Below, one piece after another: positions 1 to 64,000 of a DNA stretch of 64,000 bases. Each line of letters begins with the position of its first letter. Position 1 is the first letter of the stretch. The notes below the pieces were generated by a model, which worked only from the letters and a program-made list of their open reading frames with translations, searched no databases and had not been told where the DNA came from. Origin of the DNA: Spirochaetia bacterium (GTDB lineage: Bacteria > Spirochaetota > Spirochaetia > CAKZLE01); the NCBI GenBank assembly GCA_963677595.1, contig OY782041.1, positions 2,496,001 through 2,560,000 on the forward strand. Direction: 5' to 3'. The position numbers were made by a program, and so were the translations under genes.

Positions 1-8
1 AGGGGGAC

Positions 9-524
9 GTGGAGGCAGTCTCCCAGCTCTCAGGCCTGCTGAAGGAGCGGGGCTTGACCATCGCTGCGGCTGAATCCTGCACCGGCGGGCTCACCGGGAG
101 CCTGCTCACTGAGGCGCCGGGATCCTCGGCGTATTTCTGGGGATCCTTCGTCACCTATGACAACCGCGCGAAGATGCGGATGCTCTCAGTCCCGGCATCG
201 ACCCTCGAGGAGTACGGGGCTGTCTCCTCACAGACTGCCGCCGCCATGGCCGAAGGGGCCCTGGAGGCTGCCGGGACCGATGCCTCCTTCAGCATCACCG
301 GGATCGCCGGCCCTGAAGGGGGGAGTGACGGGAAACCGGTGGGTACCGTATGGTTCGGCTTCTCCTCCCCCGGTCGTCCAACGCAGACTGTCTCCTGCTG
401 GTTCAAGCCCTATTCACGCGCTTCCGTTCGGAGGAGGGCCGCAGTTTGTGCGCTTTTATTGCTTGAACAGTATATTAAGGGGTATAAGCTTCTTGACATT
501 GTAGGGCAGTGGCAATATATTTAA
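9..524 (+). CDS. cinA: CinA C-terminal domain protein (PncC-like nicotinamide-nucleotide amidohydrolase)
   Basis: AESCTGG, GSSAYF, YGAVS and SITGIAGPEGG...KPVGTVW motifs; GTG start after AGGGG. Confidence 0.88.
   Translation: MEAVSQLSGLLKERGLTIAAAESCTGGLTGSLLTEAPGSSAYFWGSFVTYDNRAKMRMLSVPASTLEEYGAVSSQTAAAMAEGALEAAGTDASFSITGIAGPEGGSDGKPVGTVWFGFSSPGRPTQTVSCWFKPYSRASVRRRAAVCALLLLEQYIKGYKLLDIVGQWQYI
493..521 (+). promoter_or_regulatory. sigma70-like promoter for rho
   Basis: TTGACA-N17-TATATT upstream of an AT-rich leader. Confidence 0.6.
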
Positions 525-663
525 TGTACTGAATGGGCATAACCCCATGTAAGTTCGATTTATCTTAAATGCCGCAAGAGCGGCGACGTAAATCATAGTA
601 CATTCATCATCATTTTTTTACATAACACATACAAATTTTTATGTATTTGGAGAATTAATTTTC

Positions 664-2592
664 ATGTCATCAGATGTACAAGGTGCAGATGTGACTGGTG
701 AGGTCGTTGTATCGACCCCAGAATCTGCGAACACGACTCCCCCTGCGGATCAGGGTTCCCCTGAGGCTGCAAAACCAGAAGAGACCCCAAAGAAACGATT
801 AGTGACCAAGCGGAAGACGACGACCAGGAAGAAGGTGGTCGTCGATAAGGCCGAACCGGCAGCGGAACAGACCGATGCTGCAGCCGAAGAGCAGCCGAAG
901 AAGCGAGTCACCCGGAAGAAGAGTGCAGCAGCATCATCAGCGGATGGTGCGGCCATAGAGGCTGAGAAGGAGACCAAGCCGAAACGCGGCAGGAAGCCTG
1001 CAGCCAGTAAGGCTGCCGCCGAGTCCCAGCCTGCTGAAGCCCCGGCTGCCAAGGAGCCTGCTGTGCAGGTGCAGGAGTCACCTGCAGAGCCGAGCCTCTT
1101 CGATGACCAGGAGAAGGTACCGCGTGCTCCCAGGAATGATGCCAAGCGCAAGAACCAGGGCGGCACCAACAAGAAATACCAGAAACAGCAGCACAGGAAC
1201 AATAATTCCAATTACCAGAAGCGACGGAACAGCAATGGAGCGCCGGCTCCCGTCGATACACAGCTTCCCGCGGGAAACCCGGAACTCTTCGACATCCCCA
1301 ACAGGATGGATGTCGCGGGAGTGAAGCTGAGCATCAATGAGCTGTCCAACCGGAGCGTACCCGCTCTGAGGGAGTTCGCCGAGGAGCAGGGCCTCCCCCT
1401 AGAGCCCCTGCTGGTGATGAAGAAACAGGAGATCATCTTCGAGATCCTCAAGATGCACACGAAGGGCGGGGGGATCATCGTAGCCTACGGCTCGCTGGAG
1501 ATCCTCCCCGACGGGTACGGCTTCCTCCGGTCACCCCAGAACAGTTACCTGCCGGGCCAGGATGATATCTATATATCACCGTCGCAGATCAGGCTGTTCA
1601 ACCTCAAGACCGGTGATACGGTCAATGGCCAGATACGGCCGCCGAAGGACGCTGAGCGGTTCTTCGCCATGCTGCGGGTAGAGACCGTCAACCATGACGA
1701 CCCGAGTGTCGCCCAGTCACGGGTCAACTTCGACAGCATGACACCGCTCTTCCCAGAAGAACGGCTGAACCTCGAGACCCGCAACGGCGATGTCTCCACC
1801 CGGATCATCAACCTCTTCAGCCCCATCGGTAAGGGCCAGCGAGGGTTGATCGTATCCCCGCCGAGAACCGGTAAGACGGTCCTCCTCCAGAAGATCGCCA
1901 ACGCGATCACCGAGAACCACCCCGAGGTGGAACTCATCGTCCTCCTGATCGATGAGCGACCCGAGGAGGTCACCGACATGAGACGGAGCGTCAAGGGAGA
2001 GGTCATCGCCTCGACCTTCGATGAGCAGGCAACCAGGCACGTATCGGTCGCCGAGATGGTGATCGAGAAGGCGAAGCGGCTCGTGGAGCATAAGCGTGAT
2101 GTCGTGATCCTTCTCGACTCGATCACCAGGCTCGCCCGTGCATACAACCAGACGGTCCCGACCTCCGGGAAGATCCTCTCCGGTGGTGTCGACTCCAATG
2201 CGCTCCATAAACCGAAACGGTTCTTCGGTGCAGCGAGGAACATCGAGTTCGGCGGGTCCCTGACCATCGTGGCTACCGCACTCGTCGAGACCGGGTCCAG
2301 GATGGATGAGGTCATCTTCGAGGAGTTCAAGGGAACCGGTAACAACGAGATCGTCCTGGACAGGAGGATGTCAGACCGAAGGCTCTACCCGGCTATCAAT
2401 GTGAAGAAGTCAGGGACGAGGAGGGAGGACCTCCTGCTCGCTGAGACCGAGATCAGTAAGATGTGGATCCTGAGGAATGCATTAAATCCTCTCGAAGATA
2501 TAGAAATGACCGAATTGCTTATTGACAAAATGAGAAAAACCAAGAACAATGAGGCATTCTTGCGATCAATGAACACCACCGATATGAAGTAG
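664..2592 (+). CDS. rho: Transcription termination factor Rho with long low-complexity N-terminal extension
   Basis: [59 protein letters not shown]. Confidence 0.98.
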
Positions 2593-2795
2593 GTGGTCTC
2601 GACCCGGCAGGTGTGGCCGTGAACACGGTCATGACTTGCCTAAAAGAGGTCGATTGATTATATTTCCCGTATCAGGGAGTATGGTCAGGTTCAGGTCGTC
2701 TATTTTTTTCTGAAGAGGACGGTGTGACCCTCTTCTTTGAATAGATACCTGGTCTTCTGTACGTTAGCAGAGGACTTCATATAGTGGAGGATAAC

Positions 2796-2999
<204 letters not shown>

Positions 3000-3022
3000 C
3001 CATACGGACAGGCGCTAAGATC

Positions 3023-3058
3023 AGGGACACTCTTTTTTAAGGGTGTTCCTTTTTTTTT
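3023..3058 (+). terminator. Intrinsic terminator after rpmE
   Basis: AGGGACACTCT...AGGGTGTTCCT stem followed by a T-run. Confidence 0.85.
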
Positions 3059-3226
3059 ACGGAGTCCATCACCCCTCGAACCTTGGGAGACTGATGAGAA
3101 GTTTTCCTCTCACACCCCGATTATTGGATGATACTATAGTGCAAACTCAGTCATGTATGGAAATGTGAATCAGATTTTAATTGCATAAACAAAGTAATTA
3201 CCATACAATTGATTAAGGGAGCATAC

Positions 3227-4369
3227 ATGGCGAGCATTCACGAGCTTCACAGCCGGGAGTATGGTGAGGCGCCCGAGGTTGCCGTATCGGTACCGGGGGT
3301 CATCACGCTAATGGGGGAATATTCTGATCTGTGTGACGGATATGCCCTGACCGGAGCTGTGGACTGTACAACTCAGATAGCGATATCTCGTAGGACGGAT
3401 AATTCTCTGCGTTTCTATTCAGCAGAACTGAATGAACGGAAGAGGACCACCATCCCCAACCTGAAGTACCGCAGGGAGGATCGCTGGGCGAACTACATCA
3501 AGGGAGTGCTCTATGAGACCTACCGCAGGAACTTCATCTTCAAGGGCCTGAACATCACGGTCAAGTCGAACATCCCGCAGCGGGTAGGCTTGCGGGCCTC
3601 CACGGCAGTCTGTACCTCGGCAGCCCTGGCCCTGAAAGAGCTCTTCAACTTCGATGTCGATGACAACCAGCTCATCCAGGCGATCTACTTCGCCGAGACC
3701 TCCTTCCTCCAGTCGAAGTCACGGCTGGTGGACATCATGACCATGCTGAATGCGAGGGAGGGGTCGGTGATGCTCTTCGACCTCCACTCCTTCGAGTTCT
3801 CCTATATCCCCATCGATATGGGGGCTGACCAGTTCCTCATCACGGAGAGTAACGTCCCTCCCTTCCCGGTACGGGATGAGATCGTCTACCGGGAGGAGCA
3901 GTGCCAGGAAGGACTCTCTGTGATGCGCTCCAAACTCCAGGGAGGCCTGATCAGGGAGTACTCGCTCGGTGCGATCAACGGTGCAGCCGCACCGCTTCCT
4001 GAGGAGCAGAAACGGTTCTGCGTCTATGTGCTCGAGGAGAGTTATCGGGTACAGGAGGCAGCCCATGCCCTTGAACAAAAAGACTCCCCGTCGTATGGTA
4101 GGTTCATGAACAGGTCACAGACCGGGCTGAGGGATCAGTTCGAGGTCTCCTGTCCGGAGATCGACTGGCTGACCAAGCGTGCGACAGAGATCAGCGGCTG
4201 TTTCGGGGCGAACATGATCGGCCCGGGCTTCGGGGGGAGCACCCTGTCCCTGATGACTCCTGCCGCACGGGAAGAATACATGCATCGATTAGAGGAGTAT
4301 GAGCACATTTTCGGATTTCATCCTGAATTGATCGAGTATCATCCGATGGGGAAAGCCCGCATAATGTGA
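3227..4369 (+). CDS. galK: Galactokinase-family (GHMP) protein with divergent motifs
   Basis: PGVITLMGEYSD, WANYIKGV, IPQRVGLRASTA, FEVSCPEID, GPGFGG. Confidence 0.75.
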   Translation: MASIHELHSREYGEAPEVAVSVPGVITLMGEYSDLCDGYALTGAVDCTTQIAISRRTDNSLRFYSAELNERKRTTIPNLKYRREDRWANYIKGVLYETYRRNFIFKGLNITVKSNIPQRVGLRASTAVCTSAALALKELFNFDVDDNQLIQAIYFAETSFLQSKSRLVDIMTMLNAREGSVMLFDLHSFEFSYIPIDMGADQFLITESNVPPFPVRDEIVYREEQCQEGLSVMRSKLQGGLIREYSLGAINGAAAPLPEEQKRFCVYVLEESYRVQEAAHALEQKDSPSYGRFMNRSQTGLRDQFEVSCPEIDWLTKRATEISGCFGANMIGPGFGGSTLSLMTPAAREEYMHRLEEYEHIFGFHPELIEYHPMGKARIM

Positions 4370-4383
4370 CCAGCAGGATCACC

Positions 4384-5142
4384 ATGAGAATTCTCATAAC
4401 CAATGACGACGGAATCCACAGTGAAGGCCTGCACAGCCTGAGAGAGACGCTTCTGCAGGCCGGCCATGAGGTATGGGTATGTGCCCCCGACACGGAGCGG
4501 AGCGCCCATTCCCACGCGATCACCCTGAAGGTCCCGGTGAAGTTCCACGAGATCGAACCGCGGGTATACAGCTGCAGCGGGACACCGGCAGACTGCATCT
4601 TCTACGGGCTCAAGGGAGCCTTGCCCATGGTCCCCGATGTCGTCGTCTCAGGGATCAACAAGGGATACAATGTCGGGACCGATATCATCTATTCCGGGAC
4701 GGTCGGAGCCGCACGGGAGGCTGTCCTCCACAAGATCCCCGCGATCGCCATCTCCGCCGAGGGCTTCGAGCCTCCCCATCCGTTCGCACAGGCAGCCCGG
4801 TTCCTCGCTGACCATATCGAGGGGTTCCTTCCGCTCTGGACGGATGATATCGTCATAAACATCAACGTCCCCTTCGAGCCGGACGGCAGCTGGCAGGCGG
4901 CGACCCCGCAGCAGCGGGACTACGATGACCGGATCCAGCCCTTCCAGGTTCGGGAGAACGAGATCTTCTATTTCCTCAAGGGAGGGAACTCCACGACGGG
5001 GAAGATACAGCTCGATCCCGGCTCCGATATGGATTTTCTCAAGAAAAATGTCATTACCGTCACCCCTCTTTATATCCATCCGACCGCTGATTCGATACAA
5101 TACGAAGCATTCAAGGAGCTGGCGAGGAACGGGGGACGATGA
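4384..5142 (+). CDS. surE: 5'/3'-nucleotidase SurE
   Basis: MRILITNDDG, SGTPADC, SGINKGYNVG..IIYSGTV. Confidence 0.96.
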   Translation: MRILITNDDGIHSEGLHSLRETLLQAGHEVWVCAPDTERSAHSHAITLKVPVKFHEIEPRVYSCSGTPADCIFYGLKGALPMVPDVVVSGINKGYNVGTDIIYSGTVGAAREAVLHKIPAIAISAEGFEPPHPFAQAARFLADHIEGFLPLWTDDIVININVPFEPDGSWQAATPQQRDYDDRIQPFQVRENEIFYFLKGGNSTTGKIQLDPGSDMDFLKKNVITVTPLYIHPTADSIQYEAFKELARNGGR

Positions 5143-5510
5143 TACGACCGGTACAGTGGTACAGGAACATGAAGCAGGAACGGACTCAGAAGTGGGATAG
5201 CCACTGCAGTCGGTGCGGACTCTGCTGCCATGAGAAGACCATCATTGGCAAAGAGGTCGTCTATGACCTCGACCAGTGGTGCGAACACTTCGACCCCGTC
5301 ACGCGAACCTGCCGGGTCTATGCGAAACGGCTCACCGAGCATGTGAGATGCAGGCCGGTGACCGTATTCCGTGCGATGTTCGCGACCTATCTCCCCCCCG
5401 AATGCGGGTATGTCCGATGGGCAGAACAGCATCATCTCCGTTTGGCCCCCTACCGCCGGATCCATTATGTCCGTGACGGTGAAGAAGACACAGCAGCCCT
5501 TCTCTCCTGA
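5139..5510 (+). CDS. CxxCxxCC cysteine-cluster protein (YcgN/YkgJ-like)
   Basis: CSRCGLCC, C..FD....CRVY.KR, LPPECGY; ATGA overlap with surE. Confidence 0.75.
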   Translation: MIRPVQWYRNMKQERTQKWDSHCSRCGLCCHEKTIIGKEVVYDLDQWCEHFDPVTRTCRVYAKRLTEHVRCRPVTVFRAMFATYLPPECGYVRWAEQHHLRLAPYRRIHYVRDGEEDTAALLS

Positions 5511-5639
5511 CAATATCATCACAGAACTTGACGGTGCATCATACAATCAGTATGTTATTACCACATATGGAGTATCGAGAGATGTTCCATACCTCCGGAC
5601 AGGGGTACTGTCCGGACACGAGAGGAAAGAAAAGGGATT

Positions 5640-6800
5640 ATGGATAACAGAATAGTCTATCTTGATAATAACGCGACGACTCCCGTCGCACCCGAGGTCA
5701 AGGATATCATCCTTGAGACCCTCGATATCTTCGGCAATGCCTCGAGCATGCACGGCCCGGGAAGGCTCGCCCATGCTGCTGTGGCGCAGTCGAGGCAGCA
5801 TGTGTCAGACCTGATCGGGGCTGATGCAGACGAGATCATCTTCACCGGGGGCGGTTCGGAATCGAACAATACCGTCCTGAACCTCGTGTTCTCCGACATA
5901 TTCGGGAACACGGGCAGGAACAGGATCGTCACCACGAAGATCGAGCACCCGAGCATCTTCGAGACGGTACAGACGCTCGAGGCGAAAGGGGCCGCGATCA
6001 CCCTCATCGGTGTCGATGGGGGCGGGAACCTCGATTTCGAGGCACTTGAGGCTGCCATGGGCGACGATGTGGCGATCGTCTCCGTCATGATGGCCAACAA
6101 CGAGATCGGGACGATCCTCGATGTGAAGCGGGCTGCGAAGATCGCACATGCGTGCGGGGCACTCTTCCACACCGATGCGGTCCAGGCGGTCGGGAAGATC
6201 CCGATCGACGTGAAGGAGCTGGAAGTGGACTTCCTGAGCCTCTCGGGCCATAAGCTCTATGCCCCGAAGGGGATCGGAGCCCTCTACATCAAGAAGGGGA
6301 TCCCCTTCTGCCCCCTCATCCATGGCGGGCACCAGGAACACGGGAGAAGGGCAGGGACCTACAACAACACCGGCATCATCGCTCTCGGCCGGGCTGCTGC
6401 GCTGGCGCAGGAGCAGATGACCGGGGAGATCGACCGGGAGCGGGTCCTTCGTGACAGGCTCAAGGAGGGACTGCTTGCCGCGGTCCCGAACATCACGGTG
6501 AACGGGGACCAGGAACACATCCTCCCCGGGACGCTCAATGTCTCCTTCCCCGGTGCGGAGGGGGAGTCGATCCTCCTCTACCTCGACCTCGAGGGGATCG
6601 CGGTATCCACCGGGTCGGCCTGTGCGACCGGTTCCCTGGAACCCTCCTACGTCCTCATGGAGCTCGGGCTGGGGCCGGAACTCGCCCACAGCTCCATACG
6701 GTTCAGCATTGGTGCCTACAATACCGAGGCTGATGTCGCTTACGTCCTGGAGAAGCTGCCTCCAATCATCAAGAAGATCAGGGAGATGTCAACGTTATGA
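5640..6800 (+). CDS. nifS: Cysteine desulfurase NifS/IscS
   Basis: YLDNNATTP, HTDAVQA, SGHKLYAPKG, STGSAC. Confidence 0.95.
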   Translation: MDNRIVYLDNNATTPVAPEVKDIILETLDIFGNASSMHGPGRLAHAAVAQSRQHVSDLIGADADEIIFTGGGSESNNTVLNLVFSDIFGNTGRNRIVTTKIEHPSIFETVQTLEAKGAAITLIGVDGGGNLDFEALEAAMGDDVAIVSVMMANNEIGTILDVKRAAKIAHACGALFHTDAVQAVGKIPIDVKELEVDFLSLSGHKLYAPKGIGALYIKKGIPFCPLIHGGHQEHGRRAGTYNNTGIIALGRAAALAQEQMTGEIDRERVLRDRLKEGLLAAVPNITVNGDQEHILPGTLNVSFPGAEGESILLYLDLEGIAVSTGSACATGSLEPSYVLMELGLGPELAHSSIRFSIGAYNTEADVAYVLEKLPPIIKKIREMSTL

Positions 6801-7399
6801 GTTTTATGAACGAATGGGTCTATACCGATACCGTGAAGGATCATTTCATGAATCCGAAGAATGTGCTGAACGATCCCGACTACAAGGAAGACGGGAAGGG
6901 CATGGTCGGCTCCATGGCGTGCGGGGACCAGATGCTCGTCGTCATCAAGGTCGCCGATGACGTGATCACCGACCTGAAGTGGAAGACCTACGGATGTGCC
7001 TCCGCGATCGCGAGCACCTCCATGATGTCCGAGATGGCCCTCGGCATGACCCTCGATGCGGCCTACCACCTGACGCCGGAGATGATCACCGACAAGCTTG
7101 GCGGGCTGCCGAACCATAAGTTCCACTGTTCGGTGCTCGGGGACAAGGCACTCCGTGCAGCCATCGATGACTACCTTGAGCGGCAGGGAAGGGAGAACCC
7201 CTTCAAGAAGAGCGTCGCCAGGATCATCTGTGAATGCAAGGGGGTGACCGACCAGCAGATCGAGGCCCTCGTGAAGGACGACACCTCACTGACCTTCGAA
7301 CAGCTTCAGGAGAAGACCGGCCTCGGGACCGTCTGCGGGAAGTGCCAGTCCAAGGCAAAGGACCTGCTCGATGAGCTGGTCCATATCTACAGCCATTAG
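6797..7399 (+). CDS. nifU: NifU-like Fe-S scaffold (IscU domain plus BFD-like 2Fe-2S domain)
   Basis: DHFMNPKN, ACGD, YGCASAIAS, KFHCSVL; C-terminal ICEC...GTVCGKC. Confidence 0.88.
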   Translation: MSFMNEWVYTDTVKDHFMNPKNVLNDPDYKEDGKGMVGSMACGDQMLVVIKVADDVITDLKWKTYGCASAIASTSMMSEMALGMTLDAAYHLTPEMITDKLGGLPNHKFHCSVLGDKALRAAIDDYLERQGRENPFKKSVARIICECKGVTDQQIEALVKDDTSLTFEQLQEKTGLGTVCGKCQSKAKDLLDELVHIYSH

Positions 7400-7520
7400 G
7401 CCGTGAGCCCTTGGGAAGCGGCCGGCCGATCATTGCACCGAAGGTTCATCATCGTACTAGTGCATATGGCCGGCCGTTCTGGTATACTAAGGATAGACAG
7501 GAGGAGGGGAGAGATAGGAT

Positions 7521-7826
7521 ATGTCCGGGAAATATGAGATCAAGACCATCATCGAACAGGACGTGGAGATCGTTGAGCCCTCCCTGTACCATGTGGTCCT
7601 GCTCAATGATGATTATACCACGATGGAGTTCGTCGTCACCGTCATCACCGATGTCTTCCATGTGAGTGCCGCCGATGCGTCACGGATCATGATGGAGGTC
7701 CATACGAAGGGCCGCGGTGTTGCCGGTACCTACATCCGTGATATTGCCCAGACGAAAGCCAATACCGTCATGCATATGGCATTCAAGAGGAACTTCCCTC
7801 TTAAATGTATCCTTGAAGAGGCATAG
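7521..7826 (+). CDS. clpS: Clp protease adaptor ClpS
   Basis: YHVVLLNDDYTTMEFVV...MMEVH..G.G..G.Y...FPLKC. Confidence 0.96.
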   Translation: MSGKYEIKTIIEQDVEIVEPSLYHVVLLNDDYTTMEFVVTVITDVFHVSAADASRIMMEVHTKGRGVAGTYIRDIAQTKANTVMHMAFKRNFPLKCILEEA

Positions 7827-7850
7827 CGCCGACTCGATGGGGAGTCCGAG

Positions 7851-10319
7851 ATGAAAGTATCAGAGATCGTACAGGAAGCATTGGGAACCGCCTATCTGAC
7901 AGCCAGGGAACACAGACACGAATACATCACCCCGGAGCATATGCTCTATGCGATGCTCTTCTACGAGGAGACGAGATTCATCCTCAGGGAGAGCGGCGTA
8001 GAGCTCAACCGCCTCAAGGAGAACCTCGAGGAGTATTTCGAGAAGCGGATCCCCGTCCTCGAGGTGGGCCGTGAGCGGGAACCCGAGCAGACCATGGGCT
8101 TCCAGGATATCATCGAACAGGCAGTTGCCCATACCGACTCGGCTGAGAAGGAGATGCTCGAACTCTCCGACCTCCTCGTCGCGATCTTCGATGAGCCGGA
8201 GACCTACGGCAACTACTACCTCGTCAAGAACGGGCTCACCCGGTACAACCTCACCGAGGTCATCAGCCACAAGCTGCCCTCCTTCCTGAAGCGGCAGGAG
8301 CATAAGAAACAGGAACAGTCCTCCCTCCATACCGGGGACGAAGGACAGTTGGCCGAAGGCGATACCGCAGAGACCCCTGCGGATACCAGTGCTCTCGGCC
8401 TCTATACCCGGAACCTCACGAAGGCTGCGGAGCGCGAGGAGCTCGATCCCCTGATCGGCCGTGAGCAGATCCTTGACCGGACGCTGCAGGTGCTCTGCCG
8501 GAGGGTCAAGAACAACCCGATCCTCGTCGGTGATCCCGGGGTGGGGAAGACTGCGATGGCCTCAGGTGTTGCCTTGAGGATCGTGGAGGGTACGGTACCC
8601 GGGAGACTGAAGCATGCTGAGATCTACGAGCTCGATATGGGAGCCCTCCTTGCCGGGACGAAATACCGCGGTGATTTCGAGGAACGGCTGAAGGCGATCA
8701 TCGATGAGCTCAAGGAGCGGCAGGCGATCCTCTTCATCGACGAGATCCACACGATCATCGGTGCCGGTTCGGTCTCGGGAGGCTCCGTGGACGGGGCTAA
8801 CCTCCTGAAGCCAGCATTGGCAGACGGCTCGATCAAGTGCATCGGCTCCACGACGGAGGACGAGTTCAAGAAGATCTTCAGCAAGGATGGGGCCCTCTCG
8901 AGGAGGTTCCAGAAGGTCGAGATACCGGAGACCACCCAGGAAGAGACCTTGAGGATCCTCAAGGGGCTGAGAAGCCGTTTCGAGAGTTACCATAATGTCC
9001 GTTATACCGAATCGGCACTGAAGGCAGCCGTGGAGCTCTCCGGGAAGTTCATCAACGACCGGGCGCTCCCCGACAAGGCCATCGACGTGATCGATGAGGC
9101 AGGGGCAGCCATGCAGCTGAAGGTCGCCGCCTCGAGGAGACCCGAGGAACCCGAGCAGACACCCCTGGCACGGAATGTGATCTACCTTGACGAGATGGGG
9201 GTAGGGCATACCGATGAGGATATCGAGGAAGAAGTCGTCATCGAGGATATCAGGCGGATCGATGTCCGTTATATCGAGAAGATCGTGGCTAATATAGCGA
9301 GGGTCCCGGTGAAGAGCGTCAGCCGCTCGGAGATCGACCGCCTCAAGCTCCTCGAGCCGGAACTGAAATCCCGTATCTTCGGCCAGGATTCAGCGGTCGA
9401 GAGCGTGGTTGGCGCGATCAAGCGGTCGAGGGCCGGCTTCACCAAGGAGACGAAACCCGTCGCCTCCTTCCTCTTCGTCGGGCCGACCGGCGTCGGGAAG
9501 ACCGAACTGTGTGTCCAGCTCTCAGACATCCTGGGCATCCCGCTGCTCCGCTTCGATATGAGCGAGTACCAGGAGAAGCATACCGTGAGCAGGCTCGTCG
9601 GTTCGCCTCCCGGGTATATCGGGTACGATGAGGGCGGGCTCCTTACCGATGCGATCCGCAGGCAGCCCCATGCCGTGCTCTTGCTCGACGAGATCGAGAA
9701 GGCCCATGCCGATATCTACAACATCCTGCTGCAGATCCTCGACTATGCGACCCTGACCGACACGATGGGCAGGAAGGCCGATTTCCGGAACGTGATCATC
9801 ATCATGACGAGTAATGCCGGTGCGAGAGACCTGGGGAAGCGGATGATCGGGTTCGTCGACAACCGGATCGACAACTCCTCGGTGGATACCGCCTTGGAGA
9901 AGATCTTCTCCCCCGAGTTCAGGAACCGGCTGGACAAGATCGTGAGCTTCAAGCGTCTCGGCCACGAGGAGATCCTCTCCATCGTCGATAACGAGATCAG
10001 GGAGTTCGCAGCCCAGCTGAAGCGGAAACGGGTGACCATCGAGGTGACCCCGGCTGCACGGGAGTGGTTCGTCGCACTGGGGTACTCCCATGAGTTCGGT
10101 GCCAGGAACATCGCTCGGGTCATCCAGGACCGGCTGAAGGACTACTTCGTCGACAACATCCTTTTCGGGGACCTCAAGCAGGGCGGGCTGATCACCGTCG
10201 ATGTCAAGGGGAAGGATGCCCGGCAGGCAGGTGAACGGAACCTCATCCCACGGGTCCAGACCGAACCGGAAGGGTTCGAGCTGGTCTTCCGTTCACAAGA
10301 GTCCGTGACCAATCCCTGA
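7851..10319 (+). CDS. clpA: ATP-dependent Clp protease ATPase ClpA
   Basis: Clp N-domain; two AAA modules (GDPGVGKT, GPTGVGKT); follows clpS. Confidence 0.95.
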   Translation: MKVSEIVQEALGTAYLTAREHRHEYITPEHMLYAMLFYEETRFILRESGVELNRLKENLEEYFEKRIPVLEVGREREPEQTMGFQDIIEQAVAHTDSAEKEMLELSDLLVAIFDEPETYGNYYLVKNGLTRYNLTEVISHKLPSFLKRQEHKKQEQSSLHTGDEGQLAEGDTAETPADTSALGLYTRNLTKAAEREELDPLIGREQILDRTLQVLCRRVKNNPILVGDPGVGKTAMASGVALRIVEGTVPGRLKHAEIYELDMGALLAGTKYRGDFEERLKAIIDELKERQAILFIDEIHTIIGAGSVSGGSVDGANLLKPALADGSIKCIGSTTEDEFKKIFSKDGALSRRFQKVEIPETTQEETLRILKGLRSRFESYHNVRYTESALKAAVELSGKFINDRALPDKAIDVIDEAGAAMQLKVAASRRPEEPEQTPLARNVIYLDEMGVGHTDEDIEEEVVIEDIRRIDVRYIEKIVANIARVPVKSVSRSEIDRLKLLEPELKSRIFGQDSAVESVVGAIKRSRAGFTKETKPVASFLFVGPTGVGKTELCVQLSDILGIPLLRFDMSEYQEKHTVSRLVGSPPGYIGYDEGGLLTDAIRRQPHAVLLLDEIEKAHADIYNILLQILDYATLTDTMGRKADFRNVIIIMTSNAGARDLGKRMIGFVDNRIDNSSVDTALEKIFSPEFRNRLDKIVSFKRLGHEEILSIVDNEIREFAAQLKRKRVTIEVTPAAREWFVALGYSHEFGARNIARVIQDRLKDYFVDNILFGDLKQGGLITVDVKGKDARQAGERNLIPRVQTEPEGFELVFRSQESVTNP

Positions 10320-10322
10320 TCC

Positions 10323-10976
10323 ATGGAGTATCCAGAGATCCCCTATTTCGACGCCTCCGTGCGTGTGACCTTCCCCGACCCTGATCCCGATGATGAGTAC
10401 GGGATCGTCATGGTCGGGGGGAACCTCTCACCGGGGATGCTGCTCTCCGGCTATGAGCAGGGGGTCTTCCCCTGGTTCGAACCCCACCAGCCCATCCTCT
10501 GGTGGAACCCGCCGATGCGCTGCGTACTCTTCCCGGGGGAGCTCCATCTCTCCCGGTCCATGAGACGCTTCATACGAAACAATCCCTACACAGTGATGAA
10601 GGACACGGCCTTCGAGCAGGTGATCAGGGCCTGCAAGGAGATCCCCAGGGAGGGGCAGCGGGGTACCTGGATCACCGAGGACATGGTGGAAGCCTATATC
10701 GAGCTGCACCTGCTCGGCTATGCCCACTCCTATGAGGTCTGGGACGGGGAAGAGCTCGCAGGGGGACTCTACGGCATCGAGATGGAGCACTACTTCTGCG
10801 GGGAGTCCATGTTCTCGAGAAGGTCGAACACCTCGAAGCTCGCCCTTATGCATCTCTACGAGGAGACCATCGTGCAGCGGGGATTCTCCTTCATCGACTT
10901 CCAGGTCACCAACCCCCATTCAGAATCACTGGGGGCACGGGAGATCCCGAGAGAAGCGTACCTGGCCCTGCTCTAG
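10323..10976 (+). CDS. aat: Leucyl/phenylalanyl-tRNA-protein transferase
   Basis: GGNLSP..LL.GY.QGVFPWF, TWIT, AHSYEVW, GGLYG, FCGESMFS. Confidence 0.96.
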   Translation: MEYPEIPYFDASVRVTFPDPDPDDEYGIVMVGGNLSPGMLLSGYEQGVFPWFEPHQPILWWNPPMRCVLFPGELHLSRSMRRFIRNNPYTVMKDTAFEQVIRACKEIPREGQRGTWITEDMVEAYIELHLLGYAHSYEVWDGEELAGGLYGIEMEHYFCGESMFSRRSNTSKLALMHLYEETIVQRGFSFIDFQVTNPHSESLGAREIPREAYLALL

Positions 10977-10984
10977 TAGCTGAA
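10973..10984 (+). repeat. 12-bp direct repeat CTAGTAGCTGAA, left copy
   Basis: Identical to 13094-13105; contains the aat stop codon. Confidence 0.75.
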
Positions 10985-11207
10985 AAACAGCACTGGTAAG
11001 GACTTGCCGCTTATCCTGACCCTGCTGAGGGGCAAGGGCAGTCGTTCCACAAAGCAAGCAGCCTCAATCTGGTAAGAAGGAAAACCCTAAAAAAGTCGAT
11101 CAGTATGATACAATAGCATGATGAGCTGTTGCATACCGGCAGAGAACATACGTAGATTTGGCATGCAGGACTAAAGATATCTGTTGGAATGGCAAGTATA
11201 TAGAGAA

Positions 11208-11236
11208 TTGACGACGCTGTATAAATCATGTAGAGT
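11208..11236 (+). promoter_or_regulatory. Candidate sigma70 promoter of the ATPase cassette
   Basis: TTGACG-N17-TAGAGT upstream of the AAGGAG RBS. Confidence 0.4.
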
Positions 11237-11261
11237 TTAGAGTGTGAGATAAGGAGTTTTT

Positions 11262-12395
11262 ATGAGGCTTACAGCATATGAATATCATGGGAATGATGAT
11301 ATAGATTGGGATATCCCTCCCATTCCTTTGAAAAGGATAAATCTCATTGTAGGCGATTCTGGAGTTGGTAAAACCCGGTTCATCAACACTATCTCAAACT
11401 TATGCATACAAGTGATCACTGACAAATTACGATTCCCTGGAGAATGGGATATACACTTTGTTGTTCATCAAAAGACATATAATTGGAACTTGAAAGTCGT
11501 CTCAACAAATGACTCCTTTGAAGTTGAAAAGGACAATCTCTTTCAGATCACTCCTGAAGGTGAGAAGAAAGAGATAATCATACGAGACAGGAACAGATTC
11601 ATCTTTCTAGGAAAAGAGCTCCCAAAACTGGCTTACACAGGATCTAGTATCTCATTATTGAAAAATGAAGAGCTTATTGATGAGATCTTTATCGGTTTTC
11701 AAAAAGTACTCACCCGAAGGTTCTTCAATGCCGAATTGACTGAGAATTTCAATATAAGGCAGGTGCCAAAGAAGCAAATCGCAGAACTGAAGAAAAACAG
11801 GTCAGTCCAGGATCTGTTTGCATCAAATATTGGGTTCCATAGGAAAATAGCACTGTTAAAATCCTTTGATAACCAAAAATATGAACGACTCATCCAATTC
11901 TATACAGATAGTTTCCCTTTTATCAAACGATTCGAAGTCCTGAATATCACGCAGGCCTCTGGAGGTGATGTTGAAATACATATTGATAGTCCTGTGTTAT
12001 GTTTCTATGAGAACAATGTAGATAACCCGATCATTGTCAACGACATCTCCTCCGGGATGCAAAAACTGTTTCTATTGGGATTGGATATCATGCTCATGGA
12101 GGATGGGGGAATCCTGATCATAGATGAATATGAGAATTCACTGGGTATAAATGCCTTAGACAATCTACCGGATCTGATGCTGTTGTTGAATGAGAACAGT
12201 CAATTCATCCTGAGTAGTCATCACCCCTATATAATCAATACGATACCCATTGACAATTGGTTGGTATTTAACAGGTCTGGAACATCCTTGAAGATAAAAA
12301 CCGGAGATGAGATAAAAAAGAGGTACGGAAGGTCCAAACAAGAACAGTTCATCCAATTGATCAATGATCCTTTCTATAAAGAAGGTATTGAGTGA
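11262..12395 (+). CDS. ABC-type AAA_15/AAA_21-like ATPase
   Basis: INLIVGDSGVGKT (Walker A), SSGMQK signature, ILIIDEYENSL (Walker B), FILSSHHP. Confidence 0.85.
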   Translation: MRLTAYEYHGNDDIDWDIPPIPLKRINLIVGDSGVGKTRFINTISNLCIQVITDKLRFPGEWDIHFVVHQKTYNWNLKVVSTNDSFEVEKDNLFQITPEGEKKEIIIRDRNRFIFLGKELPKLAYTGSSISLLKNEELIDEIFIGFQKVLTRRFFNAELTENFNIRQVPKKQIAELKKNRSVQDLFASNIGFHRKIALLKSFDNQKYERLIQFYTDSFPFIKRFEVLNITQASGGDVEIHIDSPVLCFYENNVDNPIIVNDISSGMQKLFLLGLDIMLMEDGGILIIDEYENSLGINALDNLPDLMLLLNENSQFILSSHHPYIINTIPIDNWLVFNRSGTSLKIKTGDEIKKRYGRSKQEQFIQLINDPFYKEGIE

Positions 12396-13060
12396 ATTAC
12401 CTGATCGTTGTTGAAGGAGCCAGTACAGAAACGAAGATATATCCGTATTGGATTAAGTTACTGAATCCAGAACTATCAGAAGTCGCGTATATCACCGATA
12501 TCACTGAGAACAACTTTTACATAGTTTCAGGACATGGATACCCCCAATATCTAGGAATAATCGATCATGCGATCGAAGATATGCAGAGTATGAGCCATAT
12601 TGACAAATTGGTGATCGCGGTCGATTCTGAAACTCTTTCTTACCAGGAAAAGTTTGATGAGATTGAGCGTTATATCAATGGCAGGGTGGCCCCTGCTCAT
12701 TATGCTATTATTATCCAGCATTGCTGCATTGAGTCGTGGACATTAGGGAATCGGCTCATAATCAAAAGGAATCCGCAAGACCGGGAACTGAGAGAGTTCA
12801 TCAGGTTTTATGATGTCACGGTGAATGACCCTGAGGAGATGGAATCCATTAATGAGGACGTATATAATAAGGCACAATTTGCATATGCGTACTTTAAGAA
12901 GTCATGTAATGATAGGTGGAAGAATCTCACATACACCAAAAGGAATCCACATGTTGTCCTGAATGAGAAGTTCTTCAAGCAGATGTGCAAGCGATTAGAA
13001 GAGACAGGACATATACAGAGTTTTAGGACCTTTCTTGATACATTCTCAGTTGCCTGTTGA
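12392..13060 (+). CDS. Toprim-like (RloB/DUF4276-like) putative nuclease
   Basis: N-terminal IVVEG..TE, later AVDSE and CIESW.LG; GTGA overlap with the ATPase. Confidence 0.55.
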   Translation: MNYLIVVEGASTETKIYPYWIKLLNPELSEVAYITDITENNFYIVSGHGYPQYLGIIDHAIEDMQSMSHIDKLVIAVDSETLSYQEKFDEIERYINGRVAPAHYAIIIQHCCIESWTLGNRLIIKRNPQDRELREFIRFYDVTVNDPEEMESINEDVYNKAQFAYAYFKKSCNDRWKNLTYTKRNPHVVLNEKFFKQMCKRLEETGHIQSFRTFLDTFSVAC

Positions 13061-13093
13061 GGCCACTGAATACCATGTAAAATCATAAAACAG

Positions 13094-13105
13094 CTAGTAG
13101 CTGAA
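13094..13105 (+). repeat. 12-bp direct repeat, right copy
   Basis: CTAGTAGCTGAA equals the last four codons (F-S-Y-stop) of the minus-strand kinase gene. Confidence 0.75.
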
Positions 13106-14779
13106 CCTGCTCCCACCGATGAATTCCCTCAGTAGGGAGTTCTTCGGGACATGCTCCGGCGGGATCTGGTAGAAGTTCTCCAGGAAGGCCATCAGCCGCT
13201 GGGCCTCGGTATAGGCCGTGTCTGACGGCTTGATCGATTTCAGCAGCGGTTCTGCATAGATCTTCAGGACTGCCAGTTCATAGTCAAGGGCGGAGTTGAA
13301 CGCCTCGTCCGCGTTGTTCTGGTAGGGGAAGATGTAGTGCTTCTCCCCCCGGTGGACCGAGGGCCACATCCCGATGGTACTCCTGGCCGACATACCCCTG
13401 AACAGGTGGTCCCGGACGATGCGCCTGATCATCCGGTTGTCGGTGGTAGAGATCCTGTTGTGGTCATCAAGGTTGAGCTGGGTCAATGCCGAGATATAGA
13501 TCTGGTACTTGGCTTCACGGGGGATCGCCGGGGTGAGTCCCGGGTTCAGGCCGTGGATCCCCTCCATGATGATCAGGCTGTTCTCCTTGAGCTGCAGCTT
13601 CGTTCCCGTGGTACTGCGGGCATGGGAGATGAAGTCGAACTCGATGAGGTCGATGGCTTTCCCGGCGAAGAGGTCGAGCAGGTCCTCGTTGACCTTCTGG
13701 ACATCGATGGCCTCCAGCGCTTCCAGGTCAGGGTTCCCCTCTTCGTCCAGGGGAGCCTTCGATGGCGGGAGGTAGTAGTTGTCCAGCGAGATCTCGATCG
13801 GCTCGAACCCGAGGACCTTCAGCTGGATCCCGAGCTTCTTGGTGAAGGTCGTCTTCCCCGAGGACGAGGGCCCTGCGATCAGGACCGTCTTCACCGTCCC
13901 CTTCCGAGAAGCGATGTTCTCGGCGATCCTGGAGATCTTCTTGTTCTGGTATGCCTCGGAGATCTGGATGAACTCAGGGGCCTTCCGGTCATCGCAGAGC
14001 CTGTTGAGCTGCCCGACGCAGTTGACGTTCACGATCGAGCCCCACTTCTTGTGGTCCTGGTAGACCCGGAAGAGGACAGGGTTGTCATCGAAGTCGCTGA
14101 GCTTCCGGAAGTCCTTCTCCCTCGGGTACCGCAGCAGCAGGCCGCTGCCGCCGTAGGCATTCACCTCGAACCGGTCTGCAAGACGGGTGTTCGGGATGAG
14201 CGGTTCATAGGCGAGGTCGAGGAAGCCGTCACACTCATAGAGCTGGATCTTCGGGTCGTTCTGGTAGGAGAGCAGCAGCGCGGTATCGCTGATACCCTTG
14301 GACTCGAAGAATTCCAGAGCCTCCCCGTAGGAGAAGAGAAGGTGCTGCACCGGGTAGCGGGCATGCTGGATCCTCCGCATCTCAGCCTCGATCAGTCCGG
14401 CTGTCTCTGCAGTGACCGGGAGCTCATCATCGAAGTTGAAGTAGTAGCCGTCCCCAAGGGAGTGGCCGATGACGAGCCTGCGATCCGGGATCACCCGTGA
14501 TGCGGCCATGGCCATGAAATAGCAGATCGAGTGACGGTAGATCCGCTTCCCGTAGTGGCTGAAGAGTCGGACAGGGGTGATGACCGCCGGGGTCTCGACC
14601 GGGGAGGCGAGGGACTGGAGGGAGTTGTTCACCAGGACACCGACGACCGGGTCGTCGTCATACTCCATCCGTTCGAGGTTGGGGTCTACGTGCCGTTTCA
14701 GCAGCGTCGAGATCCTGGTCCCGAAGGCCGCGACCACCTCGGTCCCGTTCGGCAGCTTGACGGTGACATCTCGCATCAT
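13094..14779 (-). CDS. Nucleoside (uridine) kinase with N-terminal ThrRS-like domains
   Basis: IAGPSSSGKTT, LDNYY, MEGIHGLNP, RRIVRD..FRG, FNSALDYEL; start chosen after GGAGG RBS. Confidence 0.88.
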   Translation of the reverse strand: MMRDVTVKLPNGTEVVAAFGTRISTLLKRHVDPNLERMEYDDDPVVGVLVNNSLQSLASPVETPAVITPVRLFSHYGKRIYRHSICYFMAMAASRVIPDRRLVIGHSLGDGYYFNFDDELPVTAETAGLIEAEMRRIQHARYPVQHLLFSYGEALEFFESKGISDTALLLSYQNDPKIQLYECDGFLDLAYEPLIPNTRLADRFEVNAYGGSGLLLRYPREKDFRKLSDFDDNPVLFRVYQDHKKWGSIVNVNCVGQLNRLCDDRKAPEFIQISEAYQNKKISRIAENIASRKGTVKTVLIAGPSSSGKTTFTKKLGIQLKVLGFEPIEISLDNYYLPPSKAPLDEEGNPDLEALEAIDVQKVNEDLLDLFAGKAIDLIEFDFISHARSTTGTKLQLKENSLIIMEGIHGLNPGLTPAIPREAKYQIYISALTQLNLDDHNRISTTDNRMIRRIVRDHLFRGMSARSTIGMWPSVHRGEKHYIFPYQNNADEAFNSALDYELAVLKIYAEPLLKSIKPSDTAYTEAQRLMAFLENFYQIPPEHVPKNSLLREFIGGSRFSY

Positions 14780-14970
14780 AATCGTTCGTACCTCCCTGGT
14801 ACCATGCCTCGGTTTGACCTGCATGGTGTATCGTAAGTATACCAGATTTCTCCCGTATCGCGGGATGTTTTTAGCCTCGCACCAGCTCACTCAGGTTCCG
14901 CGGTGAGGCCTCAGGACGGGAGGCCCCCGTCAAACTGCGATGATTTCCGTAAAAAGGTTGGGAATAAACC

Positions 14971-14999
14971 TTTACTAGACAGGCATCTTCCTGTACTAT
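14971..14999 (+). promoter_or_regulatory. Candidate sigma70 promoter upstream of the aminotransferase leader
   Basis: TTTACT-N17-TACTAT. Confidence 0.45.
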
Positions 15000-15066
15000 A
15001 CCGGATACAGCCTTCTGTGTATGGCCATGAGCCATGGGCTGAATCTTGCAGTGGAGTGTGTACAGA

Positions 15067-15153
15067 ATGAAGAACATACTGATCCTAAACAATCTTATGG
15101 CAGTCGTCAGGGGAGCACAGGCCCTTTACGCAGCAGCGGCTTGCCGCTGTTAA
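15067..15153 (+). CDS. Putative 28-aa Ala-rich leader peptide
   Basis: MKNILILNNLMAVVRGAQALYAAAACRC; GGAG upstream; the Ala run overlaps a hairpin. Confidence 0.3.
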   Translation: MKNILILNNLMAVVRGAQALYAAAACRC

Positions 15154-15208
15154 CATCCTTTCAAACCACCAAACAAAAAAACCATAAGATCAGTACAGGA
15201 GGATTACT

Positions 15209-16411
15209 ATGCATCTGTCCAGACGTATAGAAGCTTTTGAGGCTTCACCAATAAGAAGATTACGCCCCTACGCCGACAAGGCAAAAGCTGAAGGCAAGAA
15301 AGTATACCATCTCAATATCGGGCAGCCCGATATCCTGACCCCGAGGGAACTCGTCGATGCAGTCAGGAACATCGACCTCGACGTGCTTGCCTACGGGCCG
15401 TCTGACGGGCTTGACGAGTACCGCGAGGCACTCCCCGCATATTACCGGCGCCACGGGATAGACCTGCAGCCTGAGAACATCATGGTCACCACGGGAGGGA
15501 GCGAGGCGATCCTCTTCACCTTCATGACCCTATGCGACCCCGGCGACGAGATCATCATCCCTGAACCCTTCTATACTAACTTCGGTGGGTTCGCACGGAT
15601 GGCCGGGATCACCCTGGTCCCGATCACTGCGGACCTGGAGAAGGGCTTCAAGCTCCCTTCGGTCTCCTCCTTTGCCGAGAAGGTCACCGACAGGACGCGG
15701 GCGGTCATGATCTGCAACCCAGGAAACCCTACCGGCCATGTCTATACCGAAGAAGACCTCTCACAGCTCGCTGACCTCGTCAGGGAGCATGATCTCTATC
15801 TCATAGCGGATGAGGTCTACCGTGAGTTCGTCTATGACGGTGCGAAGCATACGAGCGTCCTCTCGATCGAGGGGATCGAGGACCGGACCGTCATGGTCGA
15901 CAGTATCTCGAAACGCTACAGCGCCTGCGGGGCGAGGATCGGGTTCCTCATCTCACGCAACCTCGACATCCTGGCCTCAGCCCTCAAGCTCGGTCAGTCG
16001 CGGCTCTGCCCTCCCCATGTGGAGCAGGTAGCGGCCCTGGCGGCGATCAGGACCCCACAGTCCTATATGGATGAGGTCCTCAAGGAGTACCAGAAACGCC
16101 GTGATATCGTGTCGAACGCCTTGGAAGGGATTCCGGGTGTCCTGCACAGCCATCCCCATGGTGCCTTCTACATCATCGCGAGACTGCCGGTACCCAGCGC
16201 CGAGGATTTCGCCATCTTCCTCCTCGAGGAGTTCGACGTGAACGGGGAGACCGTCATGTTCGCCCCGGCATCAGGCTTCTATGCTACCGAGGGGCTGGGC
16301 CTCCAGGAGATCAGGATCGCCTATGTCCTCAACGAGCACGACCTGAAAGCCTCCATGAACATCCTCAAAGAGGGGTTGGCTGCATACCAGAAGAAGCTGG
16401 CCGGCCAGTAG
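15209..16411 (+). CDS. PLP-dependent class I/II aminotransferase (aspartate/alanine aminotransferase-like)
   Basis: HLNIGQPD, NPGNPTG, ADEVYREF, DSISKRYSACGARIG. Confidence 0.92.
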   Translation: MHLSRRIEAFEASPIRRLRPYADKAKAEGKKVYHLNIGQPDILTPRELVDAVRNIDLDVLAYGPSDGLDEYREALPAYYRRHGIDLQPENIMVTTGGSEAILFTFMTLCDPGDEIIIPEPFYTNFGGFARMAGITLVPITADLEKGFKLPSVSSFAEKVTDRTRAVMICNPGNPTGHVYTEEDLSQLADLVREHDLYLIADEVYREFVYDGAKHTSVLSIEGIEDRTVMVDSISKRYSACGARIGFLISRNLDILASALKLGQSRLCPPHVEQVAALAAIRTPQSYMDEVLKEYQKRRDIVSNALEGIPGVLHSHPHGAFYIIARLPVPSAEDFAIFLLEEFDVNGETVMFAPASGFYATEGLGLQEIRIAYVLNEHDLKASMNILKEGLAAYQKKLAGQ

Positions 16412-16555
16412 TACCTCAACCACCGGCACCGCTGAGAGATCAGTGGTGCCCAAGTTCCCTCAGACATTCACCGCATGCCCATCTGCGGCATCTGGACCGT
16501 ACTCGGTTTTCGTGACATACTCTCCCGTAGTATAGCGAACAACAGAGAGGTATAT

Positions 16556-17866
16556 ATGAGACTGCGACCGGACCGACCCTTCAATCCTGCATCCTTCCCC
16601 GTCTACTACGGCTGGATCCTGCTGCCCATCGCGGTGATGGGGGTGTTGATGAGCATGCCCGGCCAGACTGCCGGGTTCAGTGCCTTCACCGAATCGATCC
16701 TGGCCTTCACCGGGTTCACCAGGACGCAGCTCTCCCTCTACTATATGATCGGGACCATCTCGAGCGGGTTCATCCTCCCCCTGATGGGGAAGCTGCTGGA
16801 CCGCTGGGGCAGCAGGAACATGATCATCTTCGCATCCGTCATGCTGGGGATCACGCTCTTCTGGCTCAGCTGGATGGACCGGATCGCCTCCCTCTTCCCC
16901 ATGGTCTCCTCCGGGGTCACCTACACGATCCTGATGGTCATCGGGATCTTCTGTCTCCGGTTCTTCGGGCAGGGACTGCTCCCGATGTCCTCGAACACCA
17001 TGGTCGGGAAATGGTTCGACCGCAAGAGGGGCAGGGCTGTGGCCATCATGGGGGTAGTCAACACCTTAGCCTTCTCAGCTACCCCTGCCGTGATGGCAGC
17101 CCTGGTCTCCGCTCTTGCCTGGAATGGGGCGTGGAGACTGCTTGCCGGCATCACGGGGATCGGGATGGCCCTGATCGGCTGGGCCTTCTTCCGGGATACT
17201 CCTGAGGCCTGTGGGCTGCAGGTCGATGGGGAGACCCTGGAACACCTGGATGGTGAGAACAAGAAGGCTGAGATCACCGGTGCGACCGTCTCTGATGCCA
17301 TACGCTTCAGGACCTTCTGGGCGATCATGCTCGTGCTTGGTACCGGTTCCCTGGTGATCACCGGCATCACCTTCCATATCCAGGCGATCGGGGTGCAGGC
17401 AGGGATGACGCTGCAGAAGGCTGTGGCTATCTTCATCCCGGTATCCTTCATCGCGATCCCGGTCAGTTTCATCTCAGCCATGCTTACCGAGCGGATCCAT
17501 GTGCGCATCCTGGTCTCCCTGATGGCCTTCAGCCAGCTGCTGGCATACCTCTCGATCTCCATGCTCCATACGAGCTACGGGTACATCCTGACGATCATCG
17601 GCTTAGGCTTCTCGAACGGTCTCACGGGAACGATACAGACGGCGGTGGTCGCCAAGATCTTCGGGAGGAAGTACCTCGGGAGCATCAACGGGGTAGTGAT
17701 CTCGGTCATGGTCATCGGGAGTGCGATCGGCCCGGTCTTCATCTCCGCTGTCAATGATATCGTGGGCTCCCTCCGTACCGGGGTGACCATCATGGGGATC
17801 CTCCCGGTGATCAGCCTGATCCTCTCCTACAAGATGCCCGAGCACATCGATCATGCATCCGCATGA
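16556..17866 (+). CDS. MFS transporter
   Basis: About 12 hydrophobic segments; GKLLDRWGSR and KWFDRKRGRA motifs. Confidence 0.9.
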   Translation: MRLRPDRPFNPASFPVYYGWILLPIAVMGVLMSMPGQTAGFSAFTESILAFTGFTRTQLSLYYMIGTISSGFILPLMGKLLDRWGSRNMIIFASVMLGITLFWLSWMDRIASLFPMVSSGVTYTILMVIGIFCLRFFGQGLLPMSSNTMVGKWFDRKRGRAVAIMGVVNTLAFSATPAVMAALVSALAWNGAWRLLAGITGIGMALIGWAFFRDTPEACGLQVDGETLEHLDGENKKAEITGATVSDAIRFRTFWAIMLVLGTGSLVITGITFHIQAIGVQAGMTLQKAVAIFIPVSFIAIPVSFISAMLTERIHVRILVSLMAFSQLLAYLSISMLHTSYGYILTIIGLGFSNGLTGTIQTAVVAKIFGRKYLGSINGVVISVMVIGSAIGPVFISAVNDIVGSLRTGVTIMGILPVISLILSYKMPEHIDHASA

Positions 17867-18696
17867 TAACTGCTCCGGGTGAACGGGGAGGCCATGACCC
17901 AGTCGAACCCGAGCTCATGGGCCGTGCGGTCCCACCACTCGAACTTCTCCGGCGTCACATACTCCTGGACCTCCAGTGAGTCCTTGTCAGGCCTGAGGTA
18001 CTGCCCCATCGCGACCCTCGTGCAGCCTGAGGCACGCAGGTCCTTCAGCACCGCTATGACCTCTTCCTCGGTCTCCCCGAGACCGAGCATGATCGATGAC
18101 TTGACCGGGGTGCCCGGGAATCGTTCAGAAGCAAGCTTCAGCAGGTTCAGGGAACGCTCATAGACCCCTCCCGGCCTGGCAGTCCGGTAGAGGCTCGGGA
18201 CCGTCTCGATGTTATGGCTGAAGACGAAGGGCAGGGCAGGTGCGAGGAGTTCCAGTGACTCCGCCTGGGAATCCCTGAAGTCGGGGGTGAGGATCTCGAA
18301 CCGCATCCCGGGGTCCTGTTCCCTGCAGGCTGCCATGACGTCCCTGAACTGGGCAGCTCCCCCGTCGGGGAGGTCGTCCCGGTCCACACTGGTGATGACC
18401 AGGTAGGTGATGCCAAGCTCCTGCGTCATCTGTGCCACCCGTGACGGCTCGGTCGGGTCCGGCGGTTCCGGTCTCCCGTGCCCCACGGCGCAGAACGGGC
18501 AGTTCCGCGTGCAGATGTTCCCCAGGATGAGTACCGTAGCAGTCCCCCGCGACCAGCACTCCCCCTTGTTCGGGCATCTGGCATTGGTACAGATGGTCTG
18601 GATCCCATGTTCCTGGAGGATCTCGTCGGTGGTCATGAACGACCGGTTATACTGCATCTTCTTCCTGATCCATTCAGGCAGACGTTTGGATGCCAT
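17851..18696 (-). CDS. lipA: Lipoyl synthase
   Basis: CTNARCPNKGEC, CTRNCPFC, ITSVDRDDL, HNIETV, RSSYHA. Confidence 0.96.
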   Translation of the reverse strand: MASKRLPEWIRKKMQYNRSFMTTDEILQEHGIQTICTNARCPNKGECWSRGTATVLILGNICTRNCPFCAVGHGRPEPPDPTEPSRVAQMTQELGITYLVITSVDRDDLPDGGAAQFRDVMAACREQDPGMRFEILTPDFRDSQAESLELLAPALPFVFSHNIETVPSLYRTARPGGVYERSLNLLKLASERFPGTPVKSSIMLGLGETEEEVIAVLKDLRASGCTRVAMGQYLRPDKDSLEVQEYVTPEKFEWWDRTAHELGFDWVMASPFTRSSYHADA

Positions 18697-18698
18697 AC

Positions 18699-19406
18699 TC
18701 AACTCCTTATAAGTGGGTTCTCTTCGAGGAACCGGATGCAGCACGCTTCGATGAACTGCTTGTTCTCGTCCATGGTGTCCCTTCGGGTACCCTGCTGCTC
18801 CATGCTGGTCATCTCGACCCCCTCGAGACCGCAGGGGACGATCGACCGGAAGAGACTCAGGTCGTTCGCGATGTTCATGGCGATGCCGTGCATCGTCACA
18901 CCCTTGACGATCTGCACCCCGACCGATGCGAGCTTGCGCTCCCCGACCCAGACCCCAGGGAGGCGGTTGCGCCGGTGAGCCTCGAACCCGTAGCGGTCAG
19001 CCAGCTGTATACAGAGGTCCTCGAGGAACCGTATATAGGGTACGACCCGGATCCTGCGGGATGGGATCTTCATGATCGGGTAGACCACCAGCTGCCCCGG
19101 GTTATGGGCGGTCACCCCGCCTCCCCGGTTGATCTGCACGATCTCGACACCCTGTGCCTTCAGGGTCTCCTCCTCGACGAGGAGACGGTTCTTCTCCTTC
19201 CGTATCCCCAGCGTCAGGACCGGGGGGTGCTCCAGAAGGAGGATCGTATCAGGGATACGATCCTCTATCCTGAGCTTCTGCAGTTCTGTTTGCAGTTCCA
19301 GTGCCGGTACATAGGGGATGAGGCCCAAGTCAACGCACACATAGTCCTGGCCCTTAGACTCCAGCAGGAGGTCTATCAGGCTCTCTGAATCTTGGTAGAT
19401 GATCAT
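18699..19406 (-). CDS. lipB: Octanoyltransferase
   Basis: LLEHPPVLTLG, RGGGVTAHNPGQLVVYP, KLASVG, HGIAMN, IVPCG. Confidence 0.95.
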   Translation of the reverse strand: MIIYQDSESLIDLLLESKGQDYVCVDLGLIPYVPALELQTELQKLRIEDRIPDTILLLEHPPVLTLGIRKEKNRLLVEEETLKAQGVEIVQINRGGGVTAHNPGQLVVYPIMKIPSRRIRVVPYIRFLEDLCIQLADRYGFEAHRRNRLPGVWVGERKLASVGVQIVKGVTMHGIAMNIANDLSLFRSIVPCGLEGVEMTSMEQQGTRRDTMDENKQFIEACCIRFLEENPLIRS

Positions 19407-19533
19407 GCCCTATTCTGACACCGTTCTTGCCTGTTGTCAATTTAGAAAGTAAATACATAGATTAGCGAGTAAATACTAACTAAACTATTGTTTTTCAAGA
19501 CGACCGCACCTATACTGGTGGAGAGGGAAAGGA

Positions 19534-20127
19534 GTGAAGATGCGAGAAGGAACAGCAGCGCTGCTGGTCATCGGCGTGATCGGGTTCTCGGTGACCTGCG
19601 GGGTCCTCGGGGGCTGCAGGCTCGGGAAGATCATTGTCGGGTTCACCGGGAGCGAGGAGCAGTTCATGACAGACCGGGTGGTCTGCCTGGTGAACGGGAT
19701 CTTCGAGTTGTCGCGTGAGATGATCCAGGGGGTGTATGGGACCGGGGAGCTTCAGTACCAGCTCCCGGAGGGGGCGAGCACGGCATGGGATGAGAGGACC
19801 GGCAGCTGTACCTGCACCTTCTCTCAGGTCCCCTTCGATGAGGGGAGGCAGGAGGTCAGCGGTTCCTACCTCCTCCAGGAGAAGCGCGATACCCTGGTGC
19901 ATGTGCTTCGGGCCGTCGTCTCCGGGAAGGACCTCGAACCGCTGGAGATCGAGCTGAACATGAGCGTGACCCGGCATCCGGGCCGGGCACCGGTATACAA
20001 GGTCACCCGGTGCAGGATCGATGGGGACCGCTTCCCGGGGAAGGTCCTCGAGGAGTGCCGGGCTGCCTATCACCCCTTCGAAGACCCGTTGATCCCGACA
20101 GCTGTCGGGAAGGAGGCAGATTCATGA
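19534..20127 (+). CDS. Hypothetical exported protein
   Basis: AAGGAG RBS, N-terminal hydrophobic stretch, ATGA overlap with the next gene. Confidence 0.6.
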   Translation: MKMREGTAALLVIGVIGFSVTCGVLGGCRLGKIIVGFTGSEEQFMTDRVVCLVNGIFELSREMIQGVYGTGELQYQLPEGASTAWDERTGSCTCTFSQVPFDEGRQEVSGSYLLQEKRDTLVHVLRAVVSGKDLEPLEIELNMSVTRHPGRAPVYKVTRCRIDGDRFPGKVLEECRAAYHPFEDPLIPTAVGKEADS

Positions 20128-20603
20128 GAGCCATAGCAGCGACACTGGTTGTGCTCCTCCTGTCCATCAGCTGTGTATCGACGGGAAGCGGCTGGGAACC
20201 TGGGCAGGGACCTCAGGTCTCCGAGGATGAGATACGGACCTGGGTCAGTGATGTCCTCAGCCTGCATGAAGCGGTACAGGAGGGCGGGAGTCCCGGCCTG
20301 AGCATGGATACGGCTGTCGGACCCGACGGGGAGCTCATCTGCACGGCAACTGCCTCAGGCTACCGCTCCCCCGACTCGGGGAACCTGCTTGACGGTACCC
20401 TGGTGACCGTCATGGCGGTGGATGACGCTACCAGCCTCCTTTCCCGGGTGGAGAGCTCGGTCAGCATGCTCATCAACGATGAGAGCAGCCTGGACCTGGA
20501 TTACGCGTATGACCTGGCAGCAGGCTGCTGCACCGTGACAGTCTGCTATGTGAACGGACAGCCCTATGACCCCGCTGTGGTCGAGGGACTGATTCTGCCC
20601 TGA
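20124..20603 (+). CDS. Hypothetical lipoprotein
   Basis: MRAIAATLVVLLLSISC lipobox-like signal; AGGAGG RBS. Confidence 0.65.
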   Translation: MRAIAATLVVLLLSISCVSTGSGWEPGQGPQVSEDEIRTWVSDVLSLHEAVQEGGSPGLSMDTAVGPDGELICTATASGYRSPDSGNLLDGTLVTVMAVDDATSLLSRVESSVSMLINDESSLDLDYAYDLAAGCCTVTVCYVNGQPYDPAVVEGLILP

Positions 20604-20642
20604 ACCCTGTACATCCGGCTGCTCTTTGTATAGAGTCAGGGT

Positions 20643-21062
20643 ATGGAGAGAGCCGGATCGTTCAGGAGATGCATCGCCTACCTCATTGACACCCTCGTGA
20701 CCATCCTGGTCCTCATCCCGTTCTGGGTCTGGTACATCACCGGGCTCCTCGGCCCCGAGAGCGGGATCTACCTGCTGGGCTACAGCCTCCTCATCCCCCT
20801 ATGCTGGGGTGCAGTGCAGCTGACCTGGTTCTCGCTCTGGTGGTCGGTCGCAGGAGGGACTCCGGGGATGCTGCTCCTCAGGCTCCGCCTGGTCGATGCT
20901 GCTGACGGCTCCCGAGCATCCCTGGCCCGGTCAATCCTGCGGTACCTGGCCCTTTCCCTCACCGCGCTCACCCTAGGCCTCGGGTTCCTCCCCTGTCTGT
21001 TCAGGGAAGACCACAAGGCACTGCATGACCTCGTCACTCATACATATATAATAAAGAACTAA
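20643..21062 (+). CDS. RDD family membrane protein
   Basis: RR..AYLID, GGTPGM.LL.LR.V, RSILRY, ALHDLVT.T. Confidence 0.88.
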   Translation: MERAGSFRRCIAYLIDTLVTILVLIPFWVWYITGLLGPESGIYLLGYSLLIPLCWGAVQLTWFSLWWSVAGGTPGMLLLRLRLVDAADGSRASLARSILRYLALSLTALTLGLGFLPCLFREDHKALHDLVTHTYIIKN

Positions 21063-21168
21063 GTAAAATATTTTATTTGCACTTTATCCTTATCTGTAAT
21101 ACTATATTACACAGAGTGAATAACCATGAATATGGTTGTTCACCGAAAAACCACATGTATAAGGAGCA

Positions 21169-22056
21169 ATGTGTATGAGAAACGTGAGACGAAACATGAT
21201 CCTGCCCTTGGCGGCTTTAGTGATCCTGCTGCTGGTCCTCAGCTGCCGGGAACCCGGGCTGCAGGATGAGTTGGACAGCCTTGCCGTGCAGGCCTCTGCG
21301 CTGCCGACAGCGGATCGAGGCTATGCGGAGTGTTTCCCGGCTGGGAACCTCTCCGCTGAACCGGTCAGGATCGAGCTTGCCCTCGACGGGGAGTCCGGTC
21401 TTTGGGGCGGGAGTGCAGGAGTGGCGGGGGGAGTCTACCGGGTCGTGACGACCATGGAGACTGCTGACGGGGAGACCGCGGCATACAGTGTCGACGAGGT
21501 CTCCGTGGACGGCACAGCCTCGCTGGCAGTCGAACTCGATGCCGGCTATACGGTAGGGGAGGAGACTGCCTCCGGCGGGTTCATCTTCCATGAGCAGGAT
21601 GCCCGCTCCACAGCGATGACCGGCTGGCGGTATCTCTGCTGTGCCCCGGGGGACTGGCATGAGTCAGGGACGGACCCTGTCTGCGGGTGGAGCTATTCCG
21701 GGAGGGACACCGGTCTCACCCGTCCCGTGGTAGGGGCAGGCCTCGTGAACTGCACGGCACTGGACACGATCGAGGAGATCCCCGCTTCCGCGGTCGGGAT
21801 CTGCATGGATCACAGCTGCGCAGACTGTACCGACTGGTTCCTCCCGTCGGCAGAGGAACTGCAGCTGCTGTATGAACGCATCTACCTCGACGGGGAGACG
21901 GATGCCGGCTTCGTCGAAGACGGGTTCTACTGGTCCTCCACCGAGGCTGATGAGATGAAAGCCTACTGCTGGGAATTCAGCGAGACGGGGAAGCTGATCG
22001 CCGGTCCGAAACTGCTGGACAACGTGATACGCGTCCGGCCGGTCCGTACCCTCTAA
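21169..22056 (+). CDS. Lipoprotein with DUF1566/Lcl-like C-terminal domain
   Basis: LLVLSC lipobox; GGFIF..., DWFLPS.EEL, YWSSTE, VRPVR. Confidence 0.7.
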   Translation: MCMRNVRRNMILPLAALVILLLVLSCREPGLQDELDSLAVQASALPTADRGYAECFPAGNLSAEPVRIELALDGESGLWGGSAGVAGGVYRVVTTMETADGETAAYSVDEVSVDGTASLAVELDAGYTVGEETASGGFIFHEQDARSTAMTGWRYLCCAPGDWHESGTDPVCGWSYSGRDTGLTRPVVGAGLVNCTALDTIEEIPASAVGICMDHSCADCTDWFLPSAEELQLLYERIYLDGETDAGFVEDGFYWSSTEADEMKAYCWEFSETGKLIAGPKLLDNVIRVRPVRTL

Positions 22057-23213
22057 TCCGAGAGCTGCTTGAGGACCTCGCCCCAGCTGCAGGCGAGGTC
22101 CGCTGCCGGGTCCCCGACATGCGGCATGGCATAGAGCTGGTGGAGGATGCTCATCCCCGCTCCCAGGGCGATGCTGCAGATATGGTTGGGATCCTGCCGC
22201 ACCCGTGCGGCATGGTCTGCCTCATCATACCAGCTGTGCTTAAGGGAGCTTCCAAGCAGCTCTTCGACCAGGCTGAACCGCTCTGAGAGCAGGCCGCTCA
22301 GGATGATCATGTCAGGGTCGAGCATACGTGCCGATGGGATGAGCCGGGTCAGGGTCGTCTCGATGAACACCGCTAACATCGCATCATCTTCAGTGACCTT
22401 GAGCAGGTCCTCCCGGGTGAACGGGACAGACTCCACCTGTGATTCGAACCAGGAGTTGATGGAGAACTCCCCAGTGATATACCGGGAGCCGTGCCAGATC
22501 TCCCCGTTCACGATGACCGCCCCGCCGAGTTCTACCGAGTTCACCCGTCCTGCGCTGTCGGTCATGATCCTGGGGAGGATGAACAGCCCGTTACGGAAGG
22601 ACTCTCCTTCCGGGGCAAGGAAGATGGCATTGGCGGCACCGCAGTTGGCATCGTTCTCCAGGAAGACCGGTACGGGCAGTCGGTGGAAGAGCGGCCTGAG
22701 ATCAGCATCATGCAGGTCGAAGAGACGGGAATGGATGATCGTGGACTGCCGTGAGTCGACGGTCCCCGAGATGCCGATACCGGCAGCGATGATCGTGGCG
22801 TAATGCCGGATCCCGAGGAGGCTGTATGCCTTCCTGACGATATCGGCGATGAACTGCCCCGAGCGGTCAGGCTTGTATGGGATCCGTTCGGTGTCGATGA
22901 CCAATCCTGCGAGGTTGATCAGCAGGACCTCAGCGTTCTCAGGTTCTAAGTTGATCCCGATGATGCAGGCTGCACCGGCGCATAGCTCGAGCATGACCGG
23001 CTTCCTGCCCCCGGCAGGGGTGGAGAAGCCTGACTCGACTTCCCTGATGAGGCCGGCACCAAGCAGTTCGGTGATGATGTTCGTGACCGTCGACCGCTTG
23101 AGTGACGTGATCCTGGAGAGTTCAGCCCGGCTGACCTTCCCCCGCTTCCTGATCTCATCCATCAGGAGGGAGCGGTGGGCCTCCTTCTGGTACTGCTGGC
23201 TCACGGTGATCAT
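22053..23213 (-). CDS. ROK family transcriptional regulator
   Basis: N-terminal wHTH (SRAELSRITSLKRSTVTNI, GGRKP), GIGISG, LENDAN. Confidence 0.9.
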   Translation of the reverse strand: MITVSQQYQKEAHRSLLMDEIRKRGKVSRAELSRITSLKRSTVTNIITELLGAGLIREVESGFSTPAGGRKPVMLELCAGAACIIGINLEPENAEVLLINLAGLVIDTERIPYKPDRSGQFIADIVRKAYSLLGIRHYATIIAAGIGISGTVDSRQSTIIHSRLFDLHDADLRPLFHRLPVPVFLENDANCGAANAIFLAPEGESFRNGLFILPRIMTDSAGRVNSVELGGAVIVNGEIWHGSRYITGEFSINSWFESQVESVPFTREDLLKVTEDDAMLAVFIETTLTRLIPSARMLDPDMIILSGLLSERFSLVEELLGSSLKHSWYDEADHAARVRQDPNHICSIALGAGMSILHQLYAMPHVGDPAADLACSWGEVLKQLSD

Positions 23214-24430
23214 GCGCGGGACTCACGGTCAAAGACGAACTTCCCGCCGATCATGGTCCTGCTGACCTCGATCTCCCTGCTGCAGATGACCAGATCCGCA
23301 CTCCTCCCCGGCAGGAGGGACCCGATGAGGTCATCGGCCTCATAGATCCTCGCCGGATTGAGACAGGCCATCGGGATCACCTCGCTCCTGCTCATGCCGT
23401 AGCTGAGCATCTGCCTGATTCCCCTGTCCATCGTCAGGGCTGATCCCGCGATCGTCCCGTCCTCGACCCGGCAGAAGACGCCGTTCTCGAGCTGCACATT
23501 GTCCCCCTTCACGTCATAGACCCCGTGGGGGTCGAGCCCGGTGGGCTTGAGGGAGTCCGTGACCAGGACGATCTTCCCTGCAGGCTTCTCCTTGACGAGG
23601 AACTCCACCAGGGAGGGGTGGACATGGATACCGTCAGAGATCAGCTCGCAGGAGATCTCCGGGTGGATCAGGATCGCCCCGACGACCCCCGGGTCCCGGT
23701 GGTGCATCGACCGCATGGCATTGAAGAAGTGGGTCGCGTGGAGGATCCCGGCCTCGATCCCCTCGACCATCTGTTCATAGGAGGCGTTCGAATGGCCGGC
23801 GAGGAGCACGATCCCGTATTTCTGCGCCTCTGAGGCGAACTCACGCATCCCCTTGAGTTCCGGGGCTACCGTCATGGCCCGTATGGAACCACCGGAAGCC
23901 TGCCAGTACTCCTTGAGCAGGGCTGTGTCGACATCCCTGATGAAGGAGGGGTCATGGATCCCCTTCTTCTTCTCCGAGATGAACGGCCCCTCCATATGGA
24001 TGCCCGCGATCCGTGCGCCCTGTACACCCTCTTCCTCCTGGATTGCTATCGCTTCCCGGATAGCTTCCAGTGCACGCAGGCTGTGTTCCTTCCCCAGGGT
24101 CGCGAGGGTGGGGATGAACGAGGTGACCCCGTAGGCCGGGAGGTGGGCGGCCATCTCGAGGATGGCCGCAGGATCCGCGTCCTCGGTCCCGAACCCATGG
24201 ATCCCGTGGATATGGGTATCGAAGAAGCCGGGTGCGATCATGGCTCCGCCGCAGTCGATCATGCGGTAGTCAGAATCCTTCGTGTATCGATCGAGCCGTG
24301 CGGTCGAATAGACGTTCTCGATGAAGCCGTCCCGTATGAGGACGAACCCGTCCGTGATATGGGTGAACCCCGTATAGATGTCGGCATTATAGAGACAGAT
24401 CGCCGATTCTGATTGACCGTTCTCTGTCAT
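23210..24430 (-). CDS. nagA: N-acetylglucosamine-6-phosphate deacetylase
   Basis: PGFFDTHIHG, HMEGPF, TVAPE, GHSNA, THFFNAM, DGIHVHP, IAGS. Confidence 0.95.
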   Translation of the reverse strand: MTENGQSESAICLYNADIYTGFTHITDGFVLIRDGFIENVYSTARLDRYTKDSDYRMIDCGGAMIAPGFFDTHIHGIHGFGTEDADPAAILEMAAHLPAYGVTSFIPTLATLGKEHSLRALEAIREAIAIQEEEGVQGARIAGIHMEGPFISEKKKGIHDPSFIRDVDTALLKEYWQASGGSIRAMTVAPELKGMREFASEAQKYGIVLLAGHSNASYEQMVEGIEAGILHATHFFNAMRSMHHRDPGVVGAILIHPEISCELISDGIHVHPSLVEFLVKEKPAGKIVLVTDSLKPTGLDPHGVYDVKGDNVQLENGVFCRVEDGTIAGSALTMDRGIRQMLSYGMSRSEVIPMACLNPARIYEADDLIGSLLPGRSADLVICSREIEVSRTMIGGKFVFDRESRA

Positions 24431-24445
24431 GATGGTATACTCCTT

Positions 24446-24474
24446 TTAGTTTGTTCAAGCTGTTAACATACTAA
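24446..24474. promoter_or_regulatory. ROK (XylR/NagC-type) operator
   Basis: TTAGTTTGTT-N9-AACATACTAA inverted repeat (one mismatch) in the divergent nagA/DUF4954 intergenic region. Confidence 0.7.
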
Positions 24475-24609
24475 GCATACTGGTAAACGGCCGGACAGGC
24501 AAGTGTATTCATGATTAATTAGCTAAGGTGATCTTTATGTGCTTGTTCATTGCATACATGTTCTCTCTATTGTACTCTAGAGTGAACAGGGTAACTCCAG
24601 GGGGATGGT

Positions 24610-26601
24610 ATGTATAGAGCTTTGACAGTAGAGGAGATCGAACAGCTGGAGCACAACCGATGCTCCGCTGAGACTTGGGATACCGTCCTGGTGTCCGACG
24701 GGTTCGACCCCGGGCGGGTACGCCATACGGAGTTCTCCGGGGAGATACGCCTCGGGACCTTCCGGGAGACGGTGACCATGGCAGGGGGCATCAGTTTCCC
24801 GACCGGCATCGCGGATGCGGTCCTCCACAACGTGACCGTGGGCGACGAGGCCATGATCCGGAAGGTCGACCAGTACATCGCGAACTATGACATAGCCGAC
24901 CATGCGGTCCTCTATGAGATCACCTCCCTGATCGTCGACGGTGAATCCACCTTCGGCAACGGGGTCGAGGTCCCGGTGATCAATGAGGGAGGGGGCAGGG
25001 AGGTCATCATCTATGATGGGTTATCGGGGCATATCGCATATTTACAGTCCCTCTACCGGTACCGGACCAGCCTGATCGATTCCCTCCGGGAGGTGATCGG
25101 CAGGTATGTGGAGACGAAGCGTTCCTCACGGGGGCGGATCGGTTCCCATGCAGAACTGCACGGCTGCGGTCCCATCCAGGATGTGACTGTCGGTCCCTGG
25201 GCAGTGATCCGCGGGGTGGCAAAGCTCACGAACGGGACAGTCAACAGCTGTGAGGAGGACCGGACCGTGATCGGCCATGAGGTGACTGCCGAGGATTTCA
25301 TCTTCGCCGAGGGGGCGAAGGTCACCGAGGGGGCGATCGTCGAGTCCTGTTATGTCGGGCAGTCGGCTGAGCTTTCACGGCAGTTCTCCGCGGAGAACTC
25401 CGTCTTCTTCGCGAACTGCGCCTGCTTCCACGGGGAGGCCTGCTCGATCTTCGCCGGGCCCAACACCGTCAGCCACCACAAGTCGACCCTGCTCATCGCG
25501 GCGCAGGTCTCCTTCCTCAATGCAGGGAGCGGGTCAAACCAGAGCAACCATATGTACAAGCTCGGTCCGAACCACCAGGGGATCCTCGAGCGGGGTTCTA
25601 AGACCGCCTCTGACTCCTACATGCTCTTCCCGATGCATGTGGGGGCCTTCTCGGTCATCATGGGGAGGCACTACAACAACTCGGATACCTCCGACCTGCC
25701 GTTCTCCTACCTGATCGAGCATGACGGGGAGAGCCTCCTGATCCCGGGGGTGAACCTGCGTTCCGTGGGGACGGTCCGGGATTCCAGGAAGTGGCCCAAC
25801 CGTGACAAGCGAAAGACCGGGAACCGGCATGACCTGATCATCTACAACCTGCTGACCCCCTATACCGTGCAGCGGGTACTCAGCGGCTATGAGACCCTGA
25901 AGGCTATCCAGTCACGGTCTGGCCACTCCTCGGTCGTCTACTTCCATAACGGCGTCCAGATCTCGAAATCGGCCCTCGAGAAGGGGCTTCATTTCTATGA
26001 ACTGGCATTCCGGAGGTACCTGGGGAATACCGTCGTGAACCAGCTGAGGGGCTGTACCGAGCTGAGCCGTGAGGCGGTATTCTCGGTCCTGCAGCCGACC
26101 GGTACGACAGGTGAGGGCACCTGGCTCGACATAGCGGGGCTGGTCGCCCCGAAAGAGGCGATAGACACCATGATCGAGGAGATCGAGGGTGGGACCCTCG
26201 ATTCGATCAACAGTATCGATGAGCGGTTCAGGCAGGTCTATGACTCCTTCGGGGAGTATGAGCTTAGCTGGGTCATGAGGAAGGTCTGTGACCAGCTCTC
26301 GAAGAGCTTTGACGAGCTCACCCTGGAAGATATCAGGGAGGTCGTCAGCCAGTGGATAGCTAACGTCACCGAACTCGACAGGCTGAGGATACAGGATGCC
26401 AAGAAAGAGTTCGCCCCGACGGCGAAGGTGGGGTACGCCCTAAACGGGGACCCTGCCGAACGGGATGCCGAGTACCGTGTCATCCACGGGGACCCGGATG
26501 GGAACAGCTTCATCCGGGACCTTCAGAAGCGGTTGGCAGTGAAGCAGGAGACAGCGAAAGGGCTGCTGGCAGCCCTGGACAGACTGATACAACAGGAATG
26601 A
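24610..26601 (+). CDS. DUF4954 family protein (left-handed beta-helix-like)
   Basis: YRALT.EEI..LE...C.AE.W, FGNGVEV.V.NE.GGREV, GEACSIFAGP.TVSHHKSTLLIA, SNQSNHMYKLGP. Confidence 0.85.
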   Translation: MYRALTVEEIEQLEHNRCSAETWDTVLVSDGFDPGRVRHTEFSGEIRLGTFRETVTMAGGISFPTGIADAVLHNVTVGDEAMIRKVDQYIANYDIADHAVLYEITSLIVDGESTFGNGVEVPVINEGGGREVIIYDGLSGHIAYLQSLYRYRTSLIDSLREVIGRYVETKRSSRGRIGSHAELHGCGPIQDVTVGPWAVIRGVAKLTNGTVNSCEEDRTVIGHEVTAEDFIFAEGAKVTEGAIVESCYVGQSAELSRQFSAENSVFFANCACFHGEACSIFAGPNTVSHHKSTLLIAAQVSFLNAGSGSNQSNHMYKLGPNHQGILERGSKTASDSYMLFPMHVGAFSVIMGRHYNNSDTSDLPFSYLIEHDGESLLIPGVNLRSVGTVRDSRKWPNRDKRKTGNRHDLIIYNLLTPYTVQRVLSGYETLKAIQSRSGHSSVVYFHNGVQISKSALEKGLHFYELAFRRYLGNTVVNQLRGCTELSREAVFSVLQPTGTTGEGTWLDIAGLVAPKEAIDTMIEEIEGGTLDSINSIDERFRQVYDSFGEYELSWVMRKVCDQLSKSFDELTLEDIREVVSQWIANVTELDRLRIQDAKKEFAPTAKVGYALNGDPAERDAEYRVIHGDPDGNSFIRDLQKRLAVKQETAKGLLAALDRLIQQE

Positions 26602-26614
26602 TGAGGAGTAAGAG

Positions 26615-27406
26615 ATGAGACTGATCATACAGAAGGATTACCGGGGATTATCTGAGTGGGCTGCAGCCTATATCGTCGACGCGATCAAGAACAGCAGGCC
26701 TTCCGCCGAGCGGCCGTTCGTGCTGGGGCTTCCCACCGGGTCTACCCCGCTGGGGACCTACAGGAGGCTGATACAGCTCTATAACCAGGGAGCTGTATCC
26801 TTCGAGCACGTCGTGACCTTCAACATGGATGAGTATATCGGGATACCCGAGGACCATCCTGAGAGCTACCATACCTTCATGTGGGAGAACTTCTTCTCCA
26901 TGATCGACATCAAGCGGGAGCACGTGAACATCCTCGACGGGAATGCCGCCGACCTCCAGGCAGAGTGCGCCTCCTACGAGGAGCGGATCCGCTCCTACGG
27001 CGGGATCGACCTCTTCCTCGGCGGGATCGGGGCAGACGGCCATATCGCCTTCAATGAGCCCGGCTCATCCCTGAGGTCGAGGACCCGTATCAAGAGCCTC
27101 ACCTACGACACGATCGTCGCGAACTCGAGGTTCTTCGATGGTGACCTCGATAAGGTCCCGAAGCAGGCATTGACGGTCGGGGTGCAGACGGTCATGGATG
27201 CCCGCGAGCTGGTCATCCTGGCAAGCGGATTGAACAAGGCGACTGCCCTGCAGAAGACGATCGAGGAGGGAGTCAACCATATGTGGACCTGCAGCGTCAT
27301 CCAGATGCATGAGAAGTCGCTCATCGTCTGTGACGAGAAGGCGACCCAGGAGCTGAAGGTGAAGACCGTCTCCTACTTCAAGGATATAGAAGCGCAGAAT
27401 ATATAG
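26615..27406 (+). CDS. nagB: Glucosamine-6-phosphate deaminase
   Basis: [32 protein letters not shown]. Confidence 0.97.
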
Positions 27407-27451
27407 GGATTAGATAGGGTTCCCATCTGGTACAAGCGTCCCGTTACCGCT

Positions 27452-28642
27452 ATGATACACAGTATCATGAATGCGAGCCAGAAAGAACACTACCGTTATT
27501 TCCTCCTTACCGTCCTCCTCTTCGGGGTCGCCACGGCGCTCTTCAGGGGAGTGTTCGACAACTACCTGGCAGAGATCCTGGAGGTCTCGAAGGCTGACCG
27601 GGGCGTGGTGGAGTTCTTCCGCGAGATGCCGGGGCTCTTCCTCGTGGTGATCCTCGCGCTCTTCTACCGGTTACCTGAGAACAGGATCCTGCAGGCAGGC
27701 TATGCCATCGCCCTGGTAGGGATCACCGGCTTCATGCTGGCGGGCCCCAAGATGGTCCCCGCTATCGCCCTGCTGATGGTCTGGAGTGCCGGCATCCATA
27801 TCGTGATGCCGGTGAGGCAGTCCTATGCAGTCCACTCTGTCGAGCCGGGACAGGAGGGCAAGGCCCTCGGGAACATGCGGGGGGTACTGAATATCGGCTG
27901 GGTAGCCGGGTACTTCCTGGTGCCGGTGATCTTCCTCTTCGTCTCGGGTGAGGCAGGATTTCGCACCACCTTCATCGCCGTCATCATCCTGATCATCATA
28001 TCGATCGGTATCTCCTTCAAGCTGAAGAGCGATACCGGGAGGATCAAGAGGCAGCGTCTCTACTTCGCGAAGAAGTACAGCAAGTATTATGTGCTCCAGA
28101 GTTTCTACGGTGCGAGGAAGCAGGTCTTCCTCACCTTCGGGCCCTATGTCCTGATCCTCATGTACGGGGCGGATGCCTCGGTCATAGCCACGCTCTTCGC
28201 CGTCAGTTCAGCCCTGAACATCTTCGTCTCCCCGCTGATCGGGAAGATCATAGACAAGGCCGGGTACAAGGCGGTCATGGTGGGGGATACGGTCATCCTC
28301 TTCTTCGTCTGCCTCGTCTACGGCTTCGCCCACCATATATTCTCACAGCATGCCGCCTATATAGCGGTGATCACCGTGTTCATCCTGGACAACCTCCTCT
28401 CCAATGCGAGCATGGCGGGGAGCGTCTATGTGAAGGAGTTGAGCAGCGGGAGGGAGGAGATGACCGCCACCCTCACGACCGGCTTGTCGATCGACCACCT
28501 GATCAGCATCTTCATAGCGCTTGCTGGCGGGTTCATCTGGCAGAACCTCGGGATCGAGCTGCTCTTCATCCTGGCAGGGGTCATGGCGCTCGCGAACTCC
28601 GCGGTCGCCCTTACGGTGCGAGTCGTTGAGAGGGGGCAGTGA
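27452..28642 (+). CDS. MFS transporter
   Basis: Multiple TM segments; EFFREMPG, GKIIDKAGYK. Confidence 0.85.
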   Translation: MIHSIMNASQKEHYRYFLLTVLLFGVATALFRGVFDNYLAEILEVSKADRGVVEFFREMPGLFLVVILALFYRLPENRILQAGYAIALVGITGFMLAGPKMVPAIALLMVWSAGIHIVMPVRQSYAVHSVEPGQEGKALGNMRGVLNIGWVAGYFLVPVIFLFVSGEAGFRTTFIAVIILIIISIGISFKLKSDTGRIKRQRLYFAKKYSKYYVLQSFYGARKQVFLTFGPYVLILMYGADASVIATLFAVSSALNIFVSPLIGKIIDKAGYKAVMVGDTVILFFVCLVYGFAHHIFSQHAAYIAVITVFILDNLLSNASMAGSVYVKELSSGREEMTATLTTGLSIDHLISIFIALAGGFIWQNLGIELLFILAGVMALANSAVALTVRVVERGQ

Positions 28643-28895
28643 GCTCGATCCTCCTGTTCCTGATGTAGAACCCCAGGTCTACGGAGACCATGACGAGGTT
28701 GACCACATAGAGGAAGATCACGAAATCATAGGCGTAGAAGAGCTTGTGGAGGATCCCGCTGAGGTAGCCGGTGAGGATGATGATGAGGAACAGCAGGCTC
28801 TTCCCCTTGTTCGACCGTGCCTTGTATGACTTATAGATGGATGTCGGCCAGGCAAAGCCGAAGCAGACCAGCATGATGATCTCGAATACACTCAT
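28611..28895 (-). CDS. PQ-loop/SemiSWEET-like small membrane protein
   Basis: Three TM segments; FE.IML.CFGFAWP.SIYKS......GKSL.FL. Confidence 0.7.
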   Translation of the reverse strand: MSVFEIIMLVCFGFAWPTSIYKSYKARSNKGKSLLFLIIILTGYLSGILHKLFYAYDFVIFLYVVNLVMVSVDLGFYIRNRRIELTAPSQRLAP

Positions 28896-29030
28896 ATGTC
28901 GTACGCCTCCTTGCTGCGTTCTTCCTAAGGGATACCAGTTTTCCTGGAGTGTATCAATGTTCCTGGTACGTATTGGACTGTTTTATGGTCCAAATCTGTT
29001 GTGCTGCGGAACATGGTGGTAGAATAGGGT

Positions 29031-30005
29031 ATGAGAGCTGAACGGATCGTCATGATTACCGGATTCTCCATCCTGATCGCGACTGTGTCGCAGCTCTATA
29101 TCTTCAGCGGTATAGAATCCTTTCGCCATCATTGGCTCTTTTCCCTGGTGAAGCTCCTCATGTTCGCCGCATTCGCCTATGAAGTAGTCCTCGATGCAGC
29201 AAGCGAATACCATACCGTACTCTCCCCACGATACTTCTGGAACCAGGAGGCACTCCTCGAAGGCGCGGCCGTGGTCCTCGGGGCTGTCGTCACCTTCTTC
29301 GTCAGCATAGAGATCGGGCATGGCGGGGTGATCGCATCGGCGATCGTGGGGCTGACAACAGCTGTCCTCTTCCCGCAGCTCGCTGCCGCTGCCTACTGCG
29401 GCTCCTTCGTGGGCATGGCTTCGACGGTGGTCTTCCCCACCTATGAGGAACTCCTGCTGGCAGGGGTCCTCTCTGCGGTGTTCTTCGTCATCACGAAACC
29501 CGCCTGCAAGGGCTTCGGGGGGAAGCTCGGGACCATAGCCTTCGCAGGCACGATCCTGTCGATCACGATCCTGGGTTCGGAGGTCACCGGCGGGATCGTA
29601 CCGGACCTGGAGCTGGGTATCTCCCTGGTGTTCCTCTCCATGGCAGGAGCCTATCTCACTTATCTGGTGAACGTGATCCTCGGCCATGGGCCGGTCATCG
29701 CATCAGCGCTCATAGGCCTGCTCGCAGGACTCGTGCTGCCGGCCATCTATGGTCCTGACACCGGCACGACACTTGCCCTCATGGTCTTCTGCGCTTCGTT
29801 CGCCGGCATGAGCAGCCGGGAGCGAATACGTTCCTGGTATTACATCCTCGCTGCAGGAGCGCTGTCAGCACTCATCTTCATCTTCTCGATGCCCTACATG
29901 GGCGGGGCAGGGGGTAAGATGGGTACGACAGCGTTCGGTGCAGTCATCTCCATCGTCGGCATTGAGAGATTGGCGATGAAGTTCACTTCCTCAACCGCTC
30001 GATGA
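29031..30005 (+). CDS. Hypothetical membrane protein with an internal duplication
   Basis: Two repeats of (Y/F)C(G/A)SF.GM.S ... G.GGK(L/M)GT.AF; stop codon lies inside the 32-bp repeat. Confidence 0.75.
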   Translation: MRAERIVMITGFSILIATVSQLYIFSGIESFRHHWLFSLVKLLMFAAFAYEVVLDAASEYHTVLSPRYFWNQEALLEGAAVVLGAVVTFFVSIEIGHGGVIASAIVGLTTAVLFPQLAAAAYCGSFVGMASTVVFPTYEELLLAGVLSAVFFVITKPACKGFGGKLGTIAFAGTILSITILGSEVTGGIVPDLELGISLVFLSMAGAYLTYLVNVILGHGPVIASALIGLLAGLVLPAIYGPDTGTTLALMVFCASFAGMSSRERIRSWYYILAAGALSALIFIFSMPYMGGAGGKMGTTAFGAVISIVGIERLAMKFTSSTAR

Positions 30006-30024
30006 ACTCCATGTAGGGTTCATG
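29993..30024 (+). repeat. 32-bp direct repeat, left (att-like)
   Basis: AACCGCTCGATGAACTCCATGTAGGGTTCATG, identical at 42335-42366. Confidence 0.9.
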
Positions 30025-30176
30025 CAGAACGTCCACGACATGCATCCTCTTCCTCTGTCTAAGCTGAAATATCCTACATATTTGTAGGGTATCCTTGGTT
30101 CTGAGAAAATAAATCGTGCTTTTACGCCTTTCCGGGGCGGTATTTCAAAAAATATAGAAAAAAGAAACTATTTCCC

Positions 30177-30249
30177 TTGCTTTATTCGTGATCGCGTACT
30201 AGTATCATGTCAACAAGACAACAGGTTATCAAGTTATCATACCAGTTGT
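30177..30249 (+). promoter_or_regulatory. Candidate island promoter and FadR/GntR-type operator region
   Basis: TTGCTT-N17-TAGTAT followed by an imperfect inverted repeat ACAACAGGT...ACCAGTTGT. Confidence 0.4.
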
Positions 30250-30268
30250 AATTTGAATGGAGGATCAC

Positions 30269-30712
30269 GTGGCAGAAGAGATGTTTCTTATGAAATGGCC
30301 GGAACTGGGTAAGCAGGTCAGATTGAGAAAGATTGAACACAATACGGAAGTATTTGATTGGTTCATGGATAATTTACCCACTAGTGGGATTCAGAGTCAT
30401 ACGGTAGTTGCGGGGTATGCCCTTACCTGTATGAGCCTTCCCGTCAAGAAACCATTCACCTACCGGTTTGCCGACCTGAAACAGGAGAACCTCGTTCCCC
30501 TGAAGAAGGGCCGATTCATCCTGAACATGACAATCGGTAATGTCATCAACTATGCGGTGAAATGGGGCGAGATGACAGAGCCTATGGCGTATCCTTCTTG
30601 GGCGGAAGTCGTCGATGAGGATATGGATACGCTGATCGAAGTAGGGAAGATCATCTGGCATAACATCGTGAATGAGAAGAAGATCATTCATGTTGAATAC
30701 GAGAAGGCGTGA
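30269..30712 (+). CDS. McbB/cucumopine-synthase-like N-terminal domain protein, copy 1
   Basis: KWPELG..V, LPTSGIQSHTVVAG, AVKWGEMTE, VVDEDMDTL.EVGK.IW; paralog of 31240-31686; GTG start after GGAGG. Confidence 0.72.
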   Translation: MAEEMFLMKWPELGKQVRLRKIEHNTEVFDWFMDNLPTSGIQSHTVVAGYALTCMSLPVKKPFTYRFADLKQENLVPLKKGRFILNMTIGNVINYAVKWGEMTEPMAYPSWAEVVDEDMDTLIEVGKIIWHNIVNEKKIIHVEYEKA

Positions 30713-30721
30713 GGTGTGACT

Positions 30722-31225
30722 ATGTGGAAAGATGTAAAAGCCGAGATAGATGCTGAGAACGAGAGACTGAGGTTCGAGGCTCCGGAAGATGTTGTGAAGG
30801 TAGTCCACCTTCGAGTGATCGATAGTGAATCGGGAACGGAGAAGATCCCCATGGGGAATTGGTTCTTCTCATTCTCCGATATCAGGTACGTAGGGGCTTA
30901 CCTCTACCAGATCATGAACCTGACCATGGATGATTCGTACTCCGTCGATCAGGCGAAGGAACTGGTATTCAAGATGATCTCACAGACCTCCGATTTTGCC
31001 GGATACTGCGGGTTCGTGACGCTCAGGACGTTTGTATTCAAGGCACTGGACGTGCTTGATGAGATAGACAACAAGGAAGACCTGTTCAGCCTGCTGAACT
31101 CAGTCTTCCTCTATGCCTCACACCTGCATACATGGATCAATAACTACTTCCCATGGAGTTATAACTACGCATTCCCGATCAGGACACCTGAAGATGTCGC
31201 TGATATGCAGAAATACGTGGACTAG
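30722..31225 (+). CDS. Cucumopine-synthase C-terminal helical bundle protein, copy 1
   Basis: EIDAE.ER..FE.PEDV, DIRYVG, DFAGYCGF..L, LLNSV.LYA..L.TW...YFPW. Confidence 0.75.
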   Translation: MWKDVKAEIDAENERLRFEAPEDVVKVVHLRVIDSESGTEKIPMGNWFFSFSDIRYVGAYLYQIMNLTMDDSYSVDQAKELVFKMISQTSDFAGYCGFVTLRTFVFKALDVLDEIDNKEDLFSLLNSVFLYASHLHTWINNYFPWSYNYAFPIRTPEDVADMQKYVD

Positions 31226-31239
31226 AAGGAGATAAGAGA

Positions 31240-31686
31240 ATGGCAGATTATTTCAAGATCAAATGGGAAAGTTTAGGGAAAGAGGTCCGCTGCAAAAAGA
31301 TAGAGCACAACCAGTTTATGTTCGACTGGTTCGAGGAGCAGCTTCCTGTCAAATCGATGCAGGGACATACCCTGGCCGCAGGCTGGGCGATCATGCACGT
31401 ATCAGTGCCGCTGAACAAGCCTGTCAACTGGGAGATGCGTACCGAAGTGACCGAGGTCATCGGGGAGCAGAACGAAGGTCGTGTGACCATGTTCATGGGT
31501 AACGGCACCTCCGCAGGCCTTGTCATCAAGTACGGCAGAATCACAGAGGATATGAGCTACCCGACCTTCGCGGAAGTCGTAGAAGAGGACCTGGGTATCC
31601 TGAAGGAAGTGGGTGCAGCCCAGTGGGAAGCGATACTCTATACAAAAGAGATCATTATTGCAGAGTTCTGCAAGGTAGAGGATTAA
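31240..31686 (+). CDS. McbB/cucumopine-synthase-like N-terminal domain protein, copy 2
   Basis: KIKWESLG, LPVKSMQGHTLAAG, VIKYGRITE, VVEEDLGILKEVG...WEA...TK. Confidence 0.75.
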   Translation: MADYFKIKWESLGKEVRCKKIEHNQFMFDWFEEQLPVKSMQGHTLAAGWAIMHVSVPLNKPVNWEMRTEVTEVIGEQNEGRVTMFMGNGTSAGLVIKYGRITEDMSYPTFAEVVEEDLGILKEVGAAQWEAILYTKEIIIAEFCKVED

Positions 31687-31690
31687 GCAT

Positions 31691-32203
31691 ATGGCAGATT
31701 GGAAAGTTGTTGCAGATAAGCTGACGGTTGCCGCTGAGAAGATACGGCTCGAACCGGATCATGATGTGGTCAAGACCATCAAATATGGACTGATTAATAC
31801 AGGAGCAGGGAACGGCGGTGCATTCAATGCCTGGGTGTTCGCATGCGGGGACGTCCGCCATGTAGGGGCATATTGCTATTACATCCTGTGGTTCGCAAAC
31901 CACTCCGAGGATTTCACCCTCGACCAGCTCAAGGACATGACCAGGCTCTGGCCAAGACAGCCTGCTGAGTTCGCTGCGTACTGCGGGTTCGATGAGCTCT
32001 GGGGATATATCCAGGAGATCGGCGAATGTCTGGACACCATCACCGAGAAGAGTGAACTCGTGGAACTGGTGAATGCACTCTGGGAGTATGCGAACCTCGT
32101 GAATGCATGGATCTATCAGTACATCCCGTGGGGTGCTTTCAAGATCGCACCGACAGTCACAAAAGAATTCTATAAGGAATCATTGGATTTCTTGAATAAA
32201 TAG
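31691..32203 (+). CDS. Cucumopine-synthase C-terminal helical bundle protein, copy 2
   Basis: GLINTGAG, FACGDVRHVG, TLDQLK..T, PAEFAAYCGFDELW, LVNALWEYANLVNAW...IPW. Confidence 0.78.
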   Translation: MADWKVVADKLTVAAEKIRLEPDHDVVKTIKYGLINTGAGNGGAFNAWVFACGDVRHVGAYCYYILWFANHSEDFTLDQLKDMTRLWPRQPAEFAAYCGFDELWGYIQEIGECLDTITEKSELVELVNALWEYANLVNAWIYQYIPWGAFKIAPTVTKEFYKESLDFLNK

Positions 32204-32217
32204 TTTGGAGGCAAACA

Positions 32218-33249
32218 ATGAGAAAGGGAAGAAACAGGATCGCTCTATTGGTTATGGTAGCACTGCTTGCAAGTTCCATGCTGTTCGCTGCAGGACAGAT
32301 TGAGACTAAAGAAGCTGTGGATGAACCCGTTCAGGTCATCTTTCGACTGGACTGGCTGCCAAGTGCATATCATGCTCCAGTGTTTGTAGCTGTTGAGAAC
32401 GGCTATTGGGAAGATGCAGGACTGGATGTAGAAGTGCAGTTCGGAAAGGGTTCAACTGATACTGCTAAGATGGTTGCAACAAAGCAGGCTGATTTCGGTT
32501 GGGCGAATACCGTAGTCACTACTCATGCGATCGAGACAGGTATGCCTTTGAAGACTATCTACGGTACCTACCAGAAGAACGCTCTTGGTGTCATGGTATT
32601 CAAGGATTCAGGTATCACTGATGCTTCACAGCTTGGAGGCAAGAAAGTGACTATGACAGGGTCTGGAGAAGAGGCAGTACTCTTCCCTCTCTGGATGGAA
32701 TTCAATGGTGTCGATTCTGAGAATGTAGACAGGGTCATAATCGAATCACGGGACACGAGAAGGGCGATGTTCCTGGAAGGTGAAGTCGACGCATACTGGG
32801 AGACCCTGTTCAGTAATATCCCGGTGCTGCAGGAACAGACAGATCGTGAGATCACTGGCATCATGATCAGCGATGGTGACCACCCGCTGAACCTCCTGCT
32901 GCAGGGACTTATTACCAACACTACAATGATCGAAGACAGCCCTGAGGTCGTGGAGGCTTTCGTTGCCGGTTTCAAGAAGGCTATTCAGTGGTCCATGGAT
33001 GATCCTGAAGGTGCGACTGACATCCTGATGAAGCTGGTACCTGAGATCCAGAACAGGGAGATCTCAATCGGGATCCTTGAGAATTCATTCAAGCTGTTCC
33101 AGACGAACAATTCTGAATCCATGGCCCTTGGGATGTACTCTGACAAGGACTGGGATGTGACTCTTGACCTCATGGTTGAGATGGGGAATCTGGAAACAAT
33201 CGATTCGTACGACAAGTACTACACGAATGAGTTCATTCCAGAGGATTAA
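32218..33249 (+). CDS. ABC transporter substrate-binding protein, NMT1/THI5-like
   Basis: Signal peptide; RLDWLP...HAP.FVA.E.GY.EDAGLDV....G.GS. Confidence 0.9.
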   Translation: MRKGRNRIALLVMVALLASSMLFAAGQIETKEAVDEPVQVIFRLDWLPSAYHAPVFVAVENGYWEDAGLDVEVQFGKGSTDTAKMVATKQADFGWANTVVTTHAIETGMPLKTIYGTYQKNALGVMVFKDSGITDASQLGGKKVTMTGSGEEAVLFPLWMEFNGVDSENVDRVIIESRDTRRAMFLEGEVDAYWETLFSNIPVLQEQTDREITGIMISDGDHPLNLLLQGLITNTTMIEDSPEVVEAFVAGFKKAIQWSMDDPEGATDILMKLVPEIQNREISIGILENSFKLFQTNNSESMALGMYSDKDWDVTLDLMVEMGNLETIDSYDKYYTNEFIPED

Positions 33250-33334
33250 TCTGATTCTATGATTACCCGCATGCTCCTGTTCGCAGGAGTATGGGGGATC
33301 TTCACTATTACGAAGAGGTTGAAGGACATTACAT

Positions 33335-34180
33335 ATGAGTGGAACCAATGTTGCAGAGAAAGAGCATAATGCAGTTATTGAGATTCAGAACCTTGGAATG
33401 ACGTATACAAGAAACAATCTTGAGCCGGTAACTGCAATCGAAGATATCCACCTGAGTGCTTCTGAAGGGGAGTTCGTATCCATTGTTGGTCCCAGCGGAT
33501 GTGGAAAGACGACGCTGCTCAGACTTGTATCCGGATTGCTGACTCCTACGAAGGGAGCAGTGAATATTCATGGACAACCAGTGACTGGTCCCAGCCGGAA
33601 TGTTGGTATGGTCTTTCAGCAGCCAATATTATTAGAATGGCGTTCGATCCTGGATAATATTCTCCTACCGATCGAGGTGAGAAAAGAGAACAAGAAAGAC
33701 TATCAGGAACAGGCTATGCAACTTCTTAAGTTATCAGGTCTGGATGGTTTCGGGAATAAGAGTCCTTTTGAGCTTTCAGGAGGAATGAAGCAGAGAGCCT
33801 GTATCTGCCGTGCTTTGATCGAGAACCCGGCAGTATTGCTGATGGATGAACCTTTTGGGGCTTTGGATGCATTTACCCGAGACCAGATGAATCTTGAATT
33901 ATTACGAATCTGGCGAGGGGAGAGTGATGCGTTCAAAGATGTTACGCACCACGCTAAGAAAACGATCATTTTCATTACCCATAGTATACAGGAAGCAGTA
34001 TTCCTCTCTGACAGGGTGATCGTCCTCTCGGCAAGACCTAGTAAAGTGATTAAGGAATATAAGATCCCGTTTGCACGACCAAGAACTGAAGAAGTTCTCA
34101 AGGAGCAGGAATTCGGTGAATTGGTATTTCAGATAACTGATGACATCAAAGCAAATTGTGGTCAGTTACTCTACTCATAA
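33335..34180 (+). CDS. ABC transporter ATPase (TauB/SsuB-like)
   Basis: GPSGCGKT, LSGGMKQR, LLMDEPFGALD, FITHS. Confidence 0.95.
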   Translation: MSGTNVAEKEHNAVIEIQNLGMTYTRNNLEPVTAIEDIHLSASEGEFVSIVGPSGCGKTTLLRLVSGLLTPTKGAVNIHGQPVTGPSRNVGMVFQQPILLEWRSILDNILLPIEVRKENKKDYQEQAMQLLKLSGLDGFGNKSPFELSGGMKQRACICRALIENPAVLLMDEPFGALDAFTRDQMNLELLRIWRGESDAFKDVTHHAKKTIIFITHSIQEAVFLSDRVIVLSARPSKVIKEYKIPFARPRTEEVLKEQEFGELVFQITDDIKANCGQLLYS

Positions 34181-34200
34181 CTTCTGATGGTTGGTGAAAA

Positions 34201-34965
34201 ATGATAAATAGAAACGAAACGATAAAATCGATACTGTACCCGATACTGTTCATTGTACTGTTGATCATTATCTGGCACTATGCTGTACGAATCTTTGAGA
34301 TTGCCGTCTATATACTTCCAGATCCGTATGATATTCCTGGTAATCTCGTTGACAACTTCGAGATTATCATGAACCATACGAAGATCACGTTATATGAGAC
34401 CTTCCTCGGGTTAGCACTCAGTATCGTGTTTGCAGTTTGCATCTCCGTACTGATTGTCAGTTCTGAGGTTGCTGATAAAGTTCTTATGCCGCTGATGATC
34501 CTATCACAGTCCTTCCCGAAAACAGCCATAGCCCCGCTCATGGTCATCTGGTTCGGGTATGATACCCTCCCTAAGATCATCATGAGTTTCCTCATAGGAT
34601 TCTTCCCGATAACCATGAACATGGTAATGGGTTTGCGATCCCCAAGCGAGGAGATGATGGATCTTATCAAGTCCCTTTCAGCTACGAAAGGGCAGATATT
34701 CATGAAAATGAGAATACCCGCTTCTATACCGTATTTCTTCAATGGGATCAAGATCTCTATTCCGATGTGTCTTGTCGGTGCAGTCGTCGGGGAGTTCGTC
34801 GGAGCTAATAAGGGACTTGGGTATGCGATTCTCATGGCTAATAACGAGTTCAACACCATCCTGGTATTCTCTTGCTTAGTCGTACTTTCCATCGTAGGTG
34901 CAGCATTGTATTTCCTGGCAGAGCGGCTCGAGAGGATGTCAGCTCCCTGGTACAAGAAGAACTAG
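34201..34965 (+). CDS. ABC transporter permease (TauC/SsuC-like)
   Basis: ILPDP, QSFPKTAIAPL..IWFG, GAVVGEFVG...GLG. Confidence 0.93.
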   Translation: MINRNETIKSILYPILFIVLLIIIWHYAVRIFEIAVYILPDPYDIPGNLVDNFEIIMNHTKITLYETFLGLALSIVFAVCISVLIVSSEVADKVLMPLMILSQSFPKTAIAPLMVIWFGYDTLPKIIMSFLIGFFPITMNMVMGLRSPSEEMMDLIKSLSATKGQIFMKMRIPASIPYFFNGIKISIPMCLVGAVVGEFVGANKGLGYAILMANNEFNTILVFSCLVVLSIVGAALYFLAERLERMSAPWYKKN

Positions 34966-35011
34966 AAGATCAACTATCCAGAATAATGAACTTTTTACAA
35001 GAGGTGTGTAT

Positions 35012-36010
35012 ATGAAGAAGTTTATGAATGATCCGATGAATTTCGTAAATGACATGATGTCAGGGATCATGTTGGCTCATGGGGACCTGTACAAACTGGC
35101 AGCCAATGACAGGAAGTGCCTGGTACGGAAAGAGACCCCTATTGAGGGGAAGGTTGCCATCGTCACGGGTGGAGGATCCGGTCATCTGCCGGTATTCCTC
35201 GGTTATGTTGGGGAAGGGCTTGCTGACGGCTGTGCCGTTGGGAACGTCTTTTCCTCACCGACTGCCCGACAGATCTATAAAGTTGCAAAAGCAGTCAGCG
35301 CCGATAAGGGAGTCCTCTTTCTCTACGGGATGTACCAGGGCGATATGATGAACTTCGATAAGGCTGCCGATATGGCACGGGAGGACGGCTTGACGGTCGA
35401 ATCCCTCAGGGTATCGGATGATGTAGCATCAGCACCCGCCGATCGTTGGCAGGAACGACGAGGTGTCGGTGGTATCTTCTTCGCCTATAAGATCGCAGGG
35501 GCGATAGCCAAGACGGGAGCTTCCCTGGATGAGGTCATTGAAGTCACGAAAAGGGCAATCACGAACATCCGTACGCTCGGTGTGGCGATTTCCTCCTGTA
35601 TCCTTCCCGCAATGGGGAAGGAGACCTTCGAGATCGAAGCGGACAAGATGGAGATCGGCATGGGGATCCATGGAGAATCGGGTGTCGAACGGGTGACTAT
35701 GAAGAGTTCGAAGGAGATCGCTTCCATCCTCGTGGATACTGTCTGTGAAGATGCCGGCCTGAAAGCCGGGGAAGAGGTCGCGGTTCTGGTGAACAGCCTT
35801 GGGGGCACACCGCTGGAAGAGCTCTATATCCTCTATGGGGACATCTACCCGCTGCTCGAGGCACGGGGATTGAAGGTCTATAAAAAGTACATAGACCGGT
35901 ATGCATGTTCTATGGAGATGCAGGGAGCATCCCTGAGCCTGATGCGCCTGGACCCGGAACTCAAGGAACTGCTTGATGCAGAAGCAGCTTCCCCGTTCCT
36001 GAACCTGTAA
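35012..36010 (+). CDS. dhaK: Dihydroxyacetone kinase family subunit K
   Basis: MKKFMNDP, GGGSGHLP, GNVFSSP, RRGVGG, GMGIHGE. Confidence 0.9.
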   Translation: MKKFMNDPMNFVNDMMSGIMLAHGDLYKLAANDRKCLVRKETPIEGKVAIVTGGGSGHLPVFLGYVGEGLADGCAVGNVFSSPTARQIYKVAKAVSADKGVLFLYGMYQGDMMNFDKAADMAREDGLTVESLRVSDDVASAPADRWQERRGVGGIFFAYKIAGAIAKTGASLDEVIEVTKRAITNIRTLGVAISSCILPAMGKETFEIEADKMEIGMGIHGESGVERVTMKSSKEIASILVDTVCEDAGLKAGEEVAVLVNSLGGTPLEELYILYGDIYPLLEARGLKVYKKYIDRYACSMEMQGASLSLMRLDPELKELLDAEAASPFLNL

Positions 36011-36024
36011 GGGGGGAGAAATCT

Positions 36025-36645
36025 ATGGATACGAACAAGATGACAGGCATGATACAGGCTGTATGTGAAGACCTGATCTCCCGGAAGGATGAGTTCTGCG
36101 AACTTGATGCAAAGGCAGGTGATGGGGACCTGGGAGTGACCCTCGTATATGGCTGCAGGGCAATCCTGGAATACCTTGAAGAGTATGACCTTGATGTGAT
36201 GACTCCCGGCGAGATCCTCGAAGGCTGTGGCGAGGCATTCGAGGAGAACACCGGATCCACATTATCGATCATCATCGCTGAGATGCTCTATGCAGCAGCG
36301 AAATCACTTGGGGAAAGTGAAGATCTCGGCAAAGCTTTGCTGGCAGCTGTAGACGGGGTGGCGAAACGGGGAAAAGTCACGATTGGTGACAAGACGATCT
36401 ATGACTCCCTCAAACCATCGGCTGATGCATACATGCTGCAGCAGAACTTGGGTGTGGATGTTGCGGCATGCCTGGAACACGCTGTTGAGGCTGCAACTGC
36501 CGGTATGGAGAGTACCAGGGGGATGAAGGCGAGGACCGGACGAGCAAGCTGGATGGGCGACGGGGTCGTCGAGCATGTCGATGCCGGGTCTGTCGTCTGG
36601 GTTCGGATACTAACGAAAATACAGGATCTTGTGATCCAGGATTAA
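36025..36645 (+). CDS. dhaL: Dihydroxyacetone kinase family subunit L
   Basis: LDAKAGDGDLG, GDKTIYD, GRASW, DAG. Confidence 0.88.
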   Translation: MDTNKMTGMIQAVCEDLISRKDEFCELDAKAGDGDLGVTLVYGCRAILEYLEEYDLDVMTPGEILEGCGEAFEENTGSTLSIIIAEMLYAAAKSLGESEDLGKALLAAVDGVAKRGKVTIGDKTIYDSLKPSADAYMLQQNLGVDVAACLEHAVEAATAGMESTRGMKARTGRASWMGDGVVEHVDAGSVVWVRILTKIQDLVIQD

Positions 36646-36672
36646 TACTATTTATTGATGAAAGGTGAATAT

Positions 36673-37773
36673 ATGTTCAAACTCGAAAACGTAGCACGTG
36701 ACTGTATCATGAAGAGTGATAAGTACATTCCGGGGAAACCCGTCGAAGAGGTTGAGAGGGAGTACGGGGTGAGCGACAGTATCAAGCTCGCTTCGAACGA
36801 GAACCCCTTCGGGGCATCACTCGTAGCGTTCAAGGCAATGGTGAAGGAACTGACGACCCATTCCCACCTCTATCCTGAAAGTTCAAGTTTTAAACTGAAG
36901 ATGGCCCTTGCGGAGAAGCATGCTGTCGACCCAGGAATGATACTGGTAGACAACGGCCTTGACGGCGTCATCAACACGTTCGGCATGACCTTCATAGATC
37001 CCGGTGACAAGGTGGTTACCTCCGATATCACATTTCCGGCTTATAAGAATATTACCACGAAGATGAACGGGAACCTCGTTGTGGTTCCCGCTGCCGATGA
37101 TCTCGGGTTCGATATCGACGGTATCCTTGAGGCTGCAGGGAGTGATGCGAAGATCATCTTCCTCTGTAACCCGAACAACCCGACGGGGAACATGATCGGG
37201 AAGGCAGATTTCGAGAGGATCATGAAAGCCGTGCCGGAGACGACCCTGGTCGTCTCTGACGAAGCCTATTTCGAGTTCGCAGTCGACGAGGAGTATCCCG
37301 ATACGATCTCATACCTGAACGAGTATCCTAACCTGGTCGTACTGAGGACGTTCTCGAAAATCATGGGACTAGCCGGGATCCGGGTCGGTTATATGATCGC
37401 TGATCCCAATATCGTAGAGGTCATGATGAAGGCGAGACTCCCGTTCCCGGTGAACAGGATCGCTGAGGCTGGGGCCCTTGCATCACTGACAGACCAGGAA
37501 TTCATAGAACGGGTCGTGACCCATACCGTCAGCGAACGGATATGGTTGAAGGAGCAGCTGGAAGCCATGGGGATGACTGCTGAAGAGAGTCATACGAACT
37601 TCCTCTTCGTGAAGCTGAACAGGCCAATGGGGACGCTGTATGAAGACCTGCTGCGAAAAGGGATCATCCTCCGACCAGTAGCCTATAACGGAGCTGACTA
37701 TTTCAGGATCACCATCGGGACGGCTGAAGAGAACAGGATCCTTCTCGACGGACTGAAGGATATCCTGGGGTAG
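36673..37773 (+). CDS. hisC: Histidinol-phosphate aminotransferase-like (aromatic aminotransferase) paralog
   Basis: YIPGKP, KLASNENPFG, CNPNNPTG, DEAYFEF, RTFSKIMGLAGIRVGY; not in a his operon. Confidence 0.85.
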   Translation: MFKLENVARDCIMKSDKYIPGKPVEEVEREYGVSDSIKLASNENPFGASLVAFKAMVKELTTHSHLYPESSSFKLKMALAEKHAVDPGMILVDNGLDGVINTFGMTFIDPGDKVVTSDITFPAYKNITTKMNGNLVVVPAADDLGFDIDGILEAAGSDAKIIFLCNPNNPTGNMIGKADFERIMKAVPETTLVVSDEAYFEFAVDEEYPDTISYLNEYPNLVVLRTFSKIMGLAGIRVGYMIADPNIVEVMMKARLPFPVNRIAEAGALASLTDQEFIERVVTHTVSERIWLKEQLEAMGMTAEESHTNFLFVKLNRPMGTLYEDLLRKGIILRPVAYNGADYFRITIGTAEENRILLDGLKDILG

Positions 37774-37794
37774 AAAGGAAGAAAGGGCTTGGGT

Positions 37795-39039
37795 ATGGAT
37801 TGCGATAGCGAGAGGATCAAAAGACGACTGGATGAGCTGTCCGGGTTCAATGCGACTCCTGGATGCGGTATAACCCGGTTCTCTTACAGCAGAGAGGACC
37901 GTGAAGCAAGGATCTATCTCATTGAACAGATGGAAGCGATCGGACTCTCGGTATCCATAGATGCTGTAGGCAATATCAGGGGAAGAATGGAGGGGACAGA
38001 CCCTCAGGCTCCCCCAGTCATCACCGGCTCCCATATCGATACCGTGTTTCACGGCGGCAAGTATGACGGTGCGGTTGGAGTCATCTGTGCCCTTGAGGTG
38101 CTGTCGGTCTTGAAGGACAAGAGCTTATCGGGGAAACACCCCGTGGAGATCATGATCTTCTCAGAGGAAGAGGGGTCGAACTTTGATTCCACCATGGCAG
38201 GCAGTAAGGCATTTGCTGGGAAGTATACCCTGGAAGACCTGAAGAAGATCCGGAACCGAGATGGGATGGCCATGTACACCATGCTGAAGGATGCAGGGTT
38301 CCACCCTGACAACCTTCCTGCGGAACAGGACGGGAGAGCCCCGATCAAGGCATTCATCGAGCTGCACGTCGAGCAGGGAGGAGTTCTTGATGCCGAGAAT
38401 CGTTCGATAGGTATAGTGAAGGGAATCAACGGCAGCCGGTGTTTGGAGATCATCGTGAAAGGCGAGGCCAACCATGCCGGGGCTACCCCTATGTATCTCA
38501 GGCGTGACCCTATGGTTGCCGCTGCCATGATCATTAGTGAGATAGACCAGGCAATGAGTAAGGATACTGATGCTACCACGGTTGCGACCGTAGGAAAGAT
38601 CCATGCATCCCCCGGGATCTCGAACTGCATTGCTGAAGAGGTGAGGTTCACCGTCGATGTCCGGGATATTGTGGAGAGCGGTATCGAGCGGGTCTGCAGG
38701 GCAATCGATACGACCACTGCCAGGGCTGAAGAACAGTATGGGGTGAAGGTCTCGCAGGGGATCCTCGCGGAATCGGATGTCGTGACCTTGTCTGACACGG
38801 TGATCTCCGTCCTCAAGGAGAAGGCAGAAACCCGGGGTGTCTCATACCGGTGCATGAACAGTGGTGCCGTCCATGATGCAGCAATGCTGGGCTCTCTCAC
38901 CGATGTAGGTATGATCTTCGTCCCGAGTATCAGGGGAAAGAGCCATGTCCCTGAAGAGGATACGAGGATCGAAGATATAACGTATGGGGCAGATCTCCTG
39001 CTGGAAGGCATCTGCGGACTAGCCGGGATAGAGATCTAG
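37795..39039 (+). CDS. Zn-dependent M20 amidohydrolase (N-carbamoyl-amino acid/allantoate amidohydrolase family)
   Basis: GSHIDTV..GGKYDG, EEEG, ELHVEQG, NHAGATPM, SGAVHDA, GKSH.PEE. Confidence 0.92.
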   Translation: MDCDSERIKRRLDELSGFNATPGCGITRFSYSREDREARIYLIEQMEAIGLSVSIDAVGNIRGRMEGTDPQAPPVITGSHIDTVFHGGKYDGAVGVICALEVLSVLKDKSLSGKHPVEIMIFSEEEGSNFDSTMAGSKAFAGKYTLEDLKKIRNRDGMAMYTMLKDAGFHPDNLPAEQDGRAPIKAFIELHVEQGGVLDAENRSIGIVKGINGSRCLEIIVKGEANHAGATPMYLRRDPMVAAAMIISEIDQAMSKDTDATTVATVGKIHASPGISNCIAEEVRFTVDVRDIVESGIERVCRAIDTTTARAEEQYGVKVSQGILAESDVVTLSDTVISVLKEKAETRGVSYRCMNSGAVHDAAMLGSLTDVGMIFVPSIRGKSHVPEEDTRIEDITYGADLLLEGICGLAGIEI

Positions 39040-39072
39040 ATCATATTACACAAACGATGTGAGAGGTGGACT

Positions 39073-40467
39073 ATGAAGAAGCTGATAACGAACGGGACAA
39101 TCATCACGGCGAAGGAAGAGTACCGTGCAGACCTGCTGATCGAGGACGGGAAGATCGTGAAGATCGGGAAGCAGCTGGAGGCAGAAGGCTCCGAGGTCGT
39201 GGATGCAGCCGGCTGCTACATCCTGCCCGGGGGCGTGGACCAGCACGTGCATTTCTCGTTCGAGTTCAACGGGACGAAGGTGCGGGGCTTCGAGACCTCG
39301 AACGCGGCAGCGCTCGGGGGGACGACGACGGTGATCGAGTTCGTGAACCAGATCCGCGGCAAGGGACTGCTCGAGTCGATCGAGGAGTACCGGAAGGAGC
39401 AGGTTGACGGGATCGCGCTGGTGGACTACAACCTGCATGGTATCATCACGGACCCGCGGGAAGAGGTCTTCGAGGAGATGGAGTCGCTGGTAGCGGCAGG
39501 GTATACGACGGTGAAGCTGTTCATGGCGTACAAGGGGATGTTCTTCCATGCGGATGACGATGCGATCCTGAAGGCGCTGAAGGCAGGGAAGAAAGCCGGT
39601 GTGACGATCATGGTGCATGCGGAGAACGCCGAGGCGATCGATGTGTTCCAGAAAGAACTCGTGGCAGCGGGAAAGACCGAACCCTACTCACATGTGTTAT
39701 CGCGGCCGCCGCTGGTGGAGGCAGAGGCGACGAGGAGGGCGATCTACCTGTCGCAGCTGGCCGATGCGCCGATCTACATCGTGCATGTATCGTGTACTGA
39801 GGCGGTGAACGAGGTGAAGAAAGCCTACACCTCAGGACTGCCGGTGCGGGGAGAGACCTGCTCGCACTACCTGGTGCTCGATGACAGCAAGCTGGCACTG
39901 CCGGACTTCGAGGGGGCGAAATATGTCTGCTCACCGGCACTGCGAAGCGCAGACCACCATGAGTCGCTGTGGGAAGCGATCGATATGGGCTGGCTGAACG
40001 CGGTGAGCTCGGACCACTGCGGGTTCGACTGGGCAGAACAGAAGCACATGGGGAAAGATTCCTTCGTGAACATCCCGAACGGGGCACCGGGGATGGAACA
40101 CCGGCTGGCGATCCTGTGGACCTACGGGGTGGAGACGGGACGGATCACGAAGCAGAAGCTGGTGGAACTGTTCGCGACGGAACCGGCGAGGAACACGGGG
40201 ATCGATTACTGCAAGGGGCATATAGCCATCGGCTATGATGCGGACCTGGTGGTGTTCGACCCGACATGGAAGGGCGTGATCACGAACGAGCGAAGCCTGC
40301 AGGGCGTGGACTACACGCCGTATGAGGGGATGGAGCAGATCGGACGGGTCGAGAAGGTCTTCCTGCGAGGCGAGCAGATCGTCGACGGCGGGGAGTATAT
40401 GGGAACGGCAGTGAAGGGAACGCACGTGAAGGGGAGACCCTTTGGTGCGACCTATAAGCAGAGATAA
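39073..40467 (+). CDS. hydA: Dihydropyrimidinase / D-hydantoinase
   Basis: PGGVDQHVH, KLFMAY, VHAEN, IVHVS, SDHC. Confidence 0.93.
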   Translation: MKKLITNGTIITAKEEYRADLLIEDGKIVKIGKQLEAEGSEVVDAAGCYILPGGVDQHVHFSFEFNGTKVRGFETSNAAALGGTTTVIEFVNQIRGKGLLESIEEYRKEQVDGIALVDYNLHGIITDPREEVFEEMESLVAAGYTTVKLFMAYKGMFFHADDDAILKALKAGKKAGVTIMVHAENAEAIDVFQKELVAAGKTEPYSHVLSRPPLVEAEATRRAIYLSQLADAPIYIVHVSCTEAVNEVKKAYTSGLPVRGETCSHYLVLDDSKLALPDFEGAKYVCSPALRSADHHESLWEAIDMGWLNAVSSDHCGFDWAEQKHMGKDSFVNIPNGAPGMEHRLAILWTYGVETGRITKQKLVELFATEPARNTGIDYCKGHIAIGYDADLVVFDPTWKGVITNERSLQGVDYTPYEGMEQIGRVEKVFLRGEQIVDGGEYMGTAVKGTHVKGRPFGATYKQR

Positions 40468-40497
40468 ACGACAACGTACAATACAGGAGAACAAGCA

Positions 40498-41319
40498 ATG
40501 GCAAAGATAACGGATCTGAAGGGGTACTGTTACCCGTTGAGCCCGGAAGGGAAGGCATCGCTGCTGGGGGACATGCCCTGGCACTACGGGACGGAGTACC
40601 TGAACATCGCATACAAGACGGATGCGGATGCGATCGCGAAGTGGATACCGGAGCCGCTGGAGCCGGGCCCGAACCCGGACACGGCCTACGTGGCATTCAG
40701 CAAGTGGTGGTCAGTATGGGATGACGCGAAGGACATGGCATACGTGAACCCGGAGCGGACGCAGTACACCGAGGCGGCGATCTGGGTAGGGTGTTCATAC
40801 AAGGGACAGCCGGCACAGATGTGTCTGTCGATCTGGGTGGACAATGACTTCACGATGGCACGGGGCTGGTTCATGGGCTTCCCGAAGAAGTTGGGATCGA
40901 TCAGTATCACGAGCTATAACGGGCTGAACCCGGGGATGAGCGAAGAGGGAGAGGGATCGATCCTCTCCGGGATCGTCTCCTCGCACGGGGAGCGGCTGAT
41001 CAAGGGTACGGCTACGCTGGAGCGGAAGATCGACCGGGCAGAGCTGCCGAAGCCGATGGGGCTGCCGATCTTCCACCTGCGGCAGTTCCCGAGCCTGGTG
41101 CCGGGCGCACAGCCGTCGGTACTGGAGATCGTGAAGCTGGGAGCGAAGGACTGGAACTGGGGCCCGGATGTCTGGGCCGGGAGCGGATCGCTTGAGTTCC
41201 TCCCCTCGGAGCTGGAGGAGCATATGCCGCTCAAGCCGAAGGAGATCATCGGATCCTACCGGTTCCGTAACGGGTACACCTTCGACGGCGGTGAGGTCGT
41301 CTACGACTACCTGAAATAA
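40498..41319 (+). CDS. Acetoacetate decarboxylase family protein
   Basis: P.SP.G.ASL....PWHY, Y.EA, WVDND..MARGW.MGFPKKLG (Schiff-base Lys region). Confidence 0.88.
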   Translation: MAKITDLKGYCYPLSPEGKASLLGDMPWHYGTEYLNIAYKTDADAIAKWIPEPLEPGPNPDTAYVAFSKWWSVWDDAKDMAYVNPERTQYTEAAIWVGCSYKGQPAQMCLSIWVDNDFTMARGWFMGFPKKLGSISITSYNGLNPGMSEEGEGSILSGIVSSHGERLIKGTATLERKIDRAELPKPMGLPIFHLRQFPSLVPGAQPSVLEIVKLGAKDWNWGPDVWAGSGSLEFLPSELEEHMPLKPKEIIGSYRFRNGYTFDGGEVVYDYLK

Positions 41320-41351
41320 GGGGAACGTCAACAATACTTGCTAATAGCAAT

Positions 41352-41392
41352 TGTGTGCATCCTGTAAAAGAGTGGGGGATGCACACAGTTTT
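41352..41392 (+). terminator. Intrinsic terminator ending the island operon
   Basis: TGTGTGCATCC...GGATGCACACA stem followed by GTTTT. Confidence 0.7.
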
Positions 41393-41537
41393 GGAATGTA
41401 CACCATATAACACAGGATATCGTATCAAAACATATATAAATAGCATATTACGTTCTGTATTGGTTGCATTCTGTGGTATGATATCTGTATAATTGCTGGT
41501 TAAGAAGTGTGTAGATGCAGCAGTGAAGGTATAGTAT

Positions 41538-42263
41538 ATGAATGATATCCATAAAGGCGAATATAACAGCAGTCTCCTATCTCCCATAAACAGACCGAAG
41601 GTCACAGACCTGGTCGTGGAGAAGATCCTGGAACTGATTGAGAATAATACCCTGCTTCCCGGAGATAAACTCCCCTCACAGCGTGAACTTGAACGCCTGC
41701 TGAATGTCAGCCGTTCCACGCTGCGTGAGGCTCTGTCCGGTTTGATCATGACCGGGTATATAGAATCAAGGGTAGGTTCCGGGTTCTATGTGAAGGAACG
41801 GGAACCGGAGTACGGAGTAGATGGGGTCTCGGGAGAGGATCGTGATGAACTCGTACATTCGCTCTATGAAGCCAGGATCTATATCGAACCGATCCTTACC
41901 GGCCTGGCGGCAAAACGTGCAACAGATGAAGAGATAGCAAGTCTCTATAAGATCGTCGCTGATATCGAAGAGGCTCTTCCTTCCGAGGAGGCGATGCTCA
42001 TCGGGCTGCAGCTTCACCAGAGGATCGGCGAAGTGGCGGGGAATCCCTTCCTGGCTGATGTCGAGAAGAAGCTACTCAATGAGTTCAGCCGATTCATCCT
42101 CCATGTGTTCGATGACCCGGTCCTTTCAGACAAGGAACTCAACCTCCATATGGAGATCGTGAAAGCTATCGAGTCACATGATGTGCAGAAGGCAAGGCAG
42201 ATCGCTTTCGACCATATAAATAGTTTCGCTGAGGATCACGGCATAGAACTGGCTGGTTTCTAA
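41538..42263 (+). CDS. FadR/GntR family regulator
   Basis: PGDKLPSQREL...LNVSRSTLREAL...G.I....GSG; FCD-like C-terminus. Confidence 0.93.
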   Translation: MNDIHKGEYNSSLLSPINRPKVTDLVVEKILELIENNTLLPGDKLPSQRELERLLNVSRSTLREALSGLIMTGYIESRVGSGFYVKEREPEYGVDGVSGEDRDELVHSLYEARIYIEPILTGLAAKRATDEEIASLYKIVADIEEALPSEEAMLIGLQLHQRIGEVAGNPFLADVEKKLLNEFSRFILHVFDDPVLSDKELNLHMEIVKAIESHDVQKARQIAFDHINSFAEDHGIELAGF

Positions 42264-42330
42264 GACCCTGTGAATTGACATTCCCACAAACAGAAAACTC
42301 GTAGAACCATGCTCAAGGGCTGATCACGTC

Positions 42331-42504
42331 CTATAACCGCTCGATGAACTCCATGTAGGGTTCATGGATGATGGATTCAGGGATGCTGATGCCTGCCGGT
42401 ACCCCAGCGTCCCGGGTGATCAGCCTCCTGGCCTGCGGGGTAACGGATGAGCCCCTGACAGTCCGCCTATCTCACGCTGGAGTTTCCTTCGAGCAGGACT
42501 TCAT
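42331..42504 (-). pseudogene. Possible decayed small ORF spanning the right repeat
   Basis: GAGG-ATG at 42504, in-frame TGA at 42472-42474, frame continues to ...IHEPYMEFIERL-stop. Confidence 0.25.
42335..42366 (+). repeat. 32-bp direct repeat, right (att-like)
   Basis: Identical to 29993-30024. Confidence 0.9.
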
Positions 42505-42531
42505 ATCCTCGCCTGATTGTCTGCTTTATCC

Positions 42532-42618
42532 TATCCTTATCCAGAAGGATAATATGCCACCAAATTATCCTTACAGATAAGGATAATACACTTCAACATA
42601 TACCTGTACATAAGGATA
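42532..42618. repeat. Three TATCCTT-N6-AAGGATA palindromes (operator-like array)
   Basis: Copies at 42532-42551, 42566-42585 and 42599-42618 (third has a degenerate left arm). Confidence 0.65.
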
Positions 42619-42624
42619 TAGAAC

Positions 42625-42654
42625 GGGCTTCCCGGGACTATAGCCGGGAAGCCC
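42625..42654 (-). terminator. Hairpin downstream of the hydantoinase/oxoprolinase gene
   Basis: GGGCTTCCCGG-N8-CCGGGAAGCCC perfect 11-bp stem; weak T-tract. Confidence 0.6.
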
Positions 42655-42678
42655 ATACTGCAGCTATCAGGGATGCGG

Positions 42679-44238
42679 TTACTGCTTCAGGTCGCCGACC
42701 GCCTTCACCCTGATCCTGGTCGCGTTGCCGGGCAGGTAGGCAAGGGGAATATCCTCTACCTCCACGATCCTGATGGTATCAGGGGCTGCGCCGGCCTTGG
42801 CGGCCTCTTCGGTAGCGATCCTCTTAGCATCAGCGACCGCATCATCACGGGACATGGTATCAAGGGAGTAGACCCGTTCGATCTGGCCGCTGACCTGGGC
42901 GATAGCCGCACCGAGGGCGTTCGCGACCCCGAAGTTCTCCGGGCGGATGATCTGTTCGGTCCCGGAGATCTCATCACTGATCAGCAGGGAGCCTCCCCCT
43001 ACCAGTACGAGGGGTACCGGGTCCTTCGTGAGCTTCATCGAGTCGATCCCGTTCTGCACCAGCTGCATCATAGCCTCATGCGCTGCCTTCGCGGTATCGA
43101 GCGGTATACCCTCCACCCTGGACGGGTCCCCGAGTTCCGCCATGCCGAGGCGTACCGCGATGTCGGTAGCTGTCATGGTGGACCCGCCGAAGACCATGGC
43201 CTCTTCGGTGATCCGATAGCCGACGCTGTCAGGGCCGACGGTGATGCCATCTTCTGTCTCCCTGATGATCGTCCCGCCCCCGAGCCCGAGGGAGTTGAGG
43301 TCCGGCATCCTGAAATTCGTCCGTGCCCCGCCGATCTCGACAGCCAGGGAGGACTCCCGCGGGAAGCCCTGCCTGATGACGCCGACATCGCTGGTGGTCC
43401 CCCCGACATCAAGCACCATGGCATCCTCATAGCCGCTGAGGAACGATGCCCCGCGGATACTGTTCGTAGGCCCGCAGGCAATGGTAAGGATCGGGTATTC
43501 GATCGAATAGTCGATACTCATCAGCGTCCCGTCATTCTGGCAGAGGTAGACCTTCGCGGCAGTCACTCCCTCATCCTGCAGGGCCTTCCTGAACCCGAGT
43601 GCGGTAGACCTCGCGACCTTGTTGAGTGCGGCATTGAGGATGGCGGCATTCTCTCGTTCCAGCAGGCCGATGGAGGCGATCTCATGCGACTTGGTCACCG
43701 GGATATCCTCCCCGAGGATCTCCCGTGCCATCTCGGCGGCACGGTCCTCGTGGTCGTAGGATACCGGAGAGAAGATCGAGGTGATCGACAGCGCTTCCAC
43801 CGATCCCTTCATGGACTCCAGCGAGCTCCTTAGTTCCTGCTCATCAAGCGGGAAGATCTCCTTCCCGTTGAACTCGTGCCCGCCGGTTACGTGGTAGACC
43901 TGGCTGCTGACCGCAGCTATGAGGTCTTTAGGCCAGTCTATCATCGGTTCTATAGCCATACCGGCCGGTTTCCCGATCCTGATGACCCCGGTCTTGAGCA
44001 GCCGGCTCCTGGTGACGATCGCGTTGGTGGAATGGGTGGTGCCGAGCATGGCATAGGCAATATTCCCCCGGTCTATATCGATTTGGCCCAGGACCGAATG
44101 AAGGGCATCAAGGATCCCGTCGAACACATCCGTAGTGGTCGGCCGCTTGACCGAGGCTATGATATTCCGGTTATCGTCAACGATCACCGCGTCGGTGTTC
44201 GTCCCGCCGACATCTATACCGATTCTGTATTCCATCAT
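42679..44238 (-). CDS. Hydantoinase/oxoprolinase (HyuA-like) family protein
   Basis: IGIDVGGTNTD, GTTHSTNA, LERENAAILNA, GPTNSIRGA, DVGGTTSDVG, GLGGG; start overlaps the DUF917 stop. Confidence 0.92.
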   Translation of the reverse strand: MMEYRIGIDVGGTNTDAVIVDDNRNIIASVKRPTTTDVFDGILDALHSVLGQIDIDRGNIAYAMLGTTHSTNAIVTRSRLLKTGVIRIGKPAGMAIEPMIDWPKDLIAAVSSQVYHVTGGHEFNGKEIFPLDEQELRSSLESMKGSVEALSITSIFSPVSYDHEDRAAEMAREILGEDIPVTKSHEIASIGLLERENAAILNAALNKVARSTALGFRKALQDEGVTAAKVYLCQNDGTLMSIDYSIEYPILTIACGPTNSIRGASFLSGYEDAMVLDVGGTTSDVGVIRQGFPRESSLAVEIGGARTNFRMPDLNSLGLGGGTIIRETEDGITVGPDSVGYRITEEAMVFGGSTMTATDIAVRLGMAELGDPSRVEGIPLDTAKAAHEAMMQLVQNGIDSMKLTKDPVPLVLVGGGSLLISDEISGTEQIIRPENFGVANALGAAIAQVSGQIERVYSLDTMSRDDAVADAKRIATEEAAKAGAAPDTIRIVEVEDIPLAYLPGNATRIRVKAVGDLKQ

Positions 44239-45329
44239 TGGGCCTCCTGCTTCGCGGCGAGCTGCTCTATCGGTGTGTAATCGAGGTCGTACCCGAAGTA
44301 TCGCGGGCCGACCGTCTCGATCCCCTTCGGGGTCCTCCATTTCTGGTCACAGGGGATCCCGATGACCGCGACTCTCCTGCCGAACTTGAGGGTCTCGGTC
44401 GTCACGGGGATAGCCGTATCCACATCCAGGATGCAGATGAGGTCAGGTACTGATGCGACGACCTTTCCGTCCCGATGGGCGACCAGGTTCTCGTTCTGGA
44501 AGCTGACCTCCATCGACCCTCCGGTATACTCATCGATCCCGCTGAGTCTGCAGAGTCCCCGGTTGAAGCCCCCCTTGATGTCCCTGCTGACATCGGTGAT
44601 CTTTCCCTTGAATAGTTCATACCCCCGGGTGATCTCCAGCAGCTCCCCGATGGGGTTCGCATTGTCCTTCCGTGCATCGGCGATGACCCGGCCGATCTGC
44701 TCGGAGAAACTCATGATGCCTGCGATCCCTGAATCCTTGACCTGGGACCCCAGCATCGAGTAGATACTGATCATGACTGACGCTCCCATGGTGACCGTGC
44801 AGACCCGTGCGATCTCCTCAGCCCAGTTGTTGGAGATCGTCTGGAGGATCACGCTGTTCCCCTTCTCATCGACGATCACCATCGGGCTTGCCGGGATACC
44901 GTCAAGGTGGTAGGTAACCATCTGCAGCTCCGGGAAGGCCCGTCCCATCCCGTCCGCATCGACGAGGGGGATCCCGAGCTGTGCCGCAACGGCGATCGGT
45001 ATCATGGAATTGACCCCGCCGGCCTCGATGGGGATGGTCGCATAGACCTTCTTCCCGAGCACCTCCTCGAGTCCCTTGAACGCGGTGATGAACTCCTCCC
45101 CGTTGGGGATCTTCTCGATGATGACGATCGGTGCGCCCATCATGGCTGACGGGACGACCAGTGCATCATCAGGGAGTTCCTCAGGTGAGAGGAGTTGGAC
45201 CGGGCCGTACTTCCTGATGGCATTCAGGGCCATCAGCCGCCCGATATGGGGGTCTCCCCCGCCTCCTGTGCCAAGTAAAGACGCTCCAAGCGCTATATGC
45301 TCTATAGCCTGTTCGTCTAACAATCTCAT
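44235..45329 (-). CDS. DUF917 family protein (S-methyl-thiohydantoin desulfurase-like)
   Basis: LGTGGGGDP, MGAP...EK, IEAGGVNS, VDADGMGRAFPELQM, FQNENL, VPDLI. Confidence 0.9.
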   Translation of the reverse strand: MRLLDEQAIEHIALGASLLGTGGGGDPHIGRLMALNAIRKYGPVQLLSPEELPDDALVVPSAMMGAPIVIIEKIPNGEEFITAFKGLEEVLGKKVYATIPIEAGGVNSMIPIAVAAQLGIPLVDADGMGRAFPELQMVTYHLDGIPASPMVIVDEKGNSVILQTISNNWAEEIARVCTVTMGASVMISIYSMLGSQVKDSGIAGIMSFSEQIGRVIADARKDNANPIGELLEITRGYELFKGKITDVSRDIKGGFNRGLCRLSGIDEYTGGSMEVSFQNENLVAHRDGKVVASVPDLICILDVDTAIPVTTETLKFGRRVAVIGIPCDQKWRTPKGIETVGPRYFGYDLDYTPIEQLAAKQEAQ

Positions 45330-45404
45330 ATATGTTGCCTCCAAAAACACACGTGCAGGACTGCCTGCAGATGAGTCAGTCCTGCATTCGTATGGAATGA
45401 TCTC

Positions 45405-46694
45405 TTATGCTTCTGCTTCTGCAGCGGGAGCTGCCTTCGTGACCAGGACCTTGCTGAGGACGAGGTAGAGCACTCCCGCGATGACGATAGCGTTGACAGC
45501 CTGTGATCCCCAGCTGACGAAGAGCCCGACGAGGGAGCCTGCAAGCCAGGAGATGATCCCTGCCCAGTTGACGCCGGGAACCGGCTTCCAGTTCTCTGCC
45601 CGGCCCCGGTTCATGATCCAGTAGTCGGCGATCATGACTCCCGCGATCGGCGTGATCCCTGCAGTCAGAACCGTAAGGAAGGAGATGAAGTAGTTGATGA
45701 TGCCCGAGATGGCGAGGATGGTCCCGATGCCGCCGGCAACTGCGGTAGCCAACGCCCGCTTGTTACCCTTGAGGTTCAGCATGTTCGTGATCGCCAGCCC
45801 GCCGGAGTATGCGTTGACCGCATTGGTCGTCCAGGTCGCCAGGATGAGGATGATGAACCCGAGTACCGGGAAGCCCAGTGTGCTCACGACCTGCGTGATA
45901 TCATAGGTGCCCGCTACTACGGACATGAGTGCCCCTGCGACGAGGAGGGCTGTCCCGATGGGAAGTACCCCGACGACAGACGAGAGGATGGATCCGGACC
46001 GGTCCTTCGCATACCGGGAGTAGTCGCCGGCAATGACGCCGCCTACAGCGAACCCGCCAACCGAGATGGCGACTCCCTGGAAGAATGACATCCCGCCGGT
46101 CGATGAATGGGCAGCGAGCCCTTCCATGCCGTAATTCTTGAGTGCCATGGTCGTGCCGTAAACGGCGAGCAGGATGAGGGCGGGTACGGCGATGTAATTG
46201 AGGTAGGAGAGTGCCTTATACCCGAGTATGGCGGTTGTCAGCATGATGATCCCCCAGATCAGGGAAGAGAGCCATACGGGGAATGCGACACCAAGCTGGC
46301 CCATGAACCCTGAGAAGGAGGCTCCTGTCACGGCTGTCTGCACCCCGAACCAGCCCATGACTGAGACCCCGAGGACGAGTGAGATGATGAAGCCTGATCC
46401 TTTGATACCGAATGCGGAGGATGCGTTGATCACCGTCGGTCTGCCCAGGTCAGATCCCTGCATGCCCTGGAAGGTCATGAAGATCACGACGATGAGGTAT
46501 CCCACGATACCTGCAGCGATTCCCTGCCCGAGCGGCATTCCCGAAACGATCGCCCCTCCTACCATCAGTGAGGGGACCGATATGACGGCCCCGGCCCAGA
46601 TCAGCGCAATACTCAGCCATGATCGTCTCTGATTGGCTGGGACCTGTTCAAGGGCGACCTGCTCAACGAACCCTGATTTCTTTTCTTCTACCAT
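45405..46694 (-). CDS. Cytosine permease / NCS1 family transporter
   Basis: About 12 TM segments; AFG..GS, GWFGVQ, DYSRYA, WTTNAVNAYS. Confidence 0.9.
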   Translation of the reverse strand: MVEEKKSGFVEQVALEQVPANQRRSWLSIALIWAGAVISVPSLMVGGAIVSGMPLGQGIAAGIVGYLIVVIFMTFQGMQGSDLGRPTVINASSAFGIKGSGFIISLVLGVSVMGWFGVQTAVTGASFSGFMGQLGVAFPVWLSSLIWGIIMLTTAILGYKALSYLNYIAVPALILLAVYGTTMALKNYGMEGLAAHSSTGGMSFFQGVAISVGGFAVGGVIAGDYSRYAKDRSGSILSSVVGVLPIGTALLVAGALMSVVAGTYDITQVVSTLGFPVLGFIILILATWTTNAVNAYSGGLAITNMLNLKGNKRALATAVAGGIGTILAISGIINYFISFLTVLTAGITPIAGVMIADYWIMNRGRAENWKPVPGVNWAGIISWLAGSLVGLFVSWGSQAVNAIVIAGVLYLVLSKVLVTKAAPAAEAEA

Positions 46695-46726
46695 GTGTAG
46701 CTCCTTATGTGTATTGCTCCTCTCTA

Positions 46727-46742
46727 TGCAATCGGGATGCCA
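46727..46742 (-). promoter_or_regulatory. sigma54 (-24/-12) promoter of the permease-DUF917-hyuA operon
   Basis: Minus strand TGGCATCCCGATTGCA matches GG-N10-GC; divergent sigma54 activator adjacent. Confidence 0.85.
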
Positions 46743-46752
46743 ACTGTGTTCG

Positions 46753-46853
46753 TCTCATGCATGCACGGCAAAAAGTGAGAAACCACACTGGAAAGAGCAG
46801 GTTTAATGCGTGTGGTGAAAATATTTGAGAAAATATTGAGAAATAGTGAGAAT
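46753..46853. promoter_or_regulatory. Candidate enhancer (UAS) sites
   Basis: TCTCA(46753)...TGAGA(46776) inverted pair and phased TGAGAA repeats at 46826, 46837 and 46847. Confidence 0.45.
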
Positions 46854-48423
46854 CACGATAGAATACCCTATGGATTATACCATAGCAGCCCTCGAGGATT
46901 ATTTCAGCTGTTCTATCTCACTGCTTACCACACCGCTCGCCTCTGCCGAGACGCAGGACCTCATTCCCCGCTACGACGGGAAGGAGACGACCATCTCCAT
47001 AGATTCGAGGCGCCTCCCGGCTGAGATCCTCCTGAGGTGGAGATTCCCCGGGGAACGGCACTTCTCGCCGAACGAGCTCGCCCATATCCTGCTCTGCTCA
47101 CGGATGATCGGCCAGAAACATGCCGAGCAGGGACAGCTGTACCGTACTGACCTGTTTCGCCAGTTCTCGATGGTTCTCGGGGGACGTTCAGGGGAGTCCA
47201 TCGTGCTCATGGATGAGAAGCACCAGGTGATCTACCAGAACAGCGCTGCCAGGGACCGCAGGATCGTCAGCCGGTTCGAGGACTACCTGCAGCAGACGGA
47301 GGACAGGCTCGTTGATACCCGGATCGAGCACACCATCCTCCTCGGGGGTACCGCCCCGCTGCAGCTGCAGGTGAGGAACCTCTATCAGGGGAAAGTCTAC
47401 CTCGGAAGGATGATCACCGCAGTCCTGCAGGTCCGGGTCCCTGAATCCCAGAAGGCACCCCGGAAGGGGGCTGACGGCTTCCTCCACATCCTCGGGAAGG
47501 GTGGACAGCTTCCCAAGACTATGAGGATCGCCAGGAAGGCAGCCCTCACTGACTCGACCATCCTGCTCAGGGGGGAGAGCGGGACGGGTAAGGAACAGTT
47601 CGCCAGGGCTATCCATGGGCTCTCCCAGCGGAGGGACCGGCCCTTCGTCGCGATCAACTGTGCCGCGATCCCGGAGAACCTGCTCGAGAGTGAGCTCTTC
47701 GGCTATGAGGAGGGATCCTTCACCGGTGCCGTGAAAGGGGGGAAGATCGGGAAGATCGAGGCTGCGGAGACAGGGACGATCTTCCTCGATGAGATCGGGG
47801 ACATGCCACCGCATCTCCAGGCAAAACTCCTGAGGGTACTGCAGGAGCGTGAGTTCGAACGGGTGGGGGGGACCGACCCGATCAGGGTCGATGTCAGGTT
47901 CATCAGCGCAACCCACAGGGATCTCTCAGAACTCATGGAGCAGGGGACCTTCCGCCCGGACCTCTACTACCGGCTGAACGTCATACCGATCAATATACCG
48001 GCATTGCGGGAGCATCCGCAGGATATCGGGATCATGCTCAGCCATTACCTGAAGAAGTATGCCCTGCAGTCGAACCGCGGGTTCTGCTTCTTCTCCTATG
48101 AGGCCCTGGAACTGCTCAACTCCTATGCCTGGCCGGGAAACATCAGGGAGCTTGAGAACGTGGTCCAGTACTGCATGACCATGACCTCCTCAGATGAGAT
48201 CGGGGTGGAGGACCTGCCGCCCGGCATCATCGTGAGGAAGCAGAGCATCCGGGATGAGGACCTGCTGTCTTCGACCGCGGGGAAGCGGAAAGCTGCACGA
48301 TACGAGATCCTGAAGCTCATCGATTATTTCGGTGACTCCACCGAGGGGAAGCAGCGTGCCGCGAACCACCTAGGGATCAGCACTGCCACACTCTACCGAA
48401 GACTGCAGGGAGGCGGATCATGA
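46846..48423 (+). CDS. sigma54-dependent enhancer-binding transcriptional activator
   Basis: GESGTGKE, INCAAIPENLLESELFG, GSFTGA, FLDEIGD, WPGNIREL, C-terminal Fis HTH. Confidence 0.93.
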   Translation: MRITIEYPMDYTIAALEDYFSCSISLLTTPLASAETQDLIPRYDGKETTISIDSRRLPAEILLRWRFPGERHFSPNELAHILLCSRMIGQKHAEQGQLYRTDLFRQFSMVLGGRSGESIVLMDEKHQVIYQNSAARDRRIVSRFEDYLQQTEDRLVDTRIEHTILLGGTAPLQLQVRNLYQGKVYLGRMITAVLQVRVPESQKAPRKGADGFLHILGKGGQLPKTMRIARKAALTDSTILLRGESGTGKEQFARAIHGLSQRRDRPFVAINCAAIPENLLESELFGYEEGSFTGAVKGGKIGKIEAAETGTIFLDEIGDMPPHLQAKLLRVLQEREFERVGGTDPIRVDVRFISATHRDLSELMEQGTFRPDLYYRLNVIPINIPALREHPQDIGIMLSHYLKKYALQSNRGFCFFSYEALELLNSYAWPGNIRELENVVQYCMTMTSSDEIGVEDLPPGIIVRKQSIRDEDLLSSTAGKRKAARYEILKLIDYFGDSTEGKQRAANHLGISTATLYRRLQGGGS

Positions 48424-49523
48424 TACTGTTCACGAAGGAGATGATAAAACCGCTCTACTACGGATCGCTCATGACTGCCTGCGGGGGCGGCGAGTACTCT
48501 GATCACCTCCCGATCATCGTGGAGAAGATGGTCGAGCGCAACGGCCCGGTCCGGTGCATCGGATTGGATGAACTCGAGCCCTCGGCTACCTCCCTCACGA
48601 CAGGCATCATGGGAAGCATGCTGGAAGCAAGCCTCCAGACCGGTGATGAGGGGAGGCAGGTGGTTGAACGGTTCTGCAGCCAGCTGCAGATCGATATCCA
48701 GGCCCTCTTCACGATCGAGGCTTCCAGCCTCAACGTGCTCTACCCCCTCCTCGTCTCCTCCCTCATGGGGATCCCGATCATCGATGGGGACTGTATGGGG
48801 CGAGCCTTCCCCGAGTTCCAGATGACCACGGCCGAGGCAGCGGGTGAGAAGATCGCCCCGATGAGCATCCTGACACCGAAAGGTGCCTATTATTTCTTCG
48901 AGGATATGGAGAACCTGCTCTTCGAGGTCCAGGCACGTGAGATCGTGAGCCATGATACGGGGATCGCCTATTTTGCCGGCTTCCCCCTCGATACTGCCAG
49001 GATCCGGTCGATCATGATCCCCGGTACCCTCTCCTTCAACTATACGGTCGGGAGCTGCTTCATGGGGGTCTCCTCCTATGCCGAACTGTTCTCACGGCTG
49101 CAGGAGGTCACGAAGAACAGCATCTACGGTTGTGCTGTGGAACTCTTCACCGGGACCGTCTCGACGCTCGCTACAGCTTCCGACGGGGGGAGGAGCTGGC
49201 TGAATGTCAGGGTGAAGGGGTACGGGACCTACCAGAACAGTGAGTTCTCCGTCCTCTCCCAGAATGAGGCCCTCATCGCATTCCGGGACAATGCGGTAGC
49301 TGCCATGGTGCCCGACCTGATCACCCTGGTCGATCTGCGGACCTTGAAGCCGTTCTCGATCACGGCGATACACGAGGATATGCGAATAGCAGTGATCGGG
49401 ATACCTGCACCGGTCCGTCTGAAGACGAAGTCGATGCTGAACGTACTCGGCCCTGCCTGTTTCGGGTATAACAAGGAGTATGTTCCCCTTGAGACCATCT
49501 ACTCATCCTGGTACTTCTCATAG
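48420..49523 (+). CDS. Divergent DUF917 paralog
   Basis: DGDCMGRAFPEFQM, QNE.L, VPDLI retained; Gly-rich motif altered to TACGGGEYS; ATGA overlap with the activator. Confidence 0.82.
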   Translation: MILFTKEMIKPLYYGSLMTACGGGEYSDHLPIIVEKMVERNGPVRCIGLDELEPSATSLTTGIMGSMLEASLQTGDEGRQVVERFCSQLQIDIQALFTIEASSLNVLYPLLVSSLMGIPIIDGDCMGRAFPEFQMTTAEAAGEKIAPMSILTPKGAYYFFEDMENLLFEVQAREIVSHDTGIAYFAGFPLDTARIRSIMIPGTLSFNYTVGSCFMGVSSYAELFSRLQEVTKNSIYGCAVELFTGTVSTLATASDGGRSWLNVRVKGYGTYQNSEFSVLSQNEALIAFRDNAVAAMVPDLITLVDLRTLKPFSITAIHEDMRIAVIGIPAPVRLKTKSMLNVLGPACFGYNKEYVPLETIYSSWYFS

Positions 49524-49531
49524 GCGGCGGT

Positions 49532-50833
49532 ATGGACAGACTTCTGGATTTGATCGTATATGCAGGGCATAATGGCTTTCACTTCGGCCTGTGCTGCCAG
49601 TTCGACTGGATCGCCAGGCGTAGCGTGGATGTAACCCCGGAGAGGAGCCTGTATGAGGAGGTCACCTCCTTCCTCCTGACCGCGGCGGACCTGTTCGACC
49701 GGATCGGCAAGATCGTGCTGGTCACCGATATCGCCGCCCGGTTTCCTGAAGTGCTCGCCGAAGATCCCAAACGTATCGGGTATATACGGATCGCGCCTGA
49801 CCAGTATACGCCGGAGTACATGATGAAGCTGGTCTCCGAAGCCGGTGGGGAGCTGCTGGTGGAGAATATCAGGCCGGGGGCGATCCTGAGCCAGGCAGAT
49901 GCCGCAGGGGCGGCTGGGAAGTTCCTTGCTGCCGGCATCTCCGATATCGTGATCCTGAGCACCTTCCAGATCGAACATACCCATGAACGGCAGATGATCA
50001 GGGACCTCCTCAGCCGAGCCGCACCGGATAGCTTCTCCTTCCATACCCTTGAGGCGCCGGAGTATGAATCATTCCTTCTCCTGGAGAACCGCCTTCTGGC
50101 CGGGGTCTGCCTGAAAGATTCCCTCAGCCGGGAAACCCGGCAGGTGGAGTCCGCCTGCCGGAACCTGGGGATCGACTCCCCGGTATTCCTGCTCTCAGGC
50201 GAAGGGTACTGCATGGACCTTGCCACAGCACTGCGGGATCCTCTGAGGTGCTGGCAGGCTGACCATGCGGCAGTGCTGATCGGGGCCTCCCGCCTCTTCG
50301 GGCTGCCTGATGCCGTGGCGGCCTCATCTCGGGAGGACCATATCGTGATCGACCGCATCAAGGATCACCATCCCGTCGCGATGGGGAGGACCAAACAGTT
50401 CTTCGGGCTCCAGGTCTCAGGACCGCTCACCGGGGCCGTCGAGTTCGGCAGGACCCGGTACAGGCAGCGGGTCATCGATGCTATTGGGGCAGTGAACACC
50501 GAGCCAGGCCCCCTCCCGATCATCGATATCACCGGGGGGATCCTCGATGACCTCGAACTTGAAGCGCAGCGATTCGCCCTTGACTCCCGTACCTCTGCCC
50601 TGATCACCGGGGCGCAGTGTGCCCCCTTCCGTATGGATTTCTATGGGACTGCCCCAGCATCAGGGACAGATGAACTGCTCAGGTCATCGCTTAGGGAGGA
50701 GGCTGCCCGGTGGCTCGAATCATCAGGCATCAGGCTCAGGACGGTCACGGAAGAGTATATGAACCTCAAGACCCGGTATAGGAAGGAGGGCCAGCTGAGG
50801 ATGCGGCTCCGGGTCACCGGCGGCTTAAGGTAA
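49532..50833 (+). CDS. Degenerate hydantoinase/oxoprolinase-like protein
   Basis: Segments align by eye with 42679-44238 (LLENRLL.GV.L; VFLLSGEG..M...A...P; GASRLFG..DA) but both DVGGT motifs are missing. Confidence 0.6.
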   Translation: MDRLLDLIVYAGHNGFHFGLCCQFDWIARRSVDVTPERSLYEEVTSFLLTAADLFDRIGKIVLVTDIAARFPEVLAEDPKRIGYIRIAPDQYTPEYMMKLVSEAGGELLVENIRPGAILSQADAAGAAGKFLAAGISDIVILSTFQIEHTHERQMIRDLLSRAAPDSFSFHTLEAPEYESFLLLENRLLAGVCLKDSLSRETRQVESACRNLGIDSPVFLLSGEGYCMDLATALRDPLRCWQADHAAVLIGASRLFGLPDAVAASSREDHIVIDRIKDHHPVAMGRTKQFFGLQVSGPLTGAVEFGRTRYRQRVIDAIGAVNTEPGPLPIIDITGGILDDLELEAQRFALDSRTSALITGAQCAPFRMDFYGTAPASGTDELLRSSLREEAARWLESSGIRLRTVTEEYMNLKTRYRKEGQLRMRLRVTGGLR

Positions 50834-50914
50834 TCGCCTCACGAATTCTTTCACCGCCGGTACTGTTTTTTCCAGGATGATGGGGTAGAATAATCTTAGG
50901 CAAGGAGGCTGTGC

Positions 50915-51421
50915 ATGGAAACGAACCTTCCCCTGATCGATCTGTCCAACAACCCGACCGGCTGTTGTCCCGTCTTCGACCCTGATCCCTGGGATGGGAG
51001 GGAGTTCAGCTTCGAGGGACTCAGCTTCATCACTGCCAGGACGCGTAGTCTCTTCTATATCCCCCTGAACATGGGAAAGGTCATGAGCCGCACGCAGAAG
51101 GCTATCGGGGAAGCGGGGGCTGCGGACCCGGACCGGTACCTCATGCTCTCCGAGGACCTCACAAGAAGCCGTGCGGAGCACCATCTCCTGGTGACCGGGG
51201 ATGTCCCCGGCTACGAGAGGGAACAGCTGCACGGCAGTTGGTATGCGAAGGTATTCGAGGGACCGTTCAGTCGGATGGGTACCTGGCATGCTGAGCTGCT
51301 CAGGCTGATGGAAGGGAAGGGGAAGAAGCCTGACAGGATCCTTGCCTTCTATACCACCTGTCCCAAATGCGCCAAGGCATACGGGAAGAACTATGTGGTG
51401 CTCTTCGGCCGCATGCCTTAA
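50915..51421 (+). CDS. Conserved hypothetical protein (GyrI-like 'bacterial hydrolase')
   Basis: TGCCP.FDP..WD, FYIPLN, KVFEGPF, YTTCPKCAK.YGKNYVV. Confidence 0.7.
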   Translation: METNLPLIDLSNNPTGCCPVFDPDPWDGREFSFEGLSFITARTRSLFYIPLNMGKVMSRTQKAIGEAGAADPDRYLMLSEDLTRSRAEHHLLVTGDVPGYEREQLHGSWYAKVFEGPFSRMGTWHAELLRLMEGKGKKPDRILAFYTTCPKCAKAYGKNYVVLFGRMP

Positions 51422-51858
51422 GCCTCTGTATGGTCAGCGATGAACTGGGCTACCTGTTCCTTGATCTGGTCCCTGATCCGCCTGACCCGTTCCATGATCT
51501 CCTCATCACTCCCGGTCAGGGCTGATGGGTCCTCGAAGGGCCAGTTCTCCCGGTAGCTCACCCCGGGGAAGATCGGACAGCGCTCCTCAGCCTCCTTGCT
51601 GCAGACCGAGATCACGTACCCATACCGCCGTCCCTCGTTGTAGAAGTCGAGGACCCCATTGGTCTTCTTCCCGGATATATCGATCCCCTCTTCCTGCAGT
51701 GCCCGCACCACATAGGGGTTCAGGCTGCCGGGCTCGAGTCCTGCACTGTCAGCCGTGAAGGTGGTTCCCGCCATCCTGTTCAGGTACTCCTGCGCCATCT
51801 GCGATCGTGCGCTGTTATGCACGCAGATGAACAGGACCCGGTTCTTCACTGATTCCAT
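51418..51858 (-). CDS. arsC: Arsenate reductase / LMW protein tyrosine phosphatase
   Basis: VLFICVHNSARSQMA, SAG, CPIFP, W.FEDP, RDQI. Confidence 0.88.
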   Translation of the reverse strand: MESVKNRVLFICVHNSARSQMAQEYLNRMAGTTFTADSAGLEPGSLNPYVVRALQEEGIDISGKKTNGVLDFYNEGRRYGYVISVCSKEAEERCPIFPGVSYRENWPFEDPSALTGSDEEIMERVRRIRDQIKEQVAQFIADHTEA

Positions 51859-52141
51859 AGTCTTCCTCCTGCAGGGGGATTCCCTGTATCACGCTTATAC
51901 ATACAAGATACCTGAATTATGATGTGAGGATCATGAGGATTGTGTTAAAACGATGAGGGGCGGATCTCGATCACTGCAGCTCCTTCATGCTGGTGTACTG
52001 ACCTCTCCGGTGTTGCGAGTTCCTGAGTATCGGTGCGAGGACCGGTAACGGGCAAGACTCAGGGTCCTCGGTCGACTATGGTAAAAACAGCTATATTTTT
52101 CTCTTATATCGGGTTATGATGCATGCTACAGGGGGAGGAAA

Positions 52142-53410
52142 TTGAGAGATACTGAACGCATTCTCTATATCATGCTGCTGGGGATCCTGGTACTGGCAGT
52201 CGTGGTCGGAACAGCCTACCAGGGGCTGGTATCGACCCTGCAGGGCCTGCTCGAGATCCAGCTTCACCCGGCACGGCTGATCAATGATTTCGCAGTAGTC
52301 GGGGGGCCGGGGGCTGCCCTGGTCAATGCCTCGATCGTCGCTGGGCTGGCCCTGATGCTTATCGCCTTCAGCGGGGTATCGATCTCAGGGCCGACAGTTG
52401 CCGCCTTCTTCACGCTCTTCGGGTTCGGGCTGTTCGGGAAGACGCCGATCAACGTCATACCGATCATCATCGGGGTGGCTATCTCGGCGAAGATCGCGAA
52501 GAAGACCTTCAGGGAATACATCCTCATTGCCCTCTTCGGTACAGCTTTGGGCCCGGTCTTCAGTTTCATCGTCTTCGAGCTGGGCCTGGCAGGTCCCGTA
52601 TCCGTCATCGTTGGCACACTTGGGGGTATCGTAGCCGGTATCTTCCTGCCGCCTGTCGCCATGGCGATGCTCCATCTCCATCAGGGGTACAATCTCTACA
52701 ACATGGGCCTGACCTGCGGATTCGTCGGGCTGTTTGCCGCCTCCCTCATCGCTGCAGGCAACGGGGATATCACAGTCAAGGTCATCTGGCTCGATACCCC
52801 CGATACTCTGCTCACGCTGTTCATCCCCGTGCTCTCCCTCTACCTGCTGGTATTCGGGGCGTATCTCGGCAGGAAGAAAGCCTTTGCTGACATGATGGAG
52901 ATTCAGAGACTTCCCGGGAGGCTGCCGTCAGACTTCATGGATATGGTCTCCTCTGGCGGGGCCCTCATCAATGCAGGAGTCCTCGGCATCATCACCTGGC
53001 TCTACATCATCCTCATCGGTGGTGACCTGAACGGGCCCGTGCTTGGCGGGATCCTGACGGTCATAGGGTTCGGGGTGTTCGGGAAGCATGTTCGCAACTG
53101 CATCCCTGTTATGATCGGGGTGATCCTGAGTTGTCTCGTCTTCGGGAAATCCCTGACAGCCCCTGGACCGCTGCTGGCAGTACTCTTTGCCACTACATTG
53201 GCTCCCCTGGCAGGTGAGTTCGGGGCATTCACGGGGATCGTTGCCGGGTTCATCCACCTGGTCATGGTAGAACGGACGGGAAGCTGGCATGGGGGCATCG
53301 ATCTCTACAATAATGGGTTTGCCGGGGGACTGACCGCAGCCCTGCTGGTCTCAGTGATCGAATGGTACCGGTCATCACAGCCGGATGAGTTCGACGACTC
53401 ATTCAACTAG
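52142..53410 (+). CDS. DUF1576 family membrane protein
   Basis: Duplicated motifs GF..FGK...N..P..GV, LFGTALGP/LFATTLAP, H.GYNLYNMG/HGGIDLYNNGF. Confidence 0.8.
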   Translation: MRDTERILYIMLLGILVLAVVVGTAYQGLVSTLQGLLEIQLHPARLINDFAVVGGPGAALVNASIVAGLALMLIAFSGVSISGPTVAAFFTLFGFGLFGKTPINVIPIIIGVAISAKIAKKTFREYILIALFGTALGPVFSFIVFELGLAGPVSVIVGTLGGIVAGIFLPPVAMAMLHLHQGYNLYNMGLTCGFVGLFAASLIAAGNGDITVKVIWLDTPDTLLTLFIPVLSLYLLVFGAYLGRKKAFADMMEIQRLPGRLPSDFMDMVSSGGALINAGVLGIITWLYIILIGGDLNGPVLGGILTVIGFGVFGKHVRNCIPVMIGVILSCLVFGKSLTAPGPLLAVLFATTLAPLAGEFGAFTGIVAGFIHLVMVERTGSWHGGIDLYNNGFAGGLTAALLVSVIEWYRSSQPDEFDDSFN

Positions 53411-53427
53411 ATAAGGAGTACAAGCTT

Positions 53428-53811
53428 ATGAAACGAAAGGAATTCCTGCTGCAGCTGATCGGGGAAGTGTCAAATTTCATCCTTGAGGGCAACCCGAGAC
53501 GGATGGTCATCTCTCTCCACCAGGAGGCGGACGGTCTCCACCTCTGCGTGATCGATGACAATGCCCACAGCGATAAAGAGATCGAGGCTATCTCCCATGC
53601 CCTGGCTGGGAGGAAGCGTCCCGAGCTTTCTGGGTATTACGGGTCTATGACCGGCCATGACCTCTTTGGTTCGGCTCGGCTCGACTTGGTCGGGCTGCAG
53701 GTCAAGCATGGTGATGTCTCAAGAACGGATAGCGGGATCAAGATAGACCTTTGGCTTGGTTCCGATCGGTTTGATTCGACGAACTTCACTATTCCGGATG
53801 AAGGGGAGTAG
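53428..53811 (+). CDS. Hypothetical protein (possible degenerate GHKL-like fold)
   Basis: AAGGAG RBS; helix-beta-beta pattern (IGEVSN...MVISL...LHLCVIDD). Confidence 0.6.
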   Translation: MKRKEFLLQLIGEVSNFILEGNPRRMVISLHQEADGLHLCVIDDNAHSDKEIEAISHALAGRKRPELSGYYGSMTGHDLFGSARLDLVGLQVKHGDVSRTDSGIKIDLWLGSDRFDSTNFTIPDEGE

Positions 53812-53950
53812 GTCCCTGTTCAGCAGATTCTCATGATGAGCTGGATGAATTCCCCATTCCTCCAAGGGAGAAGGGAAAATCGTATGGCAGCAACGGACGA
53901 TCCGTTGTATCATGGCAGGACTGCACCCAAGCTGAACGAGGTATCTACGT

Positions 53951-55063
53951 ATGAAACGCACCCTGATCTTCCTATTCCTGCTCTTCACCTGCATGGGGTC
54001 CTTTGCTGAGAACGAGGGCATCGAACCCGCCCTTGGAGTGAGGACTGCCCGCTACTATTATATGCCGTCCTGCAGTTCCTGCATGGATTTCCTCCTCTCC
54101 ATGGCATCGGAATACTCACCTGCCGGCCTAACGATCGAGCGGATAGATGTCCGTACCGCTGCAGGTTATGAACGCATGACCGCCGACCTCGAACGCCTGG
54201 GATCATCAGCCGAGGAGTTCCCCATCCTCATCATCGAGGAGGCGGTCTTTCAGGGAGAGGCTGAGACGGAGCGGGGAAGGAGGGAGGCTGAAGCCCTGCT
54301 TGGGAGTGGGGGATCCCTTACCAGCCTTACCGGGACGGTTCATGAACCTGCAGTTCCCGTGATCGGCATCGGGGCCATCTTCCTCTCAGGCCTCATCGAT
54401 GGGATCAATCCCTGCGTCTTCTCGACCCTCATCTTCCTCTTCTCCATGCTGGCGATGCTCGGGCGGGACCGGCGTGACCTTATCGTGATCGGGTGCTGGT
54501 ATACCCTCTCCGTGTTCATCAGCTACTATCTTGCAGGACTCGGGCTCTCGCACCTCACGCTGTTCGTCTCCCGGTACCAGTTCCTGGGCAGGCTGCTCGA
54601 TGGGGCCCTGGTATTCTTCCTGGCGATCCTAGCCGTGCTCTCCCTCTATGACTACTACCTGGCCCGGACGGGGAGGGCTTCCGGGATGGTGCTGCAGCTC
54701 TCCCTAAAGGAGAAGCGGCGAATACACTCCGTCATCAGGGGACGTATGCGCAGCGGATCGCTTGCCCTCGGTGCCGTGATCATGGGGGTACTGGTTTCAT
54801 TGTTCGAGCTGGGGTGTACCGGACAGATCTACCTGCCGACACTGCTCTACATGGCTTCTGTCAACCCGGAGGGGCCGGCGTACCGGCTGCTCCTCCTCTA
54901 CAATGTCGGCTTCATCCTGCCGCTCGGATCGCTGTTCGCGGTATGTATTGCAGGGGTCTCCTCGAAACGTCTTGAGCAGTCCTTCAGGAATCATACGGCA
55001 GCCATCAAGCTGCTGACTGCCGTCCTCTTCATCATTCTGCTGGTCCTGACCCTCCTGAGCTAG
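53951..55063 (+). CDS. Thioredoxin-like domain plus CcdA/DsbD-like membrane domain protein
   Basis: Signal peptide, CSSC, GLIDGINPC, FELGCTGQIYLP, LLLYNVGFILPL. Confidence 0.82.
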   Translation: MKRTLIFLFLLFTCMGSFAENEGIEPALGVRTARYYYMPSCSSCMDFLLSMASEYSPAGLTIERIDVRTAAGYERMTADLERLGSSAEEFPILIIEEAVFQGEAETERGRREAEALLGSGGSLTSLTGTVHEPAVPVIGIGAIFLSGLIDGINPCVFSTLIFLFSMLAMLGRDRRDLIVIGCWYTLSVFISYYLAGLGLSHLTLFVSRYQFLGRLLDGALVFFLAILAVLSLYDYYLARTGRASGMVLQLSLKEKRRIHSVIRGRMRSGSLALGAVIMGVLVSLFELGCTGQIYLPTLLYMASVNPEGPAYRLLLLYNVGFILPLGSLFAVCIAGVSSKRLEQSFRNHTAAIKLLTAVLFIILLVLTLLS

Positions 55064-56168
55064 GGGACTCTTCCTCCTGGAACTGGACGGTCTGCTCTGC
55101 GGAATCCCCGATCCGTGCGGCAGCCTGCTGTTCGTGCTGCCGGATGTCCCCGAGGACATTCTCCAGCTCGAGGACTGCCTGGTCAGCCTTCGTGAGCCCG
55201 ACGGGGATCTCCTCATCGTTCCCGATCATCTCGAAGAAGTCGGGGGGAAGGGTATAGTCCTCGAGGTCGAAGGTAAGCAGGTTCTCACTGATCTCAACGG
55301 AGCGGGTATAGCCGAAGACCGCCTGCTCGAACTGCTTGGCTTCCTCCTCGTCGACATGAAGGCTGTTGTTCTTCAGGTACTTCTCCGAGAGGATTGCTGC
55401 ATTCTGCAGGAAGAGCTCGGTGATCATCTCTATATTGAGCAGCCTGTTCCCCAGGCCGAGTACGTATCTCGGCTCGATGAACTGGCGCTGCAGTTCTTCA
55501 GGATTCTCCTGGTCGATCCGCTTGACCACATCCTCACGGCCCATGGATATCCCGTCCCTGATACTCCCATCCCGGTTGAGGAAGACGAAATGGAGGTCTT
55601 CCCGGATCTCCGGTGCATTCTCCGTCACGGCATTGGGGTGGAGCAGGATCACCCGCTCCCCGAGCTCTGCGGTCCTCGTGGCGATGGTCCCTACCACCGT
55701 CCGCTCCAGCTCGACCTTCGTCGTGGCATAGATGCCCCCGAGCACGACGCAGTCCCTGACCACTGCCGTATTGCAGAAGAGGTTGCCGTAGATGAAGGCA
55801 TGGTCGATCTTCACCTGGTCGGAATAGACATCGCCCTCGATGACCAGCCGTGCGGAACCATCGTTCACCGGGCTGGTGACCAGGAAGGTCTTCTCAGCCT
55901 GGACGCATCCCTTGACGAGGGAGACGGCCCCCGGCTCGTCGAGGGTGAAGGCTGCATGCTCCTTGATGAACGCGCTCTGGTGGAGGGTACAGGGTCCCCC
56001 CTTCATGTCGAGGCTGCTGCCCATGATACCGCCCCCGATGGAGGTCTTGCCTCGGAGCGTGATGGTCTTCCACATCTCGATCTTCGTGTCGGGGATGATA
56101 TCCCCGGGGTAGTGGTCATTCTCCAAGATGAAGGAGTGTTTTGAGTTCGAACGTATCGGCTGACTCAT
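55032..56168 (-). CDS. Hypothetical protein with predicted beta-helix (bactofilin/polymer-forming-like) N-terminal domain
   Basis: Repeating I.G.(V/I).. units (SIGGGIMG, LVKGCVQA, VIEGDVYS, FIYGNLFC, VVLGGIYA); acidic helical C-terminus; GGGGAG RBS. Confidence 0.6.
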   Translation of the reverse strand: MSQPIRSNSKHSFILENDHYPGDIIPDTKIEMWKTITLRGKTSIGGGIMGSSLDMKGGPCTLHQSAFIKEHAAFTLDEPGAVSLVKGCVQAEKTFLVTSPVNDGSARLVIEGDVYSDQVKIDHAFIYGNLFCNTAVVRDCVVLGGIYATTKVELERTVVGTIATRTAELGERVILLHPNAVTENAPEIREDLHFVFLNRDGSIRDGISMGREDVVKRIDQENPEELQRQFIEPRYVLGLGNRLLNIEMITELFLQNAAILSEKYLKNNSLHVDEEEAKQFEQAVFGYTRSVEISENLLTFDLEDYTLPPDFFEMIGNDEEIPVGLTKADQAVLELENVLGDIRQHEQQAAARIGDSAEQTVQFQEEESPSSGGSGPAE

Positions 56169-56172
56169 ACGG

Positions 56173-57114
56173 CTACTCCCCCTTCTCGACGGTGAGCTCA
56201 TCGATGAATGCATCGAGCTCCTCATGGAGTGAGACCCACTTGGTGTCCTCCAGCTGCCCGGTATCGAACATCCTGGTGATGGACCTCTTCATGATCTCCT
56301 TCTCCTCCCCGGTAAGCTGGGTATACCCGATCCGTCCTTTCAGTTCATGCTTCTTCTCCCGGACCCGATCCTCGAGCGGGATGAGGAGGCTTTCTACCCT
56401 ATAGTCGATCTCCCCGTCATGGGGGATGAACTCACCGGGAATGTACTGGGTGAGCACGGATTCTCCCCGTTCCACCAGATAGACAGGTATCTGCCTCGGT
56501 ACCGGGGAGGAGACCTCCTCCTCGATGAGGAACCGCCCGACCTCCTCGAAGAACGCATTGCGCTGCTCGGTGAAGGAGGCGATGGCCCTGCAGGCATCGA
56601 ACCCGCGGCTCTCCACCGCCGAGGAGCGCACTGCCGTGCAGTCGAGGTAGTACTTCTCGGAGGTATTGGTCACGGGGATCGCCCGTGAATGGTAGGCGAT
56701 CGCGCTCTTGTTGTTGAAGTAGTGCCTGTTCAGGTTGATCACATGGCCGTCGAGCTTCATGATAGAACTCTCGGTGTTGTGCTCGAGCTCCCGGTTGATC
56801 AGCTCGTACCGGCCCCGGATCTTCTCCAAGTCCTCTGCCAGGTTCTGCTTCTTCCGTTCGAGCTGGGCGGAAAGCTCATGGAGGAGGTTCTTGTAGGAGT
56901 TGAGCTCCGAACACTTCGAGATGATCATCATCGTCGCGTTGTTCTCCATGAGCTTCGCCATACCGGTCTCCATGGTCTCATGGATCTTCCCGAAATAGCC
57001 GATGACCTTCTGCAGCACGTTCAGGCTCTTGCCGACATCCTCCCGGATGGGGGCGACGTTCATGCTGACCTCTTTGGCCAGGCTGTCTATTGCTCTGATC
57101 TCATTGTATGACAT
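56173..57114 (-). CDS. Hypothetical coiled-coil protein
   Basis: Long ORF with host-like codon usage; heptad-rich segment; 3-4 nt from both neighbours. Confidence 0.75.
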   Translation of the reverse strand: MSYNEIRAIDSLAKEVSMNVAPIREDVGKSLNVLQKVIGYFGKIHETMETGMAKLMENNATMMIISKCSELNSYKNLLHELSAQLERKKQNLAEDLEKIRGRYELINRELEHNTESSIMKLDGHVINLNRHYFNNKSAIAYHSRAIPVTNTSEKYYLDCTAVRSSAVESRGFDACRAIASFTEQRNAFFEEVGRFLIEEEVSSPVPRQIPVYLVERGESVLTQYIPGEFIPHDGEIDYRVESLLIPLEDRVREKKHELKGRIGYTQLTGEEKEIMKRSITRMFDTGQLEDTKWVSLHEELDAFIDELTVEKGE

Positions 57115-57117
57115 ACG

Positions 57118-59361
57118 CTACGCCCTCCCTTCTACAGTGGTGCTCTTCTCGCCGAGCAGGTCCCTGAAGTTCCTGAAATCCTGCTCGATCTCCCGGTCGA
57201 TCTCATGTGACGGATGGTCGGGCACCTCTGCCCGACGGTCCCCCTTCAGGTCGAGTGCTCCGGCGACGGGGAGGATCTCCTCGCCATCCGGCTCTGGCTT
57301 AACCATCATGGCGGCAGTCTTGATGAGCCGTTCAGTCTGCTCCTCACTCCTCTCGGCACTCTCCTTGATGGCCTCGAGCTGCTTCAGGGTCTCCTGCTGC
57401 AGCCGGTCCCGTTCGAGATCCTCGATCTTCTCCTGGTAGGAGAGTTTCTGCAGGGTAGCATGGGTCTGGTTCCTCAGCTGGGCGACATCATCGCGTACCT
57501 GCTGGACGATGGCATTGTTCTCGGAGATGATGTCATGCTCGACGGAGTGGGCATACTCCTTGACCGAGGAGAGCCGGTTCTCGGCGACAGCGTTGATCTT
57601 GATCATGAGTTTCTCCATGGACTCGACCATGTCGCCGATGCTCTCCACCTGTGCCCTGAGGGTCTTGATCTGGAGGATCTGCCCGTCTATCTCCCGCCGG
57701 TTCTCCCGCTCGATCTCATCCCGCTCCTTCTCGTATGCCTGCCGGTAGTCGATCTTCTTCACGTTCAGGCTGGAATAGATGCGGATACGCTCCTTCTCGT
57801 TCTCCTGCAGGAGGTAGTTATAGGCCGGCATGAAGACCGAGGACTGGAGTTTATGGACGGGGATCGGGTGCCGTGTCTCCCGCTCACAGAGGTTGCACTT
57901 CCAGACGTCGTCCCTCCAGTCCTTCAGGTAGACCCGTGCATGCTCGTTCCAGGTGACCGGGTCGGTGGTCCCTTCTTTCAGGGCATTGAAGTCCTGGTGC
58001 AGCAGCTTCTCTATATCCTTCTCATGGCAATAGGGGCAGTAGAAGTTGTATGCCCCGTAGTGCATGATGTCCGAGAGCCTCGGCTCTATGGTCGCCACGA
58101 CGTTCTTGACGCTGTGGTTCCGCAAGAGGCTGATCTTCGCCATATCCCTCAGGACCTTCCGGATGACGTTGTCGGAGAACTCGTCCACGCTCCAGGCGGT
58201 CCTGACGAGCTCGGCAGGCGCTTCGGAGATCGTAGAGATCGCGGGACTCTCAACCGGCTCCTGGGCAGCTTCCGCTTCTTCCTCAACCGTCAAATCTCCC
58301 GATTCTGCTTCTTCAGCAGTTTCGGTCTCCCCTGTGGAAGCATCAAAAGCGACAGATCCTTCAGCAGCCGGCTCTCCGGCCTCTTCCTGGATCTCCTCGC
58401 CCGGGAAATCCTCTTCCGGTTCTGTCACAGGAACGACGATCTCGGCTGATACGTCAGCAGAGGCTGCAGCAGGCTGTTCGCTCTCGGCCTGCTGCTCCTC
58501 CTCGACGATCCCGGGAAGCTCCTCTGCGAGGGTCCCGATCATCTGCTCCCACTTGATCCCCTGGATCTTCTCGAGCTTGTCCTTGATGATGTCAGTGTTG
58601 ACGAAACCCGGGCGCTTCTGGTCATAGTCACTCGAAGCGATGAACCGCGTAATATCATCGGTGTTCTGCATGATCCCCATGTCGATGGTGGCATAATCCC
58701 GGTCGCTGAAGACCTGCTCGATCTCTTCGTAGAGGTCGTGGAGGGTCGTCTCCGAGTCATAGAGGTAGGACTCCTCGACATCAAGTTCCTGCGGTATCTC
58801 CACAGCGAACTTGTTGGTTGAGGCGAGCACTGCCGGGAGGCTTGCGGTCTTTCGCTTATAGTCATCCCAGAGCTCCTGCACGGCATCGGCGTCATCGAGG
58901 TAGGGGCAGGTAAGGTGTTCGAGCGGGAAGAGCCCGTCCTCGTCGATGATGAGGGAGCCGTCGGCAAAGGGGTACTGGGTGAAGTTGACCACCGTCCTGC
59001 CGATCCGTGAGACCGGTGCCGTGTACTTCATCCGATGCATCCTGCCCCGGTTACGCAGCCCGCCGATGAGCAGGATCAACCAGAGGAGGGAGGGGGCGAA
59101 GATGATGTAGGGATAGACGGCCATCAGTCCCCACTGCTCGGCGTAGGGATCAGTGAACCCCAGGAGCCACAGGACGACCAGTGCCGCCTGGACGGCAAAG
59201 AACAGGCCGGCGAAGATGAAGCCCCAGGTCATCTTCTTCTTCAGGCGGATCTTCTCGGCAACATAGTTCCTGAAATCAGGGAGGACCTGCCGGAGCAGGA
59301 CCATGAGGAACTCATCATACGAGCTCTTCGTATCGAACCCTTGAATCTTGAATGCATCCAT
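57118..59361 (-). CDS. Hypothetical membrane-anchored protein with acidic linker, Zn-finger and coiled coil
   Basis: Two N-terminal TM helices, Glu/Ala-rich linker, CPYC...CNLC, long C-terminal heptads. Confidence 0.78.
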   Translation of the reverse strand: MDAFKIQGFDTKSSYDEFLMVLLRQVLPDFRNYVAEKIRLKKKMTWGFIFAGLFFAVQAALVVLWLLGFTDPYAEQWGLMAVYPYIIFAPSLLWLILLIGGLRNRGRMHRMKYTAPVSRIGRTVVNFTQYPFADGSLIIDEDGLFPLEHLTCPYLDDADAVQELWDDYKRKTASLPAVLASTNKFAVEIPQELDVEESYLYDSETTLHDLYEEIEQVFSDRDYATIDMGIMQNTDDITRFIASSDYDQKRPGFVNTDIIKDKLEKIQGIKWEQMIGTLAEELPGIVEEEQQAESEQPAAASADVSAEIVVPVTEPEEDFPGEEIQEEAGEPAAEGSVAFDASTGETETAEEAESGDLTVEEEAEAAQEPVESPAISTISEAPAELVRTAWSVDEFSDNVIRKVLRDMAKISLLRNHSVKNVVATIEPRLSDIMHYGAYNFYCPYCHEKDIEKLLHQDFNALKEGTTDPVTWNEHARVYLKDWRDDVWKCNLCERETRHPIPVHKLQSSVFMPAYNYLLQENEKERIRIYSSLNVKKIDYRQAYEKERDEIERENRREIDGQILQIKTLRAQVESIGDMVESMEKLMIKINAVAENRLSSVKEYAHSVEHDIISENNAIVQQVRDDVAQLRNQTHATLQKLSYQEKIEDLERDRLQQETLKQLEAIKESAERSEEQTERLIKTAAMMVKPEPDGEEILPVAGALDLKGDRRAEVPDHPSHEIDREIEQDFRNFRDLLGEKSTTVEGRA

Positions 59362-59488
59362 ATCACAAGTCCTTTCATTACGGTATTCCGATCTTGTCAG
59401 GCAGCGGCTGTACTGTCTCAGTATAGCACAGAGTCAAGAGAGGGTGTGTATGAAAAACGTGTGAGGGTAGTGAGTATCGTTACGGAGG

Positions 59489-60013
59489 CTACCCCTGGTA
59501 CGTCCCGCGGTGGACCTTATCGTACCGCAGGTCACTAGCCGTGTACCCGGGCTTCTCTTCGGCAGGGTAGCCGACAGCGATGATCGACTCGACCCTCCGG
59601 TCCTCAGGTATCGCGAGCAGCTCCCTGATCACGGCTTCGGAGCTGCTGCCGTCTTCTGCGGTACGGTTCCTGATCTGGATCCAGCAGGCACCGAGACCGA
59701 GGTCGGCAGCCTCGAGCAATAGGTTGGAGGAGAGGATCGCGGTGTCCTCCACCCAGACATCGCTCTCTGACGGGATGCCGAGGACGACGAGGGCAAGGGG
59801 CGCACCGGCGAGGAAGGCCGACCCATGGGCCTTGGCCCTGCTCAGGTCCCCGATCACGGCACGGTCATCGACCACGACGATCTCCCAGGGGCGGAACCCA
59901 CGCGAAGATGCGGCATAGAGCCCTGCCTGGATGAGCGAGTCAACGAACTCCTCTGAGACAGCCTGGTCAGTGTATTCCCGGATGCTTCTCCGTTCTCTCA
60001 GCAGTGTCAGCAT
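59489..60013 (-). CDS. Nitroreductase family protein
   Basis: RRSIREY, ASS....PWE.VVV, LGLGACW. Confidence 0.92.
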   Translation of the reverse strand: MLTLLRERRSIREYTDQAVSEEFVDSLIQAGLYAASSRGFRPWEIVVVDDRAVIGDLSRAKAHGSAFLAGAPLALVVLGIPSESDVWVEDTAILSSNLLLEAADLGLGACWIQIRNRTAEDGSSSEAVIRELLAIPEDRRVESIIAVGYPAEEKPGYTASDLRYDKVHRGTYQG

Positions 60014-60110
60014 AATCTCCTCCTCGGTATCATGTAGGAGCAGTATACCGTACCTGCTGATGAAGTGTAAATGTCAATCAGTCTGCTCGACTTGGGATCG
60101 TGACCCATAA

Positions 60111-60371
60111 TCATGTTCGCCGAACCGCTTTGATTGCCTCGGTTATATCTGCTTCGTCCAAACCCAGCTCTTCGCGTACTTGATCGCCTAGAGATATGAG
60201 GTTCTCAAACTGGTCCAATTCTGGAACCTTGATAGGTTTCAGGAGAATAGTATCCCCTTCCTGGATAATGATCATGTTCGTACCGGGTTCTAAATTCATG
60301 CGTTCTCGTATGGCATGTGGAATGACAACCTGCCCTTTTGTCGAGACACGTGTGACTTCGATTACTGCCAT
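60111..60371 (-). CDS. AbrB/MazE/SpoVT family DNA-binding protein
   Basis: TRVSTKGQVVIP..IRE.M.L.PG......EGD.I.LKP. Confidence 0.9.
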   Translation of the reverse strand: MAVIEVTRVSTKGQVVIPHAIRERMNLEPGTNMIIIQEGDTILLKPIKVPELDQFENLISLGDQVREELGLDEADITEAIKAVRRT

Positions 60372-60381
60372 GTTATCCCTC

Positions 60382-60396
60382 GTAAGATTATCTTAC
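60382..60396. promoter_or_regulatory. Palindromic operator upstream of the AbrB-like gene
   Basis: GTAAGAT-T-ATCTTAC perfect inverted repeat. Confidence 0.55.
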
Positions 60397-60503
60397 CATG
60401 GGCATGCGCCGAAGCCAAGTTCCTATCACCATCAATAGCTGATGAAACTCTGTAGGGTATTCGTACTGTTCGAGCGTTTTGTTATCGCTTCTGCCCGCCC
60501 GCC

Positions 60504-61289
60504 TCAGCTGTGATCCCCAACGAACCTGACGATCTCCCTGATCAGCTCTGCCTCGTGGCCGAGGTCGGCGAAGCTGTGGTCTGCACCCTCTATCGCGTGG
60601 AGGGACGCTGGTTCACGGTAATACCCGCTGAATTCCCTTCCGGTCTGAAGCGGCACTGCCTCGTCTACCGTCCCGTGGATGATATGCACCGGACCGGTAT
60701 AGGCTGCCGCCCTCGCCGGGAGGCCTGGCATGACTGCCTTGAGGTCCTCGTGGAATGCCGCTGAGACGAGGAACCCGGCATGGTCCACTGACCCGTCGTC
60801 CCTGACCCTGTCGGGGGCGTTCCCCTTGGCCTCCTCGAAGGCTGGGAGCATGTTCCCTGCCGGAGCCATGAGGATGAGTCCCCTCGGGGCCGGCAGACTT
60901 CCTGCTGCTGCAAGGTCCCCGCAGAGACGTGCGGCAACGACACCGCCCATGCTGTGGCCGAGGACGAAGATCCGCTCGTTATCGATCCGAGGGTCTTCAC
61001 ACAGGGTCTGATAGGCTGCATGGGCCTGCTCGATCTCGGAGGAGAGGGTCATCTCCCCGAACTCGCCGTCGCTCTCCCCGGAACCGATGAAGTCGTACCG
61101 TACGGCTGCCGTCCCGATCGACTCCAGTGCCCGTGATATATGGACATGGATCCGATGGGACCCGCCCTTGTGTCCGGTGAACCCGTGGTTGATGAGTACT
61201 GCGGGACAGGGTGTATTACCCGTTTCGGGAATGTGCTCCATCCCCCGCATGACCTGCCCGTTCCATGCAAGTGTCACTGCCTGCTGCAT
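60504..61289 (-). CDS. Alpha/beta hydrolase
   Basis: HGFTG, YDFIGSGESDG, GHSMGG, HGTVDEAVP, GADHSF. Confidence 0.92.
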   Translation of the reverse strand: MQQAVTLAWNGQVMRGMEHIPETGNTPCPAVLINHGFTGHKGGSHRIHVHISRALESIGTAAVRYDFIGSGESDGEFGEMTLSSEIEQAHAAYQTLCEDPRIDNERIFVLGHSMGGVVAARLCGDLAAAGSLPAPRGLILMAPAGNMLPAFEEAKGNAPDRVRDDGSVDHAGFLVSAAFHEDLKAVMPGLPARAAAYTGPVHIIHGTVDEAVPLQTGREFSGYYREPASLHAIEGADHSFADLGHEAELIREIVRFVGDHS

Positions 61290-61291
61290 AG

Positions 61292-61810
61292 TTATTTCAC
61301 CTTCTCCACCTCTTCGTACTCGAGGTCGATCTTGAATCGCTTGTCGTAGAGATTGATCTCGACGGTCACCCGGTGCTTGCGCTTATCGACCTTGGTGATC
61401 GCCCCCTCGTTCCCCTTCAGGGGGCCCTTGAGGACACGGACCCGTTTGTTCCGGTCGAAGACCACCTGTGACTTCCGGGCGATCTCCCCATCCACCGTGA
61501 GGGATGAGATGATCGTGCGGTCCTCATCCTTGAGCGGGATGAGCACCCCGTCCTTCTCCTTGAGATACCACATGAAGAAGGGCTGCTTCCGAAGCAGTTC
61601 CCGTGTCGTGAGGTCCGGGTCGTCGGTCTCCCAGAAGATATAGCCCGGGAAGATCGGCTTCACGAGCTTCATGAACTTGCCCCGCCGCTTTATGGTCAGC
61701 TCCCGTCTCGGCAGGATCAGCTTGCAGTGGAGGTCCTTCGTGCGCTTCACATGTGCGAGGTACCGTTCTTCCTTACCGGTGAGTACCTGCAGTACATAAC
61801 AGTTCGTCAT
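61292..61810 (-). CDS. loaP: NusG paralog, LoaP-type antiterminator
   Basis: YVLQVLTGKEE, IFPGYIF (NGN domain), KOW RVRVLKGPLKG.EG.I.KVDKRKHR. Confidence 0.8.
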   Translation of the reverse strand: MTNCYVLQVLTGKEERYLAHVKRTKDLHCKLILPRRELTIKRRGKFMKLVKPIFPGYIFWETDDPDLTTRELLRKQPFFMWYLKEKDGVLIPLKDEDRTIISSLTVDGEIARKSQVVFDRNKRVRVLKGPLKGNEGAITKVDKRKHRVTVEINLYDKRFKIDLEYEEVEKVK

Positions 61811-61958
61811 AGCGGGGAGTATAGCATAGAAGCCTCAGGATGGGGTAGTGGCTCAGTGAGAAGAAGGGAGAAACCCCTGCGGGTAGAGTTCCCCATTCTT
61901 GCAAACCGGAGGCAAAGCAGGTACAATCATCCCCATATTCAGTTAGGATGGTGGACAG

Positions 61959-63365
61959 ATGGGAAAACTCTGGCAGAAGGACTACTCACTCGATTCTCTG
62001 ATCGAGACATATACCGTGGGAAATGACTATATCCTCGATGTTCAGCTCGTGGAGGCTGACTGCTTCGCGAGTGCCGCTCATGCGACGATGCTGGAGTCGA
62101 TCGGGATCCTGACCTCCGAGGAGCTTAAAGCTCTCAAGGCCGGGCTGCAGGAGATCATCAGGGATGACTCCTTCTCGATCGGTCGGTCTGACGAGGATTG
62201 CCATACCGCCATCGAAGGGTACCTGACAAGACGGGTGGGGGAAGCCGGGAAGAAGATCCACACCGGCCGAAGTCGCAATGACCAGGTCCAGACAGCACTC
62301 CGGGTTTGGATGCGGGACTTCCTCATCTCCATGGTCACCGAGACGGCGGAACTCGTCCGGGTCATGACGGAGTTCGCCGGGGCCAACACGAAGGTCCCCA
62401 TGCCCGGAAGGACCCATATGCAGGTGGCGATGCCCTCCTCGGTCGGGCTCTGGTCAGCAGGCTATGCCGAGGAACTCCTCGATGAGGCGAGCCACCTCCT
62501 CAACATCCTGGACCTCATAGACCAGTCACCCCTCGGGGCAGCAGCCAGCTACGGTGTGCCGCTCCCGCTGGACCGGGAGATGACCGCGGGGCTGATGGGC
62601 TTCTCCAAGGTACAGAACAACGTGCTCTATGCCAATAATTCACGGGGCAAGTTCGAGGCGGTCATCGTAGATGGACTCGACTATATCTGCCTTACGTTGA
62701 GCAAGATCGCCCAGGACCTGATCCTCTACTCGATGCCCGAGTTCGGCTACTTCAGCCTCCCGGCACAGCTGTGCACCGGGTCGAGCATCATGCCCCAGAA
62801 GAAGAACCCCGACGGGCTGGAACTCACCAGGTCGAAATCTGCGATCGTATCAGCCTGTGCCGTACAGATCAAGAACATCATCAGGTCCCTCCCGTCCGGG
62901 TACAACCGGGACTTCCAGGATACCAAGGACCCGCTCATGCGGGCTGCACAGGCAGCCTACCAGTCGGTCCGGGTCATGCAGCTCACCTTCTCCGAGCTGC
63001 AGGTCCATGAGGAGGTCCTCATGCGTTCCTACCTGCCGGAGATCTACGCTACCGATAAGGCCCTGAACCTCGTGGCAGCCGGGATGAGCTTCCGGGATGC
63101 CTACCGTGAGGTCGGCCTCAACCTGGAGGATGTTGCCAGCATGGATCCGATCGAGACCCTGGAGAACAGGACCTCTACCGGGACACCTGGCAACCTCAGG
63201 CTCGACAAGCTCTCATCGGCAGTCGGGGAGGTCGCCTCAGCCGCTGGGCAAAAGAGAAGCCATGTACAGCAGGCTGTACATGGCCTCTTCCCTGAACTGG
63301 AGACCTGCGGTTCTTCTCCGCACTCTAGGTCGGATCTATCAGGTATAAAGACTCCGCTATATTGA
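61959..63365 (+). CDS. argH: Argininosuccinate lyase
   Basis: EDCHTAIE, HTGRSRNDQ, MPGRTHMQ, GSSIMPQKKNPD, LPSGYNRD. Confidence 0.96.
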   Translation: MGKLWQKDYSLDSLIETYTVGNDYILDVQLVEADCFASAAHATMLESIGILTSEELKALKAGLQEIIRDDSFSIGRSDEDCHTAIEGYLTRRVGEAGKKIHTGRSRNDQVQTALRVWMRDFLISMVTETAELVRVMTEFAGANTKVPMPGRTHMQVAMPSSVGLWSAGYAEELLDEASHLLNILDLIDQSPLGAAASYGVPLPLDREMTAGLMGFSKVQNNVLYANNSRGKFEAVIVDGLDYICLTLSKIAQDLILYSMPEFGYFSLPAQLCTGSSIMPQKKNPDGLELTRSKSAIVSACAVQIKNIIRSLPSGYNRDFQDTKDPLMRAAQAAYQSVRVMQLTFSELQVHEEVLMRSYLPEIYATDKALNLVAAGMSFRDAYREVGLNLEDVASMDPIETLENRTSTGTPGNLRLDKLSSAVGEVASAAGQKRSHVQQAVHGLFPELETCGSSPHSRSDLSGIKTPLY

Positions 63366-64000
63366 TGCAGTAGTCCCCAATATGCTCGAGGTGCCGTACC
63401 TTGTCGATCAGCAGCAGCTCGGTCTTGACGTGTGCCCCGCCCTTGAGGTCGTTCTGGGCCAGGATCCTCATGCTGTTCCGCATGGCATTGATCTGCTTCT
63501 CGAACTTGTTCGCCTCCTCCATGTCGGTGGTGGTGACCTTCCGGTCGAGGTGGTCCCTGGTGAAATCGATGAACCCCTTCACCAGTCTCTGGTACTCTGC
63601 CAGCTTCTGGTGTGCCTTCTCGGAGAAGTGGTACCCGTGGGTATAGCGCCTCTCGGAGAGGAGGATGAGGTTGTAGCAGCTGTCGCCGATGCTTTCGAGC
63701 TCGTTGATGATCCTGATCAGCGAGGTGATCTGCTTCGCACTGTGGGGATTGAGGTTCTCCTGGGAGACCCCTACCAGTGACTGCGAGAGCTGTTCCTGCA
63801 TCTGGTCGGTATACTCCTCGAGCTGCTTGATCCTCTTGACCTCCTTGCTCATCTCCGTATCGGGATTGTCGAACACATCACAGAAGGTGCAGAACATGTC
63901 CGCCGTCACCTGGGCCATCTTCCTGACCTCGTCCTTCACGGTGATCAGGTAGAGCTCCGGGGTGTCCTGGTATCCTGACTGGATATACTTGAAATGGTAG
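63325..64000 (-). CDS. Na/Pi cotransporter family protein, C-terminal PhoU-like domains (5' part outside window)
   Basis: Frame open to the window edge; DTPELYL...EVRKM, ELESIGD..YN, LEHIGDYCINIAE. Confidence 0.82.
   Translation of the reverse strand, partial: YHFKYIQSGYQDTPELYLITVKDEVRKMAQVTADMFCTFCDVFDNPDTEMSKEVKRIKQLEEYTDQMQEQLSQSLVGVSQENLNPHSAKQITSLIRIINELESIGDSCYNLILLSERRYTHGYHFSEKAHQKLAEYQRLVKGFIDFTRDHLDRKVTTTDMEEANKFEKQINAMRNSMRILAQNDLKGGAHVKTELLLIDKVRHLEHIGDYCINIAESLYLIDPT

Follow-up and report, generated by a model that had tools for sequence, protein, structure and literature searches.

A split and duplicated pair of McbB/KslB-fold proteins heads a putative catabolic operon in a spirochaete

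The window analysed here is a stretch of 64,000 nucleotides from a Spirochaetia bacterium (assembly GCA_963677595.1, contig OY782041.1, positions 2,496,001 to 2,560,000). It contains a cassette of four small open reading frames, followed on the same strand by genes for an importer, a kinase, an aminotransferase, two amidohydrolases, a protein of the ADC superfamily, and a regulator (Table 1). The order A1-B1-A2-B2 and the paralogy of A1 with A2 (E value 3e-39) and of B1 with B2 (2e-29) agree with the original prediction for this locus. The gaps within the cassette are 9, 14, and 4 bp, and each reading frame has its own stop and a purine-rich stretch on its 5' side. McbB, KslB, and AsKslB have both domains in a single chain, while here they are found in four separate reading frames. 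Contigs from three sequencing runs span the cassette region piecewise, and no RNA run is listed among those that contain it. An assembly artefact was ruled out as the cause of the split because identical separate reading frames are found at the loci L007/L008, L009, L010, and G683. A frameshift or pseudogene was also rejected, since the stops are also present in other organisms and the residues of the active site are retained.

Table 1. Genes and sequence elements of the cassette and its surroundings
Feature	Position	Strand	Remarks
Membrane protein, family unassigned by profile	29031-30005	+ (cassette strand)	just upstream of cassette; GC3 0.73; followed by terminator-like hairpin
10-mer	30235..30244	.	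reverse complement at 41474-41483, upstream of FadR gene
A1	30269..30712	+	barrel half of McbB/KslB fold, stand-alone; 147 aa; GTG start; Glu104 = KslB Glu274
B1	30722..31225	+	helical-bundle half (PF18631), stand-alone; 167 aa; Phe/Phe/Tyr pocket kept; Asn at KslB His134 site
A2	31240..31686	+	second barrel half; 148 aa; 41% identity to A1; Glu103 = KslB Glu274
B2	31691..32203	+	second helical-bundle half; 170 aa; 32% identity to B1; Tyr at KslB His134 site
NMT1/THI5-like ABC substrate-binding protein (SBP)	32218..33249	+	cassette of L008 (60%) and of G683 (53%) followed by a close relative
ABC ATPase, TauB/NtrD type	33335..34180	+	
ABC permease	34201..34965	+	
Dak1 (DhaK-like) kinase subunit	35012..36010	+	
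Dak2 (DhaL-like) kinase subunit	36025..36645	+	
HisC-family aminotransferase	36673..37773	+	second paralog besides hisC near hisG
N-carbamoyl-amino-acid amidohydrolase, M20 hydantoinase/carbamoylase family	37795..39039	+	
Dihydropyrimidinase/D-hydantoinase family amidohydrolase	39073..40467	+	GC3 0.82, host-like
MppR/Sbi_00515-like ADC-superfamily protein	40498..41319	+	GC3 0.84, host-like; not conserved with cassette
Inverted repeat, 11-bp arms	41352..41387	.	3' of ADC gene
FadR-subfamily GntR regulator	41538..42263	+	in G683 the permease is followed by a 42% relative

The genes downstream of the cassette are those that had been predicted, and profile searches identified all of them. The HisC-family paralog is likely to be catabolic. 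The two kinase subunits score below the equivalog level for DhaK (357 bits, cut-off 406, TIGR02363) and DhaL (100 bits, cut-off 138, TIGR02365), and DhaM (TIGR02364) was not found in the one genome searched, which is that of the window (G000). On sequence, the kinase is therefore classed as a Dak-family triose/tetrose kinase, not as a true PEP-dependent dihydroxyacetone kinase of the DhaKLM type. The ADC-superfamily protein scores 153.5 bits against the MppR equivalog TIGR04460 (cut-off 380). It is equally near to the Sbi_00515-type structure 4ZBO and to MppR (4JM3), and it retains the Lys of the GFPK motif.

From A1 through the ADC gene the intergenic gaps are 4-85 bp, and the FadR gene begins 218 bp further on with a hairpin between. 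The inverted repeat in this interval is a possible transcript end. A promoter and terminator scan gave counts that were not above those of shuffled sequence (8 versus 13.1; 6 versus 7.5). The 10-mer shared by the regions upstream of A1 and of the FadR gene is a weak candidate operator, within reach of chance. An operator search did not find it in G683, where similar palindromes lie 5' of A1 and within the HAL/DhaK intergenic region.

A1 and A2 are the barrel half, and B1 and B2 the helical-bundle half, of the McbB/KslB/cucumopine-synthase fold, as had been proposed from sequence motifs. B1 and B2 match Pfam family Cucumopine_C (PF18631) at 54.7 and 72.6 bits (cut-off 27), while a Pfam search matched no family to A1 or A2. 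With phmmer, the barrel domains of AsKslB, KslB, and McbB are matched by A2 (2e-11, 2.5e-6, and 2.9e-5) and by A1 (1.2e-8, 5.3e-7, and 5.6e-4). AlphaFold single-chain models were made of A2 (pLDDT 96) and B2 (pLDDT 86.5). The Foldseek comparison suggested with the prediction was run on these two models, and the best matches of both are KslB and McbB, with TMq of 0.81-0.83 for A2 and 0.76 for B2. McbB is both the top Foldseek match and the best sequence match (7e-17) of B2. Both a bundle and a cyclophilin-like barrel are thus present, as in the other members of the fold family. The atlas neighbours of the A protein are DUF3830 clusters. The A and B chains are short, and known members of the fold are cofactor-free.

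The catalytic Glu was expected to be retained in both A copies, and Glu104 of A1 and Glu103 of A2 do align with Glu274 of KslB (position 97 of McbB), as does a Glu in all six ortholog copies aligned. This residue is essential in KslB, the E274Q variant being reported as inactive (PMC12012969). The position of KslB Thr273 is also kept, and the pocket residues Phe46, Phe89, and Tyr92 (KslB numbering) are retained in eight of eight aligned B1/B2 copies. The carboxylate loop at 223-226 reads VVAG and LAAG here versus VVSG in KslB, and Asn or Tyr occupies the His134 site. Arg256 and Lys264, found in the alpha-ketoglutarate-using members (KslB and cucumopine synthase), are absent from both A copies. 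Arg256 is replaced by Ile/Leu in the A1 group and by Thr in the A2 group, and Lys264 by Val/Gly. An attempt to call the substrate from pocket residues failed: Phe89 is common to the Trp enzymes and to the mikimopine-synthase homolog of pRi1724, and the pocket does not separate His from Trp.

The cassette differs from the characterized enzymes in architecture and context. KslB and AsKslB (PDB 9NS6, 9K0A, 9UWA) are Pictet-Spenglerases for Trp and alpha-ketoglutarate. They share the barrel and bundle folds and the Glu274, Thr273, Phe46, Phe89, and Tyr92 positions, but they are biosynthetic single chains in bundle-barrel order, possess Arg256 and Lys264, and are about 21-26% identical in Foldseek alignments. 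McbB (PDB 3X27), a Pictet-Spenglerase for Trp and oxaloacetaldehyde or methylglyoxal, has the barrel-then-bundle order of A-B and likewise lacks the Arg/Lys pair. However, McbB is fused, biosynthetic, and of a single subunit kind, while the importer operon of the window encodes four chains, of two kinds. McbB, KslB, and AsKslB are dimers in which two barrel-bundle units share sites.

Contrary to the original prediction, the split state is not unusual. Stand-alone proteins make up 78 of 134 relatives of A, and split DUF3830 and PF18631-like pairs are found on pRi1724, on Sinorhizobium medicae pMl1, and on Sodalis praecaptivus pHS1. These plasmid pairs also have separate A and B proteins, keep the Glu, and lie next to genes for an importer and for a ring-opening hydrolase; they are presumed to be catabolic. 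The pair on pRi1724 adjoins a mikimopine-synthase homolog, and that on pHS1 is found with hutH and oxoprolinase. They differ in being single pairs of 24-32% identity in another clade, associated with a polar amino-acid ABC system and oxoprolinase rather than with an NMT1-type ABC system, DhaKL, hydantoinase, and carbamoylase. The cucumopine Ri plasmids of the pRi2659 type have two diverged, adjacent paralogs; these lie outside the T-DNA and share their region with hutH/U/I/G/F, oxoprolinase, and ABC genes. There both paralogs are fused (one A-B, one B-A), both have Arg256, the hut set is full, and no Dak kinase was found within the 24 kb examined of the catabolic region. In the histidine-opine clusters of Ri/Ti plasmids, hutH/hutU and oxoprolinase adjoin the homolog, and oxoprolinase probably opens a lactam; the window's operon has none of these genes. 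A literature search of incomplete coverage found no publication on a catabolic member of the fold, and the AsKslB paper does not mention reversibility or a reverse reaction.

Four other organisms also have the two-pair cassette. The order A1-B1-A2-B2 is found in L007/L008 (one organism), L010, and G683, while L009 displays B1-A2-B2. Outside the window, usable flanks are available for only two organisms, and in both an orthologous NMT1-type SBP/ABC system and a Dak pair lie at most about 4 kb from A1. G683 also has, on the same strand, a histidine ammonia-lyase (528 bits), an allantoinase-like enzyme, a carbamoylase, and a FadR regulator. In G501 a fused relative (32% identity) is followed on one strand by a tryptophanase/tyrosine phenol-lyase, a LIV importer, and DhaKL. 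A counter-example is G772, where the 8.7-kb contig that bears the split pair lacks a Dak gene and Dak1 is on another contig. The neighbourhood survey found the recurrent linkage of split homologs to importers and catabolic enzymes that the prediction called for. PF18631 occurs in one of six genomes of the window's family/order and in one of 401 genomes sampled from the phylum, in each case the window's own. None of 32 candidate viral contigs was confirmed. A pattern scan of GTDB based on the A alignment found a single locus, whose 19-residue match was judged spurious. Weak matches in G651 and G731 (1.8e-4 and 3e-5) concern strongly divergent proteins of fused size, in unrelated contexts, and were left out.

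The best reading, in which confidence is evenly balanced, is that the cassette would carry out a catabolic retro-Pictet-Spengler step that releases a C3/C4 sugar and an aromatic amino acid, which is probably histidine or a histidine analogue. The predicted uptake and degradation, with the carbonyl fragment passing to DhaKL, is strengthened by the comparative loci, and the activity itself is putative. The two A and two B halves are predicted to assemble, as is likely, into two distinct active sites. The NMT1-type ABC system would take up a bicyclic adduct, the Glu would protonate its ring carbon, the C-C bond would break to give an iminium, and water would free the amino acid and the carbonyl compound. 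The Pictet-Spengler reaction favours the forward direction. Phosphorylation of the sugar fragment by DhaKL could pull the otherwise unfavourable equilibrium. The HisC paralog would take the amino nitrogen, a role that may fall to histidine ammonia-lyase in G683. Urocanase is absent from all three genomes searched (G000, G683, and G501), and tblastn found no match to hutH, hutU, or hutG in G000, so the Hut route could not burn released histidine there. The hydantoinase and carbamoylase may act either before or after cleavage, to strip a cyclic-ureide or carbamoyl group. For a plain histidine-triose adduct they have no clear place, which counts against this reading.

Two pairs might most simply mean one for each ring-carbon epimer of a non-enzymatic condensation; an obligate A1B1A2B2 heterotetramer is another conjecture. 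A tentative extension makes A1B1 and A2B2 stereo-complementary retro-Pictet-Spenglerases that would act on spontaneous adducts of histidine or another aromatic amino acid with trioses or tetroses in decaying biomass, feeding DhaKL.

Another catabolic scheme is possible although rather doubtful. The substrate would be a ureide-bearing heterocycle, such as oxidized histidine or an amino-acid adduct resembling a pyrimidine or purine. It would be cleaved by a related retro-Mannich or C-N reaction instead of a true reverse Pictet-Spengler step, and the amidohydrolases would then open the ring. A cyclic amidohydrolase and a carbamoylase are present in the operons of both the window and G683. Their identities of just 31% and 33% between the two suggest that each operon recruited its own copies to meet a shared need. 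Thiamine-precursor/pyrimidine binders are nearest to the SBP, the lack of urocanase fits, and the window's clade in the tree (37 rows, all stand-alone, SH-aLRT 99) lies apart from the opine synthases. However, it is the amino-acid-binding enzymes that have this Glu, carboxylate-binding loop, and aromatic pocket, and the G683 lyase is nearest to ordinary histidine ammonia-lyases (1.5e-97) and far lower against ergothionase (1.3e-52). An ergothioneine-type pathway was rejected: the hydantoinase and carbamoylase score under the cut-offs for ErtD/ErtE, and the search turned up no urocanase-like gene.

It is unlikely that the operon is a mosaic in which only the cassette, importer, and regulator form a unit, while other substrates are served by the kinase, transaminase, amidohydrolase, and MppR-like genes, or by some of these. 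The original prediction counted the ADC gene as a pathway member, but it is not a conserved partner. It is absent at E<=1e-40 from all 400 other genomes of the class, and neither it nor HisC is on the G683 contig. Its base composition and that of the hydantoinase differ from the GC3 of 0.44-0.68 in the other 12 genes. Among 120 ADC relatives listed, a crude test using the longest contigs (at least 6 kb) recognized no co-occurrence with A2/B2. Against a mosaic, the genes from A1 to ADC are tightly spaced on one strand, and the amidohydrolase and carbamoylase recur in G683. The cassette-linked DhaKs of the window and G683 also cluster in a tree (93/89 support), and each genome has another, separate DhaK. 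The linked DhaKs, including that beside the fused relative in G501, fall into three lineages, so the kinase link arose more than once, which favours the retro-Pictet-Spengler reading. The DhaK of L007 is part of a generic sugar-ABC/DhaKL module, which G000 has unlinked elsewhere (76% identity), so its link to the cassette may be chance.

A forward reaction that condenses an imported or cellular amino acid with methylglyoxal or a reactive triose, whether for detoxification or for metabolite synthesis, is improbable: the characterized members described in the literature consulted are ring-building synthases, McbB and its fungal relatives use methylglyoxal (PMC12536604), and a membrane protein gene lies just upstream, but that gene has its own composition and a hairpin behind it, the importer, FadR, ammonia-lyase/tryptophanase, and kinase neighbours indicate consumption, and, as predicted, no tailoring or recognized export gene was found in the window's operon, nor on the G683 contig.

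If the stereo-complementary reading is true, this would be the first enzyme of the McbB/KslB fold shown to run catabolically, and the operon would be a scavenging route for non-enzymatic amino-acid/sugar damage products, a class for which no degradation route is known to have been described. Two conserved, diverged pairs would provide a system for studying stereo-complementary sites, with uses in biocatalysis. In the tree, the fused gene on the T-DNA side of pRi1724 is nested within split, importer-linked pairs; this hints that the synthases may have arisen from catabolic enzymes, in a tree that is unrooted. If the A and B proteins open rings, they would supply a missing C-C-cleaving step, and the adjoining homologs would be obvious candidates for the use of cucumopine and mikimopine by Ri-plasmid strains. 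Ring opening would also assign a role to a large family that lacks annotation, the DUF3830-like barrel with PF18631, in which stand-alone halves outnumber fused proteins among the matches.

The four small open reading frames encode a protein of the McbB/KslB fold that is divided into two pieces, present in two copies, conserved, and placed in a catabolic gene context. They are genuine and distinct, with narrow gaps between them, and they occur in the predicted order A1-B1-A2-B2. The original prediction that the A and B proteins are two pairs of paralogs also holds, with 41% identity between A1 and A2 and 32% between B1 and B2. B1 and B2 both score above the Pfam threshold for the helical bundle of cucumopine synthase (PF18631), and phmmer matches A1 and A2 to the AsKslB, KslB, and McbB barrel domains, as had been proposed. 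A Foldseek search with models of A2 and B2 gave KslB and McbB as the best matches, while cyclophilin-like folds scored far lower. The downstream genes listed earlier agree with the annotation here. The A and B proteins are members of this fold family but not of its ketoglutarate type, and a Pictet-Spenglerase activity is putative.

Open reading frames of the A1-B1-A2-B2 cassette
Name	Position	Strand	Description
A1	30269-30712	+	separate ORF, barrel half
B1	30722-31225	+	separate ORF, helical-bundle half
A2	31240-31686	+	separate ORF, barrel half
B2	31691-32203	+	separate ORF, helical-bundle half

Key active-site residues are retained, and the loss of another suggests a different carbonyl partner. 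KslB forms a homodimer, and its two domains come in the opposite order to those of McbB; its Glu274 (Glu97 of McbB) is essential, and it holds the carboxylates of ketoglutarate with Arg256 and Lys264, both of which McbB lacks (PMC12012969). Glu274 aligns with Glu104 of A1 and Glu103 of A2, so the catalytic glutamate is kept in both copies, as claimed. When the cassettes of the window, L007/L008, L010, and G683 are aligned, the Thr-Glu pair is kept in all eight A copies and the positions of Phe46, Phe89, and Tyr92 in all eight B copies. Arg256 is kept in none of the eight A copies of this alignment, which makes a dicarboxylic keto acid an improbable carbonyl partner. The two pairs show the same contrast in every organism aligned: position 256 is Ile or Leu in pair 1 and Thr in pair 2, and position 134 is Asn versus Tyr. 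A quick, preliminary tree was built from 127 rows and 146 columns, with support from SH-aLRT alone (hits with fewer than 110 aligned residues, KslB, and McbB left out). In it, A1 and A2 fall into separate ortholog groups within one 37-row clade (SH-aLRT 99) made up entirely of stand-alone proteins. These separate groups indicate that the duplication is old and has been maintained.

The linkage of the cassette to uptake and catabolic genes recurs, as predicted: in the two other organisms whose flanks could be used, the importer and a Dak pair are present. A metagenome scan reduced 217 candidates to four loci. L007 and L008 share 2002 identical bases and were taken as one organism, in which the order is sugar ABC, DhaK, DhaL, a B2 fragment, A1-B1-A2-B2, a further fragment, substrate-binding protein (60%), and ATPase (63%). 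L010 contains A1-B1-A2-B2 only, and L009 contains part of B1 followed by A2-B2. The near-identical B2 3' fragments on the two sides of the cassette (L007:8683-8962 and L008:2402-2749), one of which has an in-frame stop and a short A1 start fragment before it, stem either from a duplication in the recent past or from an artefact of assembly. Across the class, a B-profile search gave matches in 5 of 401 genomes, including that of the window. One of these, G683, carries on one strand of contig C98 (L022:106-12397) histidine ammonia-lyase, an allantoinase-like enzyme, A1-B1-A2-B2, binding protein (53%), ATPase (56%), permease (56%), FadR (42%), UbiX, carbamoylase (33%), and UbiD, with DhaK (54%) and DhaL divergently transcribed. 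Similar palindromes lie upstream of A1 and between the lyase and DhaK genes. The nearest relatives of the lyase are true histidine ammonia-lyases, and it carries Ser-His and Gln-Glu-Asp-His motifs, which we take to mark histidine specificity. This lyase occurs with UbiD and UbiX, but no urocanase was found in the G683 genome; urocanate is possibly decarboxylated to vinylimidazole, as in TAL/PAL plus UbiD routes. The DhaK of the window groups with that of G683 (93/89), and each genome has a second DhaK. The L007 linkage is weaker evidence, since the DhaK there is part of a generic sugar module, which the window's own genome also has, unlinked to the cassette.

More distant relatives repeat a pattern of the fold, an importer, and an enzyme that strips an aromatic amino acid. 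The genome G501 (contig C88, L024:7385-10931) has on one strand a fused A-B gene with 32% identity to A, a regulator, a tryptophanase/tyrosine phenol-lyase, a LIV importer, an SDR, and DhaKL, including the sole Dak1 gene of that genome. It is a candidate operon for the catabolism of Trp- or Tyr-sugar adducts. In G772, read from ORF starts, a single split pair follows TRAP-like transport genes, and its 8.7-kb contig has no Dak gene. In the window, L007, G683, and G501, where Arg256 is missing, a Dak kinase joins this pattern; the pRi1724-type pairs and G772 show no such kinase alongside. At L025:1063-1950 and L026:5852-6730, very divergent proteins of fused size give weak matches to the B profile. 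Nearby ORFs resemble methyltransferase and molybdopterin oxidoreductase, judged from ORF starts only.

Plasmids also carry the fold (15 records with a match to B2, 13 with one to A2). Two divergently transcribed fused paralogs of pRi_26-59, A-B and B-A (L006:10516-12801), lie among hutH/U/I/G/F/C, oxoprolinase, and two ABC systems, and the B-A copy shares 88% identity with the one adjoining T-DNA genes of pTiAg57. In complete pRi2659 the hut/oxoprolinase region lies outside the T-DNA, beginning on its right-hand side, and the T-DNA contains a further copy. Opine catabolic genes usually adjoin the T region (PMC8087989), and a cucumopine catabolic region was defined by Hooykaas et al. 2022, as cited in bioRxiv 2023.06.20.545721. 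On pRi1724 (L011:10048-12932) a split DUF3830 and PF18631-like pair, followed by amino-acid ABC and oxoprolinase genes, is 54% and 40% identical to the halves of an adjoining fused gene. From its place after rol-family genes, the fused gene is probably mikimopine synthase; it nests among split pairs in the tree, a hint that it may have arisen by fusion of a catabolic pair. Sodalis praecaptivus pHS1 has a pRi1724-type split pair with hutH. There are two counter-examples. A cucumopine-synthase-like gene on a Paraburkholderia phenoliruptrix symbiosis plasmid (L005:6523-12834) occurs with hisZ/hisG, hisC, and an MFS transporter and looks biosynthetic, possibly for histidine-opine synthesis on a nodulation plasmid, and a Rhodococcus copy follows peptidases.

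The combination of fold, importer, amino-acid enzyme, and kinase is what reverse Pictet-Spengler cleavage predicts, and on this gene context we consider the chances of such a reaction about even. An adduct would be imported and cleaved to an amino acid and a carbonyl, each would be consumed by a neighbouring enzyme, and the kinase would pull the cleavage equilibrium. Against this, 'retro', 'reverse', and 'reversib' do not occur in PMC12547825, and no publication with reversibility was found. DhaM was not found in the window's genome. Urocanase was found in none of three genomes (G000, G683, and G501), nor hutH/U/G in G000, the window's own, suggesting that at most nitrogen and sugar would be harvested unless the ring is non-standard. 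A ureide-bearing heterocycle as the substrate is the first alternative. Distant relatives of the hydantoinase and carbamoylase also occur in G683. This points to a ureide as some part of the substrate and supports the alternative, which we regard as rather improbable.

The operon has a patchy distribution and was probably acquired, since PF18631 was found in none of the five family members and none of the 400 other phylum genomes sampled. Its GC content is 47-52% over 30-38 kb, versus 56-61% in the flanks. Its HisC is a second paralog, the other hisC of the genome being near hisG. The ADC protein resembles MppR/Sbi_00515. MppR works on alpha-keto acids via a lysine (bioRxiv 2023.03.21.533663) and condenses pyruvate with imidazole-4-carboxaldehyde (PMC7820114), so the ADC protein would fit a step following transamination. 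Its gene is probably a later addition, since the G683 contig lacks it, none was found in 400 class genomes (E<=1e-40), and the hydantoinase and ADC genes (39073-41319) have host-like GC3. In sequencing run X2 a single contig with this block continues into unlike sequence past 41318, suggesting that the block may also exist in a second genomic context. Upstream of the cassette (29031-30005) is a 324-aa membrane protein with no Pfam match; in the atlas it neighbours unnamed bacterial and archaeal clusters of 57-81 members. A convergent operon (42679-46694, - strand) encodes an NCS1 permease, an S-Me-THD-like (DUF917) protein, and a hydantoinase/oxoprolinase.

The split, highlighted in the original prediction, is not very unusual. 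The 134 representatives found with a profile from 12 A sequences comprise 78 stand-alone A proteins (75 starting with Met), 20 fusions in A-B order, 9 in B-A order, and 27 fragments; the profile was derived from split proteins and favours them, and some stand-alone calls may be contig-cut. The literature searched, mostly outside subscription papers, gave no description of a split or catabolic member of the fold and no match for DUF3830. For retro-Pictet-Spengler and bacterial enzymes it gave review passages on fungal manzamine metabolism and acid chemistry, and among the matches listed for spinacine or tetrahydro-beta-carboline degradation nothing was relevant. Reverse cleavage for the Ri/Ti homologs may already be proposed in Hooykaas 2022. 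Overall, split, importer-linked members of the fold are widespread, with precedent on long-sequenced Ri plasmids, and the A/B enzymes likely have a catabolic chemistry that is undescribed in the literature searched and cheap to test.

Follow-up and report, generated by a model that had tools for sequence, protein, structure and literature searches.

The window, a stretch of 64,000 nucleotides, encodes a sigma54 enhancer-binding activator followed by diverged paralogues of the two enzymes of the opposing operon, here called DUF917' and HyuA'. These two proteins are conserved, selected partners of the activator. Judged from sequence, they are likely to make up a two-subunit ligand sensor, which would act in trans on the GAF-like/PAS N-terminus of the activator and so control it.

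The trio of activator (46870..48423, plus strand, 517 aa), DUF917' (48420..49523, plus, 367 aa) and HyuA' (49532..50833, plus, 433 aa) is divergent from a sigma54-promoter operon. This target operon comprises an NCS1/cytosine-permease-family transporter as its first gene (45405..46694, minus), a canonical, S-Me-THD-like DUF917 (44235..45329, minus), which is ATGA-coupled to hyuA, and an intact short HyuA-like ATPase of 519 aa (42679..44238, minus) with both DxGGT motifs. The ATGA overlap and the 8-nt gap noted in the sequence-only reading of this DNA are both present, the former at 48420-48423 (activator stop and DUF917' start) and the latter between the DUF917' end at 49523 and the HyuA' start at 49532. 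This overlap and spacing argue for the co-transcription of activator, DUF917' and HyuA' proposed at that stage; the proposal is plausible for the window but does not carry over to Geobacillus, where the pair lies outside the activator's unit, downstream of a sigma54 promoter.

The target operon has the sequence features of sigma54 control, namely a -24/-12 promoter, upstream repeats and rpoN in the genome. The -24/-12 element, a consensus match 5' of the permease (TGGCATCCCGATTGC, 46742-46728, minus strand), is the sole match in the window. Since 12 of 100 shuffles also contain a match, its weight rests on its position and its conservation, a strict match being present in 10 of 14 trio loci. 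Four TTCTCA copies (46776..46852, minus) are the predicted enhancer sites of the activator; at least three copies occur in all 12 homologous upstream regions listed, and the count here is the highest among the 26 sigma54-like sites of the genome. A sigma70-like match (10/12; 46836..46864, plus) overlaps these repeats and ends 5 nt 5' of ATG 46870. It is a candidate promoter of the trio by consensus match only, with six such matches found in the region against 3.8 expected.

The activator ORF (46846-48423, plus) is opened by GTG 46846, and the start is likely ATG 46870 because homologues begin there. Pfam assigns it to Sigma54_activat (237 bits, cut-off 20.2), and an alignment of 11 orthologues shows intact AAA+ motifs (Walker A GESGTGKE, Walker B FLDEIGD and the GAFTGA-type loop GSFTGA), followed by a Fis-type HTH; these are the features of a sigma54 enhancer-binding protein. 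As had been noted, there is no clear receiver at the N-terminus: no Pfam receiver match was obtained, and the model of this region has a small GAF-like domain, then a long helix, then a PAS domain. Fold searches with the predicted model matched residues 1-88 to CodY (Z 7.5, rmsd 2.7, 85 aligned) and, for residues 1-190, gave Z 10.3 for the PAS part (rmsd 2.5, 93 aligned). The N-terminus also resembles DhaR(N) (PDB 4lrz, E 3.5e-3), at rank 22 and as one among many PAS-containing matches.

DUF917', a diverged S-Me-THD-like paralogue, carries both the N- and C-terminal Pfam DUF917 domains (104 and 137 bits, cut-off 27); its identity to the divergent local DUF917 is 28%. The motif changes reported earlier, GTGGGGDP to TACGGGEY and EAGGVN to EASSLN, are both present, and the altered invariant columns include E72, R249, G25, P27 and G30. 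To call the protein degenerate was nevertheless an overstatement: it keeps 37 of 50 family-invariant residues, including E102, N107, D126, R130, E134 and E280, and is not clearly dead. In Bacillales DUF917' 45-46 of the 50 are kept. Since most invariant residues are retained, DUF917' could be catalytic. NCBIfam labels other DUF917 proteins (S-methyl) thiohydantoin desulfurases; against the equivalog cut-offs of 450 and 440 bits DUF917' scores 45 and 31, and the canonical DUF917 is also far below them (118 and 90). These operons often carry further DUF917 copies that look intact. Catalytic residues of the DUF917 family were not found in the non-subscription literature searched, which does not take in the papers on DUF917 desulfurases.

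HyuA' was proposed to be a paralogue of HyuA, and this homology holds, at a far greater divergence than was first implied. BLASTP against the local HyuA gives just 24 bits and the Pfam match has E 0.0037, which by themselves are insufficient to establish homology, and a six-sequence HyuA' profile reaches 7hk5 at only E 0.55. A HyuA' profile does match PDB 6yra and 7hk5 with E of about 5e-10. Moreover, the structure is predicted confidently (pLDDT 91), and Foldseek places the model at TMq 0.62-0.74 to Apc, N-methylhydantoinase, acetone carboxylase and caprolactamase. From profile match and predicted fold together, HyuA' is a protein of the hydantoinase/oxoprolinase-A fold. The fold is shared with N-methylhydantoinase (7hk5/9h03), caprolactamase (6yra) and Apc (5l9w), but the ATP motifs are missing. 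Indeed, the reported loss of both DxGGT nucleotide-binding motifs extends to all homologues compared, as none of 40 HyuA' homologues keeps either, whereas intact HyuA proteins carry the two motifs in 75 and 72 of 78 cases. HyuA' also lacks the segment surrounding G317-D358 in the intact enzyme and, of 91 positions invariant in HyuA, keeps 21. The locus yielded neither a second HyuA-like protein nor a HyuB partner.

Conservation of the trio across genomes, which had been put forward as a check, was borne out: the same gene order occurs in 14 loci of Spirochaetota and Bacillota (the window, L014-L018, L159, L160, L020, L077, L056 and L114-L116). These include Geobacillus and Parageobacillus plasmids, such as pNCI001 of Parageobacillus thermoglucosidasius (BCV53_RS19325-19350). 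The evidence from Bacillota and Actinomycetota consists of metagenome loci, plasmid records and adjacent accessions; six adjacent-accession pairs cover DUF917' and HyuA', excluding the activator position, and a Nonomuraea record was searched in part. Within a single sample comprising 401 Spirochaetia genomes, searches with DUF917', HyuA' and the activator N-terminus retrieved the same seven genomes, a co-occurrence to be read with the caveat that the genomes are related and the search profiles were built from these same loci. An eighth genome (G003) was rejected as a case of a missing pair, its contig ending within the truncated activator. The HyuA' matches of G013 and G049 were rejected as orthologues, being HyuA fusion proteins of 942-967 aa.

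Both copies are under purifying selection. For L114 against L115, the sole well-resolved pair, dN/dS is 0.08-0.10 for DUF917' and 0.17-0.21 for HyuA', computed on stop-to-stop frames that include a few upstream codons; most distant pairs were saturated or undefined, and L114/L116 showed few changes. That the two ORFs are decaying, functionless duplicates might be read from the few invariant positions left in HyuA', but this is highly improbable. Both paralogues have full-length open frames in 14 of 14 loci, the HyuA' fold is predicted with confidence, and the proteins form distinct old clades that span phyla. Together with dN/dS well below 1 and the HyuA' motif data, these frames rule decay out.

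The trees also did not bear out a local duplication as the origin of the pair, placing the paralogues in old, separate lineages across phyla; the tree runs were fast, raised long-branch warnings and included no clade test, and one DUF917 row (L021_9955) was mis-clipped. Within these lineages, HyuA' groups retain 61-65 and then 13-25 of the 91 invariant HyuA positions. Relative to the genome G001, identities are 72, 50 and 64% for the activator and the pair and 90, 84 and 87% for the enzymes; in its divergence the pair keeps step with the activator rather than with the enzymes. Among the 401 Spirochaetia genomes, 19 others have an intact short HyuA and no HyuA' match. Among 23 loci that have the enzyme pair and lack HyuA', none shows, in the DNA examined, a sigma54 activator upstream or a strict -24/-12 match. 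These distributions support the view that the DUF917'-HyuA' pair tracks the regulator, not the enzyme. As would be expected of an enzyme-paralogue co-regulator of the DhaQ/Gal3 type, the pair is paralogous to the enzyme under regulation, is maintained by selection and has its genes linked to that of the regulator.

In actinomycetes, the partner of comparable degenerate copies is a PucR-type regulator, to which they are adjacent or coupled, and not a sigma54 activator. In Rhodococcus (L180) the order is DUF917'-HyuA'-PucR, GTGA-coupled and divergent from the enzymes; in Embleya (L179) PucR is divergent from DUF917'-HyuA'; and in L032 and L075 a degenerate DUF917' overlaps the PucR start. PucR adjacency alone is unspecific, since PucR also lies beside intact enzyme genes with no degenerate copy (L044 and L181), and in L035 it precedes an intact second enzyme pair. 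The recurrence of the link between the pair and a regulator of a different family strengthens the case for a sensor. We tentatively propose, with less confidence than we give the sensor itself, that a portable two-subunit sensor derived from a heterodimeric enzyme was reused with sigma54 activators in Bacillota and Spirochaetota and with PucR in Actinomycetota, and that stages of its decay survive, ranging from a single altered residue of the first ATP loop in Geobacillus to complete loss in spirochaetes. A fusion of GntR with HyuA' did not appear among 60 listed rows of 354 plasmid records.

The pair might instead be an ATP-independent enzyme, or accessory subunits of the intact DUF917-HyuA, and stand beside the activator only as part of a six-gene cassette. 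The invariant polar residues mostly kept in DUF917' agree with this, as do the extra DUF917 copies of such operons and the two HyuA-like subunits of acetophenone carboxylase (both NCBIfam models match HyuA). So does the arrangement in Geobacillus and Parageobacillus, where the sigma54 promoter separates the activator from DUF917' and the pair is inside the enzyme operon. The retained residues and this arrangement weaken the case for a sensor, and cassette-borne genes co-occur regardless of function. We nonetheless consider the enzyme or accessory role unlikely: in 11 of 14 loci the enzyme-driving sigma54 promoter does not precede the pair, the enzyme occurs without it in the 19 genomes and 23 loci described above, it diverges much faster than the enzymes, and in L180, L032 and L075 it is coupled to the gene of another regulator family.

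The sequence-only reading did not recognise this regulatory design as described. Its principle is known from DhaQ-DhaS and DhaK/DhaL-DhaR, but no paper on the activator-DUF917'-HyuA' arrangement, and no characterisation of the DUF917-short-HyuA enzyme, was found in the non-subscription literature searched. In yeast, Gal3/Gal1 is a case of an enzyme that, once duplicated, became a ligand sensor for the pathway it belongs to; Gal3 still binds ATP, is a single subunit and acts via Gal80 in a eukaryote, whereas HyuA' lacks the ATP motifs. DhaQ and the kinase subunit DhaK are paralogues. In Lactococcus lactis, according to PMC7590123, DhaQ is a ligand-binding co-regulator that acts in trans on DhaS to turn the catabolic operon on. 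DUF917'-HyuA' may act likewise, with a sigma54 AAA+ activator in place of the TetR protein DhaS and a pair of enzyme paralogues in place of the single protein DhaQ. In Escherichia coli, DhaK and DhaL, two subunits of the regulated enzyme, control the enhancer-binding protein DhaR, whose N-terminus is of the GAF-PAS type (PMC10084136). The modelled activator N-terminus matches the fold of the DhaR(N) complexes 4lrx/4lrz, which strengthens the case for a sensor given that DhaR(N) is itself under protein-partner control. There, however, active enzymes moonlight at a sigma70 promoter, whereas here the paralogues are dedicated and diverged, the activator has a GSFTGA loop and the promoter is of the sigma54 type. 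In NifL-NifA, PspA-PspF, FleN-FleQ and BtdS-RedR2, the product of a neighbouring gene controls an enhancer-binding protein by contact, and the passage of PMC10084136 on these systems describes no partner as a paralogue of the regulated enzymes. No sequence relation to them was found. In a study of the Clostridiales sigma54 regulon (PMC6615313), hydantoinase and oxoprolinase are absent from the main text, and these terms and DUF917 are absent from one supplement.

In the proposed mechanism, the permease would import a small cyclic amide or ureide, whose ring the intact DUF917-HyuA would open using ATP. DUF917' and HyuA' would assemble like the intact pair and hold the same compound in the pocket of DUF917', unable to perform the ATP step, and the complex would dock onto the GAF-like/PAS N-terminus. 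Ligand would alter this contact, such that the TTCTCA-bound activator opens the sigma54 promoter. A pair that inhibits until ligand releases the inhibition is slightly more probable than one that co-activates, since the ATGA coupling points to amounts being matched, as for anti-activators. NifL-NifA, whose genes are coupled, is an example. Complex prediction for DUF917', HyuA' and activator residues 1-195, excluding the AAA+ domain, gave a score of 0.01 (mark 0.32) and weighs neither for nor against contact.

The predicted PAS and GAF-like domains could themselves bind ligand, which weakens the case for a sensor and agrees with another scheme, in which DUF917', with HyuA' as scaffold, slowly makes the true inducer for the activator's own PAS/GAF and no contact is needed. 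The residues retained in DUF917' are consistent with this scheme, and a pair expressed independently of the enzyme operon would make inducer available ahead of induction. Basal intact enzyme could provide it as well, and selection on a HyuA' devoid of ATP motifs is left unexplained; we regard the scheme as quite improbable.

If the sensor proposal is true, a dedicated two-protein enzyme mimic would be a new signal-input route for sigma54 activators, replacing a kinase or a ligand-binding domain, and the invariant HyuA positions kept would trace a graded natural series of enzyme-to-sensor evolution. The presence of the module on pNCI001 makes it testable in a cultured strain of P. thermoglucosidasius, and a reporter from the sigma54 promoter could screen for the substrate of the widespread DUF917-short-HyuA enzyme.

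The region comprises two divergent units. The enzyme operon on the minus strand encodes an NCS1 permease (46694-45405), a canonical DUF917 protein (45329-44235) and a 519-aa HyuA-like ATPase (44238-42679). On the plus strand, the sigma54 activator, which probably starts at ATG 46870, shares an ATGA overlap with its diverged DUF917 paralogue (DUF917′), and an 8-nt gap separates the latter from the diverged HyuA paralogue (HyuA′). A -24/-12 element was located by sequence match on the side of the minus-strand operon (46742-46728), with four TTCTCA copies upstream. Among the 26 sigma54-like sites of this genome, in which rpoN was found, this one is the richest in TTCTCA copies within 250 nt, and four copies occur in 0.015% of random 250-nt windows. 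A sigma70-like match overlaps the repeats just before the activator ATG. Shortly 3′ of HyuA′ lies a DUF1576 membrane protein gene (52142-53410), found likewise in loci L014, L015 and L018 and not in the more distant loci compared; in L009 (genome G001), a 631-aa ORF that is presumably transposase-like (12026-13921) stands between the two. Abutting the end of hyuA is a plus-strand cluster (34898-42263) encoding a HisC-type aminotransferase, an M20 carbamoylase, a dihydropyrimidinase, an acetoacetate-decarboxylase-family protein, GntR and what we take, from their motifs, to be DhaK/DhaL-like proteins; no such cluster adjoins the module in genomes G001 and G002.

The order activator-DUF917′-HyuA′, whose conservation the sequence-only reading had left to be checked, is kept in 14 loci across Spirochaetota and Bacillota. 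In ten of these the trio and the enzyme operon diverge, or the sequence is cut there (the window, L014-L018, L159, L160 and the distant metagenome loci L020 and L077). In L056, the only trio among 75 other metagenome loci, it lies upstream of a sigma54 promoter and the operon, and a quick tree puts its DUF917′ with a protein of Brevibacillus reuszeri; in L052, from the same set, an activator lies about 8 kb off and the pair was not detected. In the three Geobacillus/Parageobacillus plasmids read, of eight such records matched, the six genes form a single series, and the promoter falls between the activator gene and that of DUF917′. A strict -24/-12 match was obtained in 10 of the 14 loci, and at least three TTCTCA/TGAGAA copies occur upstream in all 12 homologous regions examined. 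Activator, DUF917′ and HyuA′ were found in the same seven of 401 related Spirochaetia genomes, scored on the top few candidates per genome; in one more genome an activator fragment stands where the contig ends, and 19 others have an intact short HyuA and no HyuA′. In a separate phylum-wide draw of 401 genomes, the window's own was the only one to yield DUF917′. No sigma54 activator lies upstream in any of 23 loci that have the enzymes alone, within flanks of about 1-10 kb. L170 of genome G043 (6408-9805) has hyuA and permease in pieces adjoining an intact DUF917.

For six DUF917′/HyuA′ pairs in records from Bacillota, the two accession numbers follow one another directly. One DUF917′/HyuA′ pair, in the 90%-identity clusters P0138 and P0029, recurs in records named Desulfitobacterium, Desulfosporosinus, Thermanaerosceptrum, Thermosediminibacterales and Peptococcaceae, a distribution suggestive of recent horizontal spread.

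By BLAST, HyuA′ hardly resembles the local HyuA (24 bits). A 36-sequence HyuA′ profile matches caprolactamase and N-methylhydantoinase (E about 5e-10), and the predicted model (pLDDT 91) matches the hydantoinase-A-type family at TMq 0.62-0.74. The 78 intact short HyuA proteins compared share 91 invariant positions; 21 of these survive in the window's HyuA′, against 13-25 in clostridial and spirochaete relatives and 61-65 in those from Bacillales. The reported loss of both nucleotide-binding motifs extends to all 40 HyuA′ compared, none of which retains either DxGGT motif; the GPxSV segment is missing from all 40. In a quick tree with 48 of the 78 intact sequences, all 40 fall to the same side of a branch with an SH-aLRT of 95 (and a long-branch warning). 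This grouping led us to reject a fresh copy of the neighbouring hyuA and indicates that HyuA′ is, judging from sequence, an old lineage. Proteins of 942-967 aa in which a HyuA-like part is combined with a different N-terminus were seen in L012 (8269-11097) and L013 (8165-11068), near presumably glycine-cleavage-like genes; such long frames recur in many Spirochaetia.

DUF917′ forms a clade of 43 database proteins, separated by a score gap and with source names in Spirochaetota and Bacillota. Against 212 canonical-type sequences, the window's copy retains 37 of 50 invariant columns, including E102, N107, D124, D126, R130, E134, E171, R175, N279, E280 and D296; E72, R249 and the glycine loop are changed, and G30 is substituted in all 54 DUF917′-like sequences examined. 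The changes described as degeneration are real, but the protein is best called altered, not dead. No catalytic residues of DUF917 were located in the literature searched; one preprint treats it as uncharacterised and probably hydantoinase-like (10.1101/2023.09.25.559410). Neither DUF917 gene of the window reaches either of the two NCBIfam DUF917 desulfurase groups. For each HyuA, many operons among L021-L096 encode two to four copies of DUF917, most of them canonical by score.

Neutral evolution, one of the outcomes to be checked, was not observed. Between two of the plasmids (L114 and L115; dS 0.2-0.4), dN/dS was 0.08-0.10 for DUF917′ and 0.17-0.21 for HyuA′; the activator gave 0.09-0.12, and the enzymes and permease 0.04-0.11. 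These low values rule out decaying copies, and the constraint on the pair is looser than that on the enzymes. It is rather likely that DUF917′ and HyuA′ form a putative sensor that would control the activator through contact. That the pair is an ATP-independent enzyme or has an accessory role is considerably less probable, and a role in making the inducer is somewhat less probable still; both alternatives stay in consideration, chiefly on account of the nearly intact look of DUF917′ and the place of the Geobacillus pair within the target operon.

A language-model search led to clusters of shortened HyuA proteins from actinomycetes. Two of the four records read have a DUF917′-HyuA′ pair without DxGGT. 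In Rhodococcus JS3073 a PucR-type regulator gene comes directly after the pair, coupled to it by a GTGA overlap, and the three are divergent from intact enzymes; in Embleya the pair is divergent from a PucR-type gene and is itself first in the enzyme operon. For the other two (L181 and L182), the stretch covered shows intact HyuA only. L032 and L075 have no HyuA′, and each has a degenerate DUF917 overlapping the beginning of the PucR gene. PucR genes, however, also occur beside intact enzymes (L035, L044 and L181), which counts against a specific link, and the actinomycete DUF917′ copies sit elsewhere in a quick DUF917 tree than the window's. In L035 (303-8900), a second, intact DUF917-HyuA pair lies between PucR and the main operon, an arrangement that may resemble a pre-decay state. 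Hydantoin-racemase-family genes accompany the module in L056 (17001-17717) and in the Rhodococcus record L180 (1706-2425), which fits a hydantoin-like substrate.

Structure prediction and fold searches place a small GAF-like domain, a 40-residue helix and a PAS domain in activator residues 1-190; Bacillales orthologues have the PAS part only. Escherichia coli DhaR has a GAF-PAS N-terminus and is under the control of both subunits of its own enzyme (PMC10084136); in Lactococcus lactis, DhaQ binds a ligand and serves as co-activator of DhaS (PMC7590123). The literature searched yielded no description of the activator-DUF917′-HyuA′ system, in agreement with the view that the design is undescribed, although its mode has these likely parallels. 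The regulator, a HyuA devoid of ATP motifs and an altered DUF917 make up a conserved, selected cassette, and the proposed sensor pair, with its predicted binding, would by analogy work like DhaQ or DhaK/DhaL.
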